A stretch of 44,533 nt of DNA from a virus, in the IMG/VR virus record IMGVR_UViG_3300014039_000008; one strand, given 5' to 3'. The position numbers and the translations under genes were made by a program. The notes under the pieces were generated by a model, which was not told the origin of the DNA, ran no database searches, and was given only the letters and a program-made list of their open reading frames with translations. This document shows positions 1 to 44,533 of the stretch, piece after piece (positions within the stretch are counted from its first letter, which is position 1; every line of letters begins with the position of its first letter).

Positions 1-58
1 ATTTGACACACAGATCATCGCCGAGCTGCTGCTTGATGCGGCGGATGCGCTGGAGGGC
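1..58. repeat. Terminal overlap of the contig: 1-58 is identical to 44476-44533 (circular closure; unique length 44,475 bp)
   Basis: Read directly: ATTTGACACACAGATCATCGCCGAGCTGCTGCTTGATGCGGCGGATGCGCTGGAGGGC occurs at both ends. The CDS starting at 44393 continues in phase at base 59. Confidence 0.95.
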
Positions 59-367
59 AAGGCGGAGAGGCCGGAGCCGGTGACAAACGGAGACCGCATC
101 CGGGCCATGACGGACGAGGAGCTTGTGCGCTCACAGCTGAGCGAGGCGTTTTGCGATATGATCCCGCAGGAGGATTGTCTGGGGAGCAACAGCACATGCA
201 GGGAGTGCCTGATCAAATGGCTGGGGAGCCCGGCGGCGCTGCCGGAGCGCGACGCGCTGCAGAGAGCATACGAGGGGACAAGACAGATCGCCGATCGCAG
301 GGCATGGGACGAGCCGTCGCGGACGATGGCGGACATCTGCGGACAGGAGGACAAGGATGGGCAATAG
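2..367 (+). CDS. 3' portion of the junction-spanning CDS that starts at 44393 (149 codons in total); small Cys-containing phage protein, function unknown
   Basis: Same frame as track ORF 80..367, open from base 2, stop TAG 365-367. Contains CLGSNSTCRECLIKWL. Composition is plausible compared with the R/P/A-rich alternative frames. Confidence 0.7.
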   Translation, partial: FDTQIIAELLLDAADALEGKAERPEPVTNGDRIRAMTDEELVRSQLSEAFCDMIPQEDCLGSNSTCRECLIKWLGSPAALPERDALQRAYEGTRQIADRRAWDEPSRTMADICGQEDKDGQ

Positions 368-704
368 CTATGCGGAGCGGGTGCAGCGGGACCGGCAGCG
401 GTATCTGGACATCGGGCTGGACTCCGGGGCGCAGATCGTGCACGACATGCTGTGCGTGGCGCTGCGGGACAAGCAGGCGATGGGCGACGACGTATGGGGC
501 AAGGAGCGCATCTTGCGGCTGCTGACGCGGATCAACGAGCTCAAGGAAGAGTTCGGCCCGGCATTCCGGCCGGGGCCGGAGCAGGACTACATGCAGGAGC
601 AGCTGGACGGGGCACTGCGCGAGATCTTCGGGGCGGCGACGGTGCCGTTTGCCGTGAGGCATCCATACATCCGGGAGATCGACTACACCAAAAAGAGGAG
701 ATGA
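357..704 (+). CDS. hypothetical early protein (115 aa)
   Basis: ATG 357 with AGGAGG at 344-349. Overlaps the upstream stop. Balanced amino-acid composition. Confidence 0.7.
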   Translation: MGNSYAERVQRDRQRYLDIGLDSGAQIVHDMLCVALRDKQAMGDDVWGKERILRLLTRINELKEEFGPAFRPGPEQDYMQEQLDGALREIFGAATVPFAVRHPYIREIDYTKKRR

Positions 705-709
705 CGGGC

Positions 710-1078
710 ATGGCAAAGACGGGACGGGGCATCCGGATCCCGATGCGCGGGCGGCCGAAGGGACACAAGCCGCAGCTGTGCCGCTGCTGCGGGCGAGAGA
801 TGGAGCGGACGCAGGTCTGGATCTGCGCGTCGTGCGAGGCGGCCGGCCGGACGATCCCGCGCGCCAGAGGCGTGCAGAGCGGGGCGGAGCTGCTGGCGAT
901 CGCCCGCGCGCGAGAAGAGGCCGAGGAACCGATCCTCGAGGGCTGGGGCATCGACGAGATCGAGGCGCTGGCGCGGTATCTCTGGGACAACGGGGCCAAG
1001 GCCTACGGGACATACGGCAAGCTGCGGGGCTGGTGCGACAACATCGGGCGGCTGCCGCCGCTGCCGGAGGGCCTGTGA
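710..1078 (+). CDS. AT-hook-like (RGRPKG) plus zinc-ribbon-like (CRCCG...CASC) small protein (122 aa)
   Basis: ATG 710 lies 9 nt after GAGGAG (695-700), in the frame of track ORF 452..1078. N-terminus reads MAKTGRGIRIPMRGRPKGHK. Two Cys pairs are present. Confidence 0.65.
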   Translation: MAKTGRGIRIPMRGRPKGHKPQLCRCCGREMERTQVWICASCEAAGRTIPRARGVQSGAELLAIARAREEAEEPILEGWGIDEIEALARYLWDNGAKAYGTYGKLRGWCDNIGRLPPLPEGL

Positions 1079-1079
1079 G

Positions 1080-1286
1080 ATGCAGCGGGACAAGTATTTT
1101 TTTGCTGAGCCGGTGCCGATGCAGGCGATCCTGCGGGACGGGCGCGTGTACGAGGAGCGGGCATACTGCCCGACAGACGCGCGGCTGGCAGTGGCGGCAC
1201 ACGGAGACGCCGGGTGGGAGGACGTGATGGACGCCAGAGTCGCGATCTCCACGGCGGCGATGCGGGCGGCGGGGTATTTGCCGTAA
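1080..1286 (+). CDS. hypothetical protein (68 aa), last gene of the rightward early operon
   Basis: ATG 1080 lies 8 nt after GGAGGG and 1 nt after the upstream stop. Confidence 0.6.
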   Translation: MQRDKYFFAEPVPMQAILRDGRVYEERAYCPTDARLAVAAHGDAGWEDVMDARVAISTAAMRAAGYLP

Positions 1287-1446
1287 GGCAATACCGCACA
1301 ATTCCTCTTCGGCCTTCGTCGGACATTTTTCGCCGCTCCATCGGTTCGAAAAGTTTGAAATACACAAAGTATTCCTGCACTTTTCAAACCTTGTATCGAC
1401 AAAAAATCTCTCGCCGAATGCTCTTGTTGAATTGTGCGGTGTTGCC
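1287..1446. repeat. 18-bp inverted repeat (1287-1304 / 1429-1446) enclosing a 124-nt AT-rich segment; candidate structured RNA or cruciform
   Basis: GGCAATACCGCACAATTC pairs with GAATTGTGCGGTGTTGCC (17 Watson-Crick pairs plus one G-T). There is an inner hairpin, GTTTGAAA (1353-1360) with TTTCAAAC (1382-1389). No convincing ORF. Confidence 0.8.
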
Positions 1447-1454
1447 CTGAGAAA

Positions 1455-1489
1455 TAAAAAAAGCCGGGAGCCTCGGGCGAGGCTCCCGG
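1455..1489 (-). terminator. intrinsic terminator of the leftward operon
   Basis: 11-bp stem CCGGGAGCCTC / GAGGCTCCCGG (1464-1489) with a GGGC loop. The A7 run at 1456-1462 reads as a U-tract on the minus strand. Confidence 0.8.
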
Positions 1490-1542
1490 ACGGGCGCTGC
1501 GCTCAGCTCCGCAGGGATGCGGGGCCGAGCGGAACGGCCGGA

Positions 1543-1582
1543 AAGTTGACGGTTACTGACACGAGTTGGGTGGTAGGATATC
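1543..1582 (+). promoter_or_regulatory. copy A of a conserved ~37-nt promoter-like motif
   Basis: AAGTTGACGGTTACTGACACGAGTTGGGTGGTAGGAT, aligned by eye to the copies at 4215 and 11295. Confidence 0.5.
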
Positions 1583-1590
1583 AGGCAAGA

Positions 1591-1965
1591 TTAGTCACCA
1601 TCAGCGGGCTCGGCCGGGGCGAGATCGGCGGGGGCGGGGAGCAGGCCGAGGCACTGCTGCAGCATCAGGCGGACGTAGAGCGGCGGCTCGCGGCGCGCAG
1701 CTGCCCAGTCCTCGACGGTGCGGTACGGGATGTAAAAGCGCTCGGCAAGCTTGCGGTTGCTGAGACCGGCGTCTCCGGCGATTTCCGGGACGGTGCGGTG
1801 CGCAGCGTCCCAGAGCTTGCCGAGAGCGGCCAGACGGGCATCGGGGATGGGGGCCTCCGGGGAGCCGCCCCAGAGCTCGGAGAGGGCGAGGTCGGAGATG
1901 TAGGCGTCGCGGTCGGAATAGGCAGATATCTCAGTGAGAAGGGCACGGTACTGGTTGATGGTCAT
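1591..1965 (-). CDS. small helix-turn-helix-like protein (124 aa)
   Basis: AAGGAGG lies 5 nt upstream of the ATG on the minus strand. IAGDAGLSNRKLAERFYIPYRTVEDW reads as an HTH. Confidence 0.7.
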   Translation of the reverse strand: MTINQYRALLTEISAYSDRDAYISDLALSELWGGSPEAPIPDARLAALGKLWDAAHRTVPEIAGDAGLSNRKLAERFYIPYRTVEDWAAARREPPLYVRLMLQQCLGLLPAPADLAPAEPADGD

Positions 1966-1998
1966 GATGGTTGCCTCCTTAGTTGATGGTTGAGCAGA

Positions 1999-2280
1999 TC
2001 AGGCGTAGCGCTGCATGCCGCAGACGGCCTCGTGGATCGCGTCCGCGATCTCCTGCATGGTCATGTGGCTGGCGGTGTTGCAGATTCTGGTGACGTTGGG
2101 GTCGTGGTACTCCGTCCAGGTGTTGCAGCCAAGGGAACACTGGAAGACCGTCCAGACCTCGCCGGTCTTGAGGTCGTAGAACAGCTTGTCGTAGAAAGAG
2201 CGGTCGCTGTAGTTGCGGGTGGAGCCGCTGGCGGCCTTGAGACCCTTGATGTTGATACCGTAAGTGTTGACCTTTGCCAT
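1999..2280 (-). CDS. hypothetical protein (93 aa)
   Basis: GAGAGGAG upstream of the ATG. Plausible composition. Same operon as its neighbours. Confidence 0.7.
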   Translation of the reverse strand: MAKVNTYGINIKGLKAASGSTRNYSDRSFYDKLFYDLKTGEVWTVFQCSLGCNTWTEYHDPNVTRICNTASHMTMQEIADAIHEAVCGMQRYA

Positions 2281-2341
2281 GATGATGATCTCCTCTCAAA
2301 ATTTAGGTTGGTGGGGGGATGATGGATGCGGCGCAGCCGCC

Positions 2342-2551
2342 TTAAAAGTCCTCTCCGGAGATGTACTCCGCGATGCAGATGGGATCGGTCGTCTCGTGGC
2401 CGTCCTCGTCATAGCCGCCGTCGATCTCCGCGATCAGCTCGCAGCCGCGAGCCTTGGCCATCTCCACGGCCTCGGTCCAGTCAAAGCTGCCGGTGCCCCA
2501 GTCGTTGTCGTCGCGATCAGCAAGTACTGCGTACCAATTCTTCTTCTCCAT
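2342..2551 (-). CDS. very acidic small protein (69 aa, 19 D/E versus 5 K/R); candidate DNA-mimic or anti-restriction protein
   Basis: First gene behind the strong leftward promoter. Charge counted by hand from MEKKNWYAVLADRDDNDWGTGSFDW... Confidence 0.7.
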   Translation of the reverse strand: MEKKNWYAVLADRDDNDWGTGSFDWTEAVEMAKARGCELIAEIDGGYDEDGHETTDPICIAEYISGEDF

Positions 2552-2617
2552 GGTGTTTCCTTTCCGGCCTGCGGCCTGTCCGTTTTTGATTTGACCCTTG
2601 GGTCATTTACTGACTGT

Positions 2618-2646
2618 GTTATAACACGCAATGCGTTGTATGTCAA
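2618..2646 (-). promoter_or_regulatory. sigma-70-type promoter for the leftward operon
   Basis: On the minus strand: TTGACA, 17 nt, TATAAC. The spacer contains the palindrome ACGCA-A-TGCGT. Confidence 0.6.
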
Positions 2647-2665
2647 GAGGGTGGGAGAAAAAAAT

Positions 2666-2706
2666 ATGCACAAAAACAAAATTAAAATTTGTGCAGGATG
2701 CACAAA
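2666..2706. promoter_or_regulatory. ATGCACAAA repeats (two direct, one inverted): candidate operator or iteron set
   Basis: TGCACAAA at 2667-2674 and 2699-2706. The inverted copy TTTGTGCA is at 2688-2695. Confidence 0.4.
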
Positions 2707-2871
2707 CCAAACGAAATGAGCGCCAGCCAGAGGCTGCGGCGGGGGCCGATCGGGGGATCGGGCCTCGCCGGAACCGCCGGAAGGGCGAGAAAAACGTGAA
2801 CCTTGAAAGTCGAACACACGGGAAACGCATGCGCGGGATTTTTGAAACACACGCGTGCGTTATACCAATAT

Positions 2872-2897
2872 TAAATACGCGCGCACGCGCGTATTTA
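2872..2897. promoter_or_regulatory. perfect 12+2+12 palindrome upstream of the Rep-like gene; candidate origin hairpin or operator
   Basis: TAAATACGCGCG-CA-CGCGCGTATTTA read directly, 56 nt before the start at 2954. Confidence 0.6.
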
Positions 2898-2953
2898 TCG
2901 GCTTGCTTAAAACTTATGTCTAGCACCGCAGTGGCGGGAGAAGGGAGAACAGG

Positions 2954-3757
2954 GTGAAAATCATGGAGCGGACCTATCGTTGCAAAAATGGCGTCGTGGA
3001 AAAGACGCGGTATCACGTCGGAGACAACGCTCGTCCGCGCGGGCGCAAGACGGGCGTGACGACGCCGCGGCAGCAGGAACAGAATTTTAACACGGCCGTA
3101 CGCCGCCTCGCCCGCCTGCTTAACTGCAACTGCACGGCGGACAAGGGCCTGCTCGTGACGCTACGCTTTGCGGACGAGGGGATCGCCAAGCTGCGCGAGA
3201 CGGCAGGAGACGATCCGGACAAGCTGCGCGACGCCGCAGAGCATCAGGCGATGCTCTGGCTGCGCCGCCTGCGCCGGAAGAACAAGGACAGGATCCCGTT
3301 TTACACGCTGTCGGCAAGCGACATGGACGGCGACACCGGAGAGCTGGTGCGTCTGCATGTGCATATCTGCATGGAGACGGACGGGAGCCTCAGCTGGGAC
3401 GCGCTGCGCGACGGCTGGACGCTCGGGAGCGTCAACATCCGCAGCCTCCGCGGGCAGGACGACTACAGCCCGATCGCCTACTACATGCTCAAGCAGGTGC
3501 GGCGCGTGCCGGACCGCAAAAAATACAAGGTCAGCCGCGGCGCCGCTCTGCCGACGACGGAGGAGCGCGAGGTCGTGCTGTGCACCAAGATGCGCGCTCC
3601 CAAGGGCGCGAGAGTGCTGGAGGAGCGCTACGTCGAGGGCGAGGCCGGGGCTTACATCCGCTATGTGCCCCGCAAGCGCGGCAAAAAGCACGGCGGGCAC
3701 AAGATGACGGCCCGCGAACTGCTCGAAATCGACGAAAATCCGGAAAAAGAAAGTTGA
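2954..3757 (+). CDS. HUH-superfamily rolling-circle replication initiator-like protein (267 aa)
   Basis: Three motifs in canonical order: LLVTLRF (motif 1-like), LHVHICM (H-hydrophobic-H, nt 3356-3364) and IAYYMLKQ (Tyr pair, nt 3479-3484). The start could instead be ATG 2963. Confidence 0.7.
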   Translation: MKIMERTYRCKNGVVEKTRYHVGDNARPRGRKTGVTTPRQQEQNFNTAVRRLARLLNCNCTADKGLLVTLRFADEGIAKLRETAGDDPDKLRDAAEHQAMLWLRRLRRKNKDRIPFYTLSASDMDGDTGELVRLHVHICMETDGSLSWDALRDGWTLGSVNIRSLRGQDDYSPIAYYMLKQVRRVPDRKKYKVSRGAALPTTEEREVVLCTKMRAPKGARVLEERYVEGEAGAYIRYVPRKRGKKHGGHKMTARELLEIDENPEKES

Positions 3758-3931
3758 CTCGCGGTCCGCGCGGGGGCATGCGCAGGCGCGGACCAAACAA
3801 ACGCGCGCGCGGATGGGATATGCCGCGCCGATCATACGGGAGGACTCTGCCTGAGCGGCGCTCCGGCGGGGACAGGACCGCTATGCCGCCACGGTATAGC
3901 GGATATCGTGCATACACAGGGAGGCGAGGGG

Positions 3932-4204
3932 ATGAGTTTTCGGCGGATGAGCGGGATCCGGCTGCCGTACCGGCGGCAGGGCCTGATCTACTTTACGCTG
4001 CTGAGCTACGAGGACATGGGCAAGGCGGGCAAAAAACGGATCGACGCAAGGCTGCTCGAGGCGGCATACGGCGAGGAGGAGTTCGCCGCGGCGCTGCGGG
4101 ACTGGTGCTGCGGGAGGATGACTGTGCAGGCGGCGGCGATCGCGCACAACGTCAGCGAGAGCACGCTCTACCGGGCGCGCAAGCGGCTGTATGAGGCGTG
4201 GTAA
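3932..4204 (+). CDS. small HTH protein resembling sigma-70 region 4; putative late-gene regulator (90 aa)
   Basis: ATG 3932 lies 7 nt after GGGAGG. MTVQAAAIAHNVSESTLYRARKRL reads as an HTH. It sits immediately upstream of motif copy B. Confidence 0.6.
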   Translation: MSFRRMSGIRLPYRRQGLIYFTLLSYEDMGKAGKKRIDARLLEAAYGEEEFAAALRDWCCGRMTVQAAAIAHNVSESTLYRARKRLYEAW

Positions 4205-4214
4205 CACGTCACAA

Positions 4215-4254
4215 AAGTTGACGGCAACTAACACGGCTATTGTGGTATCCTAAC
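4215..4254 (+). promoter_or_regulatory. copy B of the conserved promoter-like motif (upstream of terS)
   Basis: AAGTTGACGGCAACTAACACGGCTATTGTGGTATCCT; 31 of 37 positions identical to copy C. Confidence 0.55.
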
Positions 4255-4275
4255 GGCAAACAGGGAGGGATGCAC

Positions 4276-4842
4276 ATGGGCCGCAAAAAGGCTTACAAGC
4301 CCGCAGCGCTGCAGCGCGCGGTACGGGAATATTTTGCAGCGCTGCGCTACCGGGAGCCGGTATACCGCGAGGAGCCGGTACTTGACGACGACGGGCAGCC
4401 GGAGTTTGACCGGTACGGACACCCGGCGACGCGCTTTGTGCGCGTTGTGACGGAGGACGGGACGCCTGCCAGCAGGACGAGCTGGGTCAGCCCGCCGACG
4501 ATCACGGGGCTTTGCGGGAGGCTTGGCATCAGCCGCCAGACGTGGAGCAAGTATCTGGCGGCAGAGGACACGCACGACATCTGCGACGAGGCCAAGCGGG
4601 TGATCGAGACCTACCTGCAGGAGAGGCTCGAGGACAAAAACTCCGCGGCGGGCGCAAAATTTGCGCTGCAGGCAAACTACGACTGGCGTGAGCGCCGGGA
4701 GATCAGCACGGACGCGCCGACGAGAGCCGCGATCGCAGGCGGCGAGATGACGATGGACGACAAGCTGGCGCTGCTGCGAGAGATCCAGGGCATGCAGCTG
4801 CCTGAGACGGAGGGGACACATGACAGCGACGGTACTGTTTGA
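4276..4842 (+). CDS. terS: terminase small subunit
   Basis: ATG 4276 after GGGAGGG. HTH-like PPTITGLCGRLGISRQTWSKY is followed by GAKFALQANYDW, a pattern typical of small terminases. Confidence 0.75.
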   Translation: MGRKKAYKPAALQRAVREYFAALRYREPVYREEPVLDDDGQPEFDRYGHPATRFVRVVTEDGTPASRTSWVSPPTITGLCGRLGISRQTWSKYLAAEDTHDICDEAKRVIETYLQERLEDKNSAAGAKFALQANYDWRERREISTDAPTRAAIAGGEMTMDDKLALLREIQGMQLPETEGTHDSDGTV

Positions 4843-7093
4843 GCGGCTGCGGCAGCTCAAGCCGGTCCCGGCGGAGATCAACGACACGATCCTGCTGGAC
4901 TGGCTCAATCAGGTGGAGGGGCAGATCCTCCACGAGATCTTTTTGCTGGCGTTGAGCGAGATCACGCCGTATGCGGCGACGCCGACCGAGGCGCTGGCCG
5001 CGCCGTATCCCTACGACGGGATCTATCTGCTGTGGATGGAGGCGCAGGTCGACTTTGCCAACGGCGAGTATGAGCGCTACACCAACACGATGCAGCGGTA
5101 CAACACCGCGTGGAACGATCTGGCGCGGCACATGGCAAAGTGCATCCGTCCGGTCTACGGCAGGGCCGTGGAGCAGGGCTACTACCTCAGCGCCTACGGG
5201 ATCGCCAAGGCGCACGGCTACACCGGGACGGAGGAGCAGTGGCTGGCCAGCCTGCAGGGCGCAGCGGGCGCTCCGGGCAAGGACGGCAAGCCTTTTAACT
5301 GGCGCGGGGCGTGGAGCTCCACGGAGACCTATGCGTATCTCGATGCCGTGGAGCACAGCGGGAGCTGCTACGTCTGGACGGACGAGGATGACAGCACGGC
5401 CGGGGACGAGCCGGGCGTGGACGAGCTCTGGGAGCTGTGCGCGGCCAAGGGTGCAAAGGGAGACACCGGCGCGGCAGGCGCAGCGGGCCCGCAGGGCCAG
5501 ACCGGTCCCGCAGGACCGAAGGGCGACACCGGAGAGACGGGAGCCAAAGGCGACACGGGAGCGACAGGACCGCAGGGGCCGAAGGGAGACCCCGGCGACG
5601 ACTACACGCTGACCGAGGCCGACAAGACGGAGATCGCGGGCAAGGTCACGGCGGACGGACTGGAATTTGAGCTTGCGGACATGCCGTCCGGCGGGACGGA
5701 TCTGCCGCAGGTGCTGAGCAACCTCGGGACGGCGATGACCGACGCGGCCGAGGGAGCGATCCCCATCGCGGACGGCGAAAACGGGTGGACGACGAAAACG
5801 GTACTCGGGGAATATAAAAGCTCCGACCAAGCGACGATAGATGAAATCCCGTCGGCAAAGTGGCTCACAACTTATTTGCGGAACGAAGGCCCACTTGCGG
5901 ATATAACCTACTGGGACGATTTTCTGAGCAATGCCAGCAATATATTTGGCGCAATATGCCGGGGCGATGTGAGAAGTGGCAGCGGTAGTAATATGACGTT
6001 CCCGGTGTTGATATACAGTTCCTCGATCAATAGATGGGATAAATACTTCCGCGCGATTGACGCGACCGGCGCGATTTGGCGAGTAACCGTTGACCTGCGA
6101 TACGGCACGGCAACTGAGACAAAAAAGCGCGAGAGCGTCCCGGTCAGCGCGGCCGCAGACGCCGGGAAGCTGCTGCAGGTCGGCGCGGACGGCGCGGCCG
6201 AGTGGGGCGACAAGCTGCCGACAGCCCTCAAAAACCCGCAGAAGCTGAAATTCACCGGCGCTGTTACCGGCGAATACGACGGCAGCACCGAGAAGACCAT
6301 CAATATCCCCGCGGGGGGCAGCGACGTTCCGGCCGTGCTCGGCAATCTGGGCGCAAAGATGGGGGAGTCTGAGGCAGGCGCAGTCCCTGTTTACGCCGGG
6401 GACGAGGCGTGGACCATCGAAAAGATCATCATGGCATACACCGGAGACAACGATCTGAGCGGGTACATCCCGGACACGGCGTGGGTGGTGGCGTATATGG
6501 CAGCGCAAAAGGCGCTGCTCAAGCTGCTGCCGGACAGCGCGGCCGCAGACGCCGGGAAGCTGCTGCAGGTCGGCGCGGACGGCGCGGCCGAGTGGGGCGA
6601 CAAGCTGCCGACAGCCCTCAAAAACCCAAAGGCGCTGACATTTACGGGGGCGGCGACGGGGACTTACGACGGATCGGAGGCGCTGGCGGTCAACATCCCC
6701 AACGGGTATCAGCTGACGGACGCCGACAAGCAGGCAATCGCCGCGCTGGTGGCGGCGGATGGCGTGGAATTTACGCTGGCGGACATGCCCACGGGCGGCT
6801 CCGGCGGGTCGCTGAAGGCGTTGAGCAGCGTGGTCTCGTACATCGGCATCCCGGCGGCGGACCTGCCGGAAAACGGCGTTGTGTGGGTGAGCTTCGGGGC
6901 GGGCGAAAACATGGAGCTGTACACCGGCACGATCACGATACAGGACGCCGGAATCGCGACGAGCGACATGCTTGCGATCACAAACGGGACGGTAAACCCG
7001 CTCAATCAGGTCGCGTGGATCAGCGACGGAATCGCATTTTACGGGATGACGACGTCGAACTACCGCGGCGTGTACATGGTCGTAAGCGGATAG
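4820..7093 (+). CDS. tail fibre / appendage protein with collagen-like repeats and duplicated C-terminal modules (757 aa)
   Basis: 16 Gly-X-Y triplets. Repeated SAAADAGKLLQVGADGAAEWGDKLPTALKNP modules. Position in the late block. Confidence 0.8.
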   Translation: MTATVLFERLRQLKPVPAEINDTILLDWLNQVEGQILHEIFLLALSEITPYAATPTEALAAPYPYDGIYLLWMEAQVDFANGEYERYTNTMQRYNTAWNDLARHMAKCIRPVYGRAVEQGYYLSAYGIAKAHGYTGTEEQWLASLQGAAGAPGKDGKPFNWRGAWSSTETYAYLDAVEHSGSCYVWTDEDDSTAGDEPGVDELWELCAAKGAKGDTGAAGAAGPQGQTGPAGPKGDTGETGAKGDTGATGPQGPKGDPGDDYTLTEADKTEIAGKVTADGLEFELADMPSGGTDLPQVLSNLGTAMTDAAEGAIPIADGENGWTTKTVLGEYKSSDQATIDEIPSAKWLTTYLRNEGPLADITYWDDFLSNASNIFGAICRGDVRSGSGSNMTFPVLIYSSSINRWDKYFRAIDATGAIWRVTVDLRYGTATETKKRESVPVSAAADAGKLLQVGADGAAEWGDKLPTALKNPQKLKFTGAVTGEYDGSTEKTINIPAGGSDVPAVLGNLGAKMGESEAGAVPVYAGDEAWTIEKIIMAYTGDNDLSGYIPDTAWVVAYMAAQKALLKLLPDSAAADAGKLLQVGADGAAEWGDKLPTALKNPKALTFTGAATGTYDGSEALAVNIPNGYQLTDADKQAIAALVAADGVEFTLADMPTGGSGGSLKALSSVVSYIGIPAADLPENGVVWVSFGAGENMELYTGTITIQDAGIATSDMLAITNGTVNPLNQVAWISDGIAFYGMTTSNYRGVYMVVSG
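5450..5596 (+). repeat. collagen-like Gly-X-Y repeat region within the fibre gene
   Basis: GAKGDTGAAGAAGPQGQTGPAGPKGDTGETGAKGDTGATGPQGPKGDPG read from the translation. Confidence 0.9.
6145..6237 (+). repeat. 93-bp perfect direct repeat, copy 1 (inside the fibre gene)
   Basis: Identical to 6535-6627. The 390-nt offset equals 130 codons. Confidence 0.95.
6535..6627 (+). repeat. 93-bp perfect direct repeat, copy 2 (inside the fibre gene)
   Basis: Identical to 6145-6237. Confidence 0.95.
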
Positions 7094-7101
7094 GAGGGCA
7101 T

Positions 7102-7641
7102 ATGGGCATCACAAAACTCAAGGATATCGACACGAGCGGCCTGAGCGAGGCCGACCTGCAGACGCTGCAGGCGACGGAGGCGCGATACGAGGCTGCAGAA
7201 AAGCACCGGCCGCTGACGGTCGGCGAGGTTGCCGGGATGCTGATCCGGCAGCAGATCAACACGCTGGCGGTGGACGACCAGACGGCGCTGCGGATGATCG
7301 AGTTTTATCCGGCGTGGAAGAGCGGCAAGGCCTACGCAGCGGGCGACAAGTTTGTCTCCGGCGGCAAGCTCTACAAGGTGCTGCAGGCGCACACGTCGCA
7401 GGAGACGTGGGTGCCGGGCGCAGCGGGGACGGAGAGTCTGTACGAGCGCATCGACGAGGAGCACGACGGTACAAAGTACGATCCGATCCCCTACGACGGA
7501 AACATGGCGCTCGAAAACGGCAAGTATTACACGCAGGGCGGCGTGCTGTACCACTGCACGCGCGACACCGGTAATCCCGTCTACAACGCGCTGAGCGAGC
7601 TTGTGGGCATCTACGTGGAGGTGGTCAGCGATGGCGACTAA
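7102..7641 (+). CDS. fibre-associated protein with a carbohydrate-binding (chitin-binding type 3-like) motif (179 aa)
   Basis: ATG 7102 after AGGAGGG. AWKSGKAYAAGDKFVSGGKLYKVLQAHTSQETWVPG matches the W..G..Y..GD.V...G..Y...H.S...W.P pattern. Confidence 0.6.
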   Translation: MGITKLKDIDTSGLSEADLQTLQATEARYEAAEKHRPLTVGEVAGMLIRQQINTLAVDDQTALRMIEFYPAWKSGKAYAAGDKFVSGGKLYKVLQAHTSQETWVPGAAGTESLYERIDEEHDGTKYDPIPYDGNMALENGKYYTQGGVLYHCTRDTGNPVYNALSELVGIYVEVVSDGD

Positions 7642-9469
7642 GGTGCTGGTCAAGGACGGGAAGCTTGCGACGTATGGGGGTAAGGTCGTGGAGGTGGAAG
7701 CGAGCTCCGCCGACGCGATCCAACACGCAGATATCCCGGACTACGTCAAGACCGCCGCCCTTGCAGTCGCCTCAAAAGTGGCTGCGGTGCGGACGTCCGA
7801 GAGCATTGTTTTTTTGGCGGCTTCCGACGCGCATCAGCTGGATACAAGCGACAGTATCGTAACCGGCAATCTCCATGCTGGGATGGCGTTGAAAGCCCTT
7901 GCTTACATGATCCCCAATATCGACTTTGCGTGTTATCTCGGAGACTACACGGCGGGCAGCTCGACGACGACTCTCGCTGAGGGGCGTCAGCACATCAAAG
8001 AGATCAACGCAGACATTGACGAGGCATTCAAGGGCATCCCGCAATTCCGGACGCTCGGAAATCACGACAGTTTGCAGTACAGCAAGGCTCAGAATGGGGC
8101 CGTGCTGTCTGCGGCGGAGCTTTACGGGCTTGTCGGCGCGTACAACACTGGAGCGACGATTGGCAGCGAGACAGAGGGGTATTGCTACCGCGACTTTGAG
8201 AGCAAAAAGCTGCGCGTCATTTGCCTCAACACCGCCGAGGCGACGGAAAAGGAATACGTATCCGACACGCAGAAGCTGTGGTTTGCGAACACGCTGAAGG
8301 CCGTGGGCGCAAAGACCGGCTGGAGCGTGCTGATCCTGTCCCACCACCCGCTCGACTGGGGCGCGGTCTGCATCATGAGCAATATCGTCAAGGCGTATGT
8401 GGACGGCGGGAGTATCGCCGTCAGCAGCGGGAATACCGTCAGTTTTGCAGAGAGCAACGCCGCGAAGATCCTCGCCGCAGTGCACGGGCATGTGCATGGA
8501 TTTAAGGCGGCAAAGCTCAACAGCATTTCCGGCGGTGTGGGGGCGGAGTACAACGTATGGCGCGTCGCGACGCCGAACATGTGTTTTACTCGGAACAACG
8601 AGTACGGGCAGAACGGCAGCACCGAGTATTACGGCATCGAGTTTGGCGAGACTACGACCTACAACAAGACGGCAAACTCCGCCAAGGACACGGCGTTTGT
8701 GGTCAACGTATGCAATCCAAGCGAAGAAAAAATCTACAGCTTTTGCTATGGAGCGGGATACGACAGGGAGATTTTTACCGGGGTGCAGACCGTGCCGGTC
8801 ACGGGCGTGGCGTTGAATGCGTCATCCGGGGAGCTGACCGTAGGCGGCAGCGTTACGCTGACGGCGACCGTATCGCCGGGAGACGCGACGAACCCGGCAG
8901 TCACGTGGAGCAGCTCCGTGCCGACGGTGGCCAGTGTCGAAAACGGCGTTGTGACAGCGCTTGCGGCGGGCAGTGCCGTGATTACAGTCACGACGGCAGA
9001 CGGCGGATTTACGGCGAGCTACAACCTGACGGTCAAGGCGGCGGCCGTAGACCTGATCGCGGTCTATGGCGCGATTGACGACACGCGCCTGAGCACGAGT
9101 ACGGGCACGGAAAAAACGGCAGCCGGGTATGTGACAGTCGGGCACACTGTGCCGATCGACGTGTCCAAGCAGACGTACCCCAATGGGGCAATCATCCGTG
9201 TAACCGGGGCGGTCAACTGCAAAGGGAACGACTGGAGTACGACGCCGAACGGCGGCGACAGCGCGTGGGCTATGTTTACAGATTCTGCGGGCGCGGGGTA
9301 TTCGACATCCGACTACATTGCAGACAAGACCGGGGTCATTGGGACAATTACGGTGGACTCTGACAAAACCGGATTTACGGTCGATCTAGCGTCGCTAAAT
9401 AAACGGTGGATCAAATTCTGCGTCAAAGGGGTGGCGGCGAATCTCACAGCGACGCTGACGCCGAAGTAA
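7631..9469 (+). CDS. calcineurin-like metallophosphoesterase fused to an Ig-like (Big_2-type) domain and a C-terminal beta-rich domain; tail-associated enzyme (612 aa)
   Basis: Complete phosphoesterase motif series: SDAH, GDYT, GNHD, SHHP, GHVHG. VTGVALNASSGELTVGGSVTLTATVSP...VTALAAGSAVITVTT is Big_2-like. ATG 7631 follows GGAGGTGG. Confidence 0.8.
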   Translation: MATKVLVKDGKLATYGGKVVEVEASSADAIQHADIPDYVKTAALAVASKVAAVRTSESIVFLAASDAHQLDTSDSIVTGNLHAGMALKALAYMIPNIDFACYLGDYTAGSSTTTLAEGRQHIKEINADIDEAFKGIPQFRTLGNHDSLQYSKAQNGAVLSAAELYGLVGAYNTGATIGSETEGYCYRDFESKKLRVICLNTAEATEKEYVSDTQKLWFANTLKAVGAKTGWSVLILSHHPLDWGAVCIMSNIVKAYVDGGSIAVSSGNTVSFAESNAAKILAAVHGHVHGFKAAKLNSISGGVGAEYNVWRVATPNMCFTRNNEYGQNGSTEYYGIEFGETTTYNKTANSAKDTAFVVNVCNPSEEKIYSFCYGAGYDREIFTGVQTVPVTGVALNASSGELTVGGSVTLTATVSPGDATNPAVTWSSSVPTVASVENGVVTALAAGSAVITVTTADGGFTASYNLTVKAAAVDLIAVYGAIDDTRLSTSTGTEKTAAGYVTVGHTVPIDVSKQTYPNGAIIRVTGAVNCKGNDWSTTPNGGDSAWAMFTDSAGAGYSTSDYIADKTGVIGTITVDSDKTGFTVDLASLNKRWIKFCVKGVAANLTATLTPK

Positions 9470-9483
9470 CAGGAGGGTCAAGC

Positions 9484-9615
9484 ATGATCTACTTTGTACC
9501 GGGGATGTACATCGAGGAGGGGATGCGGTACACCGATGGGGTGCGGCGGTATATCGCGATCCGGTCTGGGCAGGCGGAGAGCCTGACGGACGAGACTTAT
9601 TTTGAGGCGCTTTAG
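9484..9615 (+). CDS. small protein (43 aa), XkdX-like by position
   Basis: ATG 9484 after AGGAGGG. Lies between the fibre genes and the lysis genes. Confidence 0.4.
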   Translation: MIYFVPGMYIEEGMRYTDGVRRYIAIRSGQAESLTDETYFEAL

Positions 9616-9633
9616 CGCCGGGAGGAGGACAAG

Positions 9634-10689
9634 ATGCAGCAGTATCAGTGCCTGCTGGTAGCCAACGAGTGCTACAAGCGGCATCGGCTTATGACGCCGA
9701 CCAAGATCGTCGTACACAGCACGGGGGCAAACAACACGAGCATCAGCCGGTATGTGCAGCCAGTGCCGGGGCAGACAGAGGGGCTTGCGCAGTACCAGCC
9801 GACGGAGCGGAGCCTGACGGCCGCGCAGGTGCGGGACATCCTCGGCGCGAACCGATACGGCAACGACTGGAACCGGGGCAGCCTGTACGTCTGCGTGCAC
9901 GCCTTTATCGGCAAGCTGGCAGACGGCAGCCTCGCGGTCTGCCAGACGCTGCCGTGGAAGATGCGGTGCTGGGGCGTCGGCTCAGGCCGCAAGGGCAGCT
10001 ACAACGACTGTGCGATCCAGTTTGAGATCTGCGAGGACGACCACAGCGACGCGGCCTACTGCCGAGACACGTTTGAGCTGGCGGCGGAGCTGTGCGCGCA
10101 CCTGATGCGGGCATACCCCACGATCACGGAGATCGTGTCCCACAACGAGGCCGGGCAGCGGGGCTACGGCTCCGACCACAACGACCCGGACAACTGGTGG
10201 CCGCGGCACGGCTACACGATGGGGATGCTGCGGCGGCGCGTGGCGGAGCTGATGGCGGACAAGCCGCAGCCGACGCCGGAGCCTGCGGCAAAAGAGATCT
10301 ACCGCATCCGCAAGAGCTGGGGCGACGCAGCCAGCCAGATCGGGGCGTACAGCGATCTCAACAACGCCATTGCGGCGTGCCCGACGGGCTACAGCGTGTA
10401 CGGCCCCGGCGGCAAGGCGGTGTATTCCGGCGGAACGACCGTCCTGCCGGACAGCAAGGTACAGCCGCCGAAGCAGTACACGGCCGGATACCGGCGGAGC
10501 TACACCGTCAAAGCCAACGGCGGCCTCCACCTGCGCAAGGGGCCGGGCACGCAGTATGCGAGCCTCCGCGTGATGCCGGACGGGAGCCGGTGCAGCTGCT
10601 ACGGATACCACACGGGCGAGTGGCTGTACGTCGTGGACGCAGCTGGCGTGACGGGGTACGCCAAGCTGGAGTTTTTGGAGAGGCGGTGA
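9634..10689 (+). CDS. endolysin: N-acetylmuramoyl-L-alanine amidase (amidase_2 / PGRP-like) with C-terminal cell-wall-binding domains
   Basis: KIVVHSTGANN...VSHNEAGQRGYGSDHNDP is typical of amidase_2. C-terminal YTVKANGGLHLRKGPGTQY...GYAKLEFL is SH3-like. Confidence 0.85.
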   Translation: MQQYQCLLVANECYKRHRLMTPTKIVVHSTGANNTSISRYVQPVPGQTEGLAQYQPTERSLTAAQVRDILGANRYGNDWNRGSLYVCVHAFIGKLADGSLAVCQTLPWKMRCWGVGSGRKGSYNDCAIQFEICEDDHSDAAYCRDTFELAAELCAHLMRAYPTITEIVSHNEAGQRGYGSDHNDPDNWWPRHGYTMGMLRRRVAELMADKPQPTPEPAAKEIYRIRKSWGDAASQIGAYSDLNNAIAACPTGYSVYGPGGKAVYSGGTTVLPDSKVQPPKQYTAGYRRSYTVKANGGLHLRKGPGTQYASLRVMPDGSRCSCYGYHTGEWLYVVDAAGVTGYAKLEFLERR

Positions 10690-10693
10690 GGCG

Positions 10694-11014
10694 GTGACGC
10701 AGGACGAGCTGATCACGAGGCTCGCGGGGGTGGAGCAGCGCAGCAAAAGCAACACACACCGGATCGACGAGCTGGAGCAGGACCAAAAGGCGTTAAACAA
10801 GCTGGCCACGAGCGTGGCCGTGATGGCGCAGGAGCAGCAGACGATCCGGCGGGATGTGGCCAAGAGCGGCGAGGACATCAAGGCGGTGCGAAAGAGCATC
10901 GAGACGCTGCAGGCTGCGCCCGGAAAGCGATGGGACAAAGTCGTGGAAAAGATCATCCTCGTGGCAGTCGGCGCGATCGTCGCGTGGCTGCTGGGGCGGA
11001 TGGGCATCAAATAA
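10694..11014 (+). CDS. XhlA-like lysis-associated membrane protein (106 aa)
   Basis: GTG start. N-terminal coiled coil and one C-terminal TM helix (IILVAVGAIVAWLLG). Lies between the endolysin and the holin. Confidence 0.65.
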   Translation: MTQDELITRLAGVEQRSKSNTHRIDELEQDQKALNKLATSVAVMAQEQQTIRRDVAKSGEDIKAVRKSIETLQAAPGKRWDKVVEKIILVAVGAIVAWLLGRMGIK

Positions 11015-11027
11015 GGAGGGGAAAACC

Positions 11028-11228
11028 ATGAGAAACTGGAAAAAGTGGCTGAAGGCCGCCGCGATCCGCGCCGTGAAGACGGTGGCGCAGACGGCCGTGG
11101 CGACGATCGGCACGAGCGCCGTGCTCGACGAGGTCAACTGGGCAGTCGTGGCGAGTGCCTCCGCGCTGGCGGGCGTGCTCAGTTTGCTTACCAGCGTGGC
11201 GGGCCTGCCGGAAGAAAAAACGGAATAA
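11028..11228 (+). CDS. holin (66 aa)
   Basis: ATG 11028 after AAGGAGGGG. AIRAVKTVAQTAVATIG...ALAGVLSLLTSVAGLPEE resembles LL-H-type holins. Confidence 0.7.
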   Translation: MRNWKKWLKAAAIRAVKTVAQTAVATIGTSAVLDEVNWAVVASASALAGVLSLLTSVAGLPEEKTE

Positions 11229-11294
11229 GGCCGGAAAGAGGGCGCTCTGCGGGAGACTGCAGGGCGCTCTTCCTGTACATTTACGCGGCAGGAC

Positions 11295-11334
11295 AAGTTG
11301 ACGGTAACTAACACGGCTTTTGCGGTAAAATGGC
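11295..11334 (+). promoter_or_regulatory. copy C of the conserved promoter-like motif (upstream of the head-gene block)
   Basis: AAGTTGACGGTAACTAACACGGCTTTTGCGGTAAAAT. Confidence 0.55.
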
Positions 11335-11360
11335 TAAAACCGGTGAGAGGAGGGGACAGC

Positions 11361-11534
11361 ATGGCAGACAGCAGAGACGGCTACGCGGGCAAGATCGGCC
11401 ACGGCGGACAGCAGTACGTCAAGGCTCCGTTTGCGAAGAAGCCGACGGCGGATCAGAGCCGGATCCACACCGGCACGGACCTGCGCACGACGGCAGGCAA
11501 GAAGCTCAGCGGCAACGCGGGCAGCAACAAGTGA
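11361..11534 (+). CDS. small hypothetical protein (57 aa)
   Basis: ATG 11361 after GAGAGGAGGGG, in the frame of track ORF 11298..11534. Confidence 0.5.
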   Translation: MADSRDGYAGKIGHGGQQYVKAPFAKKPTADQSRIHTGTDLRTTAGKKLSGNAGSNK

Positions 11535-11560
11535 CGCCCTGACGGGCAGGAGGGACAAAC

Positions 11561-12499
11561 ATGGATTGGTATCAGCAGTTTGGGCTGCCGCAGCCCGAAG
11601 AGACCGGCGCAAACGAGCAGGGAGCCGCCGACCCTGCCGCTGACGAGACTCCGGAAGGCGCAAACGGGCAGGAGGTCGCCGCCCCTGCAGCAGCCGAAGA
11701 AGCGGAAGAGCACGCGGCACAGACGCAGCCGGAAGCAGGGGACGCTCCGCAGGGGGAGGCGCAGCAGCCGCAGGACAAGGAGACCCGCCGCCAGCAGGCT
11801 GCGGCCCGCAGAGAGCGGGAGCAGCGGGAGGCGATCGACGCCGCAGTAGCGGACGAGCGGGCAAAATGGGAAAAAGAGGTCTTTGGCAAGGCCGGGATCA
11901 AGGACCCGTTTACGGGCAAGGTCGTGGAAAACATGGAGGACTGGAGAGCATTCCAGTCCGCAACGGCCAACGCCAAGCTGGCAAACGACCTCAAGGCCGG
12001 GCGGCTGACACCGGAGGGGCTGCAGCAGGCCCTGATGCAGTCGCCGGAGATCCAGCAGATCCTCAGCGGGGCCAAGGAGGCGCAGCAGCGCGCCGAGGCG
12101 GCTGAGCAGAGAGCCGGAGCGCAGGAGTTTTCGCAGCGCCGCGAGACGGAGCTGGCGGAGATCCGCCGAATGAATCCCGCCATCAAGTCGCTGGACGACA
12201 TCATGGCAATGGAGACCGGCTCGAAATTTGCCGATGCGGTGCGGCGCGGGAACAACTACGTCGATGCATACCGGCTGGCAAACTTTGATGCCCTGCAGCG
12301 CGGCCAGCGCGCAGCGGGAGAACAGGCAGCACGCAACGCTGCGGCCGGGCTGCAGCATCAGCAGCGGACACGGCAGACGACCGGAGACACCCCAGCAGCC
12401 GTCCCGGCGGACGTCAAGGCATTTTACAGGATGCTCAACCCGCAGGCGACGGATGCGGAGATCTCCGCACACTACAACCAGACACACAAGGCCAGATAA
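11561..12499 (+). CDS. capsid scaffolding protein (312 aa)
   Basis: Acidic, Q/E/A-rich coiled-coil protein two genes upstream of the major capsid gene. Confidence 0.7.
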   Translation: MDWYQQFGLPQPEETGANEQGAADPAADETPEGANGQEVAAPAAAEEAEEHAAQTQPEAGDAPQGEAQQPQDKETRRQQAAARREREQREAIDAAVADERAKWEKEVFGKAGIKDPFTGKVVENMEDWRAFQSATANAKLANDLKAGRLTPEGLQQALMQSPEIQQILSGAKEAQQRAEAAEQRAGAQEFSQRRETELAEIRRMNPAIKSLDDIMAMETGSKFADAVRRGNNYVDAYRLANFDALQRGQRAAGEQAARNAAAGLQHQQRTRQTTGDTPAAVPADVKAFYRMLNPQATDAEISAHYNQTHKAR

Positions 12500-12517
12500 C
12501 GGCCGGGAGGAGGACAA

Positions 12518-12943
12518 ATGGCATTTTTACCGCAGAGCTACCGCGACGGTCAGCCTGAGCCGTGGGAATACCTCGAGGCATCCGCCATCGGGGCATGCAC
12601 CGTCGGCATGGCGCTGACGCTTTCGAGCGGCAAGCTCGCAAAGTGCACCGGTGCGACGCGACCGGACTACATCAGCATGTACGGCGGCACGGTGGCTGCC
12701 GGGGACGTGATCCCCTGCATCCGCGTGCATGAGGAGACGATCTTCGAGACGGAGTGGAGCGTGGCTAACGCCAGCGCGGCCGTCGGCCAGAAGGTGACGA
12801 TCGACACGACCGGCTCCAAGGCCACGGCGACCACGACCAACGGCGTCTTTGAGGTCGTGAGCTACAAGGGCACGGCGATCGGCGACACGGTCCGCGGCAG
12901 ATTTATCCGTCCGGGCACGGTGACGCAGGTCACGGGCAGCTAA
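12518..12943 (+). CDS. head decoration-like protein (141 aa)
   Basis: Lies between scaffold and capsid genes, as in the lambda Nu3-D-E order. Small and beta-rich. Confidence 0.5.
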   Translation: MAFLPQSYRDGQPEPWEYLEASAIGACTVGMALTLSSGKLAKCTGATRPDYISMYGGTVAAGDVIPCIRVHEETIFETEWSVANASAAVGQKVTIDTTGSKATATTTNGVFEVVSYKGTAIGDTVRGRFIRPGTVTQVTGS

Positions 12944-12961
12944 GCAAAGGAGGGAAAATAT

Positions 12962-13972
12962 TTGGCAGGTATCATCGTATCCGAATCCAGCAATGTGACC
13001 AACTCGCTTTTCGGCGAGCTGCAGTCTCCGCTGAGAATGCTCCTCGAACGGGAGTATGAGGCGTGGATGCAGAAGGAGGGCAACGCGCTGCAGGATCTCT
13101 TTGTGAACATGCCGATCACGACGGCGAGCACCACGCTCGGCGGGCTGACCGGAAGTAACAGCTTTGAGCCGGTCGGCGAGAACGGCGCGTACCCGCAGGG
13201 CGGTATCGAGGAGGGCTATTTCAAGACCTTCCGGCCGGTGACGTGGAAGGGCAGCTTTTCGATCTCCATGGAGATGATGGAGGACAAGCTCTCCAGCGTG
13301 CTCAAGGGTCAGCCGATCCAGTTCCTGGACGACTACTGGCGCGCACGCTCCAAGTTCTTCTGGGGGCTGCTCGGCGCGGCGCTCAAAAACGAGGATAACC
13401 TCAAGCTCGGCGTCGAGACGTTCTCGACGACGACCAAGGACGGCGTTAAGCTGTTCTCGCAGAGCCACAAGATCAAGCGCACCGGTAAGACGCAGAGCAA
13501 CGCGTTTTCCAACGCGTTCTCCGAGACCAACCTCGGCCTCGTGGCGACGGCCATGCAAAATCTCAAGACTGACAGCGGCGAGCCTGCGGGCCTTGAGCCG
13601 GACACCATCATCATCCCCAACGACGCCAAGGCCAAGGCAGACGTCTTCGGCGTGCTGGGAGCTTACCACGACACCGGCACGGCCGCGAGCAACAAATTCA
13701 ACTACCAGTTCGGCAACTGGTCGGTCATCATCTCGCCGTATCTCAACGCCTACATGGGCACGAGCGGCTACCCGTGGATCCTCGCGGACCTCGAGTACAA
13801 CAAGCGCTACTACGGCGCTGTGGACGTCGACCGCAAGCCGCTGACCGTGCGCAGCGAAATCGCGGAGAACGACGCCAACGTCTGGAAGGGCAACGCCAGA
13901 TTTACGGGCGGCTTCTACGACTACCGCGCCTTCGCGGCTGCGGGCGTGAGCTTCGGCAGCTCGCTCACCTGA
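12962..13972 (+). CDS. major capsid protein (336 aa; HK97-fold predicted)
   Basis: TTG start 7 nt after AAGGAGGG. Size, position and composition fit. Confidence 0.8.
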   Translation: MAGIIVSESSNVTNSLFGELQSPLRMLLEREYEAWMQKEGNALQDLFVNMPITTASTTLGGLTGSNSFEPVGENGAYPQGGIEEGYFKTFRPVTWKGSFSISMEMMEDKLSSVLKGQPIQFLDDYWRARSKFFWGLLGAALKNEDNLKLGVETFSTTTKDGVKLFSQSHKIKRTGKTQSNAFSNAFSETNLGLVATAMQNLKTDSGEPAGLEPDTIIIPNDAKAKADVFGVLGAYHDTGTAASNKFNYQFGNWSVIISPYLNAYMGTSGYPWILADLEYNKRYYGAVDVDRKPLTVRSEIAENDANVWKGNARFTGGFYDYRAFAAAGVSFGSSLT

Positions 13973-14006
13973 GCGAGAGCAAGTAAGTAAAGAAAGGGGC
14001 AGGGAA

Positions 14007-15503
14007 ATGGACGACAAGGCACTGCAGGCTGCGCTGTGGTACAAGCAGCTGTGCGAGACCAACAACGACGTTTTCCTGCCCCTGTTTTTCGACCATCATC
14101 GCCACCTGATCCTGATGGGCGGCGGCGGCAGCGGGAAATCGATCTTTGCGGGCAGGAAGGTGCTGGAGCGCTGCGCGACGGAGCCGGGGCACAGAATGCT
14201 CGTGGTGCGCAAGGTCGCCAAGACGCTGCGCGAGAGCTGCTTTGACCAGCTCAAGACGCAGGCCATGCAGTACTACGGACCGGCAATCAAGATGATCCCG
14301 CGCGGGAAGAGCGGAGATATGTACATCACGTTCTACAACGGGAGCGAGATCTTATTTGCCGGGCTGGACGACGTCGAAAAGCTCAAATCCATCCACGATA
14401 TCTCCGGCATCTGGATCGAGGAGGCGAGCGAGCTGCTGGAGGGAGACTTTAATCAGCTGGACATCCGTCTTCGCGGCGAGAGCAAGTATTACAAGCAGAT
14501 CATCATCTCGTTTAACCCGATCAGCATTACGCACTGGCTCAAAAAGCGTTTTTTCGACGCGGCGGACGACCGCGTCGTGACGAGCCGGACAACGTACAAG
14601 GACAACCGTTTCCTCCCGCAGGAGGACCGGCTGACGCTGGAGGCGTTCCGCGAGACCGACCCGTATTACTATCAGGTTTACTGCCTCGGGCAGTGGGGCG
14701 TACTGAGCCAGACGATCTTCCGGCGCGACATCCTGATGGAGCGGCTGCTGCACTGCAAAAAGCCGATCCGGCGCGGGAGATTTGCCTACCGATACGACGA
14801 GACTGCGATCACGGACGCCGCGTTTACGGGCGCCGAAGACGGCGAAACGCTCGTCTGGGAGGAGCCGCAGGCGGGACACCCTTACGTCATCGGCGCAGAT
14901 ACGGCGGGCGAAGGATCGGACTGGTTTGTCGCATGCGTTATCGACAACAGCACGGGGCGGCTCGTGGCCAAGTACCGGGCGCGGACCGACGAGGATCTGT
15001 TTGCCCGCGAGGTCTGGTGCCTCGGCATGTGGTACAATCAGGCGCTCGTGGGCGTCGAGGCCAATTTTTCCACGCACCCGATCAAGGAGCTTTCGCGGCT
15101 GCGGTATCCGCGGCAGTTTGTGCGGCAGGTCGAGGACAGCCTGACGCATGTTGTGCGCGAGGCGCTCGGCTTTAAGACAGACCGGCTGACGCGGCCGGTC
15201 ATCATCGCGGAGCTGCAGGGGATCATGCGTGAGCATCCGGAGCTGATCGACGATGAGGACTGCCTTAACGAGATGCTGACCTTCGCCCGCAACAGCAAGG
15301 GACGGCCGGAGGCGGTCGAGGGCGCGCACGACGACTGCGTGATGGCGCTGGCGATCACCTACTACGTGCGCCAGCAGCAGCGGGCGACCGTGGAGACACG
15401 GCACAAGCGCGCCAGATGGGACAAGGATCAATGGGAGGACTACAGATCGGCCGACGCCACAGAGCGGGCCTATCTGATCAGCAAATGGGGCAACCCGTTT
15501 TGA
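14007..15503 (+). CDS. terL: terminase large subunit
   Basis: Walker A LILMGGGGSGKS. IWIEEASE is Walker B-like. The C-terminal nuclease part contains VIGADTAGEGSD. 498 aa. Confidence 0.9.
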   Translation: MDDKALQAALWYKQLCETNNDVFLPLFFDHHRHLILMGGGGSGKSIFAGRKVLERCATEPGHRMLVVRKVAKTLRESCFDQLKTQAMQYYGPAIKMIPRGKSGDMYITFYNGSEILFAGLDDVEKLKSIHDISGIWIEEASELLEGDFNQLDIRLRGESKYYKQIIISFNPISITHWLKKRFFDAADDRVVTSRTTYKDNRFLPQEDRLTLEAFRETDPYYYQVYCLGQWGVLSQTIFRRDILMERLLHCKKPIRRGRFAYRYDETAITDAAFTGAEDGETLVWEEPQAGHPYVIGADTAGEGSDWFVACVIDNSTGRLVAKYRARTDEDLFAREVWCLGMWYNQALVGVEANFSTHPIKELSRLRYPRQFVRQVEDSLTHVVREALGFKTDRLTRPVIIAELQGIMREHPELIDDEDCLNEMLTFARNSKGRPEAVEGAHDDCVMALAITYYVRQQQRATVETRHKRARWDKDQWEDYRSADATERAYLISKWGNPF

Positions 15504-15517
15504 GATAGGAGGACAGT

Positions 15518-15751
15518 ATGCTGCAAAACATTCGGCAGCTGGCGGGAGAGCCGCCGGAGCTGACCGGGAACGCCGCGGCTGACACGGCCGCGCTCAACCG
15601 CTGGCATCGCAAGCTGATGCAGGGCCTTGAGTACCTGTTTGATCAGGTCGAGACGAGCATGGACGCGATCACCGGAGACCGGGCGGCAATGGCAGAGCGC
15701 AAGATGCAGGCCGCGAAAAAGCGGCTGGAACGGGGGAGACAGGATGGGTAG
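15518..15751 (+). CDS. small hypothetical protein (77 aa)
   Basis: ATG after TAGGAGGA. Helical composition. Confidence 0.55.
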   Translation: MLQNIRQLAGEPPELTGNAAADTAALNRWHRKLMQGLEYLFDQVETSMDAITGDRAAMAERKMQAAKKRLERGRQDG

Positions 15752-17549
15752 ACTGCCGGGCATGGCCTATAGCTCCGGGATCACGCGGTCGCAGCAGGTT
15801 CAGTTCGGCGGCCTGCGGCATCACCAGAACGCCGGGGACGGCGAAATTTATGACATGGAGAATATGAGCGCAAGGGACTATCCCCTGCTGCGCTCTCGCG
15901 ATAAGCGCCGGAACGGCGGGACGCTGACCGGCGCGACGGAAATGTTTTTTGATAACCATGCCATGTGGTACACCGACGCGGATGGCTGGCTGTGGTACAA
16001 GCGGGCGATGCTCAACCTCAAGGTCGCATACGTCGGGGAGGGCGAGACAAAATTTGTACGCTTCGGCGACCGCATCGTCCTGATGCCCGCGAAAAAGCTG
16101 GTGCAGGCCAAGTACACCGTCGCAGGGACGGCGGCCAATCCGTCAGCCCTGCCGACTAGCATCGAGCCGGGCGAGGCCTACGTCATCAACGTGGGAGACA
16201 CGCAGTCCCCGGAGTGGATGCTCTACGTCTGGACCGGCGACGAGTGGGACGACAGCATGGGCGCGTGGGTCGTGAGCATGGAGGCGGAGCTGACGGCGAC
16301 CAAGATCACGATCTCCGACGGGACGATATACGGGGCAGACGCCACGGCAAACACGCTGACGATCAACACGCCGACCTCGGCAGACCTCGTCAAGGCCGGA
16401 TTCCGCGTGGGCGACGCCGTGGAGATCGATGGGCTGACCATGGAGCCGGACAACAACAAGATCGCGATCATCCGCGAGATCGGCAAGACGAGCATCGCCT
16501 TTTCCGACTACTGCTTCAAGATTCCGCTGAGCGACAGCGGCGAGAAGCAGACCTCGTACAGCGAGGAGGGGACGATCACCCTGCGGCGCAGCGTGCCGGA
16601 TATGGACATCTGCTTCGAATTTGAAAACCGCCTCTGGGGCGCGGACAAGAAGGAGATCTTTGCCAGCGCGCTCGGCGACCCGACGAACTTTTACGTCTTC
16701 GACGGGCTGAGCACGGACAGCTGGTACGTGGAGCTGCAGACCCGCGGCGAGATCACGGGCGGCGTCGGATGGTATTACCCGACGTTTTTCCGGGAGGGGT
16801 ACATCCTGCGGATCTACGGCGCGGACGCCACGACATATCAGACAAGCGAGATCCTCGCGCCGGGCGTGGCGCACGGCATGCAGCACAGCCTCGGCGCAGC
16901 GGGCGGGCTGCTGTTTTACTACTCGCCGCAGGGCATGATGGCCTACGACGGGGATTACCCGCAGGATCTGCAGCAGGTCTTTGGGCCGGGTGAGTACGGC
17001 GGAGGCCTTGCGCAGAGCGACGGGACGGACTACTACATCCAGCTCAAGCCGACGGGCGAGACCTCGCCGAGGATCTATCACTACGACGGGCTGCGCGGCA
17101 TCTGGACCGTGGAGGACAGCCCCAATATCGACAGCATGTCGATGACGGAGGGCGCGGAGACGCTGCAGCCGTCCATCATCGCAATGACGACCGGCAAGGC
17201 GCTGACAACGCTCAAGGGGCCGGGCGGCCCGTGGGTGCAGGACACGGCGGCCGTGGCAAGCTTTGTGGAGTTTGCGGATTTTACGATGGAGTCGCCAAAC
17301 CGCAAGGCCGTAAGCAAGCTGCTGCTGCGGCTGAGCCTGACGAGCGCGAGCGTGACCGTCAAGATCCAGTACGACAGCGGCGGGACGTGGAAGACTGTGG
17401 CGACGCTGACCGCAGCGGGCAAGCGGAGCTATTACCTGCCCGTCGTGCCGCACCGGTGCGACCATTTCCGCATCCGGCTCGAGGCAACGGGAGAGTGGGC
17501 GCTGCACAGCCTTGCGATCGAGTACTACGTCGGCAGCGCGCTGCATTAA
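15744..17549 (+). CDS. virion structural protein, possibly tail or adaptor (601 aa)
   Basis: ATG 15744 in the frame of track ORF 15627..17549. Lies between terL and portal. Beta-rich. Confidence 0.6.
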   Translation: MGRLPGMAYSSGITRSQQVQFGGLRHHQNAGDGEIYDMENMSARDYPLLRSRDKRRNGGTLTGATEMFFDNHAMWYTDADGWLWYKRAMLNLKVAYVGEGETKFVRFGDRIVLMPAKKLVQAKYTVAGTAANPSALPTSIEPGEAYVINVGDTQSPEWMLYVWTGDEWDDSMGAWVVSMEAELTATKITISDGTIYGADATANTLTINTPTSADLVKAGFRVGDAVEIDGLTMEPDNNKIAIIREIGKTSIAFSDYCFKIPLSDSGEKQTSYSEEGTITLRRSVPDMDICFEFENRLWGADKKEIFASALGDPTNFYVFDGLSTDSWYVELQTRGEITGGVGWYYPTFFREGYILRIYGADATTYQTSEILAPGVAHGMQHSLGAAGGLLFYYSPQGMMAYDGDYPQDLQQVFGPGEYGGGLAQSDGTDYYIQLKPTGETSPRIYHYDGLRGIWTVEDSPNIDSMSMTEGAETLQPSIIAMTTGKALTTLKGPGGPWVQDTAAVASFVEFADFTMESPNRKAVSKLLLRLSLTSASVTVKIQYDSGGTWKTVATLTAAGKRSYYLPVVPHRCDHFRIRLEATGEWALHSLAIEYYVGSALH

Positions 17550-17558
17550 GGAGGCAAA

Positions 17559-19595
17559 ATGGACAACGAAAAAAAGACCCTGCACAAGTGGCAGGACAAG
17601 CTCGACCGCAACCTGCAGGCCTATGCCGGGGAGCTTGACAAGATGGACGCGCGCGAGGTGCAGTACAAGGGAGGCCACGCGCTGCGGCCGCTGGTCGAAA
17701 ACGGGATCGACGAGCCGACGGAAACGCCGCACGTATGGAATATCACGAGTGAAAATATCGAATCGGAGATCGACAACAGCGTGCCGACCGGGAAGGTCAC
17801 GCCGAGCCGCCAGCAGGACAACCTGCTCGGCAAGATGATCGAGGCCATGCTCCTGGATGAGCTGGACCGCCTGCCGACGGAGCGGATCAACGACCGCGCC
17901 GAGCGCACGTGCAAGGTGCAGGGCGGCGTGCTGTATCTCGTGGAGTGGGACAGCGCACAGCGGACGCACACGACGGTCGGCGAGAACAGCATCACGGTGA
18001 TGCATCCCAAGCGTTACATCCCGCAGGACGGCGTGGAGGAGCCGGAGGACATGGACTACATGTTTCTCCGCATGCCGCAGACCAAGGGCTATGTCAAGCG
18101 CCGGTATGGCGTGGACGTATCGGACGAGACCGAGGAGGACGCCAGCCTGCGCGGCGAGGAGGCCAGCACGGCAGAGGACCTCGTCACGCTGGAGACGGCA
18201 TACTACCGCAACGAGCACGGCGGCGTCGGCCGCATCGTCTGGGTGGGCGACACAGTCTGCGAGGAGCTGGAGGACTGCCAGAGCCGCCGCCTGCGCCGCT
18301 GCAAAAAGTGCGGGCAGACCGAGGCGGACAGCGCGAACTGGAAGATGGTCGGCCCGACGAAGAACGGGGAGTACCCACAGGGTCTGCCGCCGGAGCGACG
18401 AAGAAAGGACGCCTGCGCCTACTGCGGCGCGCGCAGCTGGGAGGAAACGGACGAGGAAGGCCGCTGGATGACCATTGCCGACCTGAGCGAAAAGGGGGTC
18501 AGAGAGGACGTGCTGGACCGCCTGCAGGGGCTGGCAGCGCCGGAACCGGCAGCGGCAGAGCCGGGCTTTGCGCCGGACGGGGCAGACGTGGGCGCAGCGG
18601 GTAGTTTGACGCCAGATGCAGAAAACGGCACAGAGACGATTCTGAGGCCTGAGACGATGCCTCCGTACAACACGCAGACGCAGGCCGAAACGGAATACTG
18701 GGTGCCGTACTACCGGCCGAACATCTACCCCGTCGTGCTGCAGCGGAACGTGACCGCATGGGGCACGTTTTTGGGCGAGAGCGACTGCGACAAGATCAAG
18801 GATCAGCAGAACACGGTAAACCACCTGAGCCGCAAGATGATCACACGAATCTCCAAGTGGGGCACGAAGATCGCAATGCCGGACAACCCCGGCCTGCGCA
18901 TGGACGGGCAGGATCAGGAGCTGTGGTACATGCCGCAGTCCGATCTGGCACAGGTCAAGCAGTTTGATTTTATCGGAGACCTTGAGTGGCCGTATGCGTA
19001 CCTCAATCACGTCTATGAGGAGAGCCGCCGAATCCTCGGAATCACGGACTCGTTCCAGGGCAGGACGGACACGACGGCGACGTCCGGCAAGGCCAAGGAG
19101 TTTTCCGCCGCGCAGGCGGCAGGGCGCATCGAGAGCAAGAAGATCATGAAGAAGGCTGCATGGGCCGAGATCTTCGAGCGGCTTTTCCGCAACAAGCTCG
19201 CCTACTGCGAGGAAAAGCGAAAGATGCACGGCAAGAATGAGATGGACACCGAGTGGAACTCGTGGGCATTTCTGGAGTGCGACGAGGCGGGGGAGCTTTA
19301 CTGGAACGATCAGTTTAGATTTTCCTGCGACAACGCATCCGGGCTGGCGGCGAACCGCGAGGCCATGTGGCAGGAGATCACGCAGCACCTGCAGAGCGGA
19401 GCCTACGGCAACCCGAGCGAGCCGCAGACGCTGATCCGCTATTGGTCGCAGATGGAGATGCAGAATTACCCCGGCGCGGGAACGATCAAGAAGCTGCTCG
19501 AGGAGCAGGCTGCGCAGCAGCAGGCACAGGCCATGGCCATGCAGTCGCAGCAGGCCATGCAGCAGCAGATGGGCATGCCGCAGGGCATGCAGTAA
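17559..19595 (+). CDS. portal protein with an inserted CxxC...CxxC zinc-ribbon-like segment (678 aa)
   Basis: Size, position and Q/M-rich C-terminus fit a portal. CKKC at 18299-18310 and CAYC at 18414-18425. Confidence 0.7.
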   Translation: MDNEKKTLHKWQDKLDRNLQAYAGELDKMDAREVQYKGGHALRPLVENGIDEPTETPHVWNITSENIESEIDNSVPTGKVTPSRQQDNLLGKMIEAMLLDELDRLPTERINDRAERTCKVQGGVLYLVEWDSAQRTHTTVGENSITVMHPKRYIPQDGVEEPEDMDYMFLRMPQTKGYVKRRYGVDVSDETEEDASLRGEEASTAEDLVTLETAYYRNEHGGVGRIVWVGDTVCEELEDCQSRRLRRCKKCGQTEADSANWKMVGPTKNGEYPQGLPPERRRKDACAYCGARSWEETDEEGRWMTIADLSEKGVREDVLDRLQGLAAPEPAAAEPGFAPDGADVGAAGSLTPDAENGTETILRPETMPPYNTQTQAETEYWVPYYRPNIYPVVLQRNVTAWGTFLGESDCDKIKDQQNTVNHLSRKMITRISKWGTKIAMPDNPGLRMDGQDQELWYMPQSDLAQVKQFDFIGDLEWPYAYLNHVYEESRRILGITDSFQGRTDTTATSGKAKEFSAAQAAGRIESKKIMKKAAWAEIFERLFRNKLAYCEEKRKMHGKNEMDTEWNSWAFLECDEAGELYWNDQFRFSCDNASGLAANREAMWQEITQHLQSGAYGNPSEPQTLIRYWSQMEMQNYPGAGTIKKLLEEQAAQQQAQAMAMQSQQAMQQQMGMPQGMQ

Positions 19596-19604
19596 GGAGG
19601 GACC

Positions 19605-20852
19605 ATGCAGTACGGATACAACAAGGACACGGACTATAAAAAGCTGATGGATGACGCGGCCTCGAAGGGCAACTATGCACAGGCCGCGATCTACGAGCAG
19701 ATGAGAAACGAGAAGATCGCTGGCGAGGGCCTGAACCAGTGGGCGCAGACCAACCAGTACGCCAATTACTTGCAGGGAGCCGGGGCAAACACCGGCTGGA
19801 AAAACCCCTATCAGGAGGAGCTGGACGCCGCGATCAAGCGCCTGCAGGAGAGCAGTGGAGGGGCCTACAAGTGGGACCCCGAGAACGACACGGCCATGCA
19901 GGAATACAGCAAGACTTACCTGCGCGAGGGAGACCGGACGATGCGCGACACGCTGGGCGCCTATGCCAAGCAGACGGGCGGCCTTGCCTCCACGCAGGCC
20001 ATTGCGGCGGCCAGTCAGGCGGCCGACAACTACAAGGCGCAGCTGGCAGATAAGGTCCCCGAGCTGGAGCAGCAGGCCTACAACCGCTGGTACAACGAGC
20101 AGCAGACGGCCAGGCAGGATCAGTACAATTACCTCTCGGCCCTGATGAATGCGGGCAGCGCCGCGCAGAGCGACTACAGCCTGCGCATCAACGAGGCGCT
20201 CAACCGCTGGCAGCAGCTCGGCTATGCGGACGATCAGGTATCGAGCGTGCTGGGCGTGGGCGTGGGTACGCCGACAACAGACCAGAGCTACCAGAACTGG
20301 CAGAAGATGCAGGCGCAGCAGGATGCCGACTGGCAGAGAGAGCAGTGGAGATACCAGCAGGAACTGGACAAGTACACCCAGAACGAGCAGCAGCGCCAGA
20401 ACGCCTACAACCTCGCCATGACGATGCTGCAGCTGGGGCAGATGCCGAGCGCGGAGATGCTGACGCAGGCCGGGATCAGCGGCGAGGACGCGCAGCGCAT
20501 CCTCGCGGGCGTGCAGGCGCAGAACAGCGGGTACAGCGGCGGCTCCGGCGGAAGCTCCGGCGGAGGCTCGTACAGTTCCGGAAGCGGGAGCGGGACGGCC
20601 AGCGGGAGCGATACCGGGACAACGGGAGGATCTGATGGGAATACGCCGACGATCACAGACAAGAGCCAGCTCAGCGCGCTGGGGAAGCAGTATTACCGGG
20701 ACATTGTCAGCTCGTCGAGATATCCGCGCAGCGCAGAAGACCAATACGCGGCGATGGAGTCGATCTTTAACCGGATCACGCAGGACTATAACGCCGGGCA
20801 TTTGACGCTGGCGGAGAAAAACTATCTCGCCTCACTTTGGGGCGTGAATTGA
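19605..20852 (+). CDS. Q/N/Y-rich protein with a Ser/Gly linker; putative internal or ejection protein (415 aa)
   Basis: Follows the portal gene. Contains SGYSGGSGGSSGGGSYSSGSGSGTASGSDTG. Confidence 0.6.
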   Translation: MQYGYNKDTDYKKLMDDAASKGNYAQAAIYEQMRNEKIAGEGLNQWAQTNQYANYLQGAGANTGWKNPYQEELDAAIKRLQESSGGAYKWDPENDTAMQEYSKTYLREGDRTMRDTLGAYAKQTGGLASTQAIAAASQAADNYKAQLADKVPELEQQAYNRWYNEQQTARQDQYNYLSALMNAGSAAQSDYSLRINEALNRWQQLGYADDQVSSVLGVGVGTPTTDQSYQNWQKMQAQQDADWQREQWRYQQELDKYTQNEQQRQNAYNLAMTMLQLGQMPSAEMLTQAGISGEDAQRILAGVQAQNSGYSGGSGGSSGGGSYSSGSGSGTASGSDTGTTGGSDGNTPTITDKSQLSALGKQYYRDIVSSSRYPRSAEDQYAAMESIFNRITQDYNAGHLTLAEKNYLASLWGVN

Positions 20853-20862
20853 GGAGGAGCCT

Positions 20863-23800
20863 ATGCCAAGGGACGCAATGGCCGAATGGCTGGCGAAGCG
20901 GAATGCAGAGAAAGCTGCGCAGCGCGCGACACCGGAGCACGGGGCCGTGCGTCAGGCGCAGATCAAAGTTGACCAGATTTTAGAGCAGGCAAAGAAAACA
21001 GTAACGGAGCTGCCGGGCGTAAAGGCAGGGAAAACGGCGAAATCCTCCACACCGGTACGGCAGGAGGAGGGGCGTGACGCGATGGCCGAATGGCTTGCGG
21101 CGCGCAAAGAGTCCAAAGTGCAGCAGATCGCCGAGCAGGGCATGTACACCGTGCGGAACGCCAAAACGCTGGGCGTGGCCGTGGCGAACACCCGCGCCGA
21201 GTACCAGAAGGCACACAAGAAAGCGGCGCGGCATGTGGCGGTCAACACCACGGCACCACTGGCGATGGCGGAAGCTGCGCGGTATCAGGCAAAATTTCTG
21301 AGCGGCCGCAGCGTCGACAAAGTGCAGCGGGAGTATGACACCACGCGGGAGCGCGCGGAGGAATACCGCCAGAAGGCCCTGCGCCTGCGGGAGACCGGCG
21401 ACGCGCAGCGGGAGGCCAGCAGCACCGCCGCGATCGGGAAGGATCGCGAGGATGAGACAAGATTCGGCTCCTCTCTGACGCGGTCCGCCGACCAGTGGGA
21501 CAAGCTCGCGCAGGAGGAGAGCAGCAAGGCGCTCGAGCTTGCGCGGGAGCTGGGATATGCCAAGGTGTATCAAGTCCAGGAACTGGAAGAGAACGCTGCA
21601 ATGGACCCGCAGTTTGCCCAAAAGGCACAGGCCAGACAGGACATCCTTGCGCTGGGAGCGGAGGAGAGCAGAGCAAGCCAGAGCAAGGCAAACGTCATCT
21701 ATGGAGAGATCAACGGGAGCGAGTACTATGTGACGGAAGACCCGGCGACCGAAAAGATGACGGAAACAGAGAGGCGCACTTTTACGTACCTCTACAACAC
21801 CAAGGGGGCAGCGGCGGCCGAGGAATACTACAACATGCTCAACGACACGCTCGAGCTTCGCCGCGGTGAAGACATCGCAGCCGGCATGGGCGGGACGGCC
21901 AAGAAGACGCTGTTTTCCCTCGGGATGGGCGTGCGGCGCTTTGGACGCGGTATCGAACAATTGTTCAATGATGAGCAGCTGCCGCTCTATGGTGAGGACT
22001 ACGCCGAAAACATCATCAACGCCAGCGCGAGCCACGGGGAGAGGATCCTCTACAGCGCGGCAAACAGCATCGGCAACATGCTGCCGATGGTCGCGATCTC
22101 TGCGGCAACGCAGGGCATCGGCGGCGCAGTCGGCCTGAGCGCGGAGGCGGCGCAGGCGGCGGGCAAGGCTGCCGGCGTGGCCAGCATGTTTGCCGGGGCA
22201 AAAGGCAACGCCTACACCGAGGCCATGCAGCAGGGCATGACCAAGGCGCAGGCGTCGACCTATTCGACGCTCGTCGGCGCGAGCGAGGCAGGGCTGGAAT
22301 ATCTCATCGGTGGTATCAGCCAATTCAGCATGGGCAGCGGCATCGGCGACTTCGTGCAGGAGGCGATCTCCGGGCTGGGCCGAGGCTATGCGCGCGTGGC
22401 CTTCCGCTTTGCGGGAAGCCTGATCGGCGGCTCGATCGACGAGATCATCGAGGAAAACACGCAGAACTATCTGGAGCCGCTATTTATCAATTACGTCACA
22501 GGCAAAGAGGCGGAAATGCCGGGCTGGGACGAATTCATCGAAACGACGCTCTCCACGCTCATCACAACGGGCGTGATGGAGAGCCGCAATTCCTTCGTCG
22601 AGGCGAAGCAGAACATCGCATTCACCCCGTTTGAAGCGCAGCTGGAATGGGTGTCCGCCGCGAAGAATGTGTTTGCCGAAGGGACGGACGTTGCGGAGTT
22701 TGCGGACGTGCTGGAGAGCCGCCTGCAGGCCGGAGACCCGATGAGCTACAAGGAGTTCCGAGAGGGCATCCGCGCCCTCGGCGTGGATGAAAAGACCATG
22801 GACCGGATCGCGAAAGGCAAGCTGACGGTCGATGAGGTCTTGACGTCCGCGGAGAACGGCGATAAAATCAGCCTGAAAGAGTGGCAGGCCGAGCAGAATA
22901 GCACGGCGCAGCAGGAACAGAGCCAGACGCAGCGGGCCGAAACGGTGCAGACGGAGAACGACAATATCGAGACCGCCATGACCGCAGCAGAGCAGGAAGC
23001 CGACCGGCTGATCGCCGAATGGAACCGCGGCGAGAACAGCAGTTATGAGCTGGGGCAGCAGGCGCAGCGCGTGATGCAGCAGCTCGAAGAAGAAGTGCGC
23101 GAGGGAACTGCGACGGATCCCGGCAGCTACATAAACCGACAGCTTCAGCTGCAGGAGATCGTGCGCTCTGCGCCGGAGGCGAGCACTGCACAGCAGGCCA
23201 CTCAAAACACCACAGAAAGGATCGACAACAATGGCAGAACGGAAATTCTTAATGACAGCGAGGAACGGAATGCAGGTCTGGGTGCCGGAGAGCAAGCTGG
23301 AGCAGTGGCAGAAGGCGCAGGAGGACCAGTCGCCGGAGGCGCAGGAACGCAGACGCAAAACGGCCGAGCGGATCTTAGCGGCGGTCGAGAGGCTGTCAGC
23401 GCAAGGGAAATCGGAGTAAAGGGCGGCACAACCGAGAAAAACATCCACGTCGTCATCCCGGCCGAGATCGACACGACGCAGGCGGCAGACGCTGCGATCG
23501 TCGAAAAAATGAACCGCATCGTCACGGAAGCGGCTGCAAAGGGGCAGGATGTCACGTTCGTCTCCGGCGCGCTCACAGTCGAGTCCGGAGGCCGGACCGT
23601 GCGCGTGGAAGGTGTTCGCCAGACCGGCGACAACGGCAGGACGCAGATCTTCCTGCAGGTAGACGGCCGCCGGGACATGGAGCGAATTTACCGCCACGAG
23701 GATTTCCACGACGCGGTGGAGGCGCAGCCGGGGCTGCTGCAGCGCCTTGCCGACCGGCTCATGCAGGAGTATGGCCGCGAGGAAATGCTGCGCATGGCGA

Positions 23801-26800
23801 TCGACTATGCAGAAGCATACGACGGCATTTACGGCGAGTTTACCGAGGACATGACGGAGGAGCAGGAAAATGAGCTTGCGATCCGGTACATGGAGGAAGT
23901 TTTCGCGGATGCCTACGCTGGCATCCGCCGAGGGCAGCGCCGTATCCGCTCCGCGCAGAAGACGCTGGAGGCCAGCGGGGAGATCGAGACGCTCCGGGCA
24001 AGAGGCCAGACGGCACAGAATGCGCAGGAGGAGCAGAGCGGGAAACTGTCTATTGCAGATGGACTGCTCGACAAACTTCGGCGCGTAGCAGAAAACAGGT
24101 ATCGAGGAGCTGACGAAATCTATATCGGGGAAACATCGGACTTTTTGACGCGGGAGATCGGTGTCGACGCGGCAAAGGTCACAATGCCTGCGAGCAAAGC
24201 GTACGCCGCAATGGTGACTGCAGAGCAGGCAAAGGTGGATAACCGATACGACAAGAACATAAATTACCACGGGCTCGGGGCAGAGGGGATGCTCGAAATC
24301 CTCGAAAAATCGGAAAACCCTGTTGCGGCATTCGTTTCAAAACCTGGAGAAAAAGGAAGTCGGCTGAATCGACTGGTGCTCGTAACCGACCAAGAGATCA
24401 ACGGCGGGAACGCGGTGGTCGTAGAGGAAATTGAGGCCCAAGGTAGACTGAAGGGGAAAAAACTAAAGGTAAATAAAGTCATAACCGCATATGAACGTGA
24501 GCGTGCGGCGCAAGATGTGCAGGACGCACAAATAGACGGCAGGCTGCTATACCTAGACAAAAAAAGAAGCCAGAGCTTAAATGCTGGGAGGCCGGGGTCC
24601 AATTCCCCGGTGGCCATGCAAAGCTCTGACTTCCAGACCAATATACAAAACTTTCTCGCAGATGTCAAGTGGGAATCCGGGGAATACGATAAAAAAGTTT
24701 CTGGAAGCGGACCGGTCGAGAGCGATATCGCAGCAGCGTTCAGAAAATCTTTAGAGAAGAAGACAAGCTTCTCAGTATCGGGCGACCAGAATGGGCAGGA
24801 CGGGCGGGGAAAACAGAGATTTTCGCTGTCTGAGCCGGTGGAGCGCGCTGGGAACCTGATTGCGGAGCACAACCTGACGCAGGAGAAGCTGGAGAAGGCG
24901 CTGGAGATCGGCGCGTTTCCGTCGCCGTCCATCGCTATCGTGCAGGCCGAGCAGGGGCATACAAACTACGGAGACTATTCCGTCGTGTTCCCAGCGTCGA
25001 CGATCGACCCCGAGGCGGACAGCCGGAACCGCGTATATGGCGCGGACGCATGGACGCCGACCTCGTCCAACGCGACCGTGGAGTACCGTGTGGATGCGGA
25101 TGCAAAGCGGGCGTTCGAGCGCAGCATCCGGGACCTGTCGGGGCAGGTAGCAGACGGGATTTTCCGTGGAGACAGTACGCTCGGCAAGGCCGGGATCGAA
25201 GAGGAAACGACCAAGACAAGCCGGGAAATCGCGGAGCAGATCGCGCAGTATCCGGAGGTCAAGGCGGCTTATCTTGCGGATAAAGGCGAGAATATCAGTC
25301 CTGTCTACAAGGACAGAGAGTACGACAATATTGGGAATGCGGCGCTGCAGCGGTATACGGACAACGTCGGCGCACAGGACCTTGCATGGATCATTGCGCA
25401 GATGGACATGGGGGATGCGCAAAGCGTGGCACAGGCAGAGCTGCAGCGCGTGCGGCAGGCGATCGGGGAGGAATATGCAGAGCGGTTTGCAAGGATCCTC
25501 GACCGGAGGCCGGAACGCAAGGCGGAGCGCGTCAGTGAGTACGCAGAAAACAAAATGTACAGCAGCATGCGGGCAGAGGACTTTATCAGGCATGCGTGGG
25601 AGATGGTACAGGACGGAGGCCGGAACAGCGGCGAAGCGGACAAAATGGCCATGCAGGACGAGCTTGACCGAAAAGCGCCGGTGCAGGACGTGGCGGCGTG
25701 GGCAGAAAAGCGGCTGCAGGATGTGATCGGCGAGGGCGGGATCTACAACAATGAGGATCGCTATACAAGCCGAGGCGACCGCAGGAGTTTTGACCAGACC
25801 CACTGGGAGCTGAACGCGGAGAACCTCGTCCGGGCTATGGCACAGGCGGAGGAACGCGGCGCAAACATCATGTGGTATGATGCCGGTGGCCTGCTGGCAG
25901 CGGCGACGCCGGAGTACCGGAGCATCAGCGAGATCCATGCCGACGAGGGGCGGCTGCAGACGTTGGAGCAGGAGGCCTACGAGGGGAAAGTGATGAAGCT
26001 GCAGCAAAGCCTTGACAACGTGGTCGAGCGCATCCTGCAGGAGACAAAGCACAAAGCATATGGGTATCAGGATGAGAGCCAGCTTATCACGGAAGCGCTG
26101 ATCAAGACCGCACAGGGCGGCGACAGCCTGCAAAGCATCCGCGAGGGGATGGCAGCGGAAGAATACGACATTGACCGTGCGACGGCAATGCGGGTTCAGG
26201 AGCTGTTTCAGCAGGCGAAGGAGATTCCTACCTCGTACTTCGAGGCCAAGCCGCAGCGGGTAGTAAGCTTTGATGAGGCGGTCGCGCTGTTGGCCCCGGA
26301 AAGCGCTCCGGCGAGTCTGATGGCAAGAGCAGAGGACGCGGGCCTGCGCGTGATCCGGTACACGGACGACGCAGACAGGATCCGCGTTGCAAACGAACTG
26401 CCGGGCGTGAAATTCTCCGTGCAGGAGGAGCAGGATGCTGGGGAGAGCCAGAAGCAAGACACGCAGAAAGACCTCGGAGAGATGAACCGGCAGGTGCAGG
26501 GGGCGGAGGCTGCGATGCGCAGCGACGCACTCAAGGCACAGGCGGACGCCGAGCTGCAGGAGTACCTGAAAAAGGGAAAGAGCGAGCTGGCACAGTCCAT
26601 CAGCAAGATGAGCGACGCAGCGCTGAAAAAGCAGACCGAGCGGGTCAAACAGGCCATGACGGCAGAGTCGGAGGGCCTGCGCATCAACGAGGCCGCCGAG
26701 GCTGTGACAGAGGGCGTGCAGAAGTACGCGGAGAGCCGCAACCAGCGCCTCGGCGATATGCTGCAGATGATCAAGGCCGAGCAGAACAAGCGCGCAGCGG

Positions 26801-29800
26801 AAAAGCGAGAGGCCGAAAAGCAGCGACGTGCAGAGGCCCGGAAGACGCCGGAAGCGAAGCTACAGCGCCAGATCGACAAGCTGCAGAAGCAGATTGACAT
26901 TGAGCGTGCGGCGCTCCGGCAGGCGAAGCAGGGCGGGACGCTCACCAGCGAGATGGCCGAGCAGAGCGAGGAACGCATCACGGGCCTCCGGCAGGAGATC
27001 CTCGATTACAAAAACGAGCTGCAGGAGAAGAAGACCGCCGCCCGCGAAGAGAAAAAGCGCCAGCAGGATCAGGCAGCCAAAGAGGCGATCCTGAAGGAGA
27101 AGCCCCGTCAGGCCACGAGAGACCTGACGAACGCGCTGATCGAGAGCTTTAACGTCCCGGAGGCAAACCGCACCCAAGCGACGATCCAGATTCGCGAGCT
27201 TGCGGAGCAGGCCTATCAGGAGGGGCAGAAAGGCCCCATCACGAACGAGCTGCGAAACAAGATGCTCGATACGCTGATCGAGCTGGGGACGGAGCGGGAG
27301 ATGCTCGACAACCGGGAAAGCGAGATCAGCCAGCGGCTGCGCGAAAAGTGGATCCAGGTGCCGGACGAGGTACGGACCGCGTTCGGCGAGGAGTGGGCCG
27401 ACATCAAGGAAAGCGCGTATGACAGCGGCATCTATTTTACCTACAAGGACGGATACCGCAGCATCCAGAGCTGGACGGCCGAACTGCAGAAGGAATTTGG
27501 CCAGATGTTTGATACGACCCGCAGCCCGCAGCAGCAGCTGCGCGACATCGTGAATCTGGCGTCGGAAGGCTACGGGAAGCAGATGACCATCGGCGACATG
27601 CTCCGGCAGAATGCGGACGACTACAGCTGGAGCATGCGCGAGAAGGTCGAGGAGCTCGGGAAGGTGCTGGACGACCAGCTGCAGCGGTTTGGTGAAAAGG
27701 CAAACATCGAGGTCAAGCTCGCGGCCCGGTCGGCGAAGTCCCTGCAGGCGCAGCAGCAGTATTTTGAGAACCGGCTGCGCAGCCGGACGGAGCAGCAGAT
27801 GGAGAGCCTCGCAAGAGAGAAGCTCCTCAAGAGCGCAAAGCAGCTGCGCCGCATGGCAAACAAGTCGTCTGCGGAGCAGCGGGCCGCGATCCAGAAAGTC
27901 ATCGGGAACATCGATCTTGTGGCAAGGAGCATCACGCCGGACGGGATCGAAAACCTGCAGGAGCTTGCACTGAGCTACCGGCAAGCAATGGAAGCCATGG
28001 GCGAGAATTTTATCCGCGACAAGGACGTGGAGGACCGGCTGGCAAGGCTGGGCAAAAAGCGCATCGCCGAAATGGATGACATGGACGAGGTGCGGCAGCT
28101 TGCGCAGGACATCACGGCCGTGGCCACACAGATCCGGAATCAGAACCAGATGCTCGCGACTGTGCGCCGCGAAACGGTATCAGAAATGGCCGAGAACGTC
28201 CGCAAGGAAGTGAAGGCCGCGAAGGGCAGCAACGCAGGAAAGGCAAGAGATTTCGTGCTGATGCAGACCGACGCGAAGCGTTTCTTCCTCGAACTCGGCG
28301 GTTGGAAGGAAGACGGCGCGACAGCCGAGCTGCTGCACGGGCTGGAGCGAGGCGAGGAGAAGCGCCGCCTGTACGAAATGCGAGCGCAGGGCCTCTTTAA
28401 CGGGTTCCTCGCGGACAAGGCCAACAAGAAATGGGTCGAGAGCGCGACCGGGAAGGACGCACAGTGGATCACGGTCGACACGCCGCGCGGCGCGTCCGTC
28501 ATCAAGGACGGAACGGCGAGCGCGATCAGCGAGCTGACCATGACCCCGATGATGCGCGTCTCCCTGATCATGCACAGCAAAAACGAGGACAACCTGCGGC
28601 ACATCGCCGAGGGCGGCATGCGCGTGCCGAACCGGGCGCTCTACAAGAAGGGCAACATCTCGGAGGCGTATGCGCGCGGAGACGTTGTGACACTGACGCC
28701 GCAGGCCGTGCGGGACATCGTGCGCGGGGCAACGGCGCAGGAGATCCAATTTGCCGCGATCCTGAGCAAGTATTTTGACGGGCAGGCCAAGAATGCGATT
28801 AACGAGGTATCCATGGTCATGGATGGCTATGAGAAGGCCATGGTCAAGAACTATTTCCCGATCGAGTCCGACCGCGCGTTTACCGTGCAGGACAATGACC
28901 AGGTGCGCAACGACATTTCGCTGACCGGGCTCGGGTTTTTGAAACAGCGTACCGGGAAGGGTGCGAACCCCGTGCTGCTGCAGGATGCCTCGCAGACGTT
29001 CCAGAGGAGCGTGGAATCCGTCAGCAAATACTACGGATTAGCACTGCCGATCCGCGACCTGAACGCCATCATGAACAGCACCTACTATGAGAACGCCGGA
29101 AAGGTGCGGCTTTCGCAGACGGACAAGTTGCTCGGACGCGACCGCAGCAAGGAGGGCGGCGGCGCGATCCGCACGCAGAGCGCAGAAAGCGTGCGGAATG
29201 TGATCGCCGGGAAGTGGGGCAAAAGCTCCATCAACTACATCGAAAAGCTCGTCGGAGACCTCCAGCGCAGCGGGAAGGACATGGACGCGTTCTCCGGGTT
29301 CTTCGGATGGCTGCGCGGGCAGTATGCGAGCGCGGTGATCTCTTTCAACCCGAGCTCGATGCTCAAGCAGTGGGGCAGCTATGCAACGGCCATGGCGTAT
29401 CTCAGCCCCGGCGATCTCGCAGCGGGCCTGCTGCGGGGCATGAAGGGCAAGGTCAGCACAGACACGCTCGGACAGTACAGCTCCGTCTACTGGTACCGCA
29501 ATCAGGGCAACGCGACGCAGGAACTGCACGACCTGACCACGAACGAGGCACTTGTGACAAAGCTGCCGCTTGGCTACAACTGGGCGCAGGCGATGGACAG
29601 CTTTATCACGCGCCGCCTGATGCTGGCATGTGAGCGAAACGTGAGCCGCACAACAGGCCTGACGCCGGGCACGTCCGAGGAGATCAACAGCGGGACGGAT
29701 GCCTACTGGACGAAGGTCGCGACGCTGTTCAACAAAGTTGTGCTGGACACGCAGTCCAACTCGAGCATTCTGGAGCGTGCGGCCGTAGCACGAGCGAATC

Positions 29801-31923
29801 CGAACAACATCAGCCGATTTATGACGATGTTCCGCGCGGACGCTTTCCAGAGTTTCAACCTGCTCCGTGAGGGGCAAGGCAAGTACCAGAGTGCGCGAGA
29901 GGCCTACCTGCAGAACAAGACGGCTGAGAACCGCAGAGCGATGATCGCAGCGCGGAAGCAGCTGGCAAGGTCCGGCGCGGCTGTGATCGCATCGCAGTTT
30001 GTGTCCGCCTCCATCAGCGTCATGATCAATGCGCTGCGGCGGAGAGATGAGCTGTGGGACGAGGACGGCCTGAACTGGGGCGAGGTCATGAAGCAGCTGG
30101 GGCTCGGCATGGTAGAGGGACTCGCGGGCATCTCCATCGCCGGTGAGGAGCTTGTGGGTCTTGTGGAGTCCATCGCCTTTGATGAGACGTGGTACGGGCC
30201 TGACGTCAACGCACTGCAGCTGCTGACCGACACGGCCGAGAGCGCGATCAGCGCGGCGAAGATCCTCAAAAACGGCAAATGGGAGCTTGCGCCCGGTGCG
30301 CTGAAGGATCTGGCGCTGGAGGCATCCACGGTCATGGGCCTGCCGCTCAAAAACGTCGAAAAGTATGTGCAGGTCCTGCCGAGATGGGTCGCGCCGGAGC
30401 TCATGGCAGAGTACGACAACATCTGGGACGAGGTCGACCGGAACGCGCTCTCCAAGTCGTCCGTGCTGGACATCAAGGCGGACATCGGCGTGCTGCTCGA
30501 CAACCGCACCGATGACATGAGCGACGAGGACAAGGAGGAACTGACAAGGCTCTACCTTGCAGGAGGGACCGGAGCGCTCCCGGCAGCCGTGCCGAACTCC
30601 GTCAAGTACAACAACGACAGCGGAGAGGAAGTGACGGTACAGCTCGACTACAGCCAGAAGCAGACGTACAAGAAGGAGTGGAGCAAGATCGTCTCCGGAG
30701 CGATCGGGGCACTGCTGAAGTCTGACCTCTACAACGAGGCGGACGACAAGACCAAGACAAAGATGCTCAATAACCTGTATACCTATGCAAACGGGCTTTC
30801 TGCCGAGAAGGTCGTGCCGGAGAAGGCGGCTGACGGGTGGATCGACGACGCCAGAACGATCAGCGGAGAGGGCGTCAAGATCGCGGATTATATCCAGTGG
30901 CACACGATGCTCAGCGAGATGGATTCCGACGACGCGAGCGGTACCGGCAGGACGGGCCTGAAAAATGCCCGCGCGATGGAGCTGGCGAACGAAAAGGGAT
31001 GGACGTGGGCCGTCCCGTCGGGTGCACCGGACGAGCTCAAATGGATGGAGGACGATACAGAGCAGACACTGCAGCTCACGGATGCGCAGAAGAAGCAGTA
31101 CCGCAAGACATGGACCGGGATCGTATACGGGAGCGTCGGTGACCTGATGCAGTCCGACGAGTACCAGAGCGGGAGCGAGAAGGAGCGCGGCGCGCTCATC
31201 CAGAAGCTGACGTCCTATGCATCCGCGCTGGCGGCCTATGAGATCGAGCCGAAAAAGGAGCCGGACACATGGATCCTCGGCGGGCAGCAGGCCGTGAAAG
31301 ACGGCGTGCCGCTGGACGAGTACATCGTTTTCCGCGCGCTCTACAGCGAACTGGACAGCATCAACGAGGACGGCGACGAGGAGAGCGGTCTGAAAAACAA
31401 GCGGACGCTGGATCTCATCGAGTCCATGGGATGGAGCGACCAGGCAGAGCAGAGCGCCTATATCAACACCGTGGCCTCGGAGAGCAAGGCCGCTGAGGCG
31501 GAGGCACTGCAAAAAGCCGGAATGACGTGGGAGCAGGCGAATGATGTGCTGGCCGTGCCGGGTACGGGTGTTGCAAAGAAAGTGGCTGTCACGGCGACAA
31601 ACGCGAGCGAGGCGGCCAAGGCGAAGGTCCTTGCGAGCTACGACAAGAGCGAGAAGCAGAAGACTGCAAAGCTCGTCATGACCGGCCTGAAATACGGCAT
31701 CCCGATGCGGCGCTACACGGACGTGCTGCAGAACGCAGACGCGGACGGCAGCGGCGGCGTCTCGCAGGAGGAGGCCGGGAAGTACATCGCGACGCTGGGC
31801 CTCAGCGTACAGGAGGCGGCGTACCTCTGGCAGATGGTCACGAACGGGAAGGAAGGCAAGAAAAACCCGTTCTCCAGCTATTTCGGTTCGGAGTTTTACA
31901 GCGCCGCAGGAGCGTTTGACTGA
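20863..31923 (+). CDS. giant multidomain protein (3,686 aa), polyvalent or ejection-protein-like
   Basis: Uninterrupted 11,061-nt ORF with a GAGGAGG RBS. HEDFH at aa 945-949. Hydrophobic G/A/S-rich region, long coiled coil and tandem C-terminal modules. Confidence 0.85.
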   Translation: MPRDAMAEWLAKRNAEKAAQRATPEHGAVRQAQIKVDQILEQAKKTVTELPGVKAGKTAKSSTPVRQEEGRDAMAEWLAARKESKVQQIAEQGMYTVRNAKTLGVAVANTRAEYQKAHKKAARHVAVNTTAPLAMAEAARYQAKFLSGRSVDKVQREYDTTRERAEEYRQKALRLRETGDAQREASSTAAIGKDREDETRFGSSLTRSADQWDKLAQEESSKALELARELGYAKVYQVQELEENAAMDPQFAQKAQARQDILALGAEESRASQSKANVIYGEINGSEYYVTEDPATEKMTETERRTFTYLYNTKGAAAAEEYYNMLNDTLELRRGEDIAAGMGGTAKKTLFSLGMGVRRFGRGIEQLFNDEQLPLYGEDYAENIINASASHGERILYSAANSIGNMLPMVAISAATQGIGGAVGLSAEAAQAAGKAAGVASMFAGAKGNAYTEAMQQGMTKAQASTYSTLVGASEAGLEYLIGGISQFSMGSGIGDFVQEAISGLGRGYARVAFRFAGSLIGGSIDEIIEENTQNYLEPLFINYVTGKEAEMPGWDEFIETTLSTLITTGVMESRNSFVEAKQNIAFTPFEAQLEWVSAAKNVFAEGTDVAEFADVLESRLQAGDPMSYKEFREGIRALGVDEKTMDRIAKGKLTVDEVLTSAENGDKISLKEWQAEQNSTAQQEQSQTQRAETVQTENDNIETAMTAAEQEADRLIAEWNRGENSSYELGQQAQRVMQQLEEEVREGTATDPGSYINRQLQLQEIVRSAPEASTAQQATQNTTERIDNNGRTEILNDSEERNAGLGAGEQAGAVAEGAGGPVAGGAGTQTQNGRADLSGGREAVSAREIGVKGGTTEKNIHVVIPAEIDTTQAADAAIVEKMNRIVTEAAAKGQDVTFVSGALTVESGGRTVRVEGVRQTGDNGRTQIFLQVDGRRDMERIYRHEDFHDAVEAQPGLLQRLADRLMQEYGREEMLRMAIDYAEAYDGIYGEFTEDMTEEQENELAIRYMEEVFADAYAGIRRGQRRIRSAQKTLEASGEIETLRARGQTAQNAQEEQSGKLSIADGLLDKLRRVAENRYRGADEIYIGETSDFLTREIGVDAAKVTMPASKAYAAMVTAEQAKVDNRYDKNINYHGLGAEGMLEILEKSENPVAAFVSKPGEKGSRLNRLVLVTDQEINGGNAVVVEEIEAQGRLKGKKLKVNKVITAYERERAAQDVQDAQIDGRLLYLDKKRSQSLNAGRPGSNSPVAMQSSDFQTNIQNFLADVKWESGEYDKKVSGSGPVESDIAAAFRKSLEKKTSFSVSGDQNGQDGRGKQRFSLSEPVERAGNLIAEHNLTQEKLEKALEIGAFPSPSIAIVQAEQGHTNYGDYSVVFPASTIDPEADSRNRVYGADAWTPTSSNATVEYRVDADAKRAFERSIRDLSGQVADGIFRGDSTLGKAGIEEETTKTSREIAEQIAQYPEVKAAYLADKGENISPVYKDREYDNIGNAALQRYTDNVGAQDLAWIIAQMDMGDAQSVAQAELQRVRQAIGEEYAERFARILDRRPERKAERVSEYAENKMYSSMRAEDFIRHAWEMVQDGGRNSGEADKMAMQDELDRKAPVQDVAAWAEKRLQDVIGEGGIYNNEDRYTSRGDRRSFDQTHWELNAENLVRAMAQAEERGANIMWYDAGGLLAAATPEYRSISEIHADEGRLQTLEQEAYEGKVMKLQQSLDNVVERILQETKHKAYGYQDESQLITEALIKTAQGGDSLQSIREGMAAEEYDIDRATAMRVQELFQQAKEIPTSYFEAKPQRVVSFDEAVALLAPESAPASLMARAEDAGLRVIRYTDDADRIRVANELPGVKFSVQEEQDAGESQKQDTQKDLGEMNRQVQGAEAAMRSDALKAQADAELQEYLKKGKSELAQSISKMSDAALKKQTERVKQAMTAESEGLRINEAAEAVTEGVQKYAESRNQRLGDMLQMIKAEQNKRAAEKREAEKQRRAEARKTPEAKLQRQIDKLQKQIDIERAALRQAKQGGTLTSEMAEQSEERITGLRQEILDYKNELQEKKTAAREEKKRQQDQAAKEAILKEKPRQATRDLTNALIESFNVPEANRTQATIQIRELAEQAYQEGQKGPITNELRNKMLDTLIELGTEREMLDNRESEISQRLREKWIQVPDEVRTAFGEEWADIKESAYDSGIYFTYKDGYRSIQSWTAELQKEFGQMFDTTRSPQQQLRDIVNLASEGYGKQMTIGDMLRQNADDYSWSMREKVEELGKVLDDQLQRFGEKANIEVKLAARSAKSLQAQQQYFENRLRSRTEQQMESLAREKLLKSAKQLRRMANKSSAEQRAAIQKVIGNIDLVARSITPDGIENLQELALSYRQAMEAMGENFIRDKDVEDRLARLGKKRIAEMDDMDEVRQLAQDITAVATQIRNQNQMLATVRRETVSEMAENVRKEVKAAKGSNAGKARDFVLMQTDAKRFFLELGGWKEDGATAELLHGLERGEEKRRLYEMRAQGLFNGFLADKANKKWVESATGKDAQWITVDTPRGASVIKDGTASAISELTMTPMMRVSLIMHSKNEDNLRHIAEGGMRVPNRALYKKGNISEAYARGDVVTLTPQAVRDIVRGATAQEIQFAAILSKYFDGQAKNAINEVSMVMDGYEKAMVKNYFPIESDRAFTVQDNDQVRNDISLTGLGFLKQRTGKGANPVLLQDASQTFQRSVESVSKYYGLALPIRDLNAIMNSTYYENAGKVRLSQTDKLLGRDRSKEGGGAIRTQSAESVRNVIAGKWGKSSINYIEKLVGDLQRSGKDMDAFSGFFGWLRGQYASAVISFNPSSMLKQWGSYATAMAYLSPGDLAAGLLRGMKGKVSTDTLGQYSSVYWYRNQGNATQELHDLTTNEALVTKLPLGYNWAQAMDSFITRRLMLACERNVSRTTGLTPGTSEEINSGTDAYWTKVATLFNKVVLDTQSNSSILERAAVARANPNNISRFMTMFRADAFQSFNLLREGQGKYQSAREAYLQNKTAENRRAMIAARKQLARSGAAVIASQFVSASISVMINALRRRDELWDEDGLNWGEVMKQLGLGMVEGLAGISIAGEELVGLVESIAFDETWYGPDVNALQLLTDTAESAISAAKILKNGKWELAPGALKDLALEASTVMGLPLKNVEKYVQVLPRWVAPELMAEYDNIWDEVDRNALSKSSVLDIKADIGVLLDNRTDDMSDEDKEELTRLYLAGGTGALPAAVPNSVKYNNDSGEEVTVQLDYSQKQTYKKEWSKIVSGAIGALLKSDLYNEADDKTKTKMLNNLYTYANGLSAEKVVPEKAADGWIDDARTISGEGVKIADYIQWHTMLSEMDSDDASGTGRTGLKNARAMELANEKGWTWAVPSGAPDELKWMEDDTEQTLQLTDAQKKQYRKTWTGIVYGSVGDLMQSDEYQSGSEKERGALIQKLTSYASALAAYEIEPKKEPDTWILGGQQAVKDGVPLDEYIVFRALYSELDSINEDGDEESGLKNKRTLDLIESMGWSDQAEQSAYINTVASESKAAEAEALQKAGMTWEQANDVLAVPGTGVAKKVAVTATNASEAAKAKVLASYDKSEKQKTAKLVMTGLKYGIPMRRYTDVLQNADADGSGGVSQEEAGKYIATLGLSVQEAAYLWQMVTNGKEGKKNPFSSYFGSEFYSAAGAFD
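23231..23419 (+). CDS. nested ORF (62 codons) in the +1 frame inside the giant gene
   Basis: ATG 9 nt after GAAAGGA. Hand-counted GC3 is 49/62 (79%) in this frame versus 27/63 (43%) in the giant frame over the same span. The product is K/E/Q-rich and protein-like. Confidence 0.4.
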   Translation: MAERKFLMTARNGMQVWVPESKLEQWQKAQEDQSPEAQERRRKTAERILAAVERLSAQGKSE

Positions 31924-31943
31924 AAACAAAATACCGCACAGCG

Positions 31944-31972
31944 GGGGAGGGCGAAAGCCCTCTCCCATTTTT
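31944..31972 (+). terminator. intrinsic terminator after the giant gene
   Basis: 9-bp G/C stem with one bulge, GAAA loop, followed by ATTTTTA. Confidence 0.7.
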
Positions 31973-31992
31973 ATGCACAGGAGGGGGAACAT

Positions 31993-32292
31993 ATGTCGAA
32001 GGGCAGGATGCAGGCCGGGAGCTGCACGGCAGGGATGCGGCGCGAGGAGGTCGAGGCGCTCATCCGGGCGGCAAATCTCGGGGAGGAGGACAGCTACATC
32101 GCGCGGCGCTGTCTGATCGATCAGGTGGCGCAGCTGGACATTGCGTATGAGATGGAGGACAAATTTGGGCAGGGGATGACGCGGAGCACGGTATCCCGCC
32201 GGATGCAGGGGATCGAGCGGCGGCTGCACACATTGCGCGCACAGACGCGCCGGAAGCGGGCACAGCGCAGGAGCCGAAGCGGTATGATATAG
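31993..32292 (+). CDS. small HTH protein resembling sigma-70 region 4 (99 aa); first gene of the cargo island
   Basis: ATG after AGGAGGGGG. Contains GMTRSTVSRRMQGIERRL and a basic tail. Confidence 0.6.
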   Translation: MSKGRMQAGSCTAGMRREEVEALIRAANLGEEDSYIARRCLIDQVAQLDIAYEMEDKFGQGMTRSTVSRRMQGIERRLHTLRAQTRRKRAQRRSRSGMI

Positions 32293-32317
32293 CCATCAAA
32301 GACAGGAGGCGGAGACA

Positions 32318-32707
32318 ATGGCATATCCATACCAGAACGGATACAATCAGGTGATGCCGCCGGTATACGGCGGGTACGGACAGCAGCCGATGCAGCCGCA
32401 GGGGCCGATGTGCCGGATGGTGTCGAGCCGCGAGGAGGCCAGCTCGACGCCAGTGGACTTTTCCGGCAGCCTGATGGTATTTGCGGACGTCCAAAACAAC
32501 CGCATCTACACCAAGCGCTGGGACGCTGCGGCGGGCGCTGCACGCTTTGGTGAGTACATTCCAGCACCGCCTCCGCAGCCCGCGCAGAGCGGCGCACAGA
32601 GCGCGACAGACCCGGTGCTGACAATGCTGCAGCAGATGCAGGAGCAGCTAAACGGGATCAGCGAGCGGCTTACGGCTGCCGAGAAAAAGGAGGGACCGGC
32701 AGAATGA
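32318..32707 (+). CDS. protein with a Q/P/G/Y-rich N-terminus (129 aa)
   Basis: ATG after AGGAGGCGGAG. Starts MAYPYQNGYNQVMPPVYGGYGQQPMQPQGP. Confidence 0.65.
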   Translation: MAYPYQNGYNQVMPPVYGGYGQQPMQPQGPMCRMVSSREEASSTPVDFSGSLMVFADVQNNRIYTKRWDAAAGAARFGEYIPAPPPQPAQSGAQSATDPVLTMLQQMQEQLNGISERLTAAEKKEGPAE

Positions 32708-32925
32708 ATCCGCTCATGATGATGATCCAGATGGCGCAGCGGGGCCGGAACCCGCTGGGCGCCCTGCAGCAGATGGGCGCAGGTCCGCAGCTCCAGCAGA
32801 TGCAGCAGATGCTGGCGGGCAAAGATTACAACCAGCTCCTCCAGATGGCGGACAACGCCGCGCGGGAGCGCGGTACGACGGTAGAGCAGATGGCACAGCA
32901 GCTGGGGCTGCCCTTCCGCCGATAA
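32704..32925 (+). CDS. Met/Gln-rich small protein (73 aa)
   Basis: ATGA overlap with the upstream stop. Starts MNPLMMMIQMAQRG and contains QLQQMQQMLAG. Confidence 0.6.
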   Translation: MNPLMMMIQMAQRGRNPLGALQQMGAGPQLQQMQQMLAGKDYNQLLQMADNAARERGTTVEQMAQQLGLPFRR

Positions 32926-33026
32926 GCACATCCACTCGGTTTGCGGATCCTGACAAAAGCCGCGCAGCAAGGACTCACCGGGCGCGCGCGGCCCGTGGGA
33001 TCATAAAAACTGAGGAGGATATAACA

Positions 33027-33821
33027 ATGGCAGATGATTTTGGCATGGGGTACGCGCTGGGCGCTGACTCCGGCAACCGCAACAACAACGACATGTTCGG
33101 GTGCGGCGGCTCGTGGTGGATTGTGATTATCCTGTTTGCCCTGATCTTTGGCAACAACTGGGGCAACAACGGAAACAACGGGGCCGGTATGGCGGTGCCG
33201 TATCTCAGCGGCATCGACACGCGGCAGGCAGTCAACGACGGCTTTGTGACGGCAGAGATCCAGAGCGGCATCCGCGGGCTCCAGAACGGCCTGTGCGACG
33301 GTTTCTATGCCATGAACACCGGAATGCTCAACGGACAGATCGCGATGCAGCAGGGCTTTAACGCCACGCAGATGGGCATGATGCAGGGCTTTAACGGCGT
33401 GCAGAGCCAGATCTGCGACCTCGGAGCGAGACAGCAGCAGTGCTGCTGCGAGACGCAGCGCCTGATGGAGCGCGGCTTTGCCGACACCAACTACAACCTC
33501 GCGACGCAGAGCTGCGACATCCGCAACACCATCCAGAGCACGGCCCGCGACGTGATCGACAACGCAAACGCCAACACGCGCAGCATCCTGGACTTTATGG
33601 TCAACGACAAGATCAGCACGCTCCAGCAGGAGAATCAGACGCTCCGTCTGGCCGCCTCGCAGAGCGAGCAGAACGCTGTGCTCAAGGCTGCGATGGACGC
33701 CAACACGGCCGAGCTGATCCGCCGGACCGGCAACTCGACGCCGCAGCCGACGTACCTCGTGCAGAATCCCCATGCGGCGTACTACGGCAACGGCTGCCAG
33801 CAGGGCTACGGCTGCTGCTGA
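33027..33821 (+). CDS. membrane-anchored, Cys-rich coiled-coil protein (264 aa)
   Basis: G/N-rich N-terminus with the TM segment SWWIVIILFALIFG. Contains QQCCCETQ. C-terminus is GCQQGYGCC. RBS GAGGAGG. Confidence 0.7.
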   Translation: MADDFGMGYALGADSGNRNNNDMFGCGGSWWIVIILFALIFGNNWGNNGNNGAGMAVPYLSGIDTRQAVNDGFVTAEIQSGIRGLQNGLCDGFYAMNTGMLNGQIAMQQGFNATQMGMMQGFNGVQSQICDLGARQQQCCCETQRLMERGFADTNYNLATQSCDIRNTIQSTARDVIDNANANTRSILDFMVNDKISTLQQENQTLRLAASQSEQNAVLKAAMDANTAELIRRTGNSTPQPTYLVQNPHAAYYGNGCQQGYGCC

Positions 33822-33875
33822 CGGAATGAGAGATCGGGGCGGCAGCTGCCGCCCCTGAGCAAAGGAGGATATACC

Positions 33876-34262
33876 ATGGCATGCAACAACGTGTGTAAGC
33901 TGTGCCGCCGCCTTGTGATCTCGCAGGCCGTGACGTTTGCGGACGGCGTGCTGACGATCAACCTGCCGGCCGGGAGCTACAACGACGGCGAGAAATACTG
34001 TCTTGTCGTGGCGCAGACGATCCCGACGGCGGCGACCATCACGGCCCAGGTCGTGGTGACGATCGGCAGCGGGACGGTGCAGTATCCGCTGACAAGCAGC
34101 GGCTGCGCGCAGCTGACCGCCTGCGCGATCCGCACGCGGACAAAGTACAGCACGGTGCTCAACACCACCGCGACGGGCGGCAGCTTCCGGCTGCTGGGCC
34201 GCGCGGCCTGCGCGCCGAACAACAACCTGACGAGTGTCAACGGCACGGCACCGACGGCGTAA
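33876..34262 (+). CDS. beta-rich protein with an N-terminal Cys cluster (128 aa, 7 Cys)
   Basis: Starts MACNNVCKLCRR. Further Cys residues in the body. RBS AAAGGAGG. Confidence 0.65.
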   Translation: MACNNVCKLCRRLVISQAVTFADGVLTINLPAGSYNDGEKYCLVVAQTIPTAATITAQVVVTIGSGTVQYPLTSSGCAQLTACAIRTRTKYSTVLNTTATGGSFRLLGRAACAPNNNLTSVNGTAPTA

Positions 34263-34273
34263 GGAGGGACGAT

Positions 34274-34852
34274 ATGGACGCCAGGACAAAAATGATGTTC
34301 TACCGCCGCGGGAGCGGCGAGGAGGAACGCAGAGACCGGCCGGAGGGCCGATTCCGCGACGGGCGCGGACGCGAGCGCTACAATGACGGCCGCTATGCAC
34401 CGCGCAGCGACGGAGACTATGATCGCCGATACCGCGACGAGCCGATGGGCCGCCGGTACAACATCGAGCCGAGAGGCGGCGGACGCAGCCGCGAGCCGGG
34501 GCGCCGAGAGATGGGGCATATCGGATTCGAGCAGCAGCAGGACGATGACGACCGTCTGTCGTGGGAGGAGGCCGAGCAGTGGGTCGGCGGCATGAAAAAC
34601 GCCGACGGAACGGTCGGCGCGAAGTGGGCACCGGACCATGTGCTCAAGATGATGCACGAGCGCGGCATTGCCTGCGACCCGATCGAATTCTGGTGCGCAA
34701 TGAATGCGGTGTACAGCGATTTTTGCGAGGTACTCATGGACCACGGCTGCACCGGGACGGACCTCTACCTCGACCTCGCTAAGGCGTGGCTCGAGGACAA
34801 GGACGCCGTGCCGGACAAGGCACGCGTGTATTACGAGTGCATCGTGGAGTGA
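34274..34852 (+). CDS. protein with an R/D/E/G-rich disordered N-terminal half and a Cys-containing globular C-terminal half (192 aa)
   Basis: ATG 34274 after AAGGAGGG, in the frame of track ORF 33902..34852. Confidence 0.65.
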   Translation: MDARTKMMFYRRGSGEEERRDRPEGRFRDGRGRERYNDGRYAPRSDGDYDRRYRDEPMGRRYNIEPRGGGRSREPGRREMGHIGFEQQQDDDDRLSWEEAEQWVGGMKNADGTVGAKWAPDHVLKMMHERGIACDPIEFWCAMNAVYSDFCEVLMDHGCTGTDLYLDLAKAWLEDKDAVPDKARVYYECIVE

Positions 34853-34863
34853 CACAAAAACAA

Positions 34864-34891
34864 CCCCGGCAGGAGACTGCCGGGGTCTTTT
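34864..34891 (+). terminator. intrinsic terminator ending the cargo island
   Basis: 9-bp stem CCCCGGCAG / CTGCCGGGG, GAGA loop, then TCTTTT. Confidence 0.85.
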
Positions 34892-34894
34892 GCG

Positions 34895-35152
34895 CACCGA
34901 ATGAGCACCGAGAGTTTTGAAGATTTGAAAATTGAGGTCGGAGAAAGTCGGAGTTTGAGCAATGTAAAGAGAGAAAATGAGAAGCGTTGAGAGGCAGTGA
35001 TAGGAAGAGAAAGAAAGATGGATAGAAAGTGTAGTTCTTCAAGATACTCGCTAATAGAGTGTAGAAAAACGGTGGAACCATTGAAAACTCAATGGTTCCA
35101 CCGTTTTTGAAGATGGCACATAAAGAAAAGGACACCGAAAAAGCACCGAAAA
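34895..35152. other. putative attP region (AT-rich, non-coding, next to the integrase 3' end)
   Basis: Low GC. Short direct repeats: TTTTGAAGAT x2, GCACCGA x2 plus one ACACCGA variant, GTCGGAG x2, AGTGTAG x2. No ORF. Confidence 0.4.
35065..35108. terminator. bidirectional intrinsic terminator
   Basis: Perfect 18-bp stem AAAAACGGTGGAACCATT / AATGGTTCCACCGTTTTT with A and T tails on either side. Confidence 0.85.
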
Positions 35153-36307
35153 TCACGTGTTAGTCGGAGGCGAGAGCTGGACGGCGTCCAGGATGGTGAT
35201 CGCGCGCTCCTCCTCTCGGGGGTAAAGGTGGGCATAGGTATTCCATGTGATTTGGACGTTGGAGTGGCCGAGGCGGCGCGCGACCTCCTGTATGTTGATG
35301 CCATTGTTAATGAGCAGGGAGGCGTGGGAGTGACGGTAAGCATGGAGGCGTATATTGGGGAGCCCAGCAGAGGCAGAATAGGAAAAATTGCGCTCTCGAA
35401 GGGCGGTGAAGCCGAGATGGGCAGGGCCACCGCAGACGAGGAAGTCCGGCGAGAAGCCGGGCATACCGCGCTGGAAGCGGAGGTGTGCCTGCAGTTCCTC
35501 GAAAAGGGGAACCGGGATGCCAATATCGCGGACAGAGGACTCCGTTTTTACCGGGCCCTCCCCAAACCGATCGGAGTAAGTGCGGCGGATGCGGATCAGG
35601 CGGGCCGGGAGATCGATATCCGTCCAGTGCAGGGCGAGGACTTCGCCGGGCCGCATGCCGGTATAAAATGCGACGACGAAAAACATCATGTATTGCCGCT
35701 CTTGGATGGGATTTTTTGCGGCGGAAACGGCGGCTGCTGCCGATGTGTAAAAACGCTGAAATTGCTCTGCGGTATAGAATTGGAAATCGTGCTGCGGGGC
35801 GGACGGCATGGATTTGCGCTGACGGCGGAGCCGCCCGAAGGGGGATACTGTGATGATGCGGAGTTCGACGGCTCGGGCAAACATGGACTTTACGCTTTTG
35901 TACACTTCGGAGATCGTACCGGGTGCGAGGCCCTTGCCGTGGAGAGACGAGACCCAATCGGAGACGTGGCGCGGGGTTACAGCACTCATACGGAGCGGCC
36001 CGAAAAATGGGGCGGCGTGGGCGCGAAGGCGGGACTCGAGCGCGGTGAGGGACGACGCACGGACCTCGGTGGACCGGTACGTGATAAACTGCGGGATAAA
36101 CTCGGCGACGGTGAGGCGGTCATCGGCGGTGGGGGCGGGGGATTTGGCCTCGGCGCTGAGCTGGCGCTCCATATCGGCGGCCTCGGCCTTGCCGTAGACG
36201 ATACGCTCGATGCGGCGGTAGGCCCCGGTATCGGGGTCGGTATAATTGACGCGGACGCGATAGCCCTGCAGGCCGTCGCGCTTTTTTTGGATCTTTGTGA
36301 CAGGCAT
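35153..36307 (-). CDS. int: tyrosine recombinase / phage integrase (384 aa)
   Basis: Start MPVTKIQKK 8 nt after AGGAG. Catalytic signature present: YTGMRPGE, HAYRHSHA, LGHSNVQITWNTYAHL. Confidence 0.9.
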   Translation of the reverse strand: MPVTKIQKKRDGLQGYRVRVNYTDPDTGAYRRIERIVYGKAEAADMERQLSAEAKSPAPTADDRLTVAEFIPQFITYRSTEVRASSLTALESRLRAHAAPFFGPLRMSAVTPRHVSDWVSSLHGKGLAPGTISEVYKSVKSMFARAVELRIITVSPFGRLRRQRKSMPSAPQHDFQFYTAEQFQRFYTSAAAAVSAAKNPIQERQYMMFFVVAFYTGMRPGEVLALHWTDIDLPARLIRIRRTYSDRFGEGPVKTESSVRDIGIPVPLFEELQAHLRFQRGMPGFSPDFLVCGGPAHLGFTALRERNFSYSASAGLPNIRLHAYRHSHASLLINNGINIQEVARRLGHSNVQITWNTYAHLYPREEERAITILDAVQLSPPTNT

Positions 36308-36330
36308 AGCAGACTCTCCTTGGGGCGGGC

Positions 36331-36744
36331 TCAGCCGCGAAGCCAGCCGATATTTGGGCTGAGAGCGTCGATGATCAGCAAAAAGACAACGACGGCGACG
36401 AGGCTGGTGGCGATGATGGCAAGCAGCCGCATCCAGCGCGCGCGAAAAGCTGCGAGGCGCTCGAGGAATGCGATGCGGGCGTCCTTTTCCGCGAGCAGCG
36501 CCTCGCAGGTAAGGGCAGCGGGTGTGTCCTCCGGCGGCGGGAACAGGTCGGGGAGTACATCGGACATCGGGACCTCGGCTGCGGCGACGAGGTCGATGAC
36601 CGTCTGGAGGCCGGGGTTTTCGGTCCCGCCGGAGAGGATGCGGGAGATCGTGCTGATGGGGACGCCGGAGCGATCCGCCCACGCGGCGAGGGTGAGGCCG
36701 GACTTTTGCTTGACGGCATTGAGCCGGTCACAGATTTGTGTCAT
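36331..36744 (-). CDS. XRE-family HTH regulator with a C-terminal transmembrane anchor (137 aa)
   Basis: ATG 36744 after AGGAGG. HTH is LTLAAWADRSGVPISTISRILSG. C-terminal TM is LLAIIATSLVAVVVFLLII. Confidence 0.75.
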   Translation of the reverse strand: MTQICDRLNAVKQKSGLTLAAWADRSGVPISTISRILSGGTENPGLQTVIDLVAAAEVPMSDVLPDLFPPPEDTPAALTCEALLAEKDARIAFLERLAAFRARWMRLLAIIATSLVAVVVFLLIIDALSPNIGWLRG

Positions 36745-36872
36745 GGTGTCGCCTCCTGACGATTTCGTTTTCGGGTGCGGATTTTTGCAAAAAGCGTGCG
36801 GGGTTCCCGTTTTTGGCCGTGGTTTCCCGCGGCGGGGGATGGTACGATGCGGGTGCAAAGGGGGTGCGCCGG

Positions 36873-37088
36873 ATGGAGCGATGGATCAAGTACCGGTTTG
36901 TAAGGGAGTACCGGCGGCTGCGGCCGGACGGGCGGGCGCGCGTGGAGCGCGCCAGAGACGAATTGAGGCTGGCCGCCTGTGGGGTACGGCCAGCCTCAGA
37001 AGAGGAGATCGTGCGGGAGTTTTTACGGCTGCCGCCGGAGGGGCAGCGGGAGGTGCTGGACGTGCTGGAGATGTGTGTGCGTAGTTGA
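36873..37088 (+). CDS. small hypothetical protein (71 aa)
   Basis: High GC3 in this frame by eye. No strong RBS. Confidence 0.45.
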   Translation: MERWIKYRFVREYRRLRPDGRARVERARDELRLAACGVRPASEEEIVREFLRLPPEGQREVLDVLEMCVRS

Positions 37089-37220
37089 TATTTGCAGTAT
37101 ACCATAAAGCGGCAGGAGATATCAAGAGACACATTGCACAAATAACATGGGGTAAAATGCACAAAAATGCTAGAATGCGGGTGGAGGGGAGACCCTTACG
37201 ACGGACAAGGAGGACATAAG

Positions 37221-37349
37221 ATGGACATTTTGGCGGAGGTCATCGGCGAGCTGGCGCACCTGACGGAGGCGGAGCTTTACAGTCTGCTGCAATTTCTTCG
37301 GGCGGCACGGCGTAATTCGCGTTTGGAATGCGAAAACGACGCGCTATAA
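37221..37349 (+). CDS. small hypothetical protein (42 aa)
   Basis: ATG 37221 after AAGGAGGA. Followed by a terminator at 37444. Confidence 0.4.
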   Translation: MDILAEVIGELAHLTEAELYSLLQFLRAARRNSRLECENDAL

Positions 37350-37443
37350 TATAGGCAGGGCCGCAGGGAAGTAAGCGTTTATCGATCCTTTCTTTTTCTT
37401 TTCAGTGCATAAGCAAAAATCTCCTTTCTTTTTGCAAAACAGG

Positions 37444-37484
37444 GCCGCATCCGTTAGCAGAACGGGTGCGGTCTTGTTTTGTTT
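37444..37484 (+). terminator. intrinsic terminator
   Basis: 12-bp stem (two G-T pairs), AGCAG loop, then CTTGTTTTGTTTG. Confidence 0.65.
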
Positions 37485-37664
37485 GCGGCAACACCGCGCG
37501 GTGCTGCCGGTGGTGCGGAGGTGCACCCGCTTATCGTCACTCTGTACGAACTGACAGTGCCTTCCCGAGATTGCACCCCAAGGGCACTTCCTCGCGCTTC
37601 GCGCTCAGGGCGCCACGTCGCGTTGCTCCTCGCAATGACAAACTTGGGGGGATTTGACCGTTTT

Positions 37665-37747
37665 AACGGGGCCGGTGCGGGGCGCGGGTGCGGAGCCGGG
37701 AGGGGCATGCCCCTCCCCTACAGGGTAACGGGGGCCGGTGCGGGGCG
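37665..37747. repeat. 20-nt direct repeats flanking a perfect 20-bp palindrome
   Basis: AACGGGGCCGGTGCGGGGCG (37665-37684) and AACGGGGGCCGGTGCGGGGCG (37727-37747) flank GGGAGGGGCATGCCCCTCCC (37698-37717). Confidence 0.9.
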
Positions 37748-37757
37748 TACACCGCAT

Positions 37758-37797
37758 ATAGGCAAATATAGGCAAATATAGGCAAATACAGGCATAG
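37758..37797. repeat. 10-bp tandem repeat ATAGGCAAAT, three perfect copies plus one degenerate
   Basis: Read directly. One helical turn per unit. A further ATAGGCA occurs at about 37349. Confidence 0.9.
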
Positions 37798-37829
37798 CAA
37801 AAGCCCGCAGCGGGTGCTGCGGGCTTTGC
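37798..37829 (-). terminator. intrinsic terminator for the CI-like gene (bidirectional shape)
   Basis: 12-bp stem AAAGCCCGCAGC / GCTGCGGGCTTT with a GGGT loop. A and T runs on both sides. Confidence 0.8.
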
Positions 37830-37830
37830 G

Positions 37831-38226
37831 CTAGGTGCCGGGATCGTCGGCGCGGCGGGCAAGGATCTCCTCCATGAAGTCGGCCAGCTTTGGCCAGAAC
37901 TCCGGCGGGAGGTCGGCCAGCGCGAGCAGGAAGTCCCGGCGAAGGTCGCCCGGCGGGGACTCCGACAGGCTGCGCGCGAGGTCGAGGATCTCCTGCCGGA
38001 GGGTCCGCTGGACGTACATCTCGCCATGCCCCTCCCGCAGCCAGAGCTCCGAGACGCCGTAGACCCGGCAGATGTCCAGGATCGTCCGATCTGAGGGCTG
38101 CCTTGCGCCGGTGCAAAGAGACCCGGCGAGGGACCGGCTGATATGGATGCGTTCGCCGAATTCAGCCTGAGTCAGGCCGGAGGTTTTAAGGATAAGAGCA
38201 ATGCGCTCATTGATTGGTTCGGCCAT
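37831..38226 (-). CDS. CI-like XRE-family repressor (131 aa)
   Basis: ATG 38226 after AGGAGGAGG. HTH is LTQAEFGERIHISRSLAGSLCTG. Divergent from the early promoter. Confidence 0.8.
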   Translation of the reverse strand: MAEPINERIALILKTSGLTQAEFGERIHISRSLAGSLCTGARQPSDRTILDICRVYGVSELWLREGHGEMYVQRTLRQEILDLARSLSESPPGDLRRDFLLALADLPPEFWPKLADFMEEILARRADDPGT

Positions 38227-38248
38227 GGGTTCACCTCCTCCTAGGGAC

Positions 38249-38277
38249 AGGATAGCACACAGAGTGGAAATAGTCAA
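38249..38277 (-). promoter_or_regulatory. leftward promoter for the repressor gene
   Basis: On the minus strand: TTGACT, 17 nt, TATCCT. Confidence 0.6.
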
Positions 38278-38284
38278 CAAAATA

Positions 38285-38303
38285 TGCCACAATGTAGCGA
38301 AAA
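38285..38303. promoter_or_regulatory. putative operator O1
   Basis: TGCCACAATGTAGCGAAAA lies between the two -35 boxes. Near-repeat of 38357-38375. Confidence 0.5.
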
Positions 38304-38307
38304 CATA

Positions 38308-38336
38308 TTGACAAAAGCGCAGCGGGATGATACGAT
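38308..38336 (+). promoter_or_regulatory. rightward early promoter
   Basis: TTGACA (38308-38313), 17 nt, TACGAT (38331-38336). Confidence 0.65.
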
Positions 38337-38356
38337 GACACTGCGAGGCGCGGGAG

Positions 38357-38375
38357 TGCCACATAGTAGCGAAAG
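38357..38375. promoter_or_regulatory. putative operator O2
   Basis: TGCCACATAGTAGCGAAAG lies just downstream of the rightward promoter. Confidence 0.5.
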
Positions 38376-38395
38376 GAAAGAAAGGAGGAGAGGAG

Positions 38396-38569
38396 ATGCG
38401 GGGGATGCTGATCGCGTTCGGCTGCGCGACGGCCGCAGCGGGGACGTTTGTGTGCGTGCTCACTGCAAAGCGCAAGGTCGACCGCGGGACGCTGCTGACG
38501 ATCAGCGGGGTGCTTCTGGGCATGCTGGCGCAGCTGGCCCTGTTTGGACTGATGCTCGTGAGAGGATGA
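38396..38569 (+). CDS. 57-aa hydrophobic peptide (two predicted TM helices); first gene of the early operon
   Basis: Below the 60-aa cut-off of the ORF track. ATG 38396 after AAAGGAGGAGAGGAG. MRGMLIAFGCATAAAGTFVCVLTAKRKVDRGTLLTISGVLLGMLAQLALFGLMLVRG. Very high GC3. Confidence 0.6.
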   Translation: MRGMLIAFGCATAAAGTFVCVLTAKRKVDRGTLLTISGVLLGMLAQLALFGLMLVRG

Positions 38570-38744
38570 GCAGCGCCGCCGAGAAGTACTCATCTGTTAT
38601 GCAGGTGGTGCAATGCTGGCGCTGGAACAGATCCGCGATCCGCGAGAACTGCGTCTGCAGCTCCGCGTCCGGGCAAAGAATCTGGAGGCGGTAGGCCGCG
38701 GACAAAAAGCGCCAGAAAGAATCCCCACGGTCGACCTCGGACAT
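38502..38744 (-). CDS. possible convergent small gene (80 aa) overlapping the 3' end of the TM-peptide gene
   Basis: Hand-counted GC over 38601-38759 is 83/47/58% for coordinate mod-3 classes 0/1/2. This fits only a minus-strand frame (pos3 83, pos2 47, pos1 58). The product MSEVDRGDSFWRFLSAAYRLQIL... is plausible. No RBS. Confidence 0.35.
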   Translation of the reverse strand: MSEVDRGDSFWRFLSAAYRLQILCPDAELQTQFSRIADLFQRQHCTTCITDEYFSAALLILSRASVQTGPAAPACPEAPR

Positions 38745-38761
38745 GCGGGCGTAGCTATCGC

Positions 38762-38869
38762 AAAGCAGCGCGACGGCGCGAGATCGCGAAGCTGCTGAAA
38801 ACGCTGGCGGAGCTGCAGGGCTACAAGGACGCGGAGTTTGAAACGGAGGAGCTGCTGGAGAACGAGTAA
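38762..38869 (+). pseudogene. orphan coding-like 3' segment (…REIAKLLKTLAELQGYKDAEFETEELLENE*) with no start codon
   Basis: High GC3 and a clean stop directly before the next RBS. No ATG, GTG or TTG in frame back to the TGA at 38567. Confidence 0.3.
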
Positions 38870-38882
38870 GGAGGAAGCGGAA

Positions 38883-39029
38883 ATGGCTGAGAACAGGCGG
38901 CACCAATACAGCTACATCGACGGGAACGGCCGGGCGGTATTTGTGAGCGAGTGGATCAAGCGGCCGAGATGGAGGAAGAAGCCCCGGCACAAGGGACGGG
39001 GCAAGGTTTACGGACAGGCGCGCGGATGA
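38883..39029 (+). CDS. small very basic protein (48 aa)
   Basis: ATG 38883 after AAGGAGGAAG. Contains KRPRWRKKPRHKGRGK. Confidence 0.55.
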   Translation: MAENRRHQYSYIDGNGRAVFVSEWIKRPRWRKKPRHKGRGKVYGQARG

Positions 39030-39050
39030 GCGCCGGAAAGGAGAAGATCA

Positions 39051-39563
39051 ATGAGCGTAAAAATCGAAGTAAAGGGCAAGGCATGGCCGGAGAAGTACCA
39101 GAAGCTCCTCGACCGGGCGGAGGAGCTGACCAGCGACAGCGACCTTGAGCAGGCTTGCGTGTGGAAACTGCTCGGGGCAATTGCAGACGCGCGCGGGGAA
39201 GAACTGCACGGGGAGCGAGTAGACAACAGGCTGGCGGCGCTCAACTTTGCGGTGGAGATGCTCCTGGGGGATGGACAGTGCGCGGCGCAGACGCCGGAAC
39301 CGGCAGCGACGGCAAACCCGGCCGAAGAAATCAGCCGGGAAAGCATGCGAAAGGCGGGAGAAAAGGCGGACGAGGCAAGCAAGTGCATGCAGGAGCTGCG
39401 GGACGCCGAAGAGGAATGGAGCGCGCTGCTCCCGGAGCTGGTCAACAGCGACGCCGAGAAGGAGGCATGGACGCGGCTGGTCACGGCCGACGAGCGCATG
39501 CGCCGCACGCGCAGCCAGCTCCGCAGGGCAGCCAAGATCGCGATGGGGTACATCACGGAGTAA
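39051..39563 (+). CDS. hypothetical acidic helical protein (170 aa)
   Basis: Track ORF with ATG after AAAGGAGAAG. Confidence 0.7.
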   Translation: MSVKIEVKGKAWPEKYQKLLDRAEELTSDSDLEQACVWKLLGAIADARGEELHGERVDNRLAALNFAVEMLLGDGQCAAQTPEPAATANPAEEISRESMRKAGEKADEASKCMQELRDAEEEWSALLPELVNSDAEKEAWTRLVTADERMRRTRSQLRRAAKIAMGYITE

Positions 39564-39575
39564 GGGGGTGAGGAT

Positions 39576-39707
39576 ATGAGCGAGAGCCTGAAGCAGATGA
39601 CGGATAAGCTGCTGACGCTGGCCGGGCAGATGACGGAGGCGGAGATGGCGGCGGTCAAGGGCTGCATCTACGGCATGATCGTCGCCGTGGATAAGAGAAA
39701 CGAGTGA
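39576..39707 (+). CDS. small hypothetical protein (43 aa)
   Basis: ATG 39576 after GGGGGTGAGG. MSESLKQMTDKLLTLAGQMTEAEMAAVKGCIYGMIVAVDKRNE. Confidence 0.5.
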   Translation: MSESLKQMTDKLLTLAGQMTEAEMAAVKGCIYGMIVAVDKRNE

Positions 39708-39770
39708 TAGGGGTGCGGCGGTGCACCAGAACACGCAAGCCATTGAATTGGCGTGTACCGGGCGCTCAGT

Positions 39771-39822
39771 GAGCGCCGCTACCGATAGTGCGTGCAGAGC
39801 GCCGCTACCGATAGTGCGTGCA
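39771..39822. repeat. perfect 26-bp tandem duplication GAGCGCCGCTACCGATAGTGCGTGCA x2
   Basis: Read directly (39771-39796 and 39797-39822). Preceded by the hairpins ACACGC...GCGTGT (39731-39756) and GGCGCTCA-G-TGAGCGCC (39761-39777). Confidence 0.95.
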
Positions 39823-39854
39823 ATGACAAATCTGGAAGAACGGAGGATAGCAAC

Positions 39855-40193
39855 ATGAGGATCGCAATGATCTGCGCGCTGGGCGCGTGGATGGCACTGG
39901 TGGTACTGCAGGAGGCGCTGGCGGAGCGGGAGCGCAGACGGCTGCAGCGGCAGGCCGAGGCGCAGGAGCGCATGTGGCGCAACGCCCGCGACATGCAGAT
40001 GCGGCACTGGGAGGAGATCGGCAAGCAGCACGACGAGCTGGACCGGCAGGCGGAGGATCTGCGCCGCTGGGAGGACGAGCTTGCGGAAAAGGAGCAGCAG
40101 CTTGGCGCGCAGCAGAAAATGCTCGAGGAGCTGGCCAAGCAGATCGTGACCGGGCAGGACGCCGGGACGACCAACGAGGCCGGGGCGGTATGA
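39855..40193 (+). CDS. N-terminal TM plus coiled-coil protein (112 aa)
   Basis: ATG 39855 after CGGAGGA. Starts MRIAMICALGAWMALVVL, followed by an E/R/Q-rich helix. Confidence 0.65.
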   Translation: MRIAMICALGAWMALVVLQEALAERERRRLQRQAEAQERMWRNARDMQMRHWEEIGKQHDELDRQAEDLRRWEDELAEKEQQLGAQQKMLEELAKQIVTGQDAGTTNEAGAV

Positions 40194-40504
40194 GGACCGG
40201 GCGGGTGCGGGTCCCGCAAGTGCGGGACATTGAGACGGCGCTGCGGCTCTACTACGAGCGGCTGGAGCTGAGCAACAAGGACATCCAGGAGCTGTTTGGC
40301 GTCGCGCCGTCAACCATCAGCCGCCTCAAGGCGCTGGTGCGGGAGGCGCAGGAGCGCGACGGAATCCAGTGCTGGAACATCAACCACGTCAACACCGAGG
40401 AGGCCTACAAGGCGTGGGGCATCGACATCCAGCGACTCGAGCGCAACTACAAACGGCTGCAGTCCCTCCGGCTCAAGCCGGAGGGCGCGGTGGGCGGCGC
40501 GTGA
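40190..40504 (+). CDS. HTH-domain protein (104 aa)
   Basis: ATGA overlap with the upstream stop. Contains LSNKDIQELFGVAPSTISRLKAL. Confidence 0.65.
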   Translation: MRTGRVRVPQVRDIETALRLYYERLELSNKDIQELFGVAPSTISRLKALVREAQERDGIQCWNINHVNTEEAYKAWGIDIQRLERNYKRLQSLRLKPEGAVGGA

Positions 40505-40610
40505 TCCGCCCGACCTGAGGGCGCGCAAGGGACGGCCGCGGCGAGAGCACAAGCCGCGGAGGGCAGGCTCGATACCTGCCGCCCTCTCCAGATAAGAGGA
40601 GGAGATCACA

Positions 40611-40805
40611 ATGACCAATTTTGCGAGGATCGTGCAGAGCACGGAGGCCATGGCGGCGGCGCTCGTCGATGCGGCGTGGTGCGAGGGCTGCCAGTACAAC
40701 CAGCGGGGCATCTGCCTCTACTACCGCAACGACGGAGCGGACGACACGATCGCCGAGGCCTGCACGAGGCGGGCGGCCGAATGGCTGGAGGAGGAAGCGG
40801 AATGA
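40611..40805 (+). CDS. small Cys-containing protein (64 aa)
   Basis: ATG after AGAGGAGGAG. Confidence 0.6.
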   Translation: MTNFARIVQSTEAMAAALVDAAWCEGCQYNQRGICLYYRNDGADDTIAEACTRRAAEWLEEEAE

Positions 40806-41107
40806 ACTGGATGAGCAGCGCGGCGCAGATCGAGCAGGCCCGGCTCGATGAGCTGAACCGCAAGGCGGAGGCCAGAGCGCAGGCCCGCAGATGCCGGGAG
40901 GCGGAGCAGCGGGCGGCAGTGGCCGAGCAGAGGGCAAAACAGGCGCAGCAGGACGCGGACCGGAAGGTCGCGATGCTGGTGCTGGCAACGGCCGCGATGG
41001 CCTGCATGGTCCTCGGGGTGTGCGTGATGCGCGCCTCGGCATGGATCGGGGCCGGTCTGCTGGGCGCGGCGGCGCTGCTGGTGAGGTGGATCCCGCGTGA
41101 GGGATGA
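40802..41107 (+). CDS. coiled-coil protein with C-terminal TM helices (101 aa)
   Basis: ATGA overlap. Contains VAMLVLATAAMACMVLGVCV and WIGAGLLGAAALLV. Confidence 0.6.
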   Translation: MNWMSSAAQIEQARLDELNRKAEARAQARRCREAEQRAAVAEQRAKQAQQDADRKVAMLVLATAAMACMVLGVCVMRASAWIGAGLLGAAALLVRWIPREG

Positions 41108-41462
41108 GTGTGTCTGCCGCGCGTGCCGGTACCTCCGCGAGGAGGACGCCGGGCGCGATGCAAAATTTTACCGGTGCGGGGTGACGGGGCGGGTGATCGA
41201 GCACGCTCCGCTCTGCGCCAAATGGCCGAGCACGCCGCTGCGGCGCTGCCCGGCCGCCGCAATCAGAAAGGAGCTGCACAGCATGGAGAAGAGGAACAAA
41301 TGGGAGCCCGGCGAGCGGGTGTTGGCGGTGTGCACGGGGACGTGGCACTACGGCGTCGGCGTGGTCCGCAGCGGGCCGGACAAAAACAACCGGTACGTCG
41401 TGGAGTTTGACCGCGACGGCCTGCGCAGCGGGTGCCGGGTGATCGGGAGGCCGCAGGAATGA
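41097..41462 (+). CDS. Cys-rich (zinc-finger-like) N-terminus plus a small beta domain (121 aa)
   Basis: GTG start overlapping the upstream gene. CVCRAC...RCGV...LCAKW. An internal ATG at 41283 with its own AAAGGAG could mean two products. Confidence 0.55.
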   Translation: MRDECVCRACRYLREEDAGRDAKFYRCGVTGRVIEHAPLCAKWPSTPLRRCPAAAIRKELHSMEKRNKWEPGERVLAVCTGTWHYGVGVVRSGPDKNNRYVVEFDRDGLRSGCRVIGRPQE

Positions 41463-42154
41463 GCGTATGCGACAAGCGATGCGAGGCCTGCCCGTATCCG
41501 GACTGCATCAACGACGAGATGGATCTGGACGACTACCAGGAGGCTGACGCAAGGGACCGGGCGCTCGGGACGGTGCGCAAGGCAAAGGACCCGCCACCCG
41601 TCGGGGGCAACACGGCCAAAAAGGAGGCGGCGCGGGAGCGCAGCCGGGAGAGGGCTAAGGAGCGTTACGCGGAAAAGCGGGAGGAGAGACTCGCCTACTT
41701 AAGGAAATGGCACGCAGAGCATCCGGAGTGGCGCAAGGAATACTATCAGCAAAACCGGGAGCGCCTGCTGGCGCAAGCGAGGGCGTACCGGGAAACTCAC
41801 AAAGCCGCAGTGCGGGCTTATAAGAGGGCCTATTATCAGGCCAATCGGGATAATTACCGCGCCTATCGTAAGGCGCACCGGGAGGAGATTAACGCCCGGG
41901 AGCGCGAGAGATACGACAAGCGCATGCGGGAGCACGGTCAGGGAGACGCGGAGCAGCAGGGCCGGGAGAAGGACTACCAAAGAGCCTACTATCTGGCCCA
42001 TCAGGAGGAGCTCCGCGCGAAAGGCCGGGAGTACCGCGAGAAGAACCGCGAGCGGCTGAAGGAGCAGAAACGGGCGTACTATCTGGCCCATCAGGAGGAG
42101 CTCCGCGCCAAGGCGCTGGCGCGGTACTACAGGAAGAAAGGGGAAGGGGCATGA
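41459..42154 (+). CDS. Cys-cluster plus tandem R/Y/E-rich helical repeat protein (231 aa)
   Basis: ATGA overlap. CDKRCEACPYPDC is followed by about 7 repeats of the AYY..N.E....Y type. A 32-bp perfect DNA repeat occurs at 41987-42018 and 42077-42108. Confidence 0.7.
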   Translation: MSVCDKRCEACPYPDCINDEMDLDDYQEADARDRALGTVRKAKDPPPVGGNTAKKEAARERSRERAKERYAEKREERLAYLRKWHAEHPEWRKEYYQQNRERLLAQARAYRETHKAAVRAYKRAYYQANRDNYRAYRKAHREEINARERERYDKRMREHGQGDAEQQGREKDYQRAYYLAHQEELRAKGREYREKNRERLKEQKRAYYLAHQEELRAKALARYYRKKGEGA

Positions 42155-42507
42155 CGGTATACATTGCCGGTGGGATCACCGGCGTCGAGGACTACAAGGC
42201 GCGGTTTGCGGCCGCGAAGCGGATGCTTCTGCGGGAGGAACAGGACCGGACGGACAGCACGGCGCGGTATTATGGCTCACCGCGGGCGGACAAGGTGCTG
42301 AATCCGGCGGAGCTGCCGGAGGACTGGCCGGGCAAGGTCTACATGGACGTTTGCCTTGCGATGATCAACAAGGCCGACCTCGTGGTGTTTTTGCCCGGCT
42401 GGGAGCGCAGCCGCGGGGCAAGCCTCGAGATGCAGTATTGCCGGTACCAGAGCAAGGCGGTGTACAAGATTGCAGAGGAGGAGCTTGAGGGGTGGATGAG
42501 AAGCTGA
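42151..42507 (+). CDS. DUF4406-like / nucleoside 2-deoxyribosyltransferase-like protein (118 aa)
   Basis: MTVYIAGGITG...DLVVFLPGWERSRGASLEMQY matches the YIAG.. and GWE.S.GA..E pattern of that family, from memory. Confidence 0.65.
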   Translation: MTVYIAGGITGVEDYKARFAAAKRMLLREEQDRTDSTARYYGSPRADKVLNPAELPEDWPGKVYMDVCLAMINKADLVVFLPGWERSRGASLEMQYCRYQSKAVYKIAEEELEGWMRS

Positions 42508-43334
42508 CTCATCTCAGCGTTTTTTCCGGGATCGGTGGGCTTGATCTTGCGGCCGAATGGGCCGGGTTTACGACCGTCGGGCAGTGCGAAATGGCAGATT
42601 ACCCGACGGCGGTGCTGGAGAAGCACTGGCCGGACGTCCCACGCTGGCGGGATATCCGTACCCTGACAAAGGAGAGTTTTTATGAGCGTACCGGACTGGG
42701 AACAGTTGACGTTATATCCGGAGGATTCCCCTGCCAGCCGTTTTCCGTGGCCGGAAAGCAGCGAGGAAAGGAAGACGCGCGGTTTCTGTGGCCTGAAATG
42801 TGCCGCGTTATCCGGGAGCTTAGGCCGCATTGCGTCGTCGGCGAGAACGTACCTGGAATCATCAAGATTGCCGCCCGGCAGGTGGTCGAGGATCTGGAGC
42901 ACGCAGGTTATCACGTCGTCGTGCTGCAATTTGAGGCTGCGGCTGTCGGCGCTTGGCACCGGCGGGCAAGATGCTTTTTTGTGGGGATCGACGATCTATC
43001 CGACGCCGAAAGCATCGGGCAGCAAGGGCTCTGGGCCACTGGGGAGCCGGAGCGCGGAGCACGACCTCCGGCGGAAAAACCTGAAAGGCTGCGTCCTGTT
43101 TGCGACGCCATGCCGGGGAGACGCGACCGGGACGCACGGCGGCTGGAATCACAGGAGCTTGCGGACGGACGTCAATGGGCAGCTGAACCCGGAGTGGACA
43201 GAGTGGTTAATGGGCTTCCCTGTCGGGTGGAGCGCATTAGGGCCCTCGGCAATGCGGTCGTACCGCAGCAGGCATACCCGATCTTCCGCGCGCTCGCGGA
43301 GGAACTGACAAGGAGGATTGACAATGGACGTTAA
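42492..43334 (+). CDS. dcm: DNA (cytosine-5)-methyltransferase; the formal ORF is intact but the conserved middle part is encoded in the +1 frame (apparent double frameshift)
   Basis: Frame 0 contains FSGIGG, GGFPCQPFS, ENV, RRARCFFVG and GNAVVP. Frame +1 (about 42987-43240) contains TIYPTPKASGSKGSGP and LNPEWTEWLMGFPVGW. Confidence 0.8.
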   Translation: MDEKLTHLSVFSGIGGLDLAAEWAGFTTVGQCEMADYPTAVLEKHWPDVPRWRDIRTLTKESFYERTGLGTVDVISGGFPCQPFSVAGKQRGKEDARFLWPEMCRVIRELRPHCVVGENVPGIIKIAARQVVEDLEHAGYHVVVLQFEAAAVGAWHRRARCFFVGIDDLSDAESIGQQGLWATGEPERGARPPAEKPERLRPVCDAMPGRRDRDARRLESQELADGRQWAAEPGVDRVVNGLPCRVERIRALGNAVVPQQAYPIFRALAEELTRRIDNGR

Positions 43335-43509
43335 GGATCTGATCGAGCGGCTGCGGGAAGCTGCGGGCGCTCTGGACGGGACCGCGCTGCGCGTCAGCAC
43401 GAGCAAATTTGACACACAGATCATCGCCGAGCTGCTGCTTGATGCGGCGGATGCGCTGGAGGGCAAGGCGGAGAGGCCGGAGCAGGAGGAGATGGAGGCA
43501 TGGATATAG
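43324..43509 (+). CDS. truncated paralogue (61 aa) of the N-terminus of the junction-spanning gene
   Basis: ATG 43324 after AGGAGG. Its first 53 codons correspond to those of the gene starting at 44393 (identical at DNA level only over the 3' 100 bp). It then diverges and stops inside the rSAM gene start. Confidence 0.5.
   Translation: MDVKDLIERLREAAGALDGTALRVSTSKFDTQIIAELLLDAADALEGKAERPEQEEMEAWI
43384..43483 (+). repeat. 100-bp perfect direct repeat, copy 1 (upstream flank of the radical-SAM cassette)
   Basis: Identical to 44453-44533 plus 59-77. Weaker similarity extends upstream to about 43304 / 44368. Confidence 0.95.
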
Positions 43510-44411
43510 GAGACCGGAGAATCGCGAGGGTGTTCCCACGGCGGACGTCAGCGACGCCGCACGACGAGTTGGCTTTTGTGGGCCCCATAACGATGGAGAC
43601 GATCGCAGCCATAACGCAAGCGGAGCCGTCGGAAATCCATATATCCGCAACGTTTACGTGGGATTTGCCGGATGTGGATGAGCTTTATGAGAGCTATTCC
43701 GTTTTTGGTGTCCCAGTTGAGGTCGGAGGGCCCGCCTTCGGTGATCGGATGGGTGACTTTGTACCGGGGATGTACATCCGGGAGGGGCTTGTATTTACGT
43801 CGAGGGGATGCAACAAAGATTGCTGGTTTTGCAGCGTCCCAAAATGCTGTAACGGGGAAATTAGAGAGCTGCCGATCGTGGACGGCTGGAACATACTCGA
43901 TGATAACGTGCTTGCAACATCTATGGAGCACTTCCGCGGCGTGTGCAACATGCTCAAGCGGCAGCCGGAGCGCGCCGTATTTTCTGGGGGACTTGAGCCG
44001 AGCCTGTTAACAGCAGAGCACGCAAAGCTCCTGGCGGGAGTGCGGCCGAAGCGCATATACACGGCATACGATACAAAAGACGATTTAGAGCCGTTGCGGG
44101 CGATGGGAAGACTGCTCCGGGAAGTAGGGATAACAGAGCGATCTAATACACTGGCCTGCTATGTGCTCGTGGGATATGAAGGAGATACATTAGATGATGC
44201 AGAGAAGCGGTGTAGAGAGGCGATGGAGGCGGGCGCTATGCCATTTGCCATGTTATATCGCGATGAGTCAGGGCGAGCACCCGACAAAGAGTGGAGGAGA
44301 TTCCAGCGGGAGTGGGCTAACAGGATAATTGTCGGGCGGAAACTAAAGGATTACCGGGACGCTCGCGGAAGAACTGAACAGGAGGGCTGTCAATGGACGT
44401 TAAGGATCTGA
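43500..44411 (+). CDS. radical SAM superfamily enzyme, specificity unknown (303 aa)
   Basis: CxxxCxxC cluster motif in TSRGCNKDCWFCSVPK. ATG after GGAGGAG. Lower GC than the flanks. Confidence 0.85.
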   Translation: MDIGDRRIARVFPRRTSATPHDELAFVGPITMETIAAITQAEPSEIHISATFTWDLPDVDELYESYSVFGVPVEVGGPAFGDRMGDFVPGMYIREGLVFTSRGCNKDCWFCSVPKCCNGEIRELPIVDGWNILDDNVLATSMEHFRGVCNMLKRQPERAVFSGGLEPSLLTAEHAKLLAGVRPKRIYTAYDTKDDLEPLRAMGRLLREVGITERSNTLACYVLVGYEGDTLDDAEKRCREAMEAGAMPFAMLYRDESGRAPDKEWRRFQREWANRIIVGRKLKDYRDARGRTEQEGCQWTLRI

Positions 44412-44533
44412 TCGAGCGGTTGCGGGATGCTGCAGCCGCTCTGGACGGGACTGCGCTGCGCGTCAGCACGAGCAAATTTGACACACAGATCATCGCCGAG
44501 CTGCTGCTTGATGCGGCGGATGCGCTGGAGGGC
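44393..44533 (+). CDS. 5' portion of the junction-spanning CDS (continues at base 59)
   Basis: ATG 44393 after CAGGAGGG. MDVKDLIERLRDAAAALDGTALRVSTSKFDTQIIAELLLDAADALEG. Confidence 0.7.
   Translation, partial: MDVKDLIERLRDAAAALDGTALRVSTSKFDTQIIAELLLDAADALEG
44453..44533 (+). repeat. 100-bp perfect direct repeat, copy 2 (downstream flank of the radical-SAM cassette; continues at 59-77)
   Basis: Identical to 43384-43464, and onward across the junction. Confidence 0.95.

Follow-up and report, generated by a model that had tools for sequence, protein, structure and literature searches.

A 3,686-residue mosaic protein of a temperate gut phage as a probable member of the polyvalent-protein class

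Is an open reading frame of 3,686 codons, which takes up 24.8% of the ~44-kb gut-phage window (the whole stretch of DNA analyzed, 44,533 nucleotides), a single real gene, and what kind of protein would it encode? An initial annotation, made from the sequence, described the frame as uninterrupted, preceded by a GAGGAGG ribosome-binding site and followed by an intrinsic terminator, and read its product as a candidate injected polyvalent protein. All three signals were confirmed at the following positions:

20863..31923 (+ strand): giant ORF, ATG start, no internal stop, 3,686 aa
20851..20857 (+ strand): Shine-Dalgarno sequence GAGGAGG, 5 nt upstream of the ATG
31943..31966 (+ strand): intrinsic-terminator-like hairpin with a 10-bp stem (8 GC pairs), followed by a T-run

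The product has a calculated mass of 408 kDa and a pI of 5.1, and the hairpin is the highest-ranked terminator-like site of the region.

A stop or frameshift splitting the frame had been named as evidence against the initial reading; in other contigs, the frame proved to be intact with one exception. An intact 3,125-aa orthologue is carried by seven of eight ~98%-identical IMG/VR phage contigs, and the eighth contig stops within the giant frame, which is open up to the contig end. A 3,643-aa orthologue is intact in an Oscillospiraceae locus with 42% identity (L018), and the frame is open over the covered stretch in ten related loci (L002, L003, and L009-L016). The sole exception is the Logan contig L001, in which the region is called as three genes and which has two frameshifts, both at A/G homopolymer runs. 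A split gene, as L001 would suggest, was rejected because of the homopolymer runs and the ten other open loci. Because intact orthologues are found on seven IMG/VR contigs and in the distant L018, the giant ORF is a real gene and not a frame left open by chance in DNA of high GC content. The joint alternative, that adjacent genes were fused by an assembly or annotation artefact or that the product is a tape-measure protein, is extremely improbable. Its artefact form can draw on the three gene calls in L001, whereas the long frames on independent contigs and in L018, together with the homopolymer position of the L001 breaks, argue against it.

The genes around the giant ORF include the following:

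15627-17549 (+ strand): "internal virion protein" of 640 aa (phrog_511, E 4.5e-31)
17559-19595 (+ strand): portal (phrog_156, E 3e-29)
19605-20852 (+ strand): 415-aa Q-rich protein, directly upstream of the giant gene
35153-36307 (- strand): integrase, downstream of the giant gene

The portal and Q/N-rich protein of the initial annotation are both present upstream, although the 415-aa protein is only moderately Q/N-rich (17.8% Q+N). The giant gene lies within a late structural operon, with MCP, TerL, the internal virion protein, and the portal upstream, and it is the last gene of the late module in the relatives L004 and L008 as well. In L018, the giant gene is likewise immediately preceded by homologues of the 640-aa and 415-aa proteins. 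A scan of late ORFs detected no gene for a tape measure, tail tube, or sheath; the portal bears a weak likeness to SU10, and P22_portal or SU10_adaptor contexts occur in relatives. The phage is temperate because it encodes an integrase and its relatives encode repressors, and its host is probably an uncultured member of the Oscillospiraceae.

Two Pfam families from the polyvalent-protein set (Iyer et al., 2017) match the middle of the giant protein above their curated cut-offs:

24250..24573 (+ strand): MuF_C (Pfam PF18819), aa 1130-1237, E 1e-8, 35.6-39.4 bits with a cut-off of 27.6
24793..26481 (+ strand): PBECR5 cassette, aa 1311-1873, by comparison with close relatives an exact in-frame indel of 563 codons
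24814-25392 (+ strand): PBECR5 match (Pfam PF18814), aa 1318-1510, E 8e-54, 183.5-189.3 bits with a cut-off of 25

Both are predicted RNases of the BECR fold, MuF-C being classed as a PBECR domain (PMC5512222). These two matches support the polyvalent reading and answer the concern, raised in the initial annotation, that no segment might carry an enzymatic domain. Among the families which that annotation had listed for a segment-wise HMM scan, MuF_C and PBECR5 were found, while no ART domain, no LPD above threshold, and no MPTase-PolyVal appeared. The low-GC module that it had placed at nt 24240-24780 is present at ~24,050-24,800 (GC 0.50-0.52 vs ~0.61 elsewhere) and coincides with the MuF_C domain.

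The PBECR5 cassette is missing in L001-L003 and L009-L017, where the junction reads through in frame; the relatives without it are ~91% identical phages, and phage pairs with and without the cassette are otherwise ~91-99% identical. The conserved PBECR5 residues F1320, H1336, N1337, P1355, S1356, D1395, and T1398 are kept in the window copy, and conservation across 15 homologues reaches 90% or more at H1336-N1337, S1356, and T1398. The candidate active-site residues, an N-terminal His (H1336) with Ser/Thr (S1356 and T1398), are among those retained, and we lean toward PBECR5 being an active RNase. To our knowledge, RNase activity of PBECR5 has never been shown. The only PHROGs match of the giant protein, phrog_22978 (function unknown), covers aa 1308-2334. 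A short xFS(L/V) motif at domain boundaries is modestly enriched (3 strict matches vs 0.67+/-0.8 expected), which is due in part to its being the first conserved element of both the PBECR5 and the LPD23 cassette; for these two reasons, it is not claimed as a cleavage site. No immunity or inhibitor gene linked to the cassette was found, its flanks being collinear with cassette-less relatives. That a potent RNase would be made in the producing cell without an immunity gene is slightly odd.

Such domains could also belong to a polymorphic toxin (MuF-type) carried by the phage to the advantage of the lysogen, which would be released or delivered to kill competitors and have no role in the phage's own infection. 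The temperate lifestyle would suit this alternative, and fusions of MuF to toxins have been described from temperate Firmicutes phages. MuF_C and BECR RNase domains are found in toxin systems too (PMC5512222). We nevertheless consider a lysogen-serving toxin very unlikely, because the toxin-like module is placed mid-protein and not C-terminally, the gene sits within the late structural operon, the cassette has no linked immunity gene, and a toxin would leave ~2,500 aa of conserved scaffold unaccounted for. In addition, the Phage_Mu_F portal-binding head domain (PF04233), which would be expected at the N-terminus, was found neither in the giant protein nor in the seven proteins upstream and three downstream.

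Upstream of MuF_C, the HExxH zinc-peptidase-type motif of the initial annotation (HEDFH, aa 945-949, nt 23695-23709) was verified as the single HExxH of the protein and belongs to a longer conserved region:

23440..23982 (+ strand): zincin-like domain, aa ~860-1040, HEDFH with a downstream EEvFADAYAG block

A word-indexed search with aa 690-1130 returned nothing, missing even the 81%-identical homologue P0015, and this was treated as a limitation of the tool; exhaustive HMMER searching found ~30 homologues of the region. H945, E946, H949, Y982, E1012, and D1016 are invariant across 23 homologues at 23-42% identity, so that, at the sequence level, an HExxH with a candidate third metal ligand is conserved family-wide. 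While this zincin-like signature upholds the earlier suggestion, the Pfam family MPTase-PolyVal (PF18818) does not match it, either with the segment (none at E<=10) or with the 23 homologous domains (none at E<=1). One homologue gave a weak eCIS_core match (E 0.004), and the domain matched no catalogued peptidase family and nothing in Pfam or PDB sequences. The chances that the domain is an active peptidase appear to be about even.

The N-terminal part is distinguished by a module shared with many large proteins:

21280..22872 (+ strand): conserved N-module, aa ~140-670, 44-61% identity to ~75 proteins of ~2,225 aa
21745-22617 (+ strand): N-module core, aa ~295-585, holding a G/A-rich uncharged segment (aa 395-427)

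Ahead of it, the duplicated RDAMAEWLA (aa 3-11 and 71-79) was seen as described, and the duplication stretches weakly to ~31 aa. An exhaustive phmmer search with aa 140-1100 found at least 1,193 representative clusters (representatives at 50% identity) at E<=1e-3, mostly to aa ~295-585. In 142 of the 149 best matches, the core starts at a median residue of ~297, and 102 of these 149 are at least 2,000 aa long (mostly 2-4 kaa). Profile searches with the N-module, its core included, found no Pfam or PDB match. Membership in LPD14 (Pfam PF18827) was rejected at 15-16.5 bits (E 0.009-0.026; cut-off 27), a sub-threshold score given by the window's own copy only among 13 N-module homologues. The AF2 model of aa 130-1310 was poor (mean pLDDT 44.5, MuF_C unresolved), and no fold conclusions were drawn from it, its BFVD matches being used for comparison of the two protein ends only.

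The G/A/S-rich hydrophobic stretch noted earlier is real (aa 401-500 are 47% G+A+S, and the 33 residues of aa 395-427 are without charge), and it speaks for the tape-measure reading, as do weak BFVD tape-measure matches (E 0.1-2.5) of the low-confidence N-terminal model. The resemblance hinted at in the initial annotation found no support in Pfam or PHROG, where no TMP match was obtained. The genes upstream encode the portal and the 415-aa protein instead of tail-tube or chaperone proteins, and a 563-aa difference between near-identical phages would imply a ~80 nm change in tail length. The tape-measure reading was rejected on these three grounds.

The part of the protein beyond the cassette consists of a charged spacer, a second large conserved module, repeats, and a tail:

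26482..28182 (+ strand): highly charged amphipathic-helical, coiled-coil-like region, aa ~1874-2440, from composition and periodicity
28300..30552 (+ strand): conserved C-module core, aa ~2480-3230, with 29 columns invariant among 13 homologues
30583..31440 (+ strand): two tandem ~142-aa modules, aa 3241-3382 and 3383-3526, 34% identity, E 1e-30
31441..31920 (+ strand): C-terminal tail, aa 3527-3686, read from the sequence

K/R/E/D/Q residues make up 41-52% of aa 1801-2100, and hydrophobic residues show a 3.5-residue periodicity 2-5 z units above shuffles over aa ~1843-2400 (~0 in control regions). The K/E/Q/R coiled coil proposed for about aa 1855-2080 fits these data, although the region is longer; aa ~1843-2400 would form a coiled coil or amphipathic helices. 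The C-module core is modeled as mostly helical with a small alpha/beta subdomain (AF2, mean pLDDT 69) and includes an uncharged segment at aa 3037-3058; the hydropathy values of the two uncharged segments, aa 395-427 and this one (Kyte-Doolittle 1.36 and 1.66), are borderline for transmembrane helices. A profile of the C-module found nothing meaningful among PDB sequences. Its model matched no PDB fold, while in BFVD it had 44 matches at E<1e-3 (best 8.6e-25). These are fragments from the C-terminal ends of giant polyvalent proteins of phages; the names they bear include "PolyVal ADP-ribosyltransferase," "LPD-containing," and "MuF C-terminal domain-containing," and among them is a "Structural protein" from a cultured Flavobacterium podophage. 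The N-terminal model matched the first fragments of the same BFVD proteins. The two tandem modules, confirmed at the boundaries given above, show by hhalign a remote relationship (probability 90%) to the C-terminal end of the ~2,225-aa proteins. The tail has an EF-hand-like loop, DADGSGGVSQEE (nt 31735-31770), and its ending, ...YLWQ...K..NP, is family-wide, being present in the consensus of 13 distant giants.

These 13 giants can be aligned over their whole length (2.9-4.1 kaa); the HExxH is invariant and C-module motifs are common to them, while their middles carry PBECR5, ART-PolyVal, Zeta_toxin, SNF2/ResIII, MuF_C, or LPD3/LPD23/LPD38; PBECR1 was also found in the middle of homologues sharing the N- and C-terminal parts. 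P0015 has LPD23 and LPD3 in place of everything from MuF_C on, and L018 has LPD23 and MuF_C. The alignments indicate a fixed family layout of N-module, zincin-like domain, variable middle, charged spacer, C-module, ~140-aa repeats, and tail, and the giant protein, as its sequence is compared among orthologues, is a mosaic in which domains have been gained, lost, and swapped. Among GenBank phages, no near-DNA match was found, and tblastn gave only five weak partial matches. NCBIfam had zero matches to any part of the protein, and ~2,500 aa (N-module, zincin-like domain, C-module, and repeats) have no Pfam model from the Iyer et al. (2017) set.

In its size (~3,500 aa), its place among late genes, and the podovirus-like character of its genome, the protein also resembles what would be expected of an N4/crAss-type giant virion RNA polymerase transcribing early genes after injection, and N4-like vRNAPs are themselves polyvalent proteins fused to MPTase and sometimes PBECR (Iyer et al., PMC5512222). 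We rejected this reading, to which hardly any probability can be given, because the protein has no RNAP Pfam domain and no DxDGD motif, a phmmer search of every PDB chain with the full-length protein gave nothing at E<=1, and no polymerase fold was matched by the C-module model. The single N4_RNAP_helical match had an E of 0.45 in one homologue, and the middles of the family are RNases, ARTs, kinases, and helicases, with no polymerases among them.

Unrelated effector or associated domains in one polypeptide (MuF_C, PBECR5, and the zincin-like domain), a phage gene placed beside the portal-terminase genes, and mosaic evolution (the 563-codon PBECR5 indel and the domain content of P0015 and L018) together mark the giant protein, with high confidence, as a member of the polyvalent class. 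PBECR fusions in virion-gene contexts were predicted to be packaged and injected (PMC5512222), and from gene context and analogues it is fairly probable that the giant protein is also packaged in the virion and ejected. The best explanation as a whole, which we think probable, is an injected polyvalent protein with a fixed chassis and swappable effector cassettes. The protein would be expressed late and packed in the capsid with the internal virion protein and the 415-aa protein, and at infection the chain would leave via the portal and short tail as loosely linked beads on a string. The conserved N- and C-modules, judging from their conservation and position, may serve as the delivery chassis for capsid incorporation and passage. 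The uncharged segments (aa 395-427 and 3037-3058) might engage the envelope or membrane, the zincin-like domain might process the chain or cleave an envelope or host target, and the two BECR-fold modules would cut host RNA early, which could blunt RNA-based defence or shut off the host.

It has also to be considered that the protein is mainly a structural ejectosome or conduit across the thick Gram-positive envelope, a functional analogue of T7 gp15/gp16, P22 gp7/gp16/gp20, or phi24B gp47, in which enzymatic inserts are dispensable passengers or envelope-digesting aids. The lack of tail-tube-type genes among the scanned late ORFs and the SU10- or P22-like portal contexts are consistent with this, as are the two long uncharged segments and the conservation of the N- and C-modules around an enzymatic middle that is variable and sometimes absent. 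The trio of 640-aa, 415-aa, and giant proteins kept in L018 recalls the three podovirus ejection proteins (PMC13434306), and phi24B gp47 was proposed as exactly such a protein. The middles of the family, however, carry cytoplasm-acting BECR RNases, ART, Zeta toxin, and SNF2 helicase, which would be pointless unless at least part of the chain reached the cytoplasm. Pfam scans found no lysozyme, transglycosylase, or other cell-wall hydrolase domain, and the hydropathy is weak for true membrane spans. We judge a mainly structural role unlikely, although it is compatible with the injected polyvalent protein and does not exclude it. A reading that combines the two is possible, and we offer it tentatively: the N-module, zincin-like domain, C-module, and repeats may form a previously undescribed protein-delivery chassis, both conduit builder and plug-and-play carrier. 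The same protein would then build the DNA-entry conduit of tail-tube-less phages and inject interchangeable effectors (RNase, ART, Zeta kinase, or helicase), and the short xFS(L/V) element would mark the cassette boundaries.

Polyvalent proteins are regarded as a principal means by which phages bring pre-made counter-defence enzymes into the cell, and almost none have been studied experimentally. How a chain of 300-400 kDa is packed and ejected is an open question (bioRxiv 10.64898/2026.04.10.717836). The present locus shows a large phage family of 2-4 kaa with one fixed scaffold, whose conserved parts are missing from domain and structure databases, and it adds a conserved zincin-like domain for which candidate catalytic residues can be named. 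The natural in-frame gain or loss of PBECR5 between ~91-99%-identical phages is direct evidence of cassette exchange, and such phage pairs provide a clean comparison for functional tests; if the combined chassis reading is true, they are ready-made isogenic tests of each effector's target. The polyvalent-protein class is already described and current views are not overturned, so the impact is limited by a known class and an uncultured host.

Among known systems, the podovirus ejection proteins (T7 gp14/15/16 and P22 gp7/16/20) are internal virion proteins of late operons, required for envelope crossing and ejected before or with the DNA. They are much smaller than the window protein and are not modular effector carriers, and no homology between them and the window protein was detected. 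The virion RNA polymerase gp50 of coliphage N4, a beads-on-a-string protein of ~3,500 aa, is carried inside the capsid and leaves by the narrow tail channel together with two smaller ejection proteins (PMC13434306). As a single chain of ~3,500 aa, it is a model for injecting a 400-kDa chain, whereas the window protein has no polymerase domain or motif and its genome is 44 kb and temperate, that of N4 being ~70 kb and lytic. An experimental parallel is gp47 of the short-tailed temperate Stx phage phi24B, a 2,811-aa polyvalent virion protein with LPDs and MuF-C. Mass spectrometry showed it to be an abundant component of the virion, the cryo-EM map has no visible density for it, and it was proposed as an encapsidated ejection protein (bioRxiv 10.64898/2026.04.10.717836). 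Both are giant polyvalent proteins with MuF-C; gp47 differs in its LPD content (LPD5, LPD1, and LPD38) and its Gram-negative host, and no sequence similarity to it was detected, phi24B being absent from the tblastn matches (aa 1-3000, E<=1e-5). Two cultured phages encode unannotated "hypothetical proteins" with a PBECR5-type cassette region, Bacteroides phage BF1-TP2 gp68 (~3,633 aa) and Acinetobacter phage Ab9 CDS0016 (~2,839 aa), with 22-24% identity over ~500-600 aa; the tblastn similarity is confined to this region. CDS0016 makes up 22% of the Ab9 genome and lies downstream of two genes for internal virion proteins and of a 773-aa gene that bears an endolysin annotation. With the polyvalent proteins as a class (PMC5512222), the following is shared: a very large polypeptide chains unrelated effector-type domains beside portal and terminase genes, and homologues of the window protein swap in ART-PolyVal, PBECR1, SNF2 helicase, and LPD. 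In contrast to the free-form domain syntax of that paper, the effectors of the window protein are set between two conserved flanks.

The gene in question is a single 3,686-codon ORF at 20863-31923 of the plus strand, with an ATG start and zero internal stops; it takes up 24.8% of the window and its product (the giant, to which residue numbers refer) has a mass of 408 kDa and a pI of 5.1. The ribosome-binding site and the 3′ terminator described with this ORF in the initial annotation were both found, and an EF-hand-like loop was seen in addition:

5 nt 5′ of the giant ATG, plus strand: Shine-Dalgarno sequence GAGGAGG
31943-31966: terminator-like hairpin of 10 pairs (8 GC) followed by a T-run, the region's strongest
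31735-31770 (aa 3625-3636): EF-hand-like calcium-binding loop DADGSGGVSQEE in the conserved C-terminal tail

The RDAMAEWLA duplication is present, as are the G/A/S-rich hydrophobic stretch (aa 401-500 are 47% G/A/S, and the 33 residues of aa 395-427 are all uncharged) and the two tandem C-terminal modules of ~142 aa each (34% identical, E 1e-30). The uncharged segments reach no more than borderline hydropathy. The region reported as a coiled coil is a highly charged stretch, with 3.5-residue hydrophobic periodicity that is significant over aa ~1843-2400.

Because long spurious frames arise in GC-rich genomes, the frame was examined in relatives. Eight IMG/VR contigs carry a C-module core (aa ~2480-3230) 98-99% identical to that of the window, and six of them, at 43.7-44.7 kb, have lengths that suggest complete genomes. 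On seven of the eight the 3,125-aa orthologue is intact, and on the last the frame is open at the contig end. The distant locus L018 (42% identical), from an Oscillospiraceae MAG, encodes an orthologue of 3,643 aa, likewise intact and preceded by an RBS of its own, AAAGGAGG. In the Logan contig L001 (~90% identical), the orthologue is called as genes of 1,239, 102 and 1,771 aa, with two -1 frameshifts at A/G homopolymer runs (9639-9657 and ~9965); two further Logan contigs stay in frame across this break site, and the split stems from an assembly error or else marks a pseudogenised copy. An assembly artefact as the source of the single ORF is not supported, since independent contigs keep the frame intact. 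Judging from the intact frames in the IMG/VR relatives and L018, the giant frame is conserved and, by sequence comparison, under selection.

The two ends of the giant differ in how far they have diverged from the IMG/VR relatives: identity is 81-84% over the N-terminal 1,310 aa (window 20863-24792) and ~97% over the C-terminal 1,817 aa (26470-31920). The extreme N-terminus reads MPRDAMAEWLA... in the window and MARIIGKEYLARQKR or MPRNLAQEYLNRRKR in these relatives, and L001 DNA gave no blastn match around window 20595-21219. For the N-terminal half, sequence comparison points to recombination or faster evolution.

The proposed assignment to the polyvalent proteins (Iyer et al., 2017), a class with chained effector domains predicted to enter the cell with the DNA, agrees with an HMM scan in which two families from that study exceeded their Pfam cut-offs:

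aa 1130-1237: MuF_C, 35.6-39.4 bits (cut-off 27.6)
aa 1318-1510: PBECR5, E 8e-54, 183 bits (cut-off 25)

MuF-C has itself been classed as a PBECR (BECR-fold RNase-like) domain, and packaging and injection were deemed probable for PBECR fusions near virion genes (PMC5512222). No canonical MuF head domain was found. In an alignment with 14 homologous domains from 13 proteins, the window PBECR5 retains every residue conserved at 90% or more (F1320, H1336-N1337, P1355-S1356, D1395, and T1398), a pattern that fits the His and Ser/Thr active site described by Iyer et al. but is no proof of activity.

The low-GC module pointed out earlier is a patch at ~24,050-24,800 (GC 0.50-0.52 vs ~0.61 elsewhere), common to relatives at ~90% identity. 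It coincides with MuF_C plus the linker after it, which suggests that a lower-GC donor supplied the MuF_C module ahead of the divergence of these phages. The region's best sigma-70-like match (11/12, minus strand, 24668-24640) also falls in this low-GC stretch, whose AT-richness probably explains it. Relative to L001-L003 and L009-L017, contigs of close relatives, the window carries an extra segment at 24,793-26,481, exact and in-frame, of 1,689 nt (563 codons). This is the PBECR5 cassette, flanked by ...TSFSVS and ...VKFSVQ; the cassette-less relatives continue in frame across the junction. It may have been gained in the window or lost in the relatives, given that phrog_22978 extends over the cassette as well as the helical region after it. 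A MuF-type toxin that benefits the lysogen is very unlikely in view of the giant's architecture and of the lack of an immunity gene beside the PBECR5 cassette.

A short element, (K/R/S)-(F/L)-S-(L/V/I), occurs at every module boundary of the giant:

24040-24051 (aa 1061): KLSIA, where the homologue P0015 diverges into LPD23 (GKFSLAG)
24763-24777 (aa 1302): SFSVS, left cassette junction
24814-24828 (aa 1319): RFSLS, PBECR5 start
26407-26421 (aa 1850): KFSVQ, right cassette end

In L018, KFSVEEE stands between MuF_C and the C-module. F1320, the first element of PBECR5 domains, shows at least 90% conservation. Strict matches numbered 3, against 0.67+/-0.8 expected from shuffles. The element could be a linker, a processing site or a recombination anchor.

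HEDFH at aa 945-949 was confirmed as the only HExxH-type motif in the giant. Its reading as a zinc-peptidase-type motif held in part: the region has a conserved zincin-like signature and gave no match to Pfam MPTase-PolyVal. L018, 29% identical here, keeps IYRHE[DR]FH and a downstream block YMEEVFADAYAG, and an exhaustive HMMER search gave about 30 more homologues. Invariant columns of a 23-sequence alignment (23-42% identity) include H945, E946, H949, Y982, E1012, and D1016, which as a sequence pattern is a complete gluzincin-like signature. The domain (aa ~860-1040) was recognised by no PDB sequence and no Pfam family, and one family member matches the zincin-like eCIS_core domain (E 0.004). 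We thus describe a conserved, uncatalogued domain, zincin-like in its sequence and a putative peptidase.

Piecewise homology searches with parts of the giant mapped a mosaic. P0015 is 81% identical over aa 1-1065 and then has LPD23 and LPD3 in place of MuF_C; another homologue, P0010, shares aa 1007-1271 (the MuF_C region) and runs straight into the C-module. The N-module (aa ~140-670) is common to about 75 proteins of ~2,225 aa at 44-61% identity. Proteins of 1,048-2,051 aa, some ending at contig ends, share aa ~1983-3686 and have PBECR1, MuF_C or ART-PolyVal in their other parts. Members of the P0035 family (L004/L005 10001-16687; ~2,225 aa) are very tightly conserved, with a mean column identity of 90% across 19 of them; they have the N-module in common with the giant and resemble it remotely in the C-terminal repeat module, but differ in the middle. 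In two NCBI assemblies the family gene is the last of an integrated prophage that also encodes a P22-type portal and a GDSL-lipase protein of 903 aa.

Exhaustive phmmer with aa 140-1100 against 1.84 billion representatives returned 1,193 clusters at E<=1e-3 (761 at E<=1e-10). Among the best 149 matches, 102 are at least 2,000 aa and 48 at least 3,000 aa long; in the 142 best matches with a long N-core match, the N-core starts at a median residue of ~297. Thirteen distant giants of 2,933-4,132 aa align end to end (16-39% identity to the first one), sharing the N-module, an invariant HExxH, C-module motifs (...LRHIxGG...NEVS...), and a ...YLWQ...K..NP tail. Their middles contain PBECR5 (3), LPD23 (3), ART-PolyVal (2), or Zeta_toxin (2), as well as LPD38, MuF_C, ResIII/SNF2/Helicase_C, LPD3, and AAA_33. 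Judging from this shared layout with differing middles, the window protein is, at the sequence level, a typical member of a coherent family with a conserved chassis and a swappable effector middle. The D...G...Q.E pattern of the EF-hand-like loop also occurs in the consensus of the 13 giants.

The C-module model (aa 2440-3539, 13-sequence alignment; mean pLDDT 69, pTM 0.51) had no fold match in the PDB (best E-value 0.6). Against BFVD it gave 44 matches at E<1e-3 (best 8.6e-25), the best four with TM 0.41-0.47 over ~1,000 columns. Most of those that carry a name are later fragments of giant phage proteins ('PolyVal ADP-ribosyltransferase', 'Nuclease', 'LPD-containing', 'MuF C-terminal domain-containing'); one, a 'Structural protein', comes from the cultured Flavobacterium podophage elemoC_14-1A. 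Several BFVD giants matching by structure have 'EF-hand domain-containing protein' as their annotation. The N-terminal model (aa 130-1310) was poor (mean pLDDT 44.5) and matched only the first fragments of the same BFVD proteins; its tape-measure matches there were non-significant. A virion RNA polymerase is not supported, as neither polymerase matches nor polymerase motifs were found. The polyvalent class has been known since 2017, and databases already contain such giants under the names 'hypothetical' or 'polyvalent' proteins. What is new, descriptively, is the fixed chassis common to >1,000 clusters and not covered by domain and structure databases, the defined zincin-like domain and the clean natural cassette indel.

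The window looks like a temperate phage genome. Its gene order is replication initiator, collagen-like tail fibre, Ig-domain structural protein, amidase endolysin, XhlA-type holin, two proteins of unknown function, major head protein, large terminase, 'internal virion protein' (phrog_511), portal, 415-aa Q-rich protein, giant, six small ORFs, and a minus-strand tyrosine integrase. The lysogeny module 3′ of the giant (35153-38000, minus strand) comprises this integrase and HTH repressors; in the relative L002 the module (8943-11825) also encodes a 318-aa protein with an Ada_Zn_binding domain, unusual in a phage regulatory region. The ORFs scanned included no tape-measure, tube or sheath gene, the portal resembles that of SU10 weakly and P22_portal or SU10_adaptor contexts occur in relatives; the phage is therefore probably short-tailed. 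That the giant itself is a tape-measure protein is not supported, given its gene context and the 563-aa length polymorphism. Two MAG bins place relatives in uncultured Oscillospiraceae, a host assignment that is tentative because one binned contig is itself phage-sized (43.7 kb).

The giant gene comes after the 'internal virion protein', portal and 415-aa genes (window 15627-20852). L018 encodes, directly 5′ of the giant (161-1973), proteins homologous to the 640-aa 'internal virion protein' (41% identity) and to the 415-aa protein (35%), with no portal gene between the two. By analogy with N4 gp50/51/52, the three proteins may form a conserved ejection-protein set. Judging from these contexts and the analogues described below, we favour a mechanism in which the giant would be synthesised late, packed into the capsid and ejected with the DNA. 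Delivery would fall to a chassis made up of the N- and C-modules; the zincin-like domain would either take part in processing or act on a target in the envelope or the host, and the BECR modules would be early RNA-targeting effectors. Points that weigh against this mechanism are the lack of a canonical MuF head domain, the borderline hydropathy of the uncharged stretches and the lack of an immunity gene beside the cassette. The data are also compatible with a solely structural role in an ejectosome, a reading that overlaps the favoured explanation and that we consider rather unlikely.

The closest experimentally grounded analogues of the giant are phi24B gp47 and N4 gp50. Mass spectrometry showed the former, a polyvalent protein of 2,811 aa containing LPDs and MuF-C, to be abundant in virions; it is invisible in the cryo-EM map and was proposed to be an encapsidated ejection protein (bioRxiv 10.64898/2026.04.10.717836). 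The latter is a ~3,500-aa beads-on-a-string chain that exits through a ~35 A channel along with two smaller ejection proteins (PMC13434306). Acinetobacter phage Ab9 encodes a 2,839-aa protein with a related cassette, 3′ of two internal-virion-protein genes and a 773-aa 'endolysin' gene.

Follow-up and report, generated by a model that had tools for sequence, protein, structure and literature searches.

The window, the whole 44,533-nucleotide stretch of viral DNA analyzed here (IMG/VR record IMGVR_UViG_3300014039_000008), contains six consecutive open reading frames, g1 to g6, each preceded by a strong Shine–Dalgarno sequence (Table 1). Comparison of 11–22 distinct alleles from close relatives revealed purifying selection on all six (pN/pS 0.03–0.16), and all six are therefore real genes. 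The order g1-g2-g3-g4-g5-g6 is collinear in most of the 166 loci fetched from phages and prophages of Oscillospirales and relatives, and is the commonest architecture among them; in all, thousands of phages from gut Clostridia keep it. Spacings are kept across loci as well (g2–g3 overlap, −4 nt; g5–g6, −4 to +11 nt), and the spacers ahead of g4 and of g5 are conserved. These observations support the view that the six genes form one co-inherited cassette, with g4 as its anchor gene, headed by an HTH protein of the sigma region 4/LuxR type. Contigs bearing the cassette are labelled sipho-, myo-, podo- and crAss-like, a variant cassette occurs in a phage of the non-sporulating Butyrivibrio, and the GC content of the cassette equals that of the remaining phage. 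A first-pass annotation had asked whether the block co-occurs as a unit in other prophages, which it does, and whether it is missing from close relatives, which it is not: 25 of the 25 relatives sharing the upstream terminator carry it.

Table 1. Features of the g1–g6 cassette and its flanks, in window coordinates.
Feature	Position	Strand	Details
Intrinsic terminator	31943..31972	+	hairpin 31943-31966, then AUUUUUAU; dG -23.3, z -3.2
g1	31993-32292	+	99 aa; ORF list
g2	32318-32707	+	129 aa; ORF list
g3	32704-32925	+	73 aa; ORF list
Conserved structured leader RNA, g3-g4 spacer	32932..33018	+	z -4.9; conserved boxes and compensatory changes
g4	33027-33821	+	264 aa; ORF list
GC hairpin GGGGCGGC-AGCU-GCCGCCCC, g4-g5 spacer	33836..33855	+	no U-run in window
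g5	33876-34262	+	128 aa; ORF list
g6	34274-34852	+	192 aa; ORF list
Bidirectional terminator hairpin	34862..34887	both	10-11 bp stem, z -6.4; between convergent g6 and integrase genes
attP region	34888..35152	.	low-GC (0.47-0.50), purine-rich; context, outside cassette

The first gene encodes a stand-alone HTH protein, conserved among close relatives (pN/pS 0.06), whose alignment shows a region-4 pattern. The window protein itself has no direct Pfam match, and we assign it to the HTH class because its family matches Sigma70_r4_2 (18 of 42 members), GerE (15 of 42) and Sigma70_r4 (13 of 42), with an occasional match to DUF1492. The earlier description of a sigma-region-4-like head gene is thus borne out through the family, and not through the protein's own Pfam search. 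Stand-alone sigma-70 region 4 and LuxR-type regulators (GerE, and the small sigma-like phage proteins of the DUF1492 type) belong to the same families, and g1-family members, at 60–100 aa, are of GerE size; unlike these regulators, the window g1 is too divergent to be matched directly by Pfam.

The conserved overlap of g2 and g3 predicts that the two are translationally coupled. P, Q, Y and G abound in the first 30 residues of g2, and a conserved domain of ~55 aa (consensus R.V.S.EEA.A..DF.G....PD...G.IY.K) is followed by a C-terminal helix; the family (2355 clusters) yielded no Pfam match and no fusions. The g3 product is a small helical protein (33% Met plus Gln, repeated NPxxMQ-like motifs; pN/pS 0.03). 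In variant cassettes, g2 corresponds to phrog_21718 and g3 to phrog_22984.

Between g3 and g4 lies a conserved structured leader RNA in which an outer helix, P1 (32932–32942 with 33007–33018), pairs into the g4 Shine–Dalgarno sequence GGAGG (33014–33018), and a hairpin, P2 (GCGG at 32943–32946 with CCGC at 32960–32963), displays the near-invariant loop (C)CTGACAAAA; the GC-rich hairpins at its centre look mutually exclusive. Conserved boxes and compensatory changes were seen across 24–76 distinct leaders and, in a partner-shuffle test with 5000 permutations, P1 was matched in 0 and P2 in 32. The covarying P1 pairing is predicted to sequester the ribosome-binding site of g4 and to serve as a translational gate. 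Its outer helix, near-invariant hairpin loops and seemingly mutually exclusive central helices liken this leader to those that occlude Shine–Dalgarno sequences (riboswitches, protein-binding leaders, RNA thermometers); unlike the known examples, it is undescribed, being absent from Rfam 15 (no match among 4227 families at E ≤ 1), and occurs almost only at the g3–g4 junction (97 of 98 IMG/VR matches). One conserved box alone, (C)TTGAC(A)AAAA, was seen in the nearby DNA or RNA. It belongs to the leader and resembles a −35 hexamer, but it sits in the loop of a covarying RNA hairpin and has no −10 partner.

The gene behind this putative gate, g4, encodes a predicted single-pass membrane-anchored coiled coil. 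In particular, it has a Gly/Asn-rich N-terminus and a transmembrane segment (residues 23–41, KD 2.14), the sole segment of that grade among the six products; the body is an extended Q/N-rich stretch of helix that includes a conserved CCC at 139–141, and the tail is Cys-rich (GCxxGxGCC; C257, C263 and C264). A PHROGs search identified g4 as phrog_16490 (E 9e-54), homologues were counted in 28 phage records of GenBank and 205 stretches of IMG/VR, and PDB searches returned coiled-coil noise only.

The best-conserved cassette protein is g5, which retains 60–80% identity across phages whose g4 products share only 35–50%. Its AF2 model (pLDDT 82.7) is an eight-stranded beta-sandwich preceded at the N-terminus by a flexible, Cys-rich arm (C3-x3-C7-x2-C10), and the family, comprising more than 4000 clusters at 90% identity and 355 representatives at 50%, has no Pfam match. 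Foldseek searches of BFVD aligned the model to the knobs that end tail-fibre and collagen-repeat proteins at the C-terminus (E 1e-5 to 1e-3, TMq ~0.5), and g5 accordingly models as a knob-like fold resembling those of tail fibres; the best PDB match, the Pa193 tail fibre, was not significant (E 0.07). Variant cassettes carry, in place of g5, a BclA_C-like knob (E 4e-7; 30.3 bits, below the Pfam cut-off of 38), to which g5 has no detectable relation. The conserved g5–g6 spacing predicts translational coupling with g6, whose disordered N-terminal half (residues 1–95, 69% R/D/E/G/Y; motif RFRDxRGRExYxDGRxAP) precedes a helical DUF7841 domain with three conserved Cys (Pfam E 3e-23; 82.5 bits, cut-off 25.2). 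The unusual compositions described in the first-pass annotation hold: composition confirmed the Q/P/G/Y-rich g2 N-terminus, the 73-aa Met/Gln-rich g3 and the R/D/E/G-rich disordered half of g6, hydropathy and composition confirmed the TM segment, CCC and Cys-rich end of g4, and C3, C7, C10 and the modelled beta-sandwich match the beta-rich CxxxCxxC protein. Its statement that five products match nothing does not hold for g4 and g6, both of which belong to catalogued families.

The block had also been described as terminator-bounded, and both terminators exist. The first comes after the gene for a 3686-aa polyvalent protein (MuF_C plus PBECR5) and is found in 25 close relatives; of 55 other distinct loci, only 6 have any terminator upstream of g1. 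The window terminator is specific to its lineage and not a general cassette feature. The second has only CUUUUG as its tail on the plus strand and GUUUUUGUGU on the minus strand, and is therefore a bidirectional terminator. A promoter scan confined to the sigma-70-type consensus, which would miss promoters of the sigma-E or sigma-K type, found no candidate within 250 nt upstream of g1 in any of the 55 distinct loci, and none between the terminator and g1 in the window. In relatives, the late gene ahead of g1 often adjoins it or runs into it. The idea of a self-contained unit, separately regulated and expressed from the prophage, is not supported by this layout, in which the window terminator ends only 20 nt before g1; the arrangement in relatives suggests instead that the cassette may be transcribed solely by read-through of the late operon.

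Integrated copies place the crossover at ~35036, ~185 nt past the end of g6: in both L176 and L178, homology to the window stops there and host ABC-transporter genes follow. The location beside attP proposed for the block is thus correct for this phage. More widely, among 88 distinct neighbours on the downstream side, integrases and recombinases account for 31 and host housekeeping genes for at least 12, and the cassette lies at a prophage end in about half of contexts. The att side is a frequent site and not the only one, however. Endolysins make up ~27 of 73 distinct upstream neighbours (~37%), and there the cassette is outside structural blocks; it sits within a head-gene block in Dulem virus 35, where the integrase is 18 kb away, in bajarodcaudo virus 2, for which no integrase is annotated, and, after the MCP gene, in the 79-kb phages of the L038 type. 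A portal/MuF-type or giant polyvalent gene precedes it in the window, L084, Dulem virus 35 and bajarodcaudo virus 2, and a holin or XhlA-like gene immediately precedes g1 in L081, in Ceridwen and, despite the head-block site there, in Dulem virus 35.

Our best guess, held with low confidence, is that g1–g6 form a module that is expressed late, is gated at translation and acts on the host envelope. The cassette would be a mobile, strictly collinear late-gene block of gut-Clostridia phages, read for the most part as the last stretch of the late operon; late expression is suggested by the want of sigma-70-like promoters together with the abutting late genes, and by embedding in head-gene blocks in three lineages. 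Because no enzymatic or defence domain was found in any product (Pfam and other profile searches, PADLOC), the products may build a non-enzymatic assembly, centred on g4 as a membrane-active coiled-coil "stalk" whose synthesis would be restrained by the ~90-nt leader. Only g4 has a transmembrane segment, and its start appears to be sequestered; some holins and membrane toxins are known to be gated by RNA structure in this way (lambda S sdi, hok-type mRNAs). The g5 fold is knob-like, and a second knob type takes the same slot in variants; the knob and the coupled g6 might dock on the Cys-rich tip of g4, with the coupled pair g2/g3 (Tyr/Gln/Pro-rich and Met/Gln-rich) serving as assembly helpers or scaffold and g1 providing DNA-level control. 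The module would act on the envelope as the lytic cycle closes, for example by aiding lysis or release or by altering the membrane or surface of the dying cell, and would not be a trait expressed by the lysogen. The link to lysis is suggested by the endolysins, holins and XhlA-like genes found upstream of the cassette.

Gated phage lysis proteins include lambda S, with its sdi stem-loop, the T4 class III holin T, which has one TMD, a large C-terminal domain and the partners RI and RIII, and the XhlA-type accessory proteins of Bacillus phages. Like these, g4 is predicted to be single-pass with a large, Cys-containing C-terminal domain, is probably late, is often encoded near holin, XhlA or endolysin genes, and has a ribosome-binding site that RNA may sequester. 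Unlike them, it resembles no holin, spanin or XhlA family in sequence or profile, is longer and mostly coiled coil, and is accompanied by five genes without counterpart; moreover, the window phage and L081 own canonical holins. In the window phage the cassette does not adjoin the lysis genes, which form a complete cassette of their own 22 kb away (endolysin at 9634–10689, an XhlA-like gene and a holin), and g1–g6 would therefore not be needed for basic lysis. Other observations also weigh against an envelope or lysis module. The good terminator in the window lineage would require read-through; g5 and g6 have no signal peptides and, if g4 is N-in/C-out, would be kept apart from its large domain until lysis; the frequent position behind portal/MuF or MCP genes fits a head-associated role equally well; and an HTH protein is not obviously needed by a purely structural or lysis module.

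The head-associated role would make the cassette a virion accessory module, which we consider unlikely: either a head fibre or decoration, with g4 as stalk and g5 as knob, or internal or ejected proteins accompanying the MuF/polyvalent protein; during DNA entry, the Gly-rich hydrophobic stretch of g4 would insert into the host membrane. Besides the placement just mentioned (after MCP in the L038-type phages), this reading draws on the probable expression with late genes, the likeness of g5 to tail-fibre and collagen-fibre knobs in BFVD, the lack of signal peptides, as for parts assembled in the cytoplasm, and the disorder and low complexity of the proteins, which may suit passage through a tail channel. 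It accords poorly with the same cassette recurring across sipho-, myo-, podo- and crAss-like contigs, with the contexts after endolysins, with an HTH protein and a one-gene RNA gate, both unusual for structural genes, and with the lack of any structural annotation from PHROGs. BclA and other collagen-like exosporium filaments have a C1q/TNF-like C-terminal knob, and phage tail and head fibres have distal knobs. A helical g4 followed by a small beta-sandwich knob, the BclA_C match of the variant knob and the alignment of the g5 model to fibre knobs recall such designs, but in the cassette stalk and knob are separate polypeptides, and the stalk has a predicted TM anchor and no collagen repeats. 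Both g4 and g5 have Cys-rich termini, as do ENA and L-BclA subunits, which are coupled via Cys (PMC12357932); however, g5 matches neither BclA_C, DUF3992 nor DUF4183, and has no significant PDB fold match.

Lysogenic conversion, the interpretation first proposed, in which the prophage would express coat- or exosporium-like modifiers of the envelope or spore surface under a GerE-like regulator, assembled in the mother-cell cytoplasm, now appears improbable. The co-inherited unit, its GerE/LuxR-type head gene and its frequent prophage-end position stand, whereas separate regulation, an exclusively att-side location, coat kinship and defence are not supported. Cys-, Tyr-, Gln- and Arg/Asp-rich compositions without signal peptides presumably recall spore coat proteins, the BclA_C-like knob of variants is one hint of exosporium-like parts, many hosts belong to the Oscillospirales, an order with many spore formers, and sigma-E or sigma-K promoters would have escaped the scan. 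Yet the products match no coat, exosporium, ENA or YjcZ model (Pfam, NCBIfam, PDB-sequence and Foldseek-PDB searches), g5 shows no detectable relation to the BclA_C-like proteins, no promoter was found in a cassette contiguous with late genes, and the cassette is also met at a distance from att within head blocks, in a phage for which no integrase is annotated and in the Butyrivibrio phage. Morons and lysogenic-conversion cassettes next to att include gtrABC and the toxin genes downstream of lysis modules in Gram-positive prophages. The cassette resembles them in having no recognisable replication, packaging or tail function, in having moved as a unit between unrelated phages, in often being last before attR or the integrase and in being terminator-flanked in the window; it differs in that the scan detected no promoter of its own, in its further sites within head operons and in a phage with no integrase annotated, in its fixation in all 25 close relatives examined and in its phage-like GC content.

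Superinfection exclusion, anti-phage activity or competition, in which g4 and the g5 knob would mask receptors, block DNA entry or act on neighbours after lysis, is equally hard to credit: exclusion genes are common among the morons found at prophage ends, g4 is a predicted membrane protein, the g5 fold resembles receptor-binding tips, knob types are exchanged between variants, and tight predicted translational control suggests a toxic product, but PADLOC returned no match for the defence or exclusion cargo first envisaged, the unusual conservation of g5 is the opposite of that expected for a receptor-binding surface, g5 has no similarity to the window phage's own collagen-like fibre, and six collinear genes are atypical for exclusion systems.

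A second RNA element lies in the g4–g5 spacer. The sequence of this GC hairpin is kept even in very divergent cassettes, z is below −2 in 90% of 78 distinct spacers, and a T-run follows the hairpin in some loci; it is probably an mRNA stabiliser or attenuator.

Six adjacent genes, g1 to g6, which lie between the gene for a giant polyvalent protein and the integrase gene of the window phage, form a cassette that is abundant among phages and strictly organised and that carries a candidate new regulatory RNA specific to one gene junction; an unprecedented biological activity is not yet evident. The first-pass annotation had described a terminator-bounded block of six + strand ORFs, and in this it was right: both hairpins are real, the six ORFs are those it listed, its descriptions of their composition are accurate, and a segment of transmembrane grade occurs in g4 only. 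Among close relatives synonymous differences far outnumber non-synonymous ones in all six genes (pN/pS 0.03-0.16), so that all six must be functional genes. The GC content of the cassette is no different from that of the remaining phage genome.

Features of the window phage genome in and around the cassette
Feature	Position	Strand	Remarks
Collagen-repeat fibre gene; metallophosphatase/Big_2 protein		+	Before the lysis genes
Lysis cassette: Amidase_2+SH3 endolysin (9634-10689), XhlA-like gene, small holin	9634-11228	+	
MCP, TerL and SU10-like portal genes		+	After the lysis genes
Polyvalent protein, 3686 aa, MuF_C and PBECR5 (nuclease-like) domains	20863-31923	+	Directly after the portal region
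Hairpin with U-run, good terminator	31943-31966	+	Upstream of g1
g1	31993-32292	+	
g2	32318-32707	+	
g3	32704-32925	+	
Leader (structured RNA, + strand, with helices P1 and P2)	32932-33018		In the g3-g4 spacer
g4	33027-33821	+	
GC hairpin (C)GGGGCGGC-loop-GCCGCCCC(UGA)	33836-33855	+	In the g4-g5 spacer; also in L034, L085, L122, L137 and L140
g5	33876-34262	+	
g6	34274-34852	+	
Stronger hairpin, z -6.4	34862-34887		Between the convergent g6 and integrase genes
Tyrosine integrase	35153-36682	-	

When per-gene iterative HMMs were run on every ORF of 166 phage and prophage loci, the order g1-g2-g3-g4-g5-g6 emerged as the commonest architecture, the others being subsets or truncations of it. Spacers of about 128, 96 and 63 nt before g2, g4 and g5, respectively, are conserved, and g2 and g3, like g5 and g6, overlap or abut across loci, which indicates translational coupling within each pair. 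Absence of the block from close relatives, for which the first-pass annotation proposed a check, is contradicted by a terminator-anchored search in which all 25 IMG/VR relatives with the same upstream terminator carried the cassette (25/25), so that it is fixed in this phage species; a search for cassette-less relatives with the C-terminus of the giant gene returned only near-identical phages. A g4 homologue is present in 205 IMG/VR stretches and in 28 phage records of GenBank, among them those of Butyrivibrio phage Ceridwen, of one crAss-like phage and of several phages from the guts of lemurs and rodents. The most conserved product is that of g5, which retains 60-80% identity where g4 retains only 35-50%; its family comprises more than 4000 clusters at 90% identity, with 355 representatives at 50% identity. 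When a single genome was scanned for each GTDB species, g5 appeared in at least 80 contigs, mostly of Oscillospirales, and its cultured carriers include Anaerotruncus colihominis DSM 17241 (cassette at about 1.676-1.680 Mb of NZ_CP102255), Flintibacter muris, Muriventricola aceti, Acutalibacter and Agathobaculum; a search of plasmids for g5 returned no homologue. Oscillospirales and related gut Clostridia, the hosts of these prophages, are abundant in the human and animal gut. That the gene order is kept while the cassette moves between sipho-, myo-, podo- and crAss-like genomes implies that it confers a general benefit, one for which current phage biology has no name.

The g3-g4 spacer folds unusually well (z -4.9) into a leader of about 90 nt, in which near-invariant boxes recur across divergent cassettes: TCAG(TTT), the loop (U)CUUGAnAAAA, GGGAGCGYRCGGCCC and UGyrAAUAAA. 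In the outer helix, P1 (median 12 bp), the 5' flank of the leader pairs with sequence running into the Shine-Dalgarno (SD) sequence of g4, and the conserved loop is borne by a short hairpin, P2. Register shifts in a plain MAFFT alignment of the leaders limited RNAalifold to 3 pairs, and pairing was therefore assessed by an anchored duplex analysis. In this analysis of 76 distinct leaders, eight positions of P1 and all positions of P2 displayed at least two Watson-Crick pair types. Upon shuffling of the 5'/3' partners (5000 permutations), a pairing as good as the native one arose in 0/5000 cases for P1 and in 32/5000 for P2. G·U pairs are common, which argues for an RNA structure and against a DNA palindrome. 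Inspection of the sequences by eye also revealed two possible, mutually exclusive central hairpins with compensatory changes.

A pattern drawn from the 5' half of the leader matched at least 120 IMG/VR contigs (L180-L299); of the 98 that extend far enough downstream, 97 have a g4-family ORF beginning immediately past the leader, and a g3-family ORF ends just before it in 107 of 113. Loci L088-L163 also include leader carriers, and in other lineages a different hairpin likewise pairs with the g4 SD sequence. These observations predict that synthesis of g4 is specifically gated at the level of translation. Searches of Rfam 15 with the leaders of the window and five divergent loci yielded no family at E <= 1, and we regard the leader as a candidate for a new, junction-specific class of cis-regulatory RNA. 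The GC hairpin in the g4-g5 spacer is conserved in sequence even where cassettes share just 40-60% protein identity, and some loci have a U-run after it; as an attenuator or an mRNA stabiliser, it may set the ratio of g4 to g5.

In Pfam, NCBIfam, PHROGs, PADLOC and the PDB, no function is assigned to any of the six proteins. The claim that the products match nothing nameable nevertheless needs amending, in that searches of Pfam, PHROGs, NCBIfam and PADLOC place two of them in families: the g4 product is a member of phrog_16490 (E 9.4e-54, residues 13-263 against profile positions 17-279 of 286), and the g6 product belongs to Pfam DUF7841 (82.5 bits against a cut-off of 25.2, E 3.4e-23, residues 79-188). 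Both are catalogued families of unknown function. Sequence and profile searches of the PDB with the g2, g4, g5 and g6 families returned either nothing or coiled-coil noise, and we found no literature on this cassette. The reading of g1 as a sigma-region-4-like protein draws on its family. The g1 family consists of proteins of 60-100 aa with a sigma-70 region 4/LuxR pattern, and among 42 members, assembled iteratively, there are matches to Sigma70_r4_2 (18/42), GerE (15/42) and Sigma70_r4 (13/42); positional homologues in L081 and L084 also have domains of these types. The window protein itself is too divergent for a Pfam match at E <= 1. Relatives of g6 vary chiefly in how far an RGG/Met/Glu-rich disordered region extends around the conserved motif RFRDRRGREHYDNGRFAP. 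Long members of the g6 and g5 families were considered as informative fusions and set aside, the former merely having longer disordered regions and the latter looking like chimeric assemblies.

An AF2 model of the g5 product built from a diverse alignment (pLDDT 82.7) is an eight-stranded beta-sandwich with a flexible, Cys-bearing N-terminal arm. A likeness to the distal knob of a phage tail fibre is tentative: in BFVD the model aligns with the C-terminal knobs of tail-fibre and collagen-repeat proteins (E 2e-5 to 4e-3, TMq 0.45-0.55), whereas a Foldseek search of the PDB gave no significant neighbour, the best being the tail fibre of the Pseudomonas phage Pa193 at only E 0.07 (TMq 0.44). The product is not a mimic of the fibre tip of the window phage, to whose fibre it has no sequence similarity. 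Several cassettes (those of Dulem virus 35, Ceridwen, L039, L057, L068 and L069-79) lack g5 and have instead, after g4, a gene for a Cys-containing jelly-roll protein of about 140 aa (phrog_20016) with a sub-threshold match to BclA_C (in Dulem virus 35, 30.3 bits against a cut-off of 38). These cassettes also contain genes of phrog_21718 (at g2), phrog_22984 (at g3) and phrog_28802 (an R/D/S/Y-rich sixth protein), all of "unknown function". That g5 is a diverged BclA_C/C1q domain was rejected, as hhalign against the BclA_C-like position-5 proteins gave a probability of 0.1%; g5 has no Pfam match at E <= 1, and neither C1q nor BclA structures are among its Foldseek PDB matches. The presence, in place of g5, of a jelly-roll with no detectable relation to it suggests that the fifth position holds an exchangeable "knob".

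The window phage is temperate, and its genome is GC-rich and of complete length (about 44.5 kb). IMG/VR has many near-identical genomes (43.7-44.9 kb), one such genome lies on an Oscillospiraceae MAG contig (L087), and the g6 allele of this phage occurs in 677 assembly-index blocks, in contigs of up to 456 kb. The order of its late genes is unusual: fibre, lysis, head, packaging, giant protein. The polyvalent protein is presumably a packaged, ejected multi-effector protein; the equivalent gene in relatives encodes LPD3, LPD23 or LPD38 domains. We disregarded a weak Rfam match to "Clostridiales-2" over the terminator upstream of g1 (20.9 bits, cut-off 58.6). Since the hairpin downstream of g6 has its better U-run on the - strand, it is a bidirectional terminator serving both g6 and the integrase gene. 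In two integrated copies (L176 and L178) homology to the window ends at about 35036 and host ABC-transporter genes follow, which places attP directly after the cassette, where the first-pass annotation had put it. The host genes form different sets in the two copies, at the same phage junction coordinate, and this points to two integration sites or two host species. Between the terminator and the attP crossover, positions 34890-35036 are purine-rich (GC 47-50%) and contain repeated GAGAAAG/GGAGTTTGA-like words, which may be arm-type binding sites for the integrase.

Across loci the cassette inserts at module boundaries, namely after MuF/MCP genes, after lysis genes and at the prophage end. Upstream neighbours (73 distinct) are endolysin genes in about 27/73 cases, others being capsid, minor-capsid, terminase and giant polyvalent genes; downstream neighbours (88 distinct) include tyrosine integrases (21/88), serine recombinases (10/88) and host housekeeping genes (at least 12/88). 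In temperate Dulem virus 35 the cassette is flanked by a MuF-like gene and by the scaffold/MCP genes and is 18 kb away from the integrase, with an XhlA-like gene and a small TM gene just before g1; in Bajarodcaudo virus 2, whose complete 30.7-kb genome has no annotated integrase, it lies between portal/MuF-like and scaffold/MCP genes; and in the 79-kb phages of the L038 type it follows the gene for the major head protein. In Ceridwen and L081, g1 comes immediately after small holin-region genes or overlaps them. In two Oscillospirales genomes the phage sequence ends with the cassette, which is followed by a tmRNA gene (L119, 7346-7711, - strand) or a tRNA gene (L140, 7433-7505, - strand); such genes are classic prophage attachment sites. 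In the L038-type phages, a reverse transcriptase gene (phrog_1423, L038 13428-14657) about 4 kb downstream of the cassette, after the gene for a 708-aa phrog_17147 protein, is probably part of a diversity-generating retroelement. In a 52-kb phage with a g1-g5 cassette (L081/L082, 13158-14792, - strand), AcrIC5 and weak AcrVA2-like Pfam matches by the integrase/repressor region likely mark a separate anti-CRISPR locus.

The cassette had been read as self-contained, separately regulated cargo. In the window, the g1 start codon comes only 20 nt after the upstream terminator, with no promoter-like site in between, and a scan for promoters of the sigma-70 type alone (at least 10 of 12 positions, up to 250 nt upstream of g1) found none there and none at 55 distinct loci (0/55); a terminator upstream of g1 is present at 6 of the 55. 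Taken with the neighbouring genes, these results suggest that the cassette normally continues the late operon and lend no support to separate regulation.

The products look like parts of an assembly: none of them is an enzyme, there is a single membrane anchor and a single knob, and coupled pairs and regions of low complexity occur among them. We tentatively favour a late-expressed, translationally gated module that would act at the host envelope as infection ends, by a mechanism that we infer as follows: g4 would serve as a membrane-active stalk, g5 and g6 as its distal partners, g2 and g3 as helpers, and g1 as a DNA-level regulator. This late envelope module is favoured by the recurrent holin, XhlA and endolysin neighbours and by the RBS-sequestering leader, gating of the RBS being known for holins and membrane toxins; it is weakened by the complete lysis cassette that the window phage has 22 kb away, by the terminator before g1 in the window and by the lack of signal peptides in the partner proteins. 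The g4 product has no match to holin, spanin or XhlA profiles in Pfam or PHROGs, and the endolysin gene of the window is already adjoined by genes for a holin and for an XhlA-like protein (106 aa, with a coiled coil and a C-terminal TM segment). About a quarter of our expectation falls on other possibilities, such as a membrane-tethered condensate or factory.

The main rival, which we consider unlikely, is that the products are associated with the capsid, either forming a head fibre or being internal proteins that are ejected; the fibre-knob fold of g5 and the proximity to portal, MuF and MCP genes speak for this role, but the cassette also occupies post-lysis positions and contains an HTH gene and riboregulation. 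More doubtful still is a phage-made supramolecular structure, in which a membrane-anchored g4 stalk under riboswitch-like gating would bear an exchangeable cap (g5 or the BclA_C-like knob), and a Tyr/Gln- and Arg/Asp/Tyr-rich low-complexity matrix of g2, g3 and g6 would self-assemble or phase-separate and be cross-linked through conserved Cys clusters. If true, tailed phages that infect gut Clostridia would thereby build a coat- or exosporium-like layer or fibre system, located on spores, on the membrane of the host or around virions after their release, with a new cis-regulatory RNA class of its own.

We see little likelihood in the island of prophage-expressed envelope or spore-surface proteins proposed by the first-pass annotation. 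The block has the downstream terminator of a moron or lysogenic-conversion cassette but no detectable sigma-70-like promoter of its own; as to location, it lies at the prophage end (att/integrase side) in the window and about half of the 88 distinct contexts, and within head blocks or after endolysin genes elsewhere. The likeness to spore coat, exosporium and YjcZ proteins found no support for g2-g6 in NCBIfam or Pfam beyond noise. Resemblance to endospore appendage subunits (S/L-ENA, DUF3992; F-ENA, DUF4183) is limited to the Cys-rich N-terminal arm of g5 (PMC12357932), for which there was no Pfam match at E <= 1 and no PDB sequence match, and for which Foldseek matched no ENA structure in the PDB. 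A role in exclusion or defence is just as improbable; none of the six products matched a PADLOC-DB protein model at E < 0.01.

Each comparison, be it with lysis proteins, BclA/ENA fibres, coat proteins, defence systems, morons or Rfam families, comes out negative or incomplete for a defining feature, and we therefore rate the cassette as outside known kinds; the known classes that apply are phrog_16490, DUF7841 and a generic sigma-4/LuxR HTH only. For annotation, tail, spore-coat or defence labels are not warranted from position or composition alone. The cassette offers several handles for experiments, including a defined gene set, a confident g5 fold, a testable leader switch and the predicted g2/g3 and g5/g6 pairings, and its carriers include A. 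colihominis DSM 17241, F. muris, M. aceti and phage Ceridwen. A 294-aa "DUF7841 domain-containing protein" of crAss-like virus sp. ctRQZ5 (BFVD A0A8S5LXP6) aligns to the g5 model over 89 columns (TMq 0.58, rmsd 2.0) and, if genuine, would be a g5-g6 fusion, supporting a physical interaction between the two.

What the first reader, a model, noticed from the sequence alone, without database searches (positions are those of the whole stretch)
42151..44411. DUF4406-like, C5-methyltransferase and radical-SAM genes in a row: possible nucleic-acid modification or anti-defence module
The distal end of the early operon holds three consecutive genes whose families all act on nucleotides, nucleic acids or SAM. 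The first is a nucleoside 2-deoxyribosyltransferase-like DUF4406 protein (YIAGGITG...GWERSRGASLE). The second is a SAM-dependent C5-cytosine methyltransferase. The third, after a 61-codon remnant, is a radical-SAM enzyme. Phage DNA hypermodification pathways typically combine a base-modifying enzyme with further tailoring enzymes. Radical-SAM enzymes can alkylate or rearrange methylated bases. I know of no characterised pathway with this trio. The apparent damage to the methyltransferase, together with the cassette nature of the rSAM gene, suggests the module is in flux.
Basis: inference. Interest (0 to 1): 0.7.

Follow-up and report, generated by a model that had tools for sequence, protein, structure and literature searches.

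The report
Intact nested-gene methyltransferase beside swapped-in radical-SAM cassette
The three neighbouring genes are independently shuffled cassettes in a phage "DNA-modification island", not a pathway; the "damaged" cytosine methyltransferase is an intact two-subunit enzyme whose small subunit is read from a second frame inside the large subunit's gene.

Summary
The interpretation mostly fails.

- **Methyltransferase.** It is not damaged. A +1-frame ORF (42682-43308), with its own AAGGAG site and ATG, lies inside the C5-methyltransferase gene (42492-43334). It carries the variable region and a motif-IX-like LNPEWxEWLMGFPxGW. The outer frame carries motifs I-VIII and X. This nested ORF recurs in relatives from gut, Paenibacillus and mycobacterial phages. 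Substitution periodicity switches A, A+B, B, A along the gene. This is the published M.EcoHK31I alpha/beta layout.
- **Radical-SAM gene.** It is a lower-GC cassette (43485-44359) flanked by a ~194-nt duplication. It belongs to an unnamed phage family (phrog_9298).
- **Linkage.** In the same phage lineage the cassette is absent, or sits behind an N6/N4 methyltransferase instead of the C5 enzyme. DUF4406 is present whether or not the cassette is. Distant family members stand alone.
- **Rest of genome.** ORFs of 115 aa or more encode no known hypermodification enzymes.

Verdict: a mosaic modification island, with a new phage member of a known nested-gene methyltransferase type and an orphan radical-SAM enzyme of unknown substrate.

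The parts
42151..42507 (+). DUF4406 (nucleoside 2-deoxyribosyltransferase-like) gene, 118 aa. Its stop overlaps the methyltransferase alpha start by 16 nt.
   Evidence: Pfam PF14359 E 1.5e-21; phrog_355 E 6.1e-21. Present in all 16 DUF4406-seeded lineage contigs, with or without the radical-SAM gene.
42492..43334 (+). C5-cytosine methyltransferase alpha (large) subunit, frame A, 280 aa. Motif I 42522-42539, IV 42723-42746, VI 42840-42857, VIII 42957-42986, X 43245-43268. The stretch between VIII and X (~42987-43200) shows no frame-A-type constraint.
   Evidence: PF00145 aa 7-170, TIGR00675, phrog_363 aa 3-270. M.HhaI/M.HaeIII match over aa 6-167. Motif coordinates. Substitution periodicity.
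42669..42674 (+). Shine-Dalgarno AAGGAG, 7 nt upstream of the beta-subunit ATG, embedded in the alpha coding sequence.
   Evidence: An SD-like site precedes the +1-frame start in 60 of 85 related genes, and a strong one (>=5 nt) in 44 of 85.
42682..43308 (+). Nested +1-frame gene for the methyltransferase beta (small) subunit, 208 aa. N-terminal EQLTLYPEDSPAS region; variable PTP modules at 42997-43029 and 43102-43131; motif-IX-like LNPEWTEWLMGFPVGW at 43183-43230.
   Evidence: phrog_1008 E 7.5e-19. 823 called homologues. Annotated as a nested CDS in Paenibacillus phage Tadhana, gp55 inside gp54. Median open +1 run of 233 codons against 49 in the +2 frame across 85 genes. Synonymous-site suppression and a periodicity shift.
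42975..42980 (+). T6 run at the point where the constrained frame changes from A to B. Single-base or 8-nt indels here give alpha::beta in-frame fusions in some assemblies.
   Evidence: P0231, P0212; L030. The run is not conserved outside the close lineage, so it is not proposed as a programmed slip site.
43291..43484 (+). Direct repeat copy 1: a ~33-nt conserved boundary sequence (holding the last codons of alpha) plus the first ~54 codons of the downstream 149-aa gene.
   Evidence: the repeat finder D1, 174 nt at 94% identity. The extension to ~43484 is read by eye. Boundary comparison.
43324..43509 (+). 61-codon remnant ORF: the duplicated 5' part of the 149-aa gene, running 7 codons into cassette DNA.
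   Evidence: Translations compared. Called as a 61-aa gene in identical contigs. No family hit.
43485..44359 (+). Unique DNA of the radical-SAM cassette, with lower GC (~55%).
   Evidence: 89% nucleotide identity to L006 over 43484-44415, where the gene follows an N6/N4 methyltransferase. Composition; GC3 of 0.61 against ~0.8 for backbone genes.
43500..44411 (+). Radical-SAM enzyme, 303 aa. N-terminal Rossmann-like domain (aa ~8-76), CNKDCWFC at 43809-43832, GGLE at 43986-43997. The last ~17 codons read into the boundary sequence.
   Evidence: phrog_9298 E 3.9e-20. 4852 homologues. AlphaFold2 model with pLDDT 87.8. Foldseek top hits AprD4 and CysS. Invariant C104/C108/C111 and G163/G164/E166 in 65 sequences.
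44360..44533 (+). Direct repeat copy 2: the boundary sequence plus the start (ATG 44393) of the full-length 149-aa gene. It continues at window 59-367 because the contig is circular.
   Evidence: Terminal overlap 1-58 = 44476-44533. The 149-aa gene is called in identical contigs.

Best explanation
The stretch is the distal end of a co-directional early operon in a ~44.5-kb, circularly assembled, integrase-bearing phage. The holin, amidase and SH3 domains point to a Gram-positive host, and radical-SAM relatives sit in gut Oscillospiraceae/Clostridia bins. The stretch acts as a cassette-exchange island for DNA-modification genes, not as one pathway.

(1) DUF4406 is the lineage-constant gene. It has a nucleoside-2-deoxyribosyltransferase-like fold, and its substrate is unknown.

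(2) The C5-methyltransferase is an intact two-polypeptide enzyme of the M.EcoHK31I type.
- Shown: ribosomes reading frame A would make alpha, the AdoMet-binding and catalytic core with motifs I-VIII and X.
- Shown: a conserved internal AAGGAG plus ATG in the +1 frame opens the beta ORF, which carries the variable region and a motif-IX-like segment.
- Inferred: alpha and beta assemble into an orphan methyltransferase that marks phage DNA against host restriction.

(3) The radical-SAM gene is an autonomous accessory cassette.
- Shown: it is bounded by a duplication that includes a conserved boundary sequence upstream of the next gene, leaving a 61-codon duplicate of that gene's 5' end.
- Inferred: it arrived by recombination with a relative carrying DUF4406, an N6/N4 methyltransferase and the radical-SAM gene.
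- Inferred, low confidence: from where it sits, it probably acts on a nucleic-acid or nucleotide substrate, or on a host defence component. It does so independently of 5-methylcytosine.
For: Nested methyltransferase:
- The frame-B ORF with its own ATG is conserved. It is annotated as a nested CDS in Paenibacillus phage Tadhana and is open in Xenia and in mycobacteriophage Hades.
- tblastn finds beta in the +1 frame at the same relative place in about 68 of 80 alpha-bearing viral contigs.
- Across 85 genes with GC 41-67%, the median open run is 233 codons in the +1 frame, 49 in the +2 frame and 119 in the best reverse frame. The motif-IX pattern is in the +1 frame in 63 of 85 and in frame A in 6 of 85. 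Motif X is in frame A in 72 of 85.
- The internal ATG lies 14 codons upstream of the PCQ motif. An SD-like site is present in 60 of 85 genes.
- Alpha and Tadhana gp54 align only over motifs I-VIII and X. Beta and gp55 align end to end.
- Alpha third-position divergence falls from 0.27-0.29 to 0.06 exactly where beta starts. In 43032-43121 the most variable position becomes A1 (= B3). Frame-A periodicity returns at motif X. Fisher p values are 1e-20 and 8e-8, uncorrected for relatedness.
- Published M.EcoHK31I: beta is encoded entirely in another frame inside alpha, alpha has motifs I-VIII and X, beta has motif IX, and both are needed (PMC2836561; PMC3404938).

Cassette and lack of linkage:
- Flanking repeat and lower GC.
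- L006 shares 43484-44415 at 89% identity behind an N6/N4 methyltransferase.
- Same-backbone contigs L159 and L161 lack the gene.
- The P0242 arrangement is DUF4406, N6/N4 methyltransferase, DUF6275, radical-SAM gene, in all 8 places shown of 23 contigs read.
- None of 16 DUF4406-seeded contigs has the radical-SAM gene.
- Of 67 radical-SAM-seeded loci, 12 have alpha, 9 have DUF4406 and 28 have a PAPS-reductase-like gene.
- Stand-alone homologues exist in distant phages.
- No promoter or terminator signal above chance inside the stretch.
- No known hypermodification families among the other ORFs of 115 aa or more.
Against: - No expression or activity data exist for alpha, beta or the radical-SAM enzyme.
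- Beta alone folds poorly in AlphaFold2 (pLDDT 35). A beta profile finds nothing in the PDB sequences. Its equivalence to motif IX therefore rests on the sequence pattern, the literature analogy, and only a small Pfam gain for an alpha/beta/alpha chimera (129.8 against 124.4 bits).
- In distant relatives the N-terminal third of beta scores no better than the control +2 frame.
- The M.EcoHK31I sequence itself was not available for comparison.
- Weak positive association among the three families: Fisher p 0.047 and 0.06, uncorrected for relatedness. All three genes recur together in a few other contigs (L129, L156, L130, L132), so some functional affinity cannot be strictly excluded.
- The substrate of the radical-SAM enzyme is unknown.
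Confidence: 0.78

Rival explanations
1. DUF4406, the C5-methyltransferase and the radical-SAM enzyme form one pathway that builds a hypermodified base, for example radical tailoring of 5-methylcytosine, or a joint anti-defence module.
For: All three families act on nucleotides, nucleic acids or SAM. They are co-directional with no terminator between them. The three genes recur within one locus in L129, L156, L130 and L132. Weak association, p 0.047 and 0.06, uncorrected.
Against: - The closest radical-SAM copies (>=90% identity) mostly sit behind an N6/N4 methyltransferase without any C5 enzyme.
- Lineage members with DUF4406 and the C5 enzyme lack the radical-SAM gene.
- 55 of 67 radical-SAM loci lack alpha, and 58 of 67 lack DUF4406.
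- Gene order differs where the three co-occur.
- Distant homologues stand alone.
- The radical-SAM gene is a recent, compositionally foreign insertion.
- No other hypermodification genes were found.
Confidence: 0.06
2. The methyltransferase is a decaying pseudogene carrying two compensating frameshifts. The frame-B ORF is an accident of high GC content.
For: The conserved methyltransferase motifs lie in two frames. Frame A between motifs VIII and X looks like low-complexity sequence. Pfam matches only the first half of frame A.
Against: - The same layout occurs in phages with 41-47% GC.
- The SD and ATG of the inner ORF are conserved.
- Codon-position substitution patterns show purifying selection in frame A, then A+B, then B, then A.
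- Frame A is open end to end in the window and in the relatives inspected directly (L001, L002, Tadhana, Xenia, Hades).
- An experimental precedent, M.EcoHK31I, has this architecture.
Confidence: 0.03
3. A single-chain methyltransferase is made by two programmed ribosomal frameshifts: +1 at the T6 run 42975-42980, and back before motif X.
For: The T6 run sits exactly at the A-to-B switch. In-frame alpha::beta fusions exist in some assemblies (P0231, P0212, L030).
Against: The T run is absent from most relatives that keep the nested ORF. No slippery site or stimulator was identified for the return shift. Beta has its own conserved SD and ATG about 290 nt upstream of the T run, and synonymous suppression begins at that ATG, not at the T run.
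Confidence: 0.03
4. The radical-SAM enzyme works with the neighbouring PAPS-reductase-like (PP-loop) or other island genes in a DNA-modification system that the window has only partly retained.
For: A PAPS-reductase-like gene is found in 28 of 67 radical-SAM loci and is often the immediate neighbour on either side.
Against: The window has no PAPS-reductase-like ORF. 39 of 67 loci lack it. Its position relative to the radical-SAM gene is variable. Distant homologues have no such neighbour.
Confidence: 0.08

Closest known systems
M.EcoHK31I (E. coli HK31; Lee, Kam & Shaw 1995, as described in PMC2836561 and PMC3404938)
   Same: A two-polypeptide C5-cytosine methyltransferase. The small subunit is encoded entirely within the large-subunit gene in another reading frame. 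[quoted passage not shown]
   Different: - Here the gene is a phage orphan methyltransferase with no restriction partner seen.
- The variable region that is under selection and that shows modular indels is in beta, not alpha. The literature places the predicted target-recognition domain of M.EcoHK31I in alpha.
- Sequence homology to M.EcoHK31I itself was not tested, because the sequence and the original paper were not available.
M.AquI (two-subunit C5 methyltransferase; PMC3404938)
   Same: A naturally split C5 methyltransferase whose subunits must associate.
   Different: In M.AquI the split is serial: alpha has motifs I-VIII, beta has IX-X, and the break lies within the variable region. Here beta is fully nested in another frame, and motif X stays on alpha.
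Paenibacillus larvae phage methyltransferases (e.g. Tadhana gp54/gp55) and mycobacteriophage Hades gp69
   Same: The same family and the same nested +1 ORF with PTP modules and LNPxWxExLMGFPxGW.
   Different: Identity is only 50% for alpha and 29% for beta. The nested ORF is annotated in some Paenibacillus phages but not in Hades. None has been characterised experimentally, as far as the held literature shows.
B12-binding-domain-like radical-SAM enzymes (AprD4, PDB 6fd2; CysS, PDB 9n1d)
   Same: An N-terminal Rossmann-like domain followed by a CxxxCxxC radical-SAM partial barrel. These are the best Foldseek hits (E 5e-5 and 3e-4).
   Different: TM-score is only 0.45-0.47 and identity 10-13%. 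The phage protein is about 150-330 residues shorter, its N-terminal domain is only ~70 aa, and the Pfam B12-binding hit is far below its cut-off (17.8 against 32.1 bits). No functional inference is possible.
phrog_9298 'radical SAM domain protein' (phiCT453B gp19, Bacteroides phage BKO1-TP3 gp14, Methanomassiliicoccales virus vir215)
   Same: Same family (E 3.9e-20; tblastn). Located in the early or replication region.
   Different: Identity is 23-28%. These homologues have no adjacent DUF4406 or C5 methyltransferase. All are uncharacterised.
Known phage DNA hypermodification pathways that use a radical-SAM enzyme (7-deazaguanine via QueE; 5-hmdU-derived thymidine hypermodifications). Recalled from memory, not from a tool.
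   Same: A phage radical-SAM enzyme in a nucleic-acid-modification context.
   Different: None of the partner enzymes was found among the window's ORFs of 115 aa or more: DpdA/TGT, QueC/D, FolE, pyrimidine hydroxymethylase, 5-HMU DNA kinase, PLP enzymes. The radical-SAM enzyme does not resemble QueE in length or architecture.

Membership tests
M.EcoHK31I-type two-polypeptide C5 methyltransferase | The large subunit carries motifs I-VIII and X in one frame. | tested here: met
   FSGIGG, GFPCQPFS, GENVPG, HRRARCFFVG and LGNAVVPQ are all in frame A. Motif X is in frame A in 72 of 85 relatives.
M.EcoHK31I-type two-polypeptide C5 methyltransferase | The small-subunit ORF lies entirely inside the large-subunit gene in an alternative reading frame, with its own start. 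| tested here: met
   42682-43308 (+1 frame) lies inside 42492-43334. AAGGAG is followed after 7 nt by ATG. The arrangement is conserved in relatives.
M.EcoHK31I-type two-polypeptide C5 methyltransferase | The small subunit carries conserved motif IX. | tested here: inconclusive
   The pattern LNPEWTEWLMGFPVGW is in beta, and in the +1 frame of 63 of 85 relatives against 6 of 85 in frame A. However, the beta profile finds no PDB methyltransferase, Pfam does not match beta alone, and an alpha/beta/alpha chimera gains only ~5 bits and a second matched stretch.
M.EcoHK31I-type two-polypeptide C5 methyltransferase | The target-recognition domain is located on the large subunit, as the literature states for M.EcoHK31I. 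| tested here: not met
   Between motifs VIII and X, frame A shows no third-position periodicity and does not align between distant relatives. Frame B does both, and carries modular indels.
M.EcoHK31I-type two-polypeptide C5 methyltransferase | Both polypeptides are required for methylation. | not testable with these tools
   Needs expression of alpha, of beta, and of both together.
M.EcoHK31I-type two-polypeptide C5 methyltransferase | Sequence homology to M.EcoHK31I alpha and beta themselves. | not tested
   The sequence is not in any searchable set here, and the original paper is not held. A plasmid tblastn with beta found only Leptospira and Bacillus thuringiensis records.
C5-cytosine DNA methyltransferase (PF00145 / TIGR00675) | Score above the curated cut-off, and a catalytic PCQ cysteine motif. 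| tested here: met
   PF00145 124.4 bits (cut-off 22). TIGR00675 106.7 bits (cut-off 100.65). GFPCQPFS is present.
Radical SAM superfamily | A CxxxCxxC cluster motif and a GGE SAM-binding motif, both conserved across the family. | tested here: met
   C104, C108, C111, G163, G164 and E166 are invariant in 65 sequences.
Radical SAM superfamily | Pfam PF04055 score above the gathering cut-off. | tested here: not met
   21.1 bits against 29.5. About a quarter of the listed homologues carry a precomputed PF04055 hit, and phrog_9298 matches at E 3.9e-20.
Radical SAM superfamily | A partial TIM-barrel fold resembling solved radical-SAM enzymes. | tested here: met
   AlphaFold2 pLDDT 87.8. Top Foldseek PDB hits are AprD4, CysS and lysine 2,3-aminomutase, each with probability 1.00 but TM-score <= 0.47.
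Cobalamin-dependent (class B) radical-SAM methyltransferases | A full N-terminal cobalamin-binding domain. | tested here: inconclusive
   Pfam B12-binding 17.8 bits against a cut-off of 32.1, with no stretch passing on its own. NCBIfam class-B models score E 0.04-0.08, far below cut-off. The N-terminal domain is only ~70 aa.
Known housekeeping radical-SAM subfamilies (QueE, NrdG, MiaB/RimO, HemN and others) | A match to a curated equivalog model. | tested here: not met
   No NCBIfam model is near its cut-off. PDB sequence hits have E >= 0.16 and cover only the cluster loop. The family is compact: 1159 clusters at 50% identity, with lengths of ~270-300 aa.
DUF4406 / nucleoside 2-deoxyribosyltransferase-like | Pfam score above cut-off. 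| tested here: met
   77 bits against a cut-off of 22.
DUF4406 / nucleoside 2-deoxyribosyltransferase-like | Catalytic residues and activity of a deoxyribosyltransferase or dNMP N-glycosidase. | not tested
   No solved relative was found by sequence, and no literature on function was found.
Known phage DNA hypermodification pathway | Presence of the hallmark partner enzymes elsewhere in the genome (hydroxymethylase, DNA kinase, DpdA/TGT, QueC/D, glycosyltransferase). | tested here: not met
   A Pfam scan of 101 ORFs of 115 aa or more outside the finding, plus the 3686-aa ORF, found only packaging, head, lysis, integrase, HTH, phosphoesterase and toxin-domain families.
Anti-phage defence system components (PADLOC) | A match to a PADLOC model. 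| tested here: not met
   No match for DUF4406, beta or the radical-SAM enzyme. Alpha matches generic type II and Druantia-type methyltransferase models only.

The most novel reading that the evidence does not exclude
Two readings remain open.

(a) The compact radical-SAM family (phrog_9298 type) may catalyse an undescribed radical-based modification of DNA, RNA or a nucleotide, or inactivate a host defence factor, on its own. The family has about 1,100 clusters at 50% identity. It was found here only in phage or prophage-sized contigs of anaerobes, including an archaeal virus. It habitually sits among methyltransferase, PAPS-reductase-like and Mom-like cassettes.

(b) In a large clade of phage C5 methyltransferases the target-recognition modules may be encoded in an overprinted frame (beta). 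Specificity could then be swapped by indels that leave only a tolerant linker in alpha. This would be a general design principle that goes beyond the single M.EcoHK31I precedent and is routinely missed by annotation.
Probability: 0.25. Interest if true: 0.72.

Novelty: new member of a known kind. Interest (0 to 1): 0.4.

Why it matters
- **Annotation.** A methyltransferase that looks frameshifted is a functional-looking nested-gene enzyme. The same hidden beta ORF is present in many phage genomes and is unannotated in mycobacteriophage Hades. Pseudogene calls and single-ORF annotations for this family are therefore probably wrong, and heterologous expression of alpha alone may fail.
- **Dual-coding dataset.** The family offers more than 80 diverse examples of long-term dual coding in which the constrained frame switches along the gene.
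- **The radical-SAM enzyme.** The three-gene hypermodification idea can be dropped. Attention moves to the radical-SAM enzyme as a stand-alone, abundant, uncharacterised accessory enzyme of gut-anaerobe phages.

Tried and rejected
- **Beta structure.** AlphaFold2 on beta alone with 42 homologues gave pLDDT 35, which is unusable, so no fold search was run on it.
- **Beta against solved structures.** The beta profile found nothing in PDB sequences.
- **Chimera test.** A conceptual alpha/beta/alpha chimera against Pfam gave only a marginal gain.
- **Segment tblastn with a control frame.** Over the first third of beta, frame B scores no better than the +2 frame in distant relatives. That test alone cannot show selection there. 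The codon-position analysis did.
- **Programmed frameshift at the T6 run.** Rejected because the run is not conserved.
- **Original M.EcoHK31I paper.** Not held. The plasmid tblastn did not find an E. coli relative.
- **Literature.** Searches for DUF4406 function and for phage radical-SAM anti-defence gave nothing useful. The Paenibacillus phage genomics paper lists two methyltransferase genes without comment on nesting.
- **Radical-SAM function.** PADLOC, NCBIfam and PDB sequence searches gave no assignment. The BFVD fold search found only other unnamed B12-like radical-SAM viral proteins.
- **Promoter and terminator scan.** Nothing above chance.

Full report
**1. What is at the coordinates**

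The ORF list and sequence show four co-directional ORFs.
- 42151-42507 (118 aa) is DUF4406: Pfam PF14359, E 1.5e-21; phrog_355 'nucleoside 2-deoxyribosyltransferase'.
- 42492-43334 (280 aa, frame A) is a C5-cytosine methyltransferase: PF00145 E 8.8e-36 but only over aa 7-170; TIGR00675 above its cut-off; phrog_363 E 4.6e-76 over aa 3-270.
- 43324-43509 is the 61-codon ORF.
- 43500-44411 (303 aa) has the radical-SAM cluster motif CNKDCWFC and a GGLE motif. Pfam Radical_SAM is below its cut-off (21.1 against 29.5 bits), but phrog_9298 matches at E 3.9e-20.

The window is a circular assembly, because 1-58 equals 44476-44533. The gene that starts at 44393 therefore continues at 59-367 and is 149 aa long.

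**2. The methyltransferase is not damaged**

*Two frames.* A second ORF, 42682-43308 (208 aa, +1 relative to frame A), lies wholly inside the methyltransferase gene. Frame A holds motifs I, IV, VI, VIII and X. Frame B holds PTP-type modules and LNPEWTEWLMGFPVGW, a motif-IX-like segment. Frame B matches a different methyltransferase-annotated family, phrog_1008, at E 7.5e-19.

*Same layout in close and distant relatives.* Two human-faecal phage fragments that are 86-90% identical at the nucleotide level (L001, L002) have the identical two-frame layout. The layout is therefore inherited, not a sequencing error. tblastn with frame B also hits Paenibacillus larvae phages. In phage Tadhana the annotators called two overlapping methyltransferase CDSs: gp54 (frame A, 356 aa) and gp55 (+1 frame, 234 aa) nested inside it. 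Xenia has the same open ORF, and so does mycobacteriophage Hades gp69, where it is unannotated.

*Alignments.* Alpha against gp54 aligns only over motifs I-VIII (50% identity) and the motif-X end (46%), with nothing in between. Beta against gp55 aligns end to end, including that middle part. Frame-B conservation in the middle is therefore not a by-product of frame A.

**3. Family-wide tests**

- *Location of beta.* In 80 alpha-bearing viral contigs, tblastn places beta in the +1 frame at the same relative position in about 68.
- *Open frames.* Across 85 genes with GC 41-67%, the +1 frame is open for a median of 233 codons. The +2 frame is open for 49 and the best reverse frame for 119. The motif-IX pattern is in the +1 frame in 63 genes and in frame A in only 6. 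Motif X is in frame A in 72.
- *Start signals.* The +1 ORF usually begins with an ATG 14 codons upstream of the PCQ motif. It is preceded by AAGGAG, AGGAG or GGAGG at about 7 nt: an SD-like site in 60 of 85 genes and a strong one in 44 of 85. In the window this is AAGGAG 42669-42674 and ATG 42682.
- *Substitution pattern.* In 15 close relatives, divergence at alpha third positions is 0.27-0.29 upstream of the beta start. It falls to 0.06 in the 30-codon bin that contains the start, and stays at 0.10-0.17 through the overlap. In 43032-43121 the most variable position becomes A1, which is beta's third position (0.289). Frame-A periodicity returns at motif X. Fisher p values are 1e-20 and 8e-8, not corrected for relatedness.
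- *Control.* A segment-wise tblastn control was uninformative for the first third of beta in distant relatives.

*Gene callers.* Public metagenome callers pick beta in hundreds of contigs: 823 proteins at E <= 1e-3. For the very same sequence they sometimes pick alpha and sometimes beta.

**4. Comparison with what is known**

M.EcoHK31I is described as an alpha/beta enzyme. Its beta chain is encoded entirely in a different reading frame inside the alpha gene. Alpha has motifs I-VIII and X, beta has motif IX, and both are needed for activity (PMC2836561; PMC3404938). The window's gene has this architecture.

There is one difference. The literature places the predicted target-recognition domain on alpha. 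Here the region between motifs VIII and X is constrained in frame B, and the beta alignment shows modular indels there.

Direct homology to M.EcoHK31I could not be tested. Motif-IX equivalence is supported only by the pattern and a marginal Pfam gain. Beta alone does not give a confident model. That is inconclusive for a subunit expected to fold against alpha.

In-frame alpha::beta fusions made by small indels at the T run 42975-42980 exist in a few assemblies. The run is not conserved, so programmed frameshifting is not proposed.

**5. The radical-SAM gene is a cassette**

- *Repeat and composition.* A direct repeat, 43291-43464 and 44360-44533 at 94% identity, brackets the gene. Read by eye it continues to ~43484 and, after the wrap, to ~78. 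Cassette GC is ~55% against 63-65% for the neighbours, and GC3 is 0.61 against ~0.8.
- *Boundary sequence.* The repeat contains a ~33-nt boundary sequence just upstream of the 149-aa gene, plus that gene's first ~54 codons. Both the alpha ORF and the radical-SAM ORF terminate inside a copy of the boundary.
- *Source of the cassette.* Contig L006 shares 43484-44415 at 89% nucleotide identity, but there the gene follows DUF4406 and an N6/N4 methyltransferase.
- *Relatives without it.* Contigs with the same backbone (84-93% nucleotide identity) lack the gene. L159 has nothing extra in the slot, and L161 has an unrelated 299-aa gene.

The 61-codon ORF is the duplicated 5' end left by this recombination.

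**6. No obligatory linkage among the three genes**

- The exact window arrangement occurs in 8 contigs.
- The >=90%-identical radical-SAM protein P0242 lies in DUF4406, N6/N4 methyltransferase, DUF6275, radical-SAM order, with no C5 enzyme, in all 8 places shown of 23 contigs read (44 blocks indexed).
- Of 16 DUF4406-seeded contigs of the lineage, none has the radical-SAM gene and 11 have the C5 enzyme.
- Of 67 radical-SAM-seeded viral loci (58-64% identity), 12 have alpha, 9 have DUF4406 (6 strong hits), 28 have a PAPS-reductase-like gene, 24 have an N6 methyltransferase, and 4 have all three, in varying order.
- Of 80 alpha-seeded loci, 6 have the radical-SAM gene and 6 have DUF4406.
- The Fisher p values of 0.047 and 0.06 ignore shared ancestry.
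- Distant phrog_9298 members in Clostridium phage phiCT453B, Bacteroides phage BKO1-TP3 and a Methanomassiliicoccales virus stand alone in the early region.
- A Pfam scan of the other ORFs of 115 aa or more found packaging, head, lysis, integrase and HTH families, plus a giant MuF_C/PBECR5 protein. It found no hydroxymethylase, DpdA/TGT, QueC/D, DNA kinase or glycosyltransferase.

**7. What the radical-SAM enzyme is**

- *Family size.* It has 4852 homologues at E <= 1e-3, almost all unnamed. These fall into 1159 clusters at 50% identity, with lengths of ~270-300 aa.
- *Hosts.* Genome-bin hits are all Oscillospiraceae or Clostridia contigs from gut samples.
- *Conserved residues.* The three cluster cysteines and the GGE motif are invariant.
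- *Fold.* The AlphaFold2 model (pLDDT 87.8) has a short Rossmann-like N-terminal domain and a radical-SAM barrel. The best PDB matches are AprD4 and CysS at TM-score ~0.46. The best viral matches are unnamed B12-binding-like radical-SAM proteins.
- *No assignment.* No curated subfamily model, PADLOC model or solved close relative matches.

It is therefore an intact-looking, autonomous enzyme of unknown substrate. Its habitual position among DNA-modification cassettes is the only hint that it acts on a nucleic-acid or counter-defence target, and that step is inference.

**8. Verdict**

- The stretch is a mosaic island, not a pathway.
- The methyltransferase is an intact nested-gene alpha/beta enzyme: a phage member of the M.EcoHK31I kind, in a family where this layout is widespread and often unannotated.
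- The radical-SAM gene is a recently acquired orphan cassette.

Interest is moderate. It comes from the dual-coding methyltransferase family and the uncharacterised radical-SAM family, not from the proposed trio.

Noticed in passing
window 20863-31923 (+): A single 3686-aa ORF, about a quarter of the genome. It has a MuF_C domain (aa 1130-1237) and a PBECR5 Barnase/EndoU/colicin-like nuclease domain (aa 1318-1510, E 7.7e-54). It looks like a giant polyvalent, toxin-domain virion protein.
   Followed up: partly
window 1-58 and 44476-44533: The two ends of the window are identical over 58 nt. The contig is therefore a circular assembly of about 44,475 bp, and the finding abuts the packaging genes at the start of the window.
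   Followed up: yes
window 41432-42154 (+): A 240-aa Lys/Glu/Arg-rich ORF just upstream of DUF4406. It has three 59-nt internal direct repeats that encode a repeated '(R/K)AYY(L/Q)A(H/N)' motif. Its only family hit is weak, to an HNH-annotated PHROG (E 2.1e-5).
   Followed up: no
window 42975-42980; P0231, P0212; L030 ~3420-3440: The T6 run sits where the constrained frame changes from A to B. Some assemblies carry a 1-nt deletion or an 8-nt duplication here, which fuses alpha motifs I-VIII in frame to the beta variable region and motif IX and loses motif X. It is unclear whether these are real variants or assembly errors.
   Followed up: partly
L173 1449-2000 (Mycobacterium phage Hades, inside gp69): An unannotated 183-aa +1-frame ORF inside the annotated methyltransferase gene. 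It carries WRTPVARDYKG and NPTWLAWLMGFPVEW. The nested beta gene therefore appears to be present, and missed, in mycobacteriophage annotations.
   Followed up: partly
window 43291-43323 and 44360-44392: A ~33-nt conserved boundary sequence, including the ribosome-binding site of the 149-aa gene. Whichever cassette gene lies upstream reads into it and terminates there. It looks like the recombination site used for cassette exchange.
   Followed up: partly
L180-L187 ~2650-6120; L002 1783-2892; L161 5646-6545: In close relatives the same slot holds other cargo: an N6/N4 methyltransferase, DUF6275, a weak Mom-like hit (PF25680), a 369-aa PP-loop/PAPS-reductase-like ORF by sequence motif (my family model did not flag it), or an unrelated 299-aa gene.
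   Followed up: partly
L092-L158 (radical-SAM-seeded loci): The commonest immediate neighbour of the radical-SAM gene, on either side, is a ~290-aa PAPS-reductase-like protein with SGGKDS and a C-terminal GCxGC motif, present in 28 of 67 loci. A DUF551-like gene follows in 60 of 67 loci. ThyX-like and ASCH-like genes, identified only by sequence motif, are also frequent.
   Followed up: partly
window 4820-7093 (+): A 757-aa ORF with collagen triple-helix repeats (Pfam E 1.1e-8) near the packaging and head genes.
   Followed up: no

What the first reader, a model, noticed from the sequence alone, without database searches (positions are those of the whole stretch)
43304..44533. Radical-SAM gene is a cassette bracketed by ~180-bp direct repeats that duplicate the 5' end of the neighbouring gene
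ORF 43500-44411 carries the canonical CxxxCxxC motif (SRGCNKDCWFCS). It is flanked by two copies of the same sequence, 43304-43483 and 44368-44533 continuing at 59-77. The distal 100 bp are identical (43384-43483 = 44453-44533 + 59-77). The proximal ~80 bp differ at scattered sites (CGGCTGCGGGAAGCTGCGGGCGCT versus CGGTTGCGGGATGCTGCAGCCGCT). The first 53 codons of the 149-codon junction-spanning gene therefore exist twice. One copy is a truncated 61-codon ORF (43324-43509) and the other is the true 5' end at 44393. The cassette is less GC-rich than its flanks (45-58% per line by hand). This looks like insertion by homologous recombination with a relative, and the repeats should allow precise loss. 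The enzyme's roughly 100-aa N-terminal domain and its substrate are unknown.
Basis: seen in the sequence. Interest (0 to 1): 0.75.

Follow-up and report, generated by a model that had tools for sequence, protein, structure and literature searches.

The report
Repeat-flanked radical-SAM gene insertion in phage
A gut phage picked up an uncharacterised radical-SAM enzyme gene from a relative by recombination inside the neighbouring gene, which left a 193-bp duplicated scar on each side; this is a clear but ordinary example of phage mosaicism.

Summary
Two direct repeats (43291-43483; 44360-44533 continuing at 59-77) bracket an intact 303-aa radical-SAM gene. All 11 mismatches lie in the first 93 nt, and the last 100 nt are identical. 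The window is a circular 44,475-bp genome with a 58-nt end overlap.

The same 1,299-nt unit is 100% identical in at least 12 independent contigs, including k=119 MEGAHIT contigs that span each repeat. It is not an assembly artefact.

Relatives with 99.2-99.5% identical flanks carry C5-methylase followed by an intact gene X, with no radical-SAM gene. Other relatives carry N6-methylase, the radical-SAM gene and X, with no duplication. Copy 1 is 100% identical to the resident allele; copy 2 carries another allele.

The structure therefore looks like a recombination scar in a methylase/X hotspot: one illegitimate join at X codon 53/54 plus one homologous exchange, or equivalently a Campbell-type integration.

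Precise loss was not seen. The predicted deletion product is absent from 15 billion proteins. One 1,069-nt circular contig is equivocal.

The enzyme belongs to a large uncharacterised phage family (a Rossmann-like N-domain plus a radical-SAM core). It often sits next to DNA methylases and PAPS-reductase-like genes. Its substrate is unknown.

The parts
42492..43334 (+). C5 cytosine DNA methyltransferase gene (280 aa). Its last 11 codons and stop lie inside repeat copy 1.
   Evidence: PF00145 E 9e-36, phrog_363 E 5e-76, TIGR00675. The C-terminus ...YPIFRALAEEL... is conserved in L066, L001 and Rani gp50.
43291..43483 (+). Direct repeat copy 1: junction J (43291-43323, the methylase 3' end plus ribosome-binding site) followed by codons 1-53 of X. 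This is the resident allele.
   Evidence: It is 100% identical in DNA to the C5MT-J-X junction of L103, L104 and L106, which have no radical-SAM gene.
43324..43509 (+). X', a truncated 61-codon copy of X (N-domain of 53 aa plus an 8-aa foreign tail QEEMEAWI). Its stop overlaps the radical-SAM start by 10 nt.
   Evidence: The exact protein is found on 12 contigs, always followed by the radical-SAM gene.
43384..43483 (+). The 100-nt stretch that is perfectly identical in both copies (R100). It contains the inferred homologous crossover, or a converted zone.
   Evidence: The last allele-diagnostic mismatch is at 43383 and the copies diverge at 43484.
43484..43499 (+). Left breakpoint: 16 nt of donor sequence carrying the radical-SAM Shine-Dalgarno site (AGGAGGAG). 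There is no homology to X beyond this point.
   Evidence: No relative fetched shares this 16-mer upstream of its radical-SAM gene.
43500..44411 (+). Radical-SAM gene (303 aa): Rossmann-like N-domain (~1-95) plus a partial TIM-barrel core with C104/C108/C111 and G163-G164-x-E166. The last ~17 codons are read from junction J in a third frame.
44360..44533 (+). Direct repeat copy 2 (continues at 59-77): junction J of the incoming allele plus codons 1-53 of the functional X gene.
   Evidence: Its junction J is 36/37 identical to the methylase 3' end of L001 and close to the J that ends the radical-SAM gene in L003 and L078.
44393..44533 (+). 5' part of gene X (149 aa in all; continues at 59-367 across the circular junction).
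   Evidence: The exact protein P0121 is on 12-13 contigs.
1..367 (+). Rest of gene X (1-58 repeat 44476-44533; stop codon at 365-367). From position 70 onward it is 99.2-100% identical to the cassette-free relatives.

Best explanation
The locus is a recombination scar, not a dedicated mobile element. The phages of this group are uncultured human-gut phages; relatives of the radical-SAM gene occur in Oscillospiraceae and other Clostridia MAGs.

In these phages the interval between a DUF4406 gene and the modular gene X is a hotspot. It holds nothing, an N6 methylase, a C5 methylase, an N6 methylase plus the radical-SAM gene, or a C5 methylase plus small zinc-ribbon genes.

A resident genome of the type C5-methylase, junction J, X met a relative of the type radical-SAM, junction J, X. 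An illegitimate join linked X after codon 53 (a domain boundary) to a point 16 nt upstream of the radical-SAM ATG. A homologous exchange within or after the shared 100 nt of X restored the resident backbone. A single-crossover (Campbell-type) integration of a 1,069-bp circle would give the same product.

The result is X'(1-53), the radical-SAM gene, J, then an intact X. The upstream repeat carries the resident allele and the downstream repeat carries the incoming allele up to the crossover.

Shown here: the anatomy, the allele assignment, the cassette-free and donor-type relatives, and the stability of the arrangement across samples.

Inferred: the order and mechanism of the crossovers. It is also inferred that the radical-SAM gene is expressed from the early operon through its own Shine-Dalgarno site and/or by coupling to X'. 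Its proposed role is to use a [4Fe-4S] cluster and SAM to modify a nucleic-acid-related or defence-related substrate, as an accessory partner of the phage DNA-modification genes.
For: Repeat anatomy.

Independent assemblies: the 1,299-nt unit is 100% identical in contigs from many samples and two assemblers. It is internal in the 44-kb contigs L071 and L072. MEGAHIT k=119 contigs cross copy 1 into the cassette (L085, L087, L088) and cross from the cassette through copy 2 into X (L094, L097).

Cassette-free relatives: L099, L100 and L101.

Resident allele: L103, L104 and L106 are identical to copy 1 through GGCCGGAGC.

Donor-type arrangement without a duplication: L003, L077 and L078 (N6MT, radical-SAM, J, X), sharing the same radical-SAM/J fusion but with three different X N-domains.

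Modularity of X: the N-domain, linker and C-domain are shuffled among homologues.

Hotspot variability.

No mobility machinery: the cassette has no promoter, terminator, meaningful inverted repeats, Rfam match or second gene.

The enzyme looks intact: every invariant residue of the family is present, and the AlphaFold2 model has a mean pLDDT of 87.

Gene neighbours: among 46 distinct IMG/VR loci, PAPS_reduct lies upstream in 7 and downstream in 7, a C5 methylase upstream in 6, N6_N4 methylase upstream in 2, and ASCH downstream in 5.

Dispensability: an in-frame-deleted 184-aa form occurs in two samples.
Against: The exact donor was not found. No contig shows the radical-SAM gene followed by J and the incoming X allele without X', and the 16 nt at the left join match no relative. 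One-step, two-step and pre-existing-duplication histories therefore cannot be separated.

All cassette-bearing contigs are clonal (at most 1 mismatch in 1,299 nt, apart from 6 mismatches at the end of contig L084). Selection on X' or on the repeats cannot be assessed.

The 1,069-nt circular contig L076 could mean the unit is more dynamic than a passive scar.

The functional inference for the enzyme rests only on neighbourhood and fold. There is no significant match to any characterised radical-SAM subfamily.
Confidence: 0.75

Rival explanations
1. The 1,069-bp unit (cassette plus one repeat) is an actively cycling, recombinase-less cassette. It loops out through the 100-nt identical repeat as a circle, or amplifies in tandem in concatemers, and re-enters related phages by single-crossover recombination in the 5' end of X.
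For: L076 is a MEGAHIT k=119 contig of 1,188 nt with a 119-nt terminal overlap. That makes a 1,069-nt circle joining the copy-2 proximal part, R100 and the cassette start, which is the junction expected for an excised circle or a tandem copy. The same sample (ERZ27300223) also holds a cassette-free allele contig, L101. The allele pattern of the two repeats is exactly what a Campbell-type integration predicts.
Against: There is only one such contig. A low-coverage de Bruijn loop carried over from a smaller k could produce it. The reciprocal product, X with the copy-1 N-terminus, is absent from about 15 billion proteins, and P0121's 90% cluster has a single member. All the other junction-spanning contigs show the integrated form. 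The window encodes no ERF-type annealing protein like those of its relatives.
Confidence: 0.12
2. The duplication is an assembly artefact: a collapsed or mis-threaded repeat, or a chimera of two strains.
For: The window itself breaks inside the repeat, and its 58-nt end overlap occurs three times in the window. With k below 102 the graph cannot tell the integrated form from an empty genome plus a circle.
Against: At least 12 contigs from different samples, made with SPAdes and MEGAHIT, give the identical arrangement. In two 44-kb contigs it is internal. The k=119 contigs exceed the 100-nt identical stretch and span both junctions.
Confidence: 0.02
3. The duplication is retained because it is useful. 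X' (the stand-alone 53-aa N-domain) has a function of its own, or serves as a translated leader that couples expression of the radical-SAM gene to the strong X start signals.
For: X' keeps the native ribosome-binding site and start of X. The breakpoint coincides with the N-domain/linker boundary, where relatives swap modules. The X' stop overlaps the radical-SAM ATG by 10 nt. X' is intact in all 12 contigs.
Against: All contigs are clonal, so intactness carries no information. No natural stand-alone N-domain protein was found among 204 X homologues; the shortest is 109 aa. The radical-SAM gene has its own AGGAGGAG site 8 nt upstream of its ATG. In relatives the gene is expressed without any X'.
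Confidence: 0.1

Closest known systems
Phage genome mosaicism by illegitimate plus relaxed homologous recombination at gene or module boundaries (lambdoid and mycobacteriophage literature; from my own knowledge, not verified here)
   Same: A novel joint lies at a gene or domain boundary. A short conserved junction sequence is shared by different upstream genes. Close relatives differ by presence or absence of an accessory gene. The inserted gene has lower GC than the genome.
   Different: Here the scar is unusually legible: a 193-nt flanking duplication with two alleles and a visible crossover point. A truncated, still translatable copy of the target gene has also been left behind.
Campbell-type single-crossover integration (duplication-insertion)
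   Same: The insert is flanked by direct repeats equal to the homology region. Each repeat is a hybrid of donor and recipient alleles, switching at one point. The predicted circle has the length of one repeat period (1,069 bp), and a contig of that form exists (L076).
   Different: No replicon or selectable circle is known. The circle itself would first have to arise by an illegitimate event. The only evidence for a circle is one short-read contig.
Phage 'morons' (accessory gene with its own promoter and terminator, inserted between two genes)
   Same: A single accessory gene of deviant GC content is present in some close relatives and absent in others.
   Different: No promoter-like or terminator-like site lies within or flanking the cassette. 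The gene is inserted inside a gene, not between genes, and reads in the operon direction.
Radical-SAM enzymes with an N-terminal B12-binding-like Rossmann domain (COG1032 'Fe-S oxidoreductase' type, AprD4 6fd2) and methylthiotransferases (RimO, MiaB)
   Same: The CxxxCxxC motif follows the first core strand directly ('TSRGC..C.FC'). A GGxE SAM motif and a small Rossmann-like domain in front of the core are present. The best radical-SAM fold hits are AprD4 (probability 1.00, TM 0.47) and 500-aa phage COG1032-like proteins. The best sequence hits are RimO, TM_1862 and MiaB (E 0.003-0.02).
   Different: The protein is about 200 aa shorter. There is no TRAM or SPASM domain and no second cluster-binding Cys triad in the N-domain. 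No B12-binding domain match reaches threshold. No characterised member is detectably related beyond the cluster loop.
PHROG 9298 'radical SAM domain protein'
   Same: The only library family that matches with significance (E 4e-20, residues 97-290).
   Different: The family has no tested function, and the match does not cover the N-domain.

Membership tests
Radical SAM superfamily | CxxxCxxC motif that binds the [4Fe-4S] cluster | tested here: met
   C104, C108 and C111 are invariant in alignments of 41 and 80 homologues.
Radical SAM superfamily | Glycine-rich SAM-binding 'GGE' motif and a partial (beta/alpha)6 TIM-barrel core | tested here: met
   G163-G164-L-E166 is conserved. The AlphaFold2 model has pLDDT 87 with alternating strand-helix units. 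Foldseek hits TIM barrels and the radical-SAM enzymes AprD4 and LAM at probability 0.99-1.00.
Radical SAM superfamily | Pfam PF04055 at or above its gathering score | tested here: inconclusive
   The window protein scores 21.1 bits against a cut-off of 29.5 (E 4e-4). 54 of 80 family members hit PF04055 at E<=0.01, with a best E-value of 1e-8.
Class B (cobalamin-dependent) radical SAM enzymes | An N-terminal cobalamin-binding domain recognisable by PF02310 or the TIGR B12-rSAM models | tested here: not met
   PF02310 scores 17.8 bits against a cut-off of 32.1, and only 1 of 80 members matches. The TIGR04072 and TIGR04014 hits are confined to the Cys loop, at about 12 bits against a cut-off of 360. 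The domain is about 95 aa with four strands.
Methylthiotransferases (MiaB/RimO) | An N-terminal UPF0004 domain with a second Cys triad, plus a C-terminal TRAM domain | tested here: not met
   The N-domain has no conserved Cys, the protein ends about 20 residues after the core, and similarity is limited to about 30 residues around the cluster loop.
Known anti-phage defence or viperin-like radical SAM enzymes (PADLOC) | A match to a PADLOC model | tested here: not met
   No family matches at E<=0.1.
Moron | Its own promoter and terminator flanking the inserted gene | tested here: not met
   No sigma-70-like promoter was found in 41000-44533. The only terminator-like sites lie at 42494-42518, outside the cassette. 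The consensus scan may miss promoters of Clostridia type.
Transposon, IS element or integron cassette | A transposase or integrase, terminal inverted repeats or an attC site, and a short target-site duplication | tested here: not met
   The cassette holds one gene. No inverted repeats mark its ends: the two pairs found are internal to the direct repeats. The duplication is 193 nt.
Duplication-insertion by single-crossover or unequal recombination | Direct repeats that equal a stretch of the target gene, with donor and recipient alleles switching at one point | tested here: met
   Copy 1 is the resident allele (100% identical to L103, L104 and L106). Copy 2 carries 11 allele differences, all 5' of position 43384. 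The two copies are identical after that point.
Duplication-insertion by single-crossover or unequal recombination | Existence of the reciprocal products (an excised circle and a precisely restored target) | tested here: inconclusive
   There is one 1,069-nt circular contig, L076. The restored X protein is not in the collection.

The most novel reading that the evidence does not exclude
The 1,069-bp unit may be a recombinase-less 'hitch-hiking' cassette that cycles between related gut phages through a circular intermediate, using the conserved 5' module of gene X as its landing pad. Its cargo would then be the founding member of a new radical-SAM family that works with phage DNA methylases or PAPS-reductase-like enzymes to make, or defeat, a nucleic-acid modification.
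Probability: 0.1. Interest if true: 0.7.

Novelty: new member of a known kind. Interest (0 to 1): 0.35.

Why it matters
This is an unusually clean natural record of how a phage gains an accessory gene. The recipient allele, the incoming allele, the cassette-free relatives, the donor-type arrangement and the crossover window are all identifiable in public metagenomes.

It also points to an uncharacterised phage radical-SAM family. The family has about 4,850 homologues and about 1,160 clusters at 50% identity, and its genes sit repeatedly next to DNA-modification genes. That makes it a reasonable candidate for a new nucleic-acid-modification or counter-defence activity.

The mechanism of insertion itself is textbook mosaicism and would not surprise a specialist.

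Tried and rejected
Assembly artefact: rejected after the exact-protein look-ups and contig comparison.

Transposon, integron or homing element: rejected, because the cassette has no second ORF, no terminal inverted repeats and no Rfam hit.

Moron: rejected, because no promoter or terminator was found.

Assigning the enzyme to a known subfamily failed in every search. NCBIfam gave only ~12-bit hits and PADLOC gave none. PDB sequence searches with the single protein and with two profiles gave E>=0.003, confined to the Cys loop. Foldseek against the PDB gave no hit with E<=0.001. BFVD gave only generic COG1032-like phage proteins. Two literature searches found nothing relevant.

Searching for the donor failed. 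The incoming-allele 42-mer has no match in IMG/VR. The left-junction 41-mer occurs in the metagenome collection only in a contig of the same lineage.

The window carries no PAPS-reductase-like partner and no ERF.

The 30/32-nt match between the radical-SAM gene (43756-43787) and the 43-aa ORF 9484-9615 was followed up. That ORF is a widespread lysis-module gene present in cassette-free phages, so it is not part of this event. The match itself remains unexplained.

The idea that L099 is a precise-excision derivative was rejected. Its X gene carries 81 extra nt and a divergent 34 nt that are absent from both window copies.
Full report
**1. The observation**

The window is a circularly permuted complete contig. 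Its first 58 nt repeat its last 58 nt, so the true length is 44,475 bp.

The repeat finder and an ungapped comparison show a direct repeat. Copy 1 is 43291-43483. Copy 2 is 44360-44533 and continues at 59-77.
- There are 11 mismatches, all within the first 93 nt.
- The last 100 nt (43384-43483) are identical in both copies.
- The copies part at 43484.

The repeat begins 33 nt upstream of the ATG of the duplicated gene. It therefore contains the last 11 codons of the C5 cytosine methylase gene (42492-43334; PF00145 E 9e-36), the ribosome-binding site, and codons 1-53 of gene X.

- Copy 1 yields a 61-codon ORF, X' (43324-43509).
- Copy 2 starts the intact 149-codon gene X (44393-44533 plus 59-367).
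- Between them lies the 303-codon radical-SAM ORF (43500-44411).
- The unique segment between the repeats has 55% GC against 62% for the genome. Four other regions of the genome are as low.

**2. It is not an artefact**

Exact-sequence look-ups of the radical-SAM protein, X' and X found them together on at least 12 contigs. These come from different ENA and Logan samples and from two assemblers (SPAdes and MEGAHIT).

A 1,299-nt stretch covering both repeats and the cassette is 100% identical in nearly all of these contigs. The exceptions are one mismatch in L082 and six at the end of contig L084, and all 11 inter-copy differences are kept.

In two 44-kb contigs the locus is internal. NODE_149 has a length of 44,530, which equals 44,475 plus a 55-nt overlap.

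MEGAHIT contigs built with k=119, which is longer than the 100-nt identical stretch, cross both junctions.
- L085, L087 and L088 run from the copy-1 proximal part through R100 into the cassette.
- L094 and L097 run from the cassette through copy 2 into X.

**3. What the relatives show**

(a) Cassette-free relatives. L099, L100 and L101 are 99.5% identical to the window over 1,460 nt upstream and 99.2-100% identical over 1,431 nt downstream. They carry the C5 methylase, junction J and an intact 176-aa X, with no radical-SAM gene. Their X matches copy 1 up to about 43449. It then has 34 divergent nt plus 81 extra nt that neither window copy contains. They are alternative alleles, not excision products.

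(b) The resident allele. L103, L104 and L106 carry the C5 methylase, J and a 111-aa X. The DNA of J plus the first 53 codons is 100% identical to copy 1, right up to GGCCGGAGC. Copy 1 is therefore the resident allele. L105 has the same X behind an N6 methylase.

(c) The donor type. L003, L077 and L078/L079 carry DUF4406, an N6 methylase, the radical-SAM gene (89-93% identical) and then X, with no X' upstream. In all of them the radical-SAM gene ends in the same ~33-nt sequence J that ends the C5 methylase gene, read in a different frame. J encodes the conserved methylase C-terminus ...RALAEEL... Behind the radical-SAM gene it is therefore a relic. Downstream of J these three relatives carry three different X N-domains.

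(d) Other states of the same interval.
- L001 has three small zinc-ribbon ORFs between the methylase and X.
- L102 has lost the methylase except for J.
- L118 has a mixed N-domain allele.
- X homologues shuffle the N-domain, linker and C-domain freely.

The interval from DUF4406 to X is thus a recombination hotspot. Both J and the 5' module of X are recurrent joints.

**4. How the structure arose**

Relative to the resident type, the window has an extra 1,069 bp. This consists of 16 nt of foreign sequence carrying a Shine-Dalgarno site, the radical-SAM gene, J of the incoming allele, and X codons 1-53 of the incoming allele.

Copy 2 differs from copy 1 only 5' of 43384. That is the pattern expected if the two copies derive from two alleles and a homologous exchange occurred inside or after the shared 100 nt.

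The left joint (X codon 53/54 next to the radical-SAM upstream region) has no homology, so it was illegitimate. It lies at the N-domain/linker boundary of X.

The same product would arise from Campbell-type integration of a 1,069-bp circle carrying the 5' module of X. These histories cannot be separated, because the exact donor was not found.

The cassette has no promoter-like or terminator-like site, no terminal inverted repeats, no RNA family match and no second gene. Nothing suggests a dedicated mobility function.

**5. Loss of the cassette**

The repeats should in principle allow deletion. However, the predicted restored X (copy-1 N-terminus plus the rest of X) is not among about 15 billion catalogued proteins. 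The 90% cluster of the window's X also has a single member.

One contig is intriguing. L076 (MEGAHIT k119, 1,188 nt) has a 119-nt terminal overlap. That makes it a 1,069-nt circle joining the copy-2 proximal part, R100 and the cassette start. This is the junction of an excised circle or of a tandem duplication. The same sample also contains the cassette-free allele contig L101.

It could also be a graph loop formed at low coverage. Read mapping would decide.

**6. The enzyme**

The protein belongs to a large family with no characterised member that I could find.
- There are 4,852 hits in the 5.8-billion-cluster search.
- There are 1,159 clusters at 50% identity with E<=1e-3.
- Typical length is 275-290 aa.

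Invariant residues include C104, C108, C111, D134, N136, D191 and R237, plus the GGxE motif. The window copy has all of them. Only its C-terminal tail is replaced by J-encoded residues.

The AlphaFold2 model is confident, with mean pLDDT 87 and pTM 0.83. It shows a four-stranded Rossmann-like N-domain (about residues 1-95) followed by a partial TIM barrel.

Foldseek finds no close structure.
- The best radical-SAM match in the PDB is AprD4 (probability 1.00, TM 0.47).
- In BFVD the best matches are 500-aa phage COG1032-like proteins.

Sequence profiles reach only the cluster loop of RimO, MiaB and TM_1862 (E 0.003-0.02). Pfam Radical_SAM is below threshold for the window protein but matches 54 of 80 members. 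NCBIfam and PADLOC give nothing useful.

One homologue carries an intein with an HNH endonuclease at the Cys motif. Two samples carry an in-frame-deleted 184-aa form, so the gene is dispensable in some lineages.

In 46 distinct IMG/VR neighbourhoods the adjacent genes were as follows.

| Family | Upstream | Downstream |
|---|---|---|
| PAPS-reductase-like | 7 | 7 |
| C5 methylase | 6 | 1 |
| N6/N4 methylase | 2 | - |
| ASCH | - | 5 |
| DUF551 | - | 3 |

Relatives occur in Oscillospiraceae and other Clostridia MAGs from the human gut.

My best guess is an accessory enzyme of the phage's DNA-modification or counter-restriction island. The basis is neighbourhood and fold only, and my confidence is low. 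The substrate is unknown.

**7. Verdict**

The cassette interpretation is right in outline, but it needs four corrections:
- One join was illegitimate.
- The mismatches are allelic, not divergence since the duplication.
- The junction includes a recurrent methylase 3' end.
- Precise loss has not been demonstrated.

This is a well-documented instance of ordinary phage mosaicism carrying an uncharacterised radical-SAM gene. I rate the interest as moderate to low (0.35) and the novelty as a new member of a known kind.

Noticed in passing
window 42682-43308 (+), inside the C5 methylase gene 42492-43334: A 208-codon ORF lies in the +1 frame of the C5 methylase gene and looks like a conserved overprinted gene. 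It hits phrog_1008 (E 7e-19). Its homologue is annotated as gp51, 'g50 internal gene', in the low-GC Paenibacillus phage Rani, and it is open in Lacticaseibacillus phage R23.9. The alt-frame proteins align over their full length (E 8e-14, including GQLNPxWxExLMGFPxGW). The methylase-frame proteins align only in their N-terminal and C-terminal parts. tblastn hits 76 phage records. The ENA and Logan gene calls mostly pick this ORF instead of the methylase.
   Followed up: partly
L076 (ena:ERZ27300223:k119_13291), 1-1188: This MEGAHIT contig has a 119-nt terminal overlap, giving a 1,069-nt circle that equals exactly one repeat period (copy-2 proximal part + R100 + radical-SAM cassette). It could be an excised circle, a tandem copy or a graph loop. 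The same sample also holds the cassette-free allele contig L101.
   Followed up: partly
window 9484-9615 (+) and 43756-43787: A 43-aa ORF with a good ribosome-binding site lies between the tail-fibre-like gene and the Amidase_2 endolysin. It shares 30 of 32 nt (peptide FVPGMYI.EG) with the radical-SAM gene. The ORF is widespread in ~39-kb relatives that lack the radical-SAM gene. The match is far beyond chance but is unexplained.
   Followed up: partly
L078 3587-4141 and L079 2902-3456: In two samples the radical-SAM gene of N6-methylase-type relatives carries an internal deletion, giving 184 aa instead of 298. The start and the J-encoded end are kept.
   Followed up: no
L102 207-1010: The DUF4406 ORF is 151 aa instead of 118 and runs into the 3' end of the C5 methylase gene (J), directly followed by X. 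The methylase has been deleted, leaving only its last codons.
   Followed up: no
protein P0247 (550 aa): A radical-SAM homologue is interrupted by an intein with an HNH endonuclease domain. The homology resumes at query residue 106, next to the CxxxCxxC motif.
   Followed up: no
L001 3163-4089: In a relative, three paralogous small zinc-ribbon ORFs (91, 108 and 154 aa, with N-termini of the '(E/D)YI(E/S)R(E/D)(A/V)AI' type) occupy the slot between the C5 methylase and X that the radical-SAM gene occupies in the window.
   Followed up: no
window 4820-7093 (+); repeats 6140-6282 and 6530-6672: A 757-aa collagen-repeat tail-fibre-like protein contains an internal 143-nt duplication (88% identity). 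This is an ordinary domain repeat, not a diversity-generating element as far as I checked.
   Followed up: partly
window 41432-42154 (+); repeats 41807-42111: A 240-aa basic protein upstream of DUF4406 has three copies of a ~59-nt unit encoding the motif (K/R)AYY(Q/L)A(N/H)(R/Q)... It gives a weak PHROG hit to an HNH endonuclease family.
   Followed up: no
window 43345-43372 and 44414-44441: Each repeat copy contains an imperfect palindrome (GAGCGG.TGC...GCAGCCGCTC). It pairs better in copy 2 (9 of 10 positions), and it lies in codons 8-17 of the X N-domain. Its significance is unknown.
   Followed up: no

What the first reader, a model, noticed from the sequence alone, without database searches (positions are those of the whole stretch)
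42975..43247. Cytosine methyltransferase with a hidden double frameshift: conserved target-recognition region lies in the +1 frame
The 280-codon ORF is formally intact. The hallmark motifs are nevertheless split between frames. Frame 0 gives FSGIGG, GGFPCQPFS, ENV and RRARCFFVG up to nt ~42986, and again RALGNAVVP from ~43240. In between, frame 0 reads an implausible R/E/P/A-rich string. Frame +1 reads TIYPTPKASGSKGSGP...ATPCRGDATG...GQLNPEWTEWLMGFPVGW, the pattern I know from many phage C5-methyltransferases, and it has clearly higher GC3. The first switch coincides with a T6-G4 homopolymer pair (42975-42986) and the second with GGGCCC (43240-43245). There are three options. It could be two homopolymer sequencing errors. 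It could be a gene inactivated by compensating indels and kept open only by high GC. Or it could be slippage-controlled (phase-variable or recoded) expression of the methylase.
Basis: seen in the sequence. Interest (0 to 1): 0.65.

Follow-up and report, generated by a model that had tools for sequence, protein, structure and literature searches.

The report
Methylase gene hiding a second gene
The supposed double frameshift in this phage cytosine methyltransferase gene is a complete second gene nested in the +1 reading frame, an arrangement known experimentally from the two-subunit enzyme M.EcoHK31I and found here across thousands of phage and prophage methylases.

Summary

- **The two genes.** The 280-codon methyltransferase ORF ("alpha", 42492-43334) is intact. 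It is conserved end to end in more than 100 protein clusters from independent assemblies. Nested inside it in the +1 frame is a 208-codon ORF ("beta", 42682-43308) with its own AAGGAG ribosome-binding site and ATG.
- **How widespread it is.** The same nested ORF occurs in nearly all of about 160 related loci examined, with GC from 41 to 70%. These include cultured phages of Paenibacillus, Lactobacillus, Salmonella, Burkholderia and Mycobacterium, and prophages in many bacterial phyla.
- **Evidence for selection on both frames.** Given alpha's protein, the +1 frame lacks the 2-12 stop codons expected. Given beta's protein, alpha's middle region lacks the 3-10 expected. [quoted passage not shown]
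- **Evidence against slippage.** No slippery site is conserved. One free-standing beta copy exists.
- **Closest precedent.** M.EcoHK31I has alpha carrying motifs I-VIII and X. Its beta carries motif IX and is encoded wholly inside alpha in another frame. Both chains are required for activity.
- **Most likely mechanism.** A two-polypeptide C5-methyltransferase. This is inferred, not shown. Homology to M.EcoHK31I and the function of beta remain untested.

The parts
42492..43334 (+). alpha ORF (frame 0, 280 aa, GTG start). C5-methyltransferase chain with motifs I-VIII, a low-complexity spacer and motif X.
   Evidence: ORF list. Pfam PF00145 at 8.8e-36 over residues 7-170, and TIGR00675. phrog_363 at 257 bits end to end. 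More than 100 homologous clusters at 96-100% coverage.
42682..43308 (+). beta ORF (frame +1, 208 aa, ATG start), nested entirely inside alpha. It has an N-terminal domain, two xPTP repeats and a C-terminal LNPEWTEWLMGFPVGW motif.
   Evidence: ORF list. phrog_1008 at 7.5e-19. No stops against 3.7 expected. Homologous nested ORFs in about 150 of 160 related loci. 42,559 representative clusters match the family profile.
42669..42684 (+). Shine-Dalgarno AAGGAG (42669-42674), a 7-nt spacer and the beta start codon ATG (42682-42684). In alpha this stretch encodes K60-E61...Y64-E65.
   Evidence: Sequence. aaaggagagNttttATG is conserved in the window's clade. An SD-like motif lies upstream of the beta start in 47 of 63 intact loci, against 22% at control positions. 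K60, E61 and E65 are invariant in alpha.
42522..42539 (+). alpha motif I (FSGIGG), before the overlap begins
   Evidence: In region 42507-42681, substitutions follow frame 0 only: 12-14 synonymous against 2-4 non-synonymous.
42720..42746 (+). alpha motif IV (GGFPCQPFS). The same DNA reads PEDSPASRF in beta.
   Evidence: The beta N-terminal consensus QLTLFPxDSPAS is shared across the family (A2).
42843..42851 (+). alpha motif VI (ENV)
42957..42986 (+). alpha motif VIII (HRRARCFFVG).
   Evidence: The T-run is not conserved outside close relatives.
42987..43175 (+). alpha spacer (residues 166-228). Low complexity, hypervariable in sequence and length, but always kept open.
   Evidence: Alignment A1. 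Frame-0 counts are 3-8 synonymous against 14-25 non-synonymous. Given beta's protein, the alpha frame has no stops against 2.9-10 expected in 9 of 10 loci. The spacer reaches about 250 aa in L087.
42997..43119 (+). beta repeat region: YPTPKAS (42997-43017) and FATPCRG (43099-43119). These are copies of the family's WPTPxAxD repeat.
   Evidence: Relatives carry 1 to 9 repeats. The +1 wobble position is the most variable.
43183..43230 (+). beta C-terminal motif LNPEWTEWLMGFPVGW, the family hallmark and possibly motif IX. The same DNA reads AEPGVDRVVNGLPCRV in alpha.
   Evidence: M, G and P are invariant across 33 and 121 sequences. Low variability at all three codon positions. The best local match on M.HhaI and M.HaeIII falls on (M)G[FY]PD of motif IX, with weak statistics.
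43245..43265 (+). alpha motif X (LGNAVVP). It overlaps the beta tail PSAMRSY. The GGGCCC at 43240-43245 lies just upstream.

Best explanation
The locus holds two genes written over each other.

**Alpha (42492-43334, frame 0).** It encodes the catalytic and AdoMet-binding part of a C5-cytosine methyltransferase: motifs I-VIII, then a spacer, then motif X.

**Beta (42682-43308, frame +1).** It is translated independently from its own Shine-Dalgarno sequence and ATG inside alpha. It encodes a 208-aa protein with three parts:
- a conserved N-terminal domain;
- xPTP repeats, which occupy the place of the variable or target-recognition region;
- a C-terminal LNPxWVEWLMGFPxGW motif that resembles motif IX.

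**Division of constraint.** Each frame is constrained where its own product matters. Alpha is constrained over I-VIII and X, and beta over the variable region. Alpha's middle segment is only a translated tether, whose sequence is dictated by beta.

**Proposed function.** By analogy with M.EcoHK31I, the two chains associate to form the active enzyme.
- *Shown here:* both ORFs are kept open and conserved across a very large family, and each has the signature of selection.
- *Inferred:* the two chains form a complex, beta supplies motif IX and target recognition, and both are required for methylation.
For: 1. **Beta is kept open.** Resampling alpha's synonymous codons predicts 2.4-12 stops in the +1 frame; none is observed. 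P(0) is at most 0.013 in 16 of 17 loci, and the +2 frame behaves as expected.
2. **Alpha's spacer is kept open.** Given beta's protein, none of the 2.9-10 expected stops is present in 9 of 10 loci.
3. **Beta has its own start.** ATG lies at -16 codons from PCQ in most loci, with an SD-like motif in 47 of 63 against 22% at control positions. A subgroup lacking that ATG stays open back to an ATG 4 nt after alpha's own start (ATGAATG). Salmonella phage SEN5, Burkholderia phage BcepC6B and Mycobacterium phage KBG also have SD plus a start codon.
4. **The arrangement is widespread.** Both ORFs pass strict motif checks in 63 of 79 viral loci. In bacterial genome loci, 72 of 80 are nested +1, and four of the eight exceptions proved nested on inspection. 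Cultured phages include Leyra, where both ORFs are annotated, plus Lc-Nu, R9.1, SEN5, BcepC6B and KBG.
5. **Constraint is a mosaic**.
6. **Beta evolves as a protein in its own right.** It has 1 to 9 repeats, and extra repeats lie upstream of motif IV in L088, with alpha carrying matching low-complexity inserts. A free-standing paralogue in L162 has stops throughout the other two frames.
7. **The family is very large.** 42,559 representative clusters match at E <= 1e-3 and 3,987 at E <= 1e-30. It corresponds to phrog_1008.
8. **There is an experimental precedent.** In M.EcoHK31I, beta lies entirely within alpha in another frame. Alpha carries I-VIII and X, beta carries IX, and both are needed in vitro and in vivo. 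Deleting beta's N-terminus weakens association with alpha (PMC2836561 and PMC3404938).
Against: - There is no direct evidence of translation of either frame in this phage, and none of an alpha-beta complex.
- Homology to M.EcoHK31I could not be tested, because its sequence was not obtainable here.
- The motif IX identity of beta's C-terminus is not statistically supported. Pfam gave no hit, nor did PDB profile searches. The targeted test gave 3 of 1500 shuffles for HhaI but 321 of 1500 for HaeIII.
- AlphaFold models were poor. Beta reached pLDDT 58, with only residues 45-90 and 165-205 confident. Alpha reached pLDDT 37. The fold search found nothing.
- In the window's own clade, beta's N-terminal domain changes faster than alpha over the same DNA: 4-7 synonymous against 13-20 non-synonymous.
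- For M.EcoHK31I the literature places the target-recognition domain in alpha, not beta.
- About 5 of 80 viral loci carry 1-nt indels at homopolymers that rearrange the frames.
Confidence: 0.78

Rival explanations
1. Programmed ribosomal frameshifting or transcriptional slippage, 0 to +1 near motif VIII and perhaps back before motif X, yields a single canonical chain I-VIII-TRD-IX(-X). The homopolymers act as slip sites or phase-variation switches.
For: - T6-G4 sits exactly where the frame of selection changes.
- L021 differs from L090 by one T in this run (T4 versus T5). That change fuses alpha's N-terminal half in frame to the xPTP/LNP region.
- L018, L019 and L037 carry 1-nt indels at G-runs inside the repeat region.
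Against: - The T-run is absent in relatives that keep the same two-frame layout.
- The +1 frame is kept open for about 100 codons upstream of the supposed shift site, back to a conserved SD+ATG.
- The +1 frame continues past motif X to its own stop, with a conserved tail.
- L088 has beta repeats upstream of motif IV.
- A free-standing beta exists.
- The frame-0 spacer is kept open by selection.
- A double programmed shift has no precedent, as far as I know.
- In M.EcoHK31I two separate polypeptides were demonstrated.
- The rare indel variants may be assembly errors.
Confidence: 0.06
2. Artefact or decay: two homopolymer sequencing errors, or a pseudogene with compensating indels whose frame 0 stays open only because of high GC.
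For: - The window is GC-rich, so long alternative-frame ORFs are plausible there.
- In the window alone, the test for an open alpha spacer has no power (0.19 stops expected).
- NCBI's PGAP annotates an E. coli prophage relative as two pseudogene fragments.
Against: - The same frame-0 reading occurs in more than 100 clusters from independent assemblies. One exact relative protein is on 21 contigs.
- Frame 0 matches phrog_363 better than the corrected product does.
- Low-GC relatives keep both frames open against strong expectation.
- Alpha's C-terminal 50 residues are conserved in frame 0 down to 72% identity and beyond.
Confidence: 0.02
3. Beta is a real protein but not a methyltransferase subunit. 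It would be an overprinted accessory gene, for example an anti-defence factor or a regulator, that merely shares DNA with alpha. Alpha alone would be the enzyme, with a minimal or absent target-recognition domain.
For: - Beta has no Pfam, NCBIfam or PDB relative.
- Its predicted structure is mostly disordered.
- A free-standing copy exists.
- Alpha carries all the catalytic motifs plus motif X.
Against: - Beta co-occurs with alpha across phyla and across two very different alpha N-terminal types: the GENV type and the SEN5/BcepC6B GEQV type.
- Alpha has no conserved sequence where every characterised C5-methyltransferase has its target-recognition domain and motif IX.
- Beta's invariant MG[FY]P core aligns on motif IX of M.HhaI.
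- The only characterised enzyme with this gene layout needs both chains.
- The free-standing copy in L162 sits immediately downstream of an alpha/beta pair.
Confidence: 0.12

Closest known systems
M.EcoHK31I, a heterodimeric C5-methyltransferase (Lee, Kam & Shaw 1995, as described in PMC2836561 and PMC3404938)
   Same: [quoted passage not shown]
- Alpha carries motifs I-VIII and X.
- Beta is the small chain credited with motif IX.
- The sizes are similar. From memory, M.EcoHK31I is 309 aa (alpha) and 176 aa (beta). Here they are 280 and 208 aa.
- Beta's N-terminus mediates association with alpha, and beta here has a conserved N-terminal domain.
   Different: - Sequence homology was not tested, because no sequence was available.
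- The literature assigns the target-recognition domain to alpha. Here alpha's variable region is an unconstrained low-complexity spacer, and selection acts on beta's xPTP repeats over the same DNA.
- M.EcoHK31I belongs to a restriction-modification system. This gene is an orphan phage methylase next to DUF4406 and radical-SAM-like genes.
- Here the layout is shown to be family-wide.
M.AquI, a two-subunit C5-methyltransferase (Karreman & de Waard 1990, cited in PMC3404938)
   Same: It is a natural C5-methyltransferase made of two polypeptides, split in the variable region, that reassemble into an active enzyme.
   Different: In M.AquI the split is linear: alpha carries I-VIII and beta carries IX-X. 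Here motif X stays on alpha, and beta is nested inside alpha rather than following it.
Fragment complementation of monomeric C5-methyltransferases such as M.SssI, M.HhaI and the GGCC-specific enzymes (PMC3404938)
   Same: It shows that the large domain and the small domain (variable region plus motif IX) can fold and associate as separate chains.
   Different: Those splits are artificial and the genes do not overlap.
Embedded phage gene pairs such as lambda Rz/Rz1 (Rz1 lies in the +1 frame inside Rz; established knowledge)
   Same: A complete second gene sits in the +1 frame inside a phage gene. Each has its own start, and the two products work together.
   Different: The function is unrelated (lysis). 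The overlap here is far longer, at 627 nt, and covers catalytic motifs of an enzyme.
phrog_1008 and GenBank annotations of Paenibacillus larvae phages (e.g. LEYRA_61 and LEYRA_62)
   Same: It is the same beta family: Leyra_62 matches at 8e-74 and the window's beta at 7.5e-19. Both overlapping ORFs are already deposited as 'DNA-cytosine methyltransferase'.
   Different: The papers list two methyltransferase genes without noting that one lies inside the other or what that means. Pfam and NCBIfam have no model for beta.

Membership tests
M.EcoHK31I-type heterodimeric C5-methyltransferase | The alpha chain carries conserved motifs I-VIII and X on one polypeptide | tested here: met
   PF00145 and TIGR00675 match residues 7-170. 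FSGIGG, PCQ, ENV, the RxR motif and LGNAVVP are all in frame 0.
M.EcoHK31I-type heterodimeric C5-methyltransferase | [quoted passage not shown] | tested here: met
   Beta (42682-43308, +1) lies inside alpha (42492-43334). SD AAGGAG plus ATG are present. The ORF is conserved and depleted of stops.
M.EcoHK31I-type heterodimeric C5-methyltransferase | Beta contains motif IX | tested here: inconclusive
   LNPEWTEWLMGFPVGW resembles motif IX. The best local match of the beta profile falls on MGYPD of M.HhaI (3 of 1500 shuffles) and GFPD of M.HaeIII (321 of 1500). Pfam and PDB searches gave no hit.
M.EcoHK31I-type heterodimeric C5-methyltransferase | Both polypeptides are required for methylation, and they associate | not testable with these tools
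   This needs expression assays or a multimer prediction. Only single-chain AlphaFold2 was available.
M.EcoHK31I-type heterodimeric C5-methyltransferase | Sequence homology to M.EcoHK31I alpha and beta | not tested
   The 1995 paper is not held and no sequence could be retrieved. Plasmid and E. coli searches found relatives of the family but no identified EcoHK31I.
M.AquI-type split methyltransferase | Motifs IX and X lie together on the second polypeptide, encoded downstream of the first | tested here: not met
   Motif X (LGNAVVP) is in alpha's frame, and beta is nested rather than downstream.
Programmed ribosomal frameshift or transcriptional slippage gene | A conserved slippery sequence at the frame junction | tested here: not met
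   The T6 run is replaced by GTATTCTTCGTCGG and similar sequences in relatives with the same layout.
Programmed ribosomal frameshift or transcriptional slippage gene | The alternative frame needs to be open only downstream of the shift site | tested here: not met
   The +1 frame is open from a conserved start about 100 codons upstream, or from alpha's own start in one subgroup.
Phase-variable methyltransferase (simple-sequence-repeat switch) | A long homopolymer or repeat tract whose length varies between closely related genomes and toggles the frame | tested here: inconclusive
   The tracts are short (T6, G4). Four or five of 80 loci show 1-nt indels at T- or G-runs (L018, L019, L021, L037). 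Read data are lacking, so these may be assembly errors.
Canonical monomeric C5-methyltransferase (Pfam PF00145, full length) | One chain with motifs I-X and a target-recognition domain between VIII and IX | tested here: not met
   PF00145 covers only profile positions 3-165 of 324. The region between motifs VIII and X in frame 0 is a hypervariable spacer.

The most novel reading that the evidence does not exclude
The gene-within-a-gene layout known from the single enzyme M.EcoHK31I may be the ancestral, defining architecture of a very large and largely unannotated clade of phage and prophage C5-methyltransferases, with tens of thousands of 50%-identity clusters.

In this reading, beta rather than alpha is the target-recognition subunit. 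Its xPTP repeat array (1 to 9 copies) expands and contracts, while alpha's 'variable region' is only a translated tether. Free-standing or exchanged beta genes would then retarget a common catalytic chain, much as specificity subunits do in Type I systems.
Probability: 0.35. Interest if true: 0.75.

Novelty: new member of a known kind. Interest (0 to 1): 0.55.

Why it matters
- **Annotation.** Gene callers forbid nested genes. The beta chain is therefore missing from most annotations and from Pfam and NCBIfam. Pipelines and human readers alike mistake these methylases for frameshifted pseudogenes; PGAP does so in an E. coli prophage.
- **Function prediction.** If alpha needs beta, then predicting the activity or specificity of these phage methylases from the annotated protein alone will fail. 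These enzymes shape phage escape from restriction and epigenetic marks in gut bacteria.
- **Dual coding.** About 630 nt encode two conserved proteins, including across catalytic motifs. This has been maintained from Actinobacteria phages to Proteobacteria prophages, which makes it a natural system for studying how two reading frames share constraint.

Tried and rejected
- **Pfam and NCBIfam scans** of the +1 peptide, the whole beta ORFs and chimeric C-terminal peptides gave no family.
- **A word-indexed homologue search with only the 84-aa +1 segment** returned 3 proteins, too few to be useful. The alignment query A2 was needed.
- **PDB sequence searches** with beta profiles A2 and A4 found nothing relevant. 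Searches with the 'corrected' chimera and with alpha profile A1 aligned only motifs I-VIII.
- **AlphaFold2.**
  - Beta reached pLDDT 58.
  - The Foldseek search against the PDB gave no match at E <= 0.001.
  - Alpha, with a shallow alignment, reached pLDDT 37 and was unusable, so no fold search was run on it.
- **Literature searches** for nested or overlapping genes in cytosine methyltransferases, for 'WPTP', and in frameshifting and overprinting reviews found no description of this family.
  - The M.EcoHK31I precedent surfaced only through a paper on split M.SssI.
  - The original 1995 paper is not held.
- **Attempts to locate M.EcoHK31I itself** in the plasmid and E. coli collections found family members but no identifiable EcoHK31I.
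- **Look-up of P0177** (Bacillus paralicheniformis) found nothing on record.
- **Ideas considered and rejected.**
  - That the LNPEW motif and the frame-0 WxxEPxVxRV motif are one ancient motif related by a frameshift. In phage Leyra the two lie on different DNA.
  - That beta's N-terminal domain is only a shadow of alpha's motifs IV-VIII. The free-standing L162 copy keeps that domain.
Full report
**1. The observation**

The region was read directly.
- Frame 0 is an intact 280-codon ORF (42492-43334). It carries FSGIGG, GGFPCQPFS, ENV, HRRARCFFVG and, near the end, LGNAVVP (coordinates).
- Between residues 166 and 228 it reads a low-complexity string.
- Over the same DNA the +1 frame reads WGSTIYPTPKASG...LFATPCRGDATG...GQLNPEWTEWLMGFPVGWSAL.
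- Third-position GC over this stretch is 0.80 in the +1 frame and 0.60 in frame 0.
- T6-G4 (42975-42986) and GGGCCC (43240-43245) are present.

It is incomplete in one important way. The +1 reading is part of a full ORF, 42682-43308 (208 aa). That ORF starts 300 nt before the supposed first switch and ends 60 nt after the supposed second.

**2. Frame 0 is not broken**

- The frame-0 product matches phrog_363 end to end at 257 bits. The frame-corrected product scores 235 bits.
- A homologue search returned more than 100 clusters at 72-90% identity and 96-100% coverage, from many sources.
- In their alignment (A1) motifs I-VIII are nearly invariant. So is the C-terminal ADGRxWAAEPGVGRVxDGLPCRVERIRALGNAVVPQQAYPIF.
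- The middle is hypervariable in sequence and length but always open.
- One relative's exact protein is carried on 21 contigs from different samples.

Sequencing error and a private pseudogene are therefore excluded.

**3. The +1 frame is a gene, and the arrangement is family-wide**

*Cultured phages.* A tblastn search with the +1 peptide hit cultured phages.
- In Paenibacillus phage Leyra, GenBank annotates two overlapping 'DNA-cytosine methyltransferase' CDSs. LEYRA_61 is in frame 0 and LEYRA_62 is nested in +1.
- Mycobacterium phage KBG gp84 shows the same +1 reading.
- So do Lactobacillus phage Lc-Nu, Lacticaseibacillus phage R9.1, Salmonella phage SEN5 and Burkholderia phage BcepC6B.

*Viral metagenome loci.* Eighty IMG/VR loci encode relatives at 36-92% identity, with GC from 0.41 to 0.70.
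- The +1 frame holds a long open stretch of 155-327 codons. The +2 frame holds only 30-100.
- The stretch begins with ATG 16 codons upstream of the PCQ motif in most loci.
- One subgroup lacks that ATG. There the frame stays open back to an ATG 4 nt after alpha's own start (ATGAATG).
- In low-GC loci the flanks are full of +1 stops, and the nested ORF has none.

*Bacterial genomes.* A genome scan confirmed 424 matching loci, of which the best 80 were examined. Of those 80:
- 72 are nested +1 by motif test. Four of the eight exceptions (L106, L130, L163, L166) proved nested on inspection; three others and one locus with no +1 stretch were not inspected.
- They span Bacillota, Bacteroidota, Chloroflexota, Planctomycetota, Proteobacteria, Verrucomicrobiota and Synergistota.

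*Family size.* A profile of the +1 protein matches 42,559 representative clusters at E <= 1e-3 and 3,987 at E <= 1e-30. The family corresponds to phrog_1008. It has no Pfam or NCBIfam model.

**4. Tests of selection**

*Stop-codon depletion.*
- Alpha's protein was held fixed and its synonymous codons resampled. The +1 frame should then contain 2.4-12 stops, but it has none. P(0) is at most 0.013 in 16 of 17 loci, and the window itself expects 3.7 (P = 0.013). The +2 frame matches expectation.
- In the reciprocal test, beta's protein was held fixed. Alpha's frame across the variable region should then contain 2.9-10 stops, but it has none in 9 of 10 loci. The window itself has no power, with 0.19 expected.

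Both ORFs are therefore kept open by selection.

*Codon-position variability.* The window was compared with four close relatives. The table gives the fraction of variable sites at frame-0 codon positions 1, 2 and 3.

| Region | Pos. 1 | Pos. 2 | Pos. 3 |
|---|---|---|---|
| Before the overlap | .12 | .05 | .43 |
| Overlap with motifs IV-VIII | .16 | .08 | .25 |
| Variable region | .48 | .23 | .30 |
| LNPEW / EPGV stretch | .07 | .07 | .21 |

In the variable region the most variable position is the +1 wobble.

*Synonymous versus non-synonymous changes.*

| Region | Frame 0 (syn / non-syn) | Frame +1 (syn / non-syn) |
|---|---|---|
| Before the overlap (A) | 12-14 / 2-4 | 1-3 / 14-17 |
| Overlap with motifs IV-VIII (B) | 10-13 / 5-11 | 4-7 / 13-20 |
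| Variable region (C) | 3-8 / 14-25 | 10-14 / 9-15 |

**5. Independent translation rather than slippage**

- Beta's ATG (42682) follows AAGGAG (42669-42674) with a 7-nt spacer.
- An SD-like motif precedes beta's start in 47 of 63 intact loci, against 22% at control positions.
- SEN5, BcepC6B and KBG also have SD plus a start codon.
- The T-run at the supposed shift site is not conserved.
- In L088, beta has two extra WPTP repeats at its N-terminus, upstream of motif IV. Alpha carries a matching low-complexity insertion between motifs III and IV.
- In L087, beta has nine repeats and alpha a spacer of about 250 aa.
- In L162, an alpha/beta pair is followed by a free-standing beta paralogue (2156-2902). 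The other two frames of that paralogue are full of stops.

None of this fits a model in which the +1 frame is entered only by shifted ribosomes.

A few loci (L018, L019, L021, L037) carry 1-nt indels at T- or G-runs that rearrange the frames. Without reads, these cannot be told apart from assembly errors.

**6. What beta is**

Alignments A2 and A3 give this consensus:

M..QLTLFP.DSPAS..P.PGS.EAR.MTVTSG.KC...GSLV.MLL.SS.W.ST.C.LTWK...T....LLF.L.PS.P.T, then 1-9 copies of WPTPxAxD, then GQLNPxWVEWLMG[FY]PxGWT[DE]L.

- The M, G and P of the last motif are invariant.
- From my knowledge of C5-methyltransferases, this motif resembles motif IX (M.HhaI: LHPRECARVMGYPDSY).
- The tests give only weak support. 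The best local match of the motif profile falls on MGYPD of M.HhaI (3 of 1500 shuffles reach it) and on GFPD of M.HaeIII (321 of 1500).
- Pfam and PDB searches found nothing.
- AlphaFold2 gives confident structure only for a helix plus hairpin (residues 45-90) and the C-terminal helices (165-205). The repeats are predicted disordered in isolation. Foldseek found no match.

**7. Comparison with what is known**

- C5-methyltransferases have a large domain (most conserved motifs) and a small domain (variable region plus motif IX) (PMC3404938).
- Two natural two-chain enzymes are known. M.AquI has alpha with I-VIII and beta with IX-X. M.EcoHK31I has alpha with I-VIII and X, and beta with IX.
[quoted passage not shown] Both chains are required in vitro and in vivo. 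Progressive deletion of beta's N-terminus lowers its affinity for alpha (PMC2836561).

The window's locus has this layout. It meets the two architectural criteria that could be tested: motifs I-VIII and X on alpha, and beta nested in another frame with its own start.
- The motif IX criterion is inconclusive.
- Dependence on both chains cannot be tested here.
- Homology to M.EcoHK31I could not be tested, because its sequence was not retrievable.

One point differs from the published description. The target-recognition domain is assigned to alpha in M.EcoHK31I. Here alpha's variable region is an unconstrained spacer, and selection acts on beta.

**8. Verdict**

The finding is real and is not an artefact, a pseudogene or a recoding site. 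It is a nested second gene inside a phage C5-methyltransferase gene, most likely encoding the second subunit of an M.EcoHK31I-type enzyme. I rate it a new member of a known kind.

What seems under-appreciated is the scale of the family and its absence from curated protein-family libraries. The Paenibacillus larvae phage papers list two methyltransferase genes without comment. PGAP calls a relative a pair of pseudogene fragments. The indication that beta, not alpha, carries the variable region also seems under-appreciated.

The window is the whole 44,533-bp contig. Its close relatives come from human-gut samples and from Oscillospiraceae genome bins.

Noticed in passing
window 43291-43464 and 44360-44533: A 174-nt direct repeat (94% identical) brackets the radical-SAM-like gene. 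The first copy covers the last 14 codons of the methylase and most of the 63-aa ORF 43318-43509. The second copy runs to the end of the contig. It looks like a duplicated small gene flanking an inserted cassette.
   Followed up: partly
window 42151-42507 (+): The gene just upstream of the methylase is a DUF4406 protein (PF14359, 1.5e-21), and it overlaps the methylase start by 16 nt. An E. coli prophage relative of the methylase also sits next to a DUF4406 gene (H154). Closer relatives of the window have a PAPS-reductase-family gene there instead.
   Followed up: partly
window 43500-44411 (+): A 303-aa ORF with a weak radical SAM match (PF04055, E = 3.8e-4, below Pfam's cutoff) and a CNKDCWFC motif lies downstream of the methylase.
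   Followed up: no
window 41432-42154 (+): A 240-aa ORF is very rich in R, E, K, A and Y, with repeated 'AYYLAHQEELRAK' and 'RERLKEQKRAYY'-like units. It has no Pfam match.
   Followed up: no
L177 1489-2658 (E. coli EC20 prophage, NZ_CP084900.1): PGAP annotates a methylase of this family as two 'incomplete' pseudogene fragments. The adjacent MT-A70 methyltransferase is marked as frameshifted. This is probably an annotation casualty of the two-frame layout.
   Followed up: no
L018, L019, L021, L037 (IMG/VR contigs): Each carries a 1-nt indel at a homopolymer. L021 has T4 where L090 has T5, right after motif VIII. The others have indels at G-runs inside the repeat region. The result fuses alpha's N-terminal half to beta's C-terminal half, or beta's N-terminal half to alpha's motif X. 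These may be real variants or assembly errors.
   Followed up: partly
L052, L054, L055 (IMG/VR contigs): In these relatives the +1 product has a different order. An NPALLEWLMGY-type motif is followed by further xPTP repeats instead of ending the protein. This architecture was not analysed.
   Followed up: no
L060-L065, L068, L070, L072, L074: In this subgroup beta starts 4 nt after alpha's ATG (ATGAATG). The whole methylase gene of about 300 codons is therefore dual-coding, and both ORFs probably share one ribosome-binding site.
   Followed up: partly
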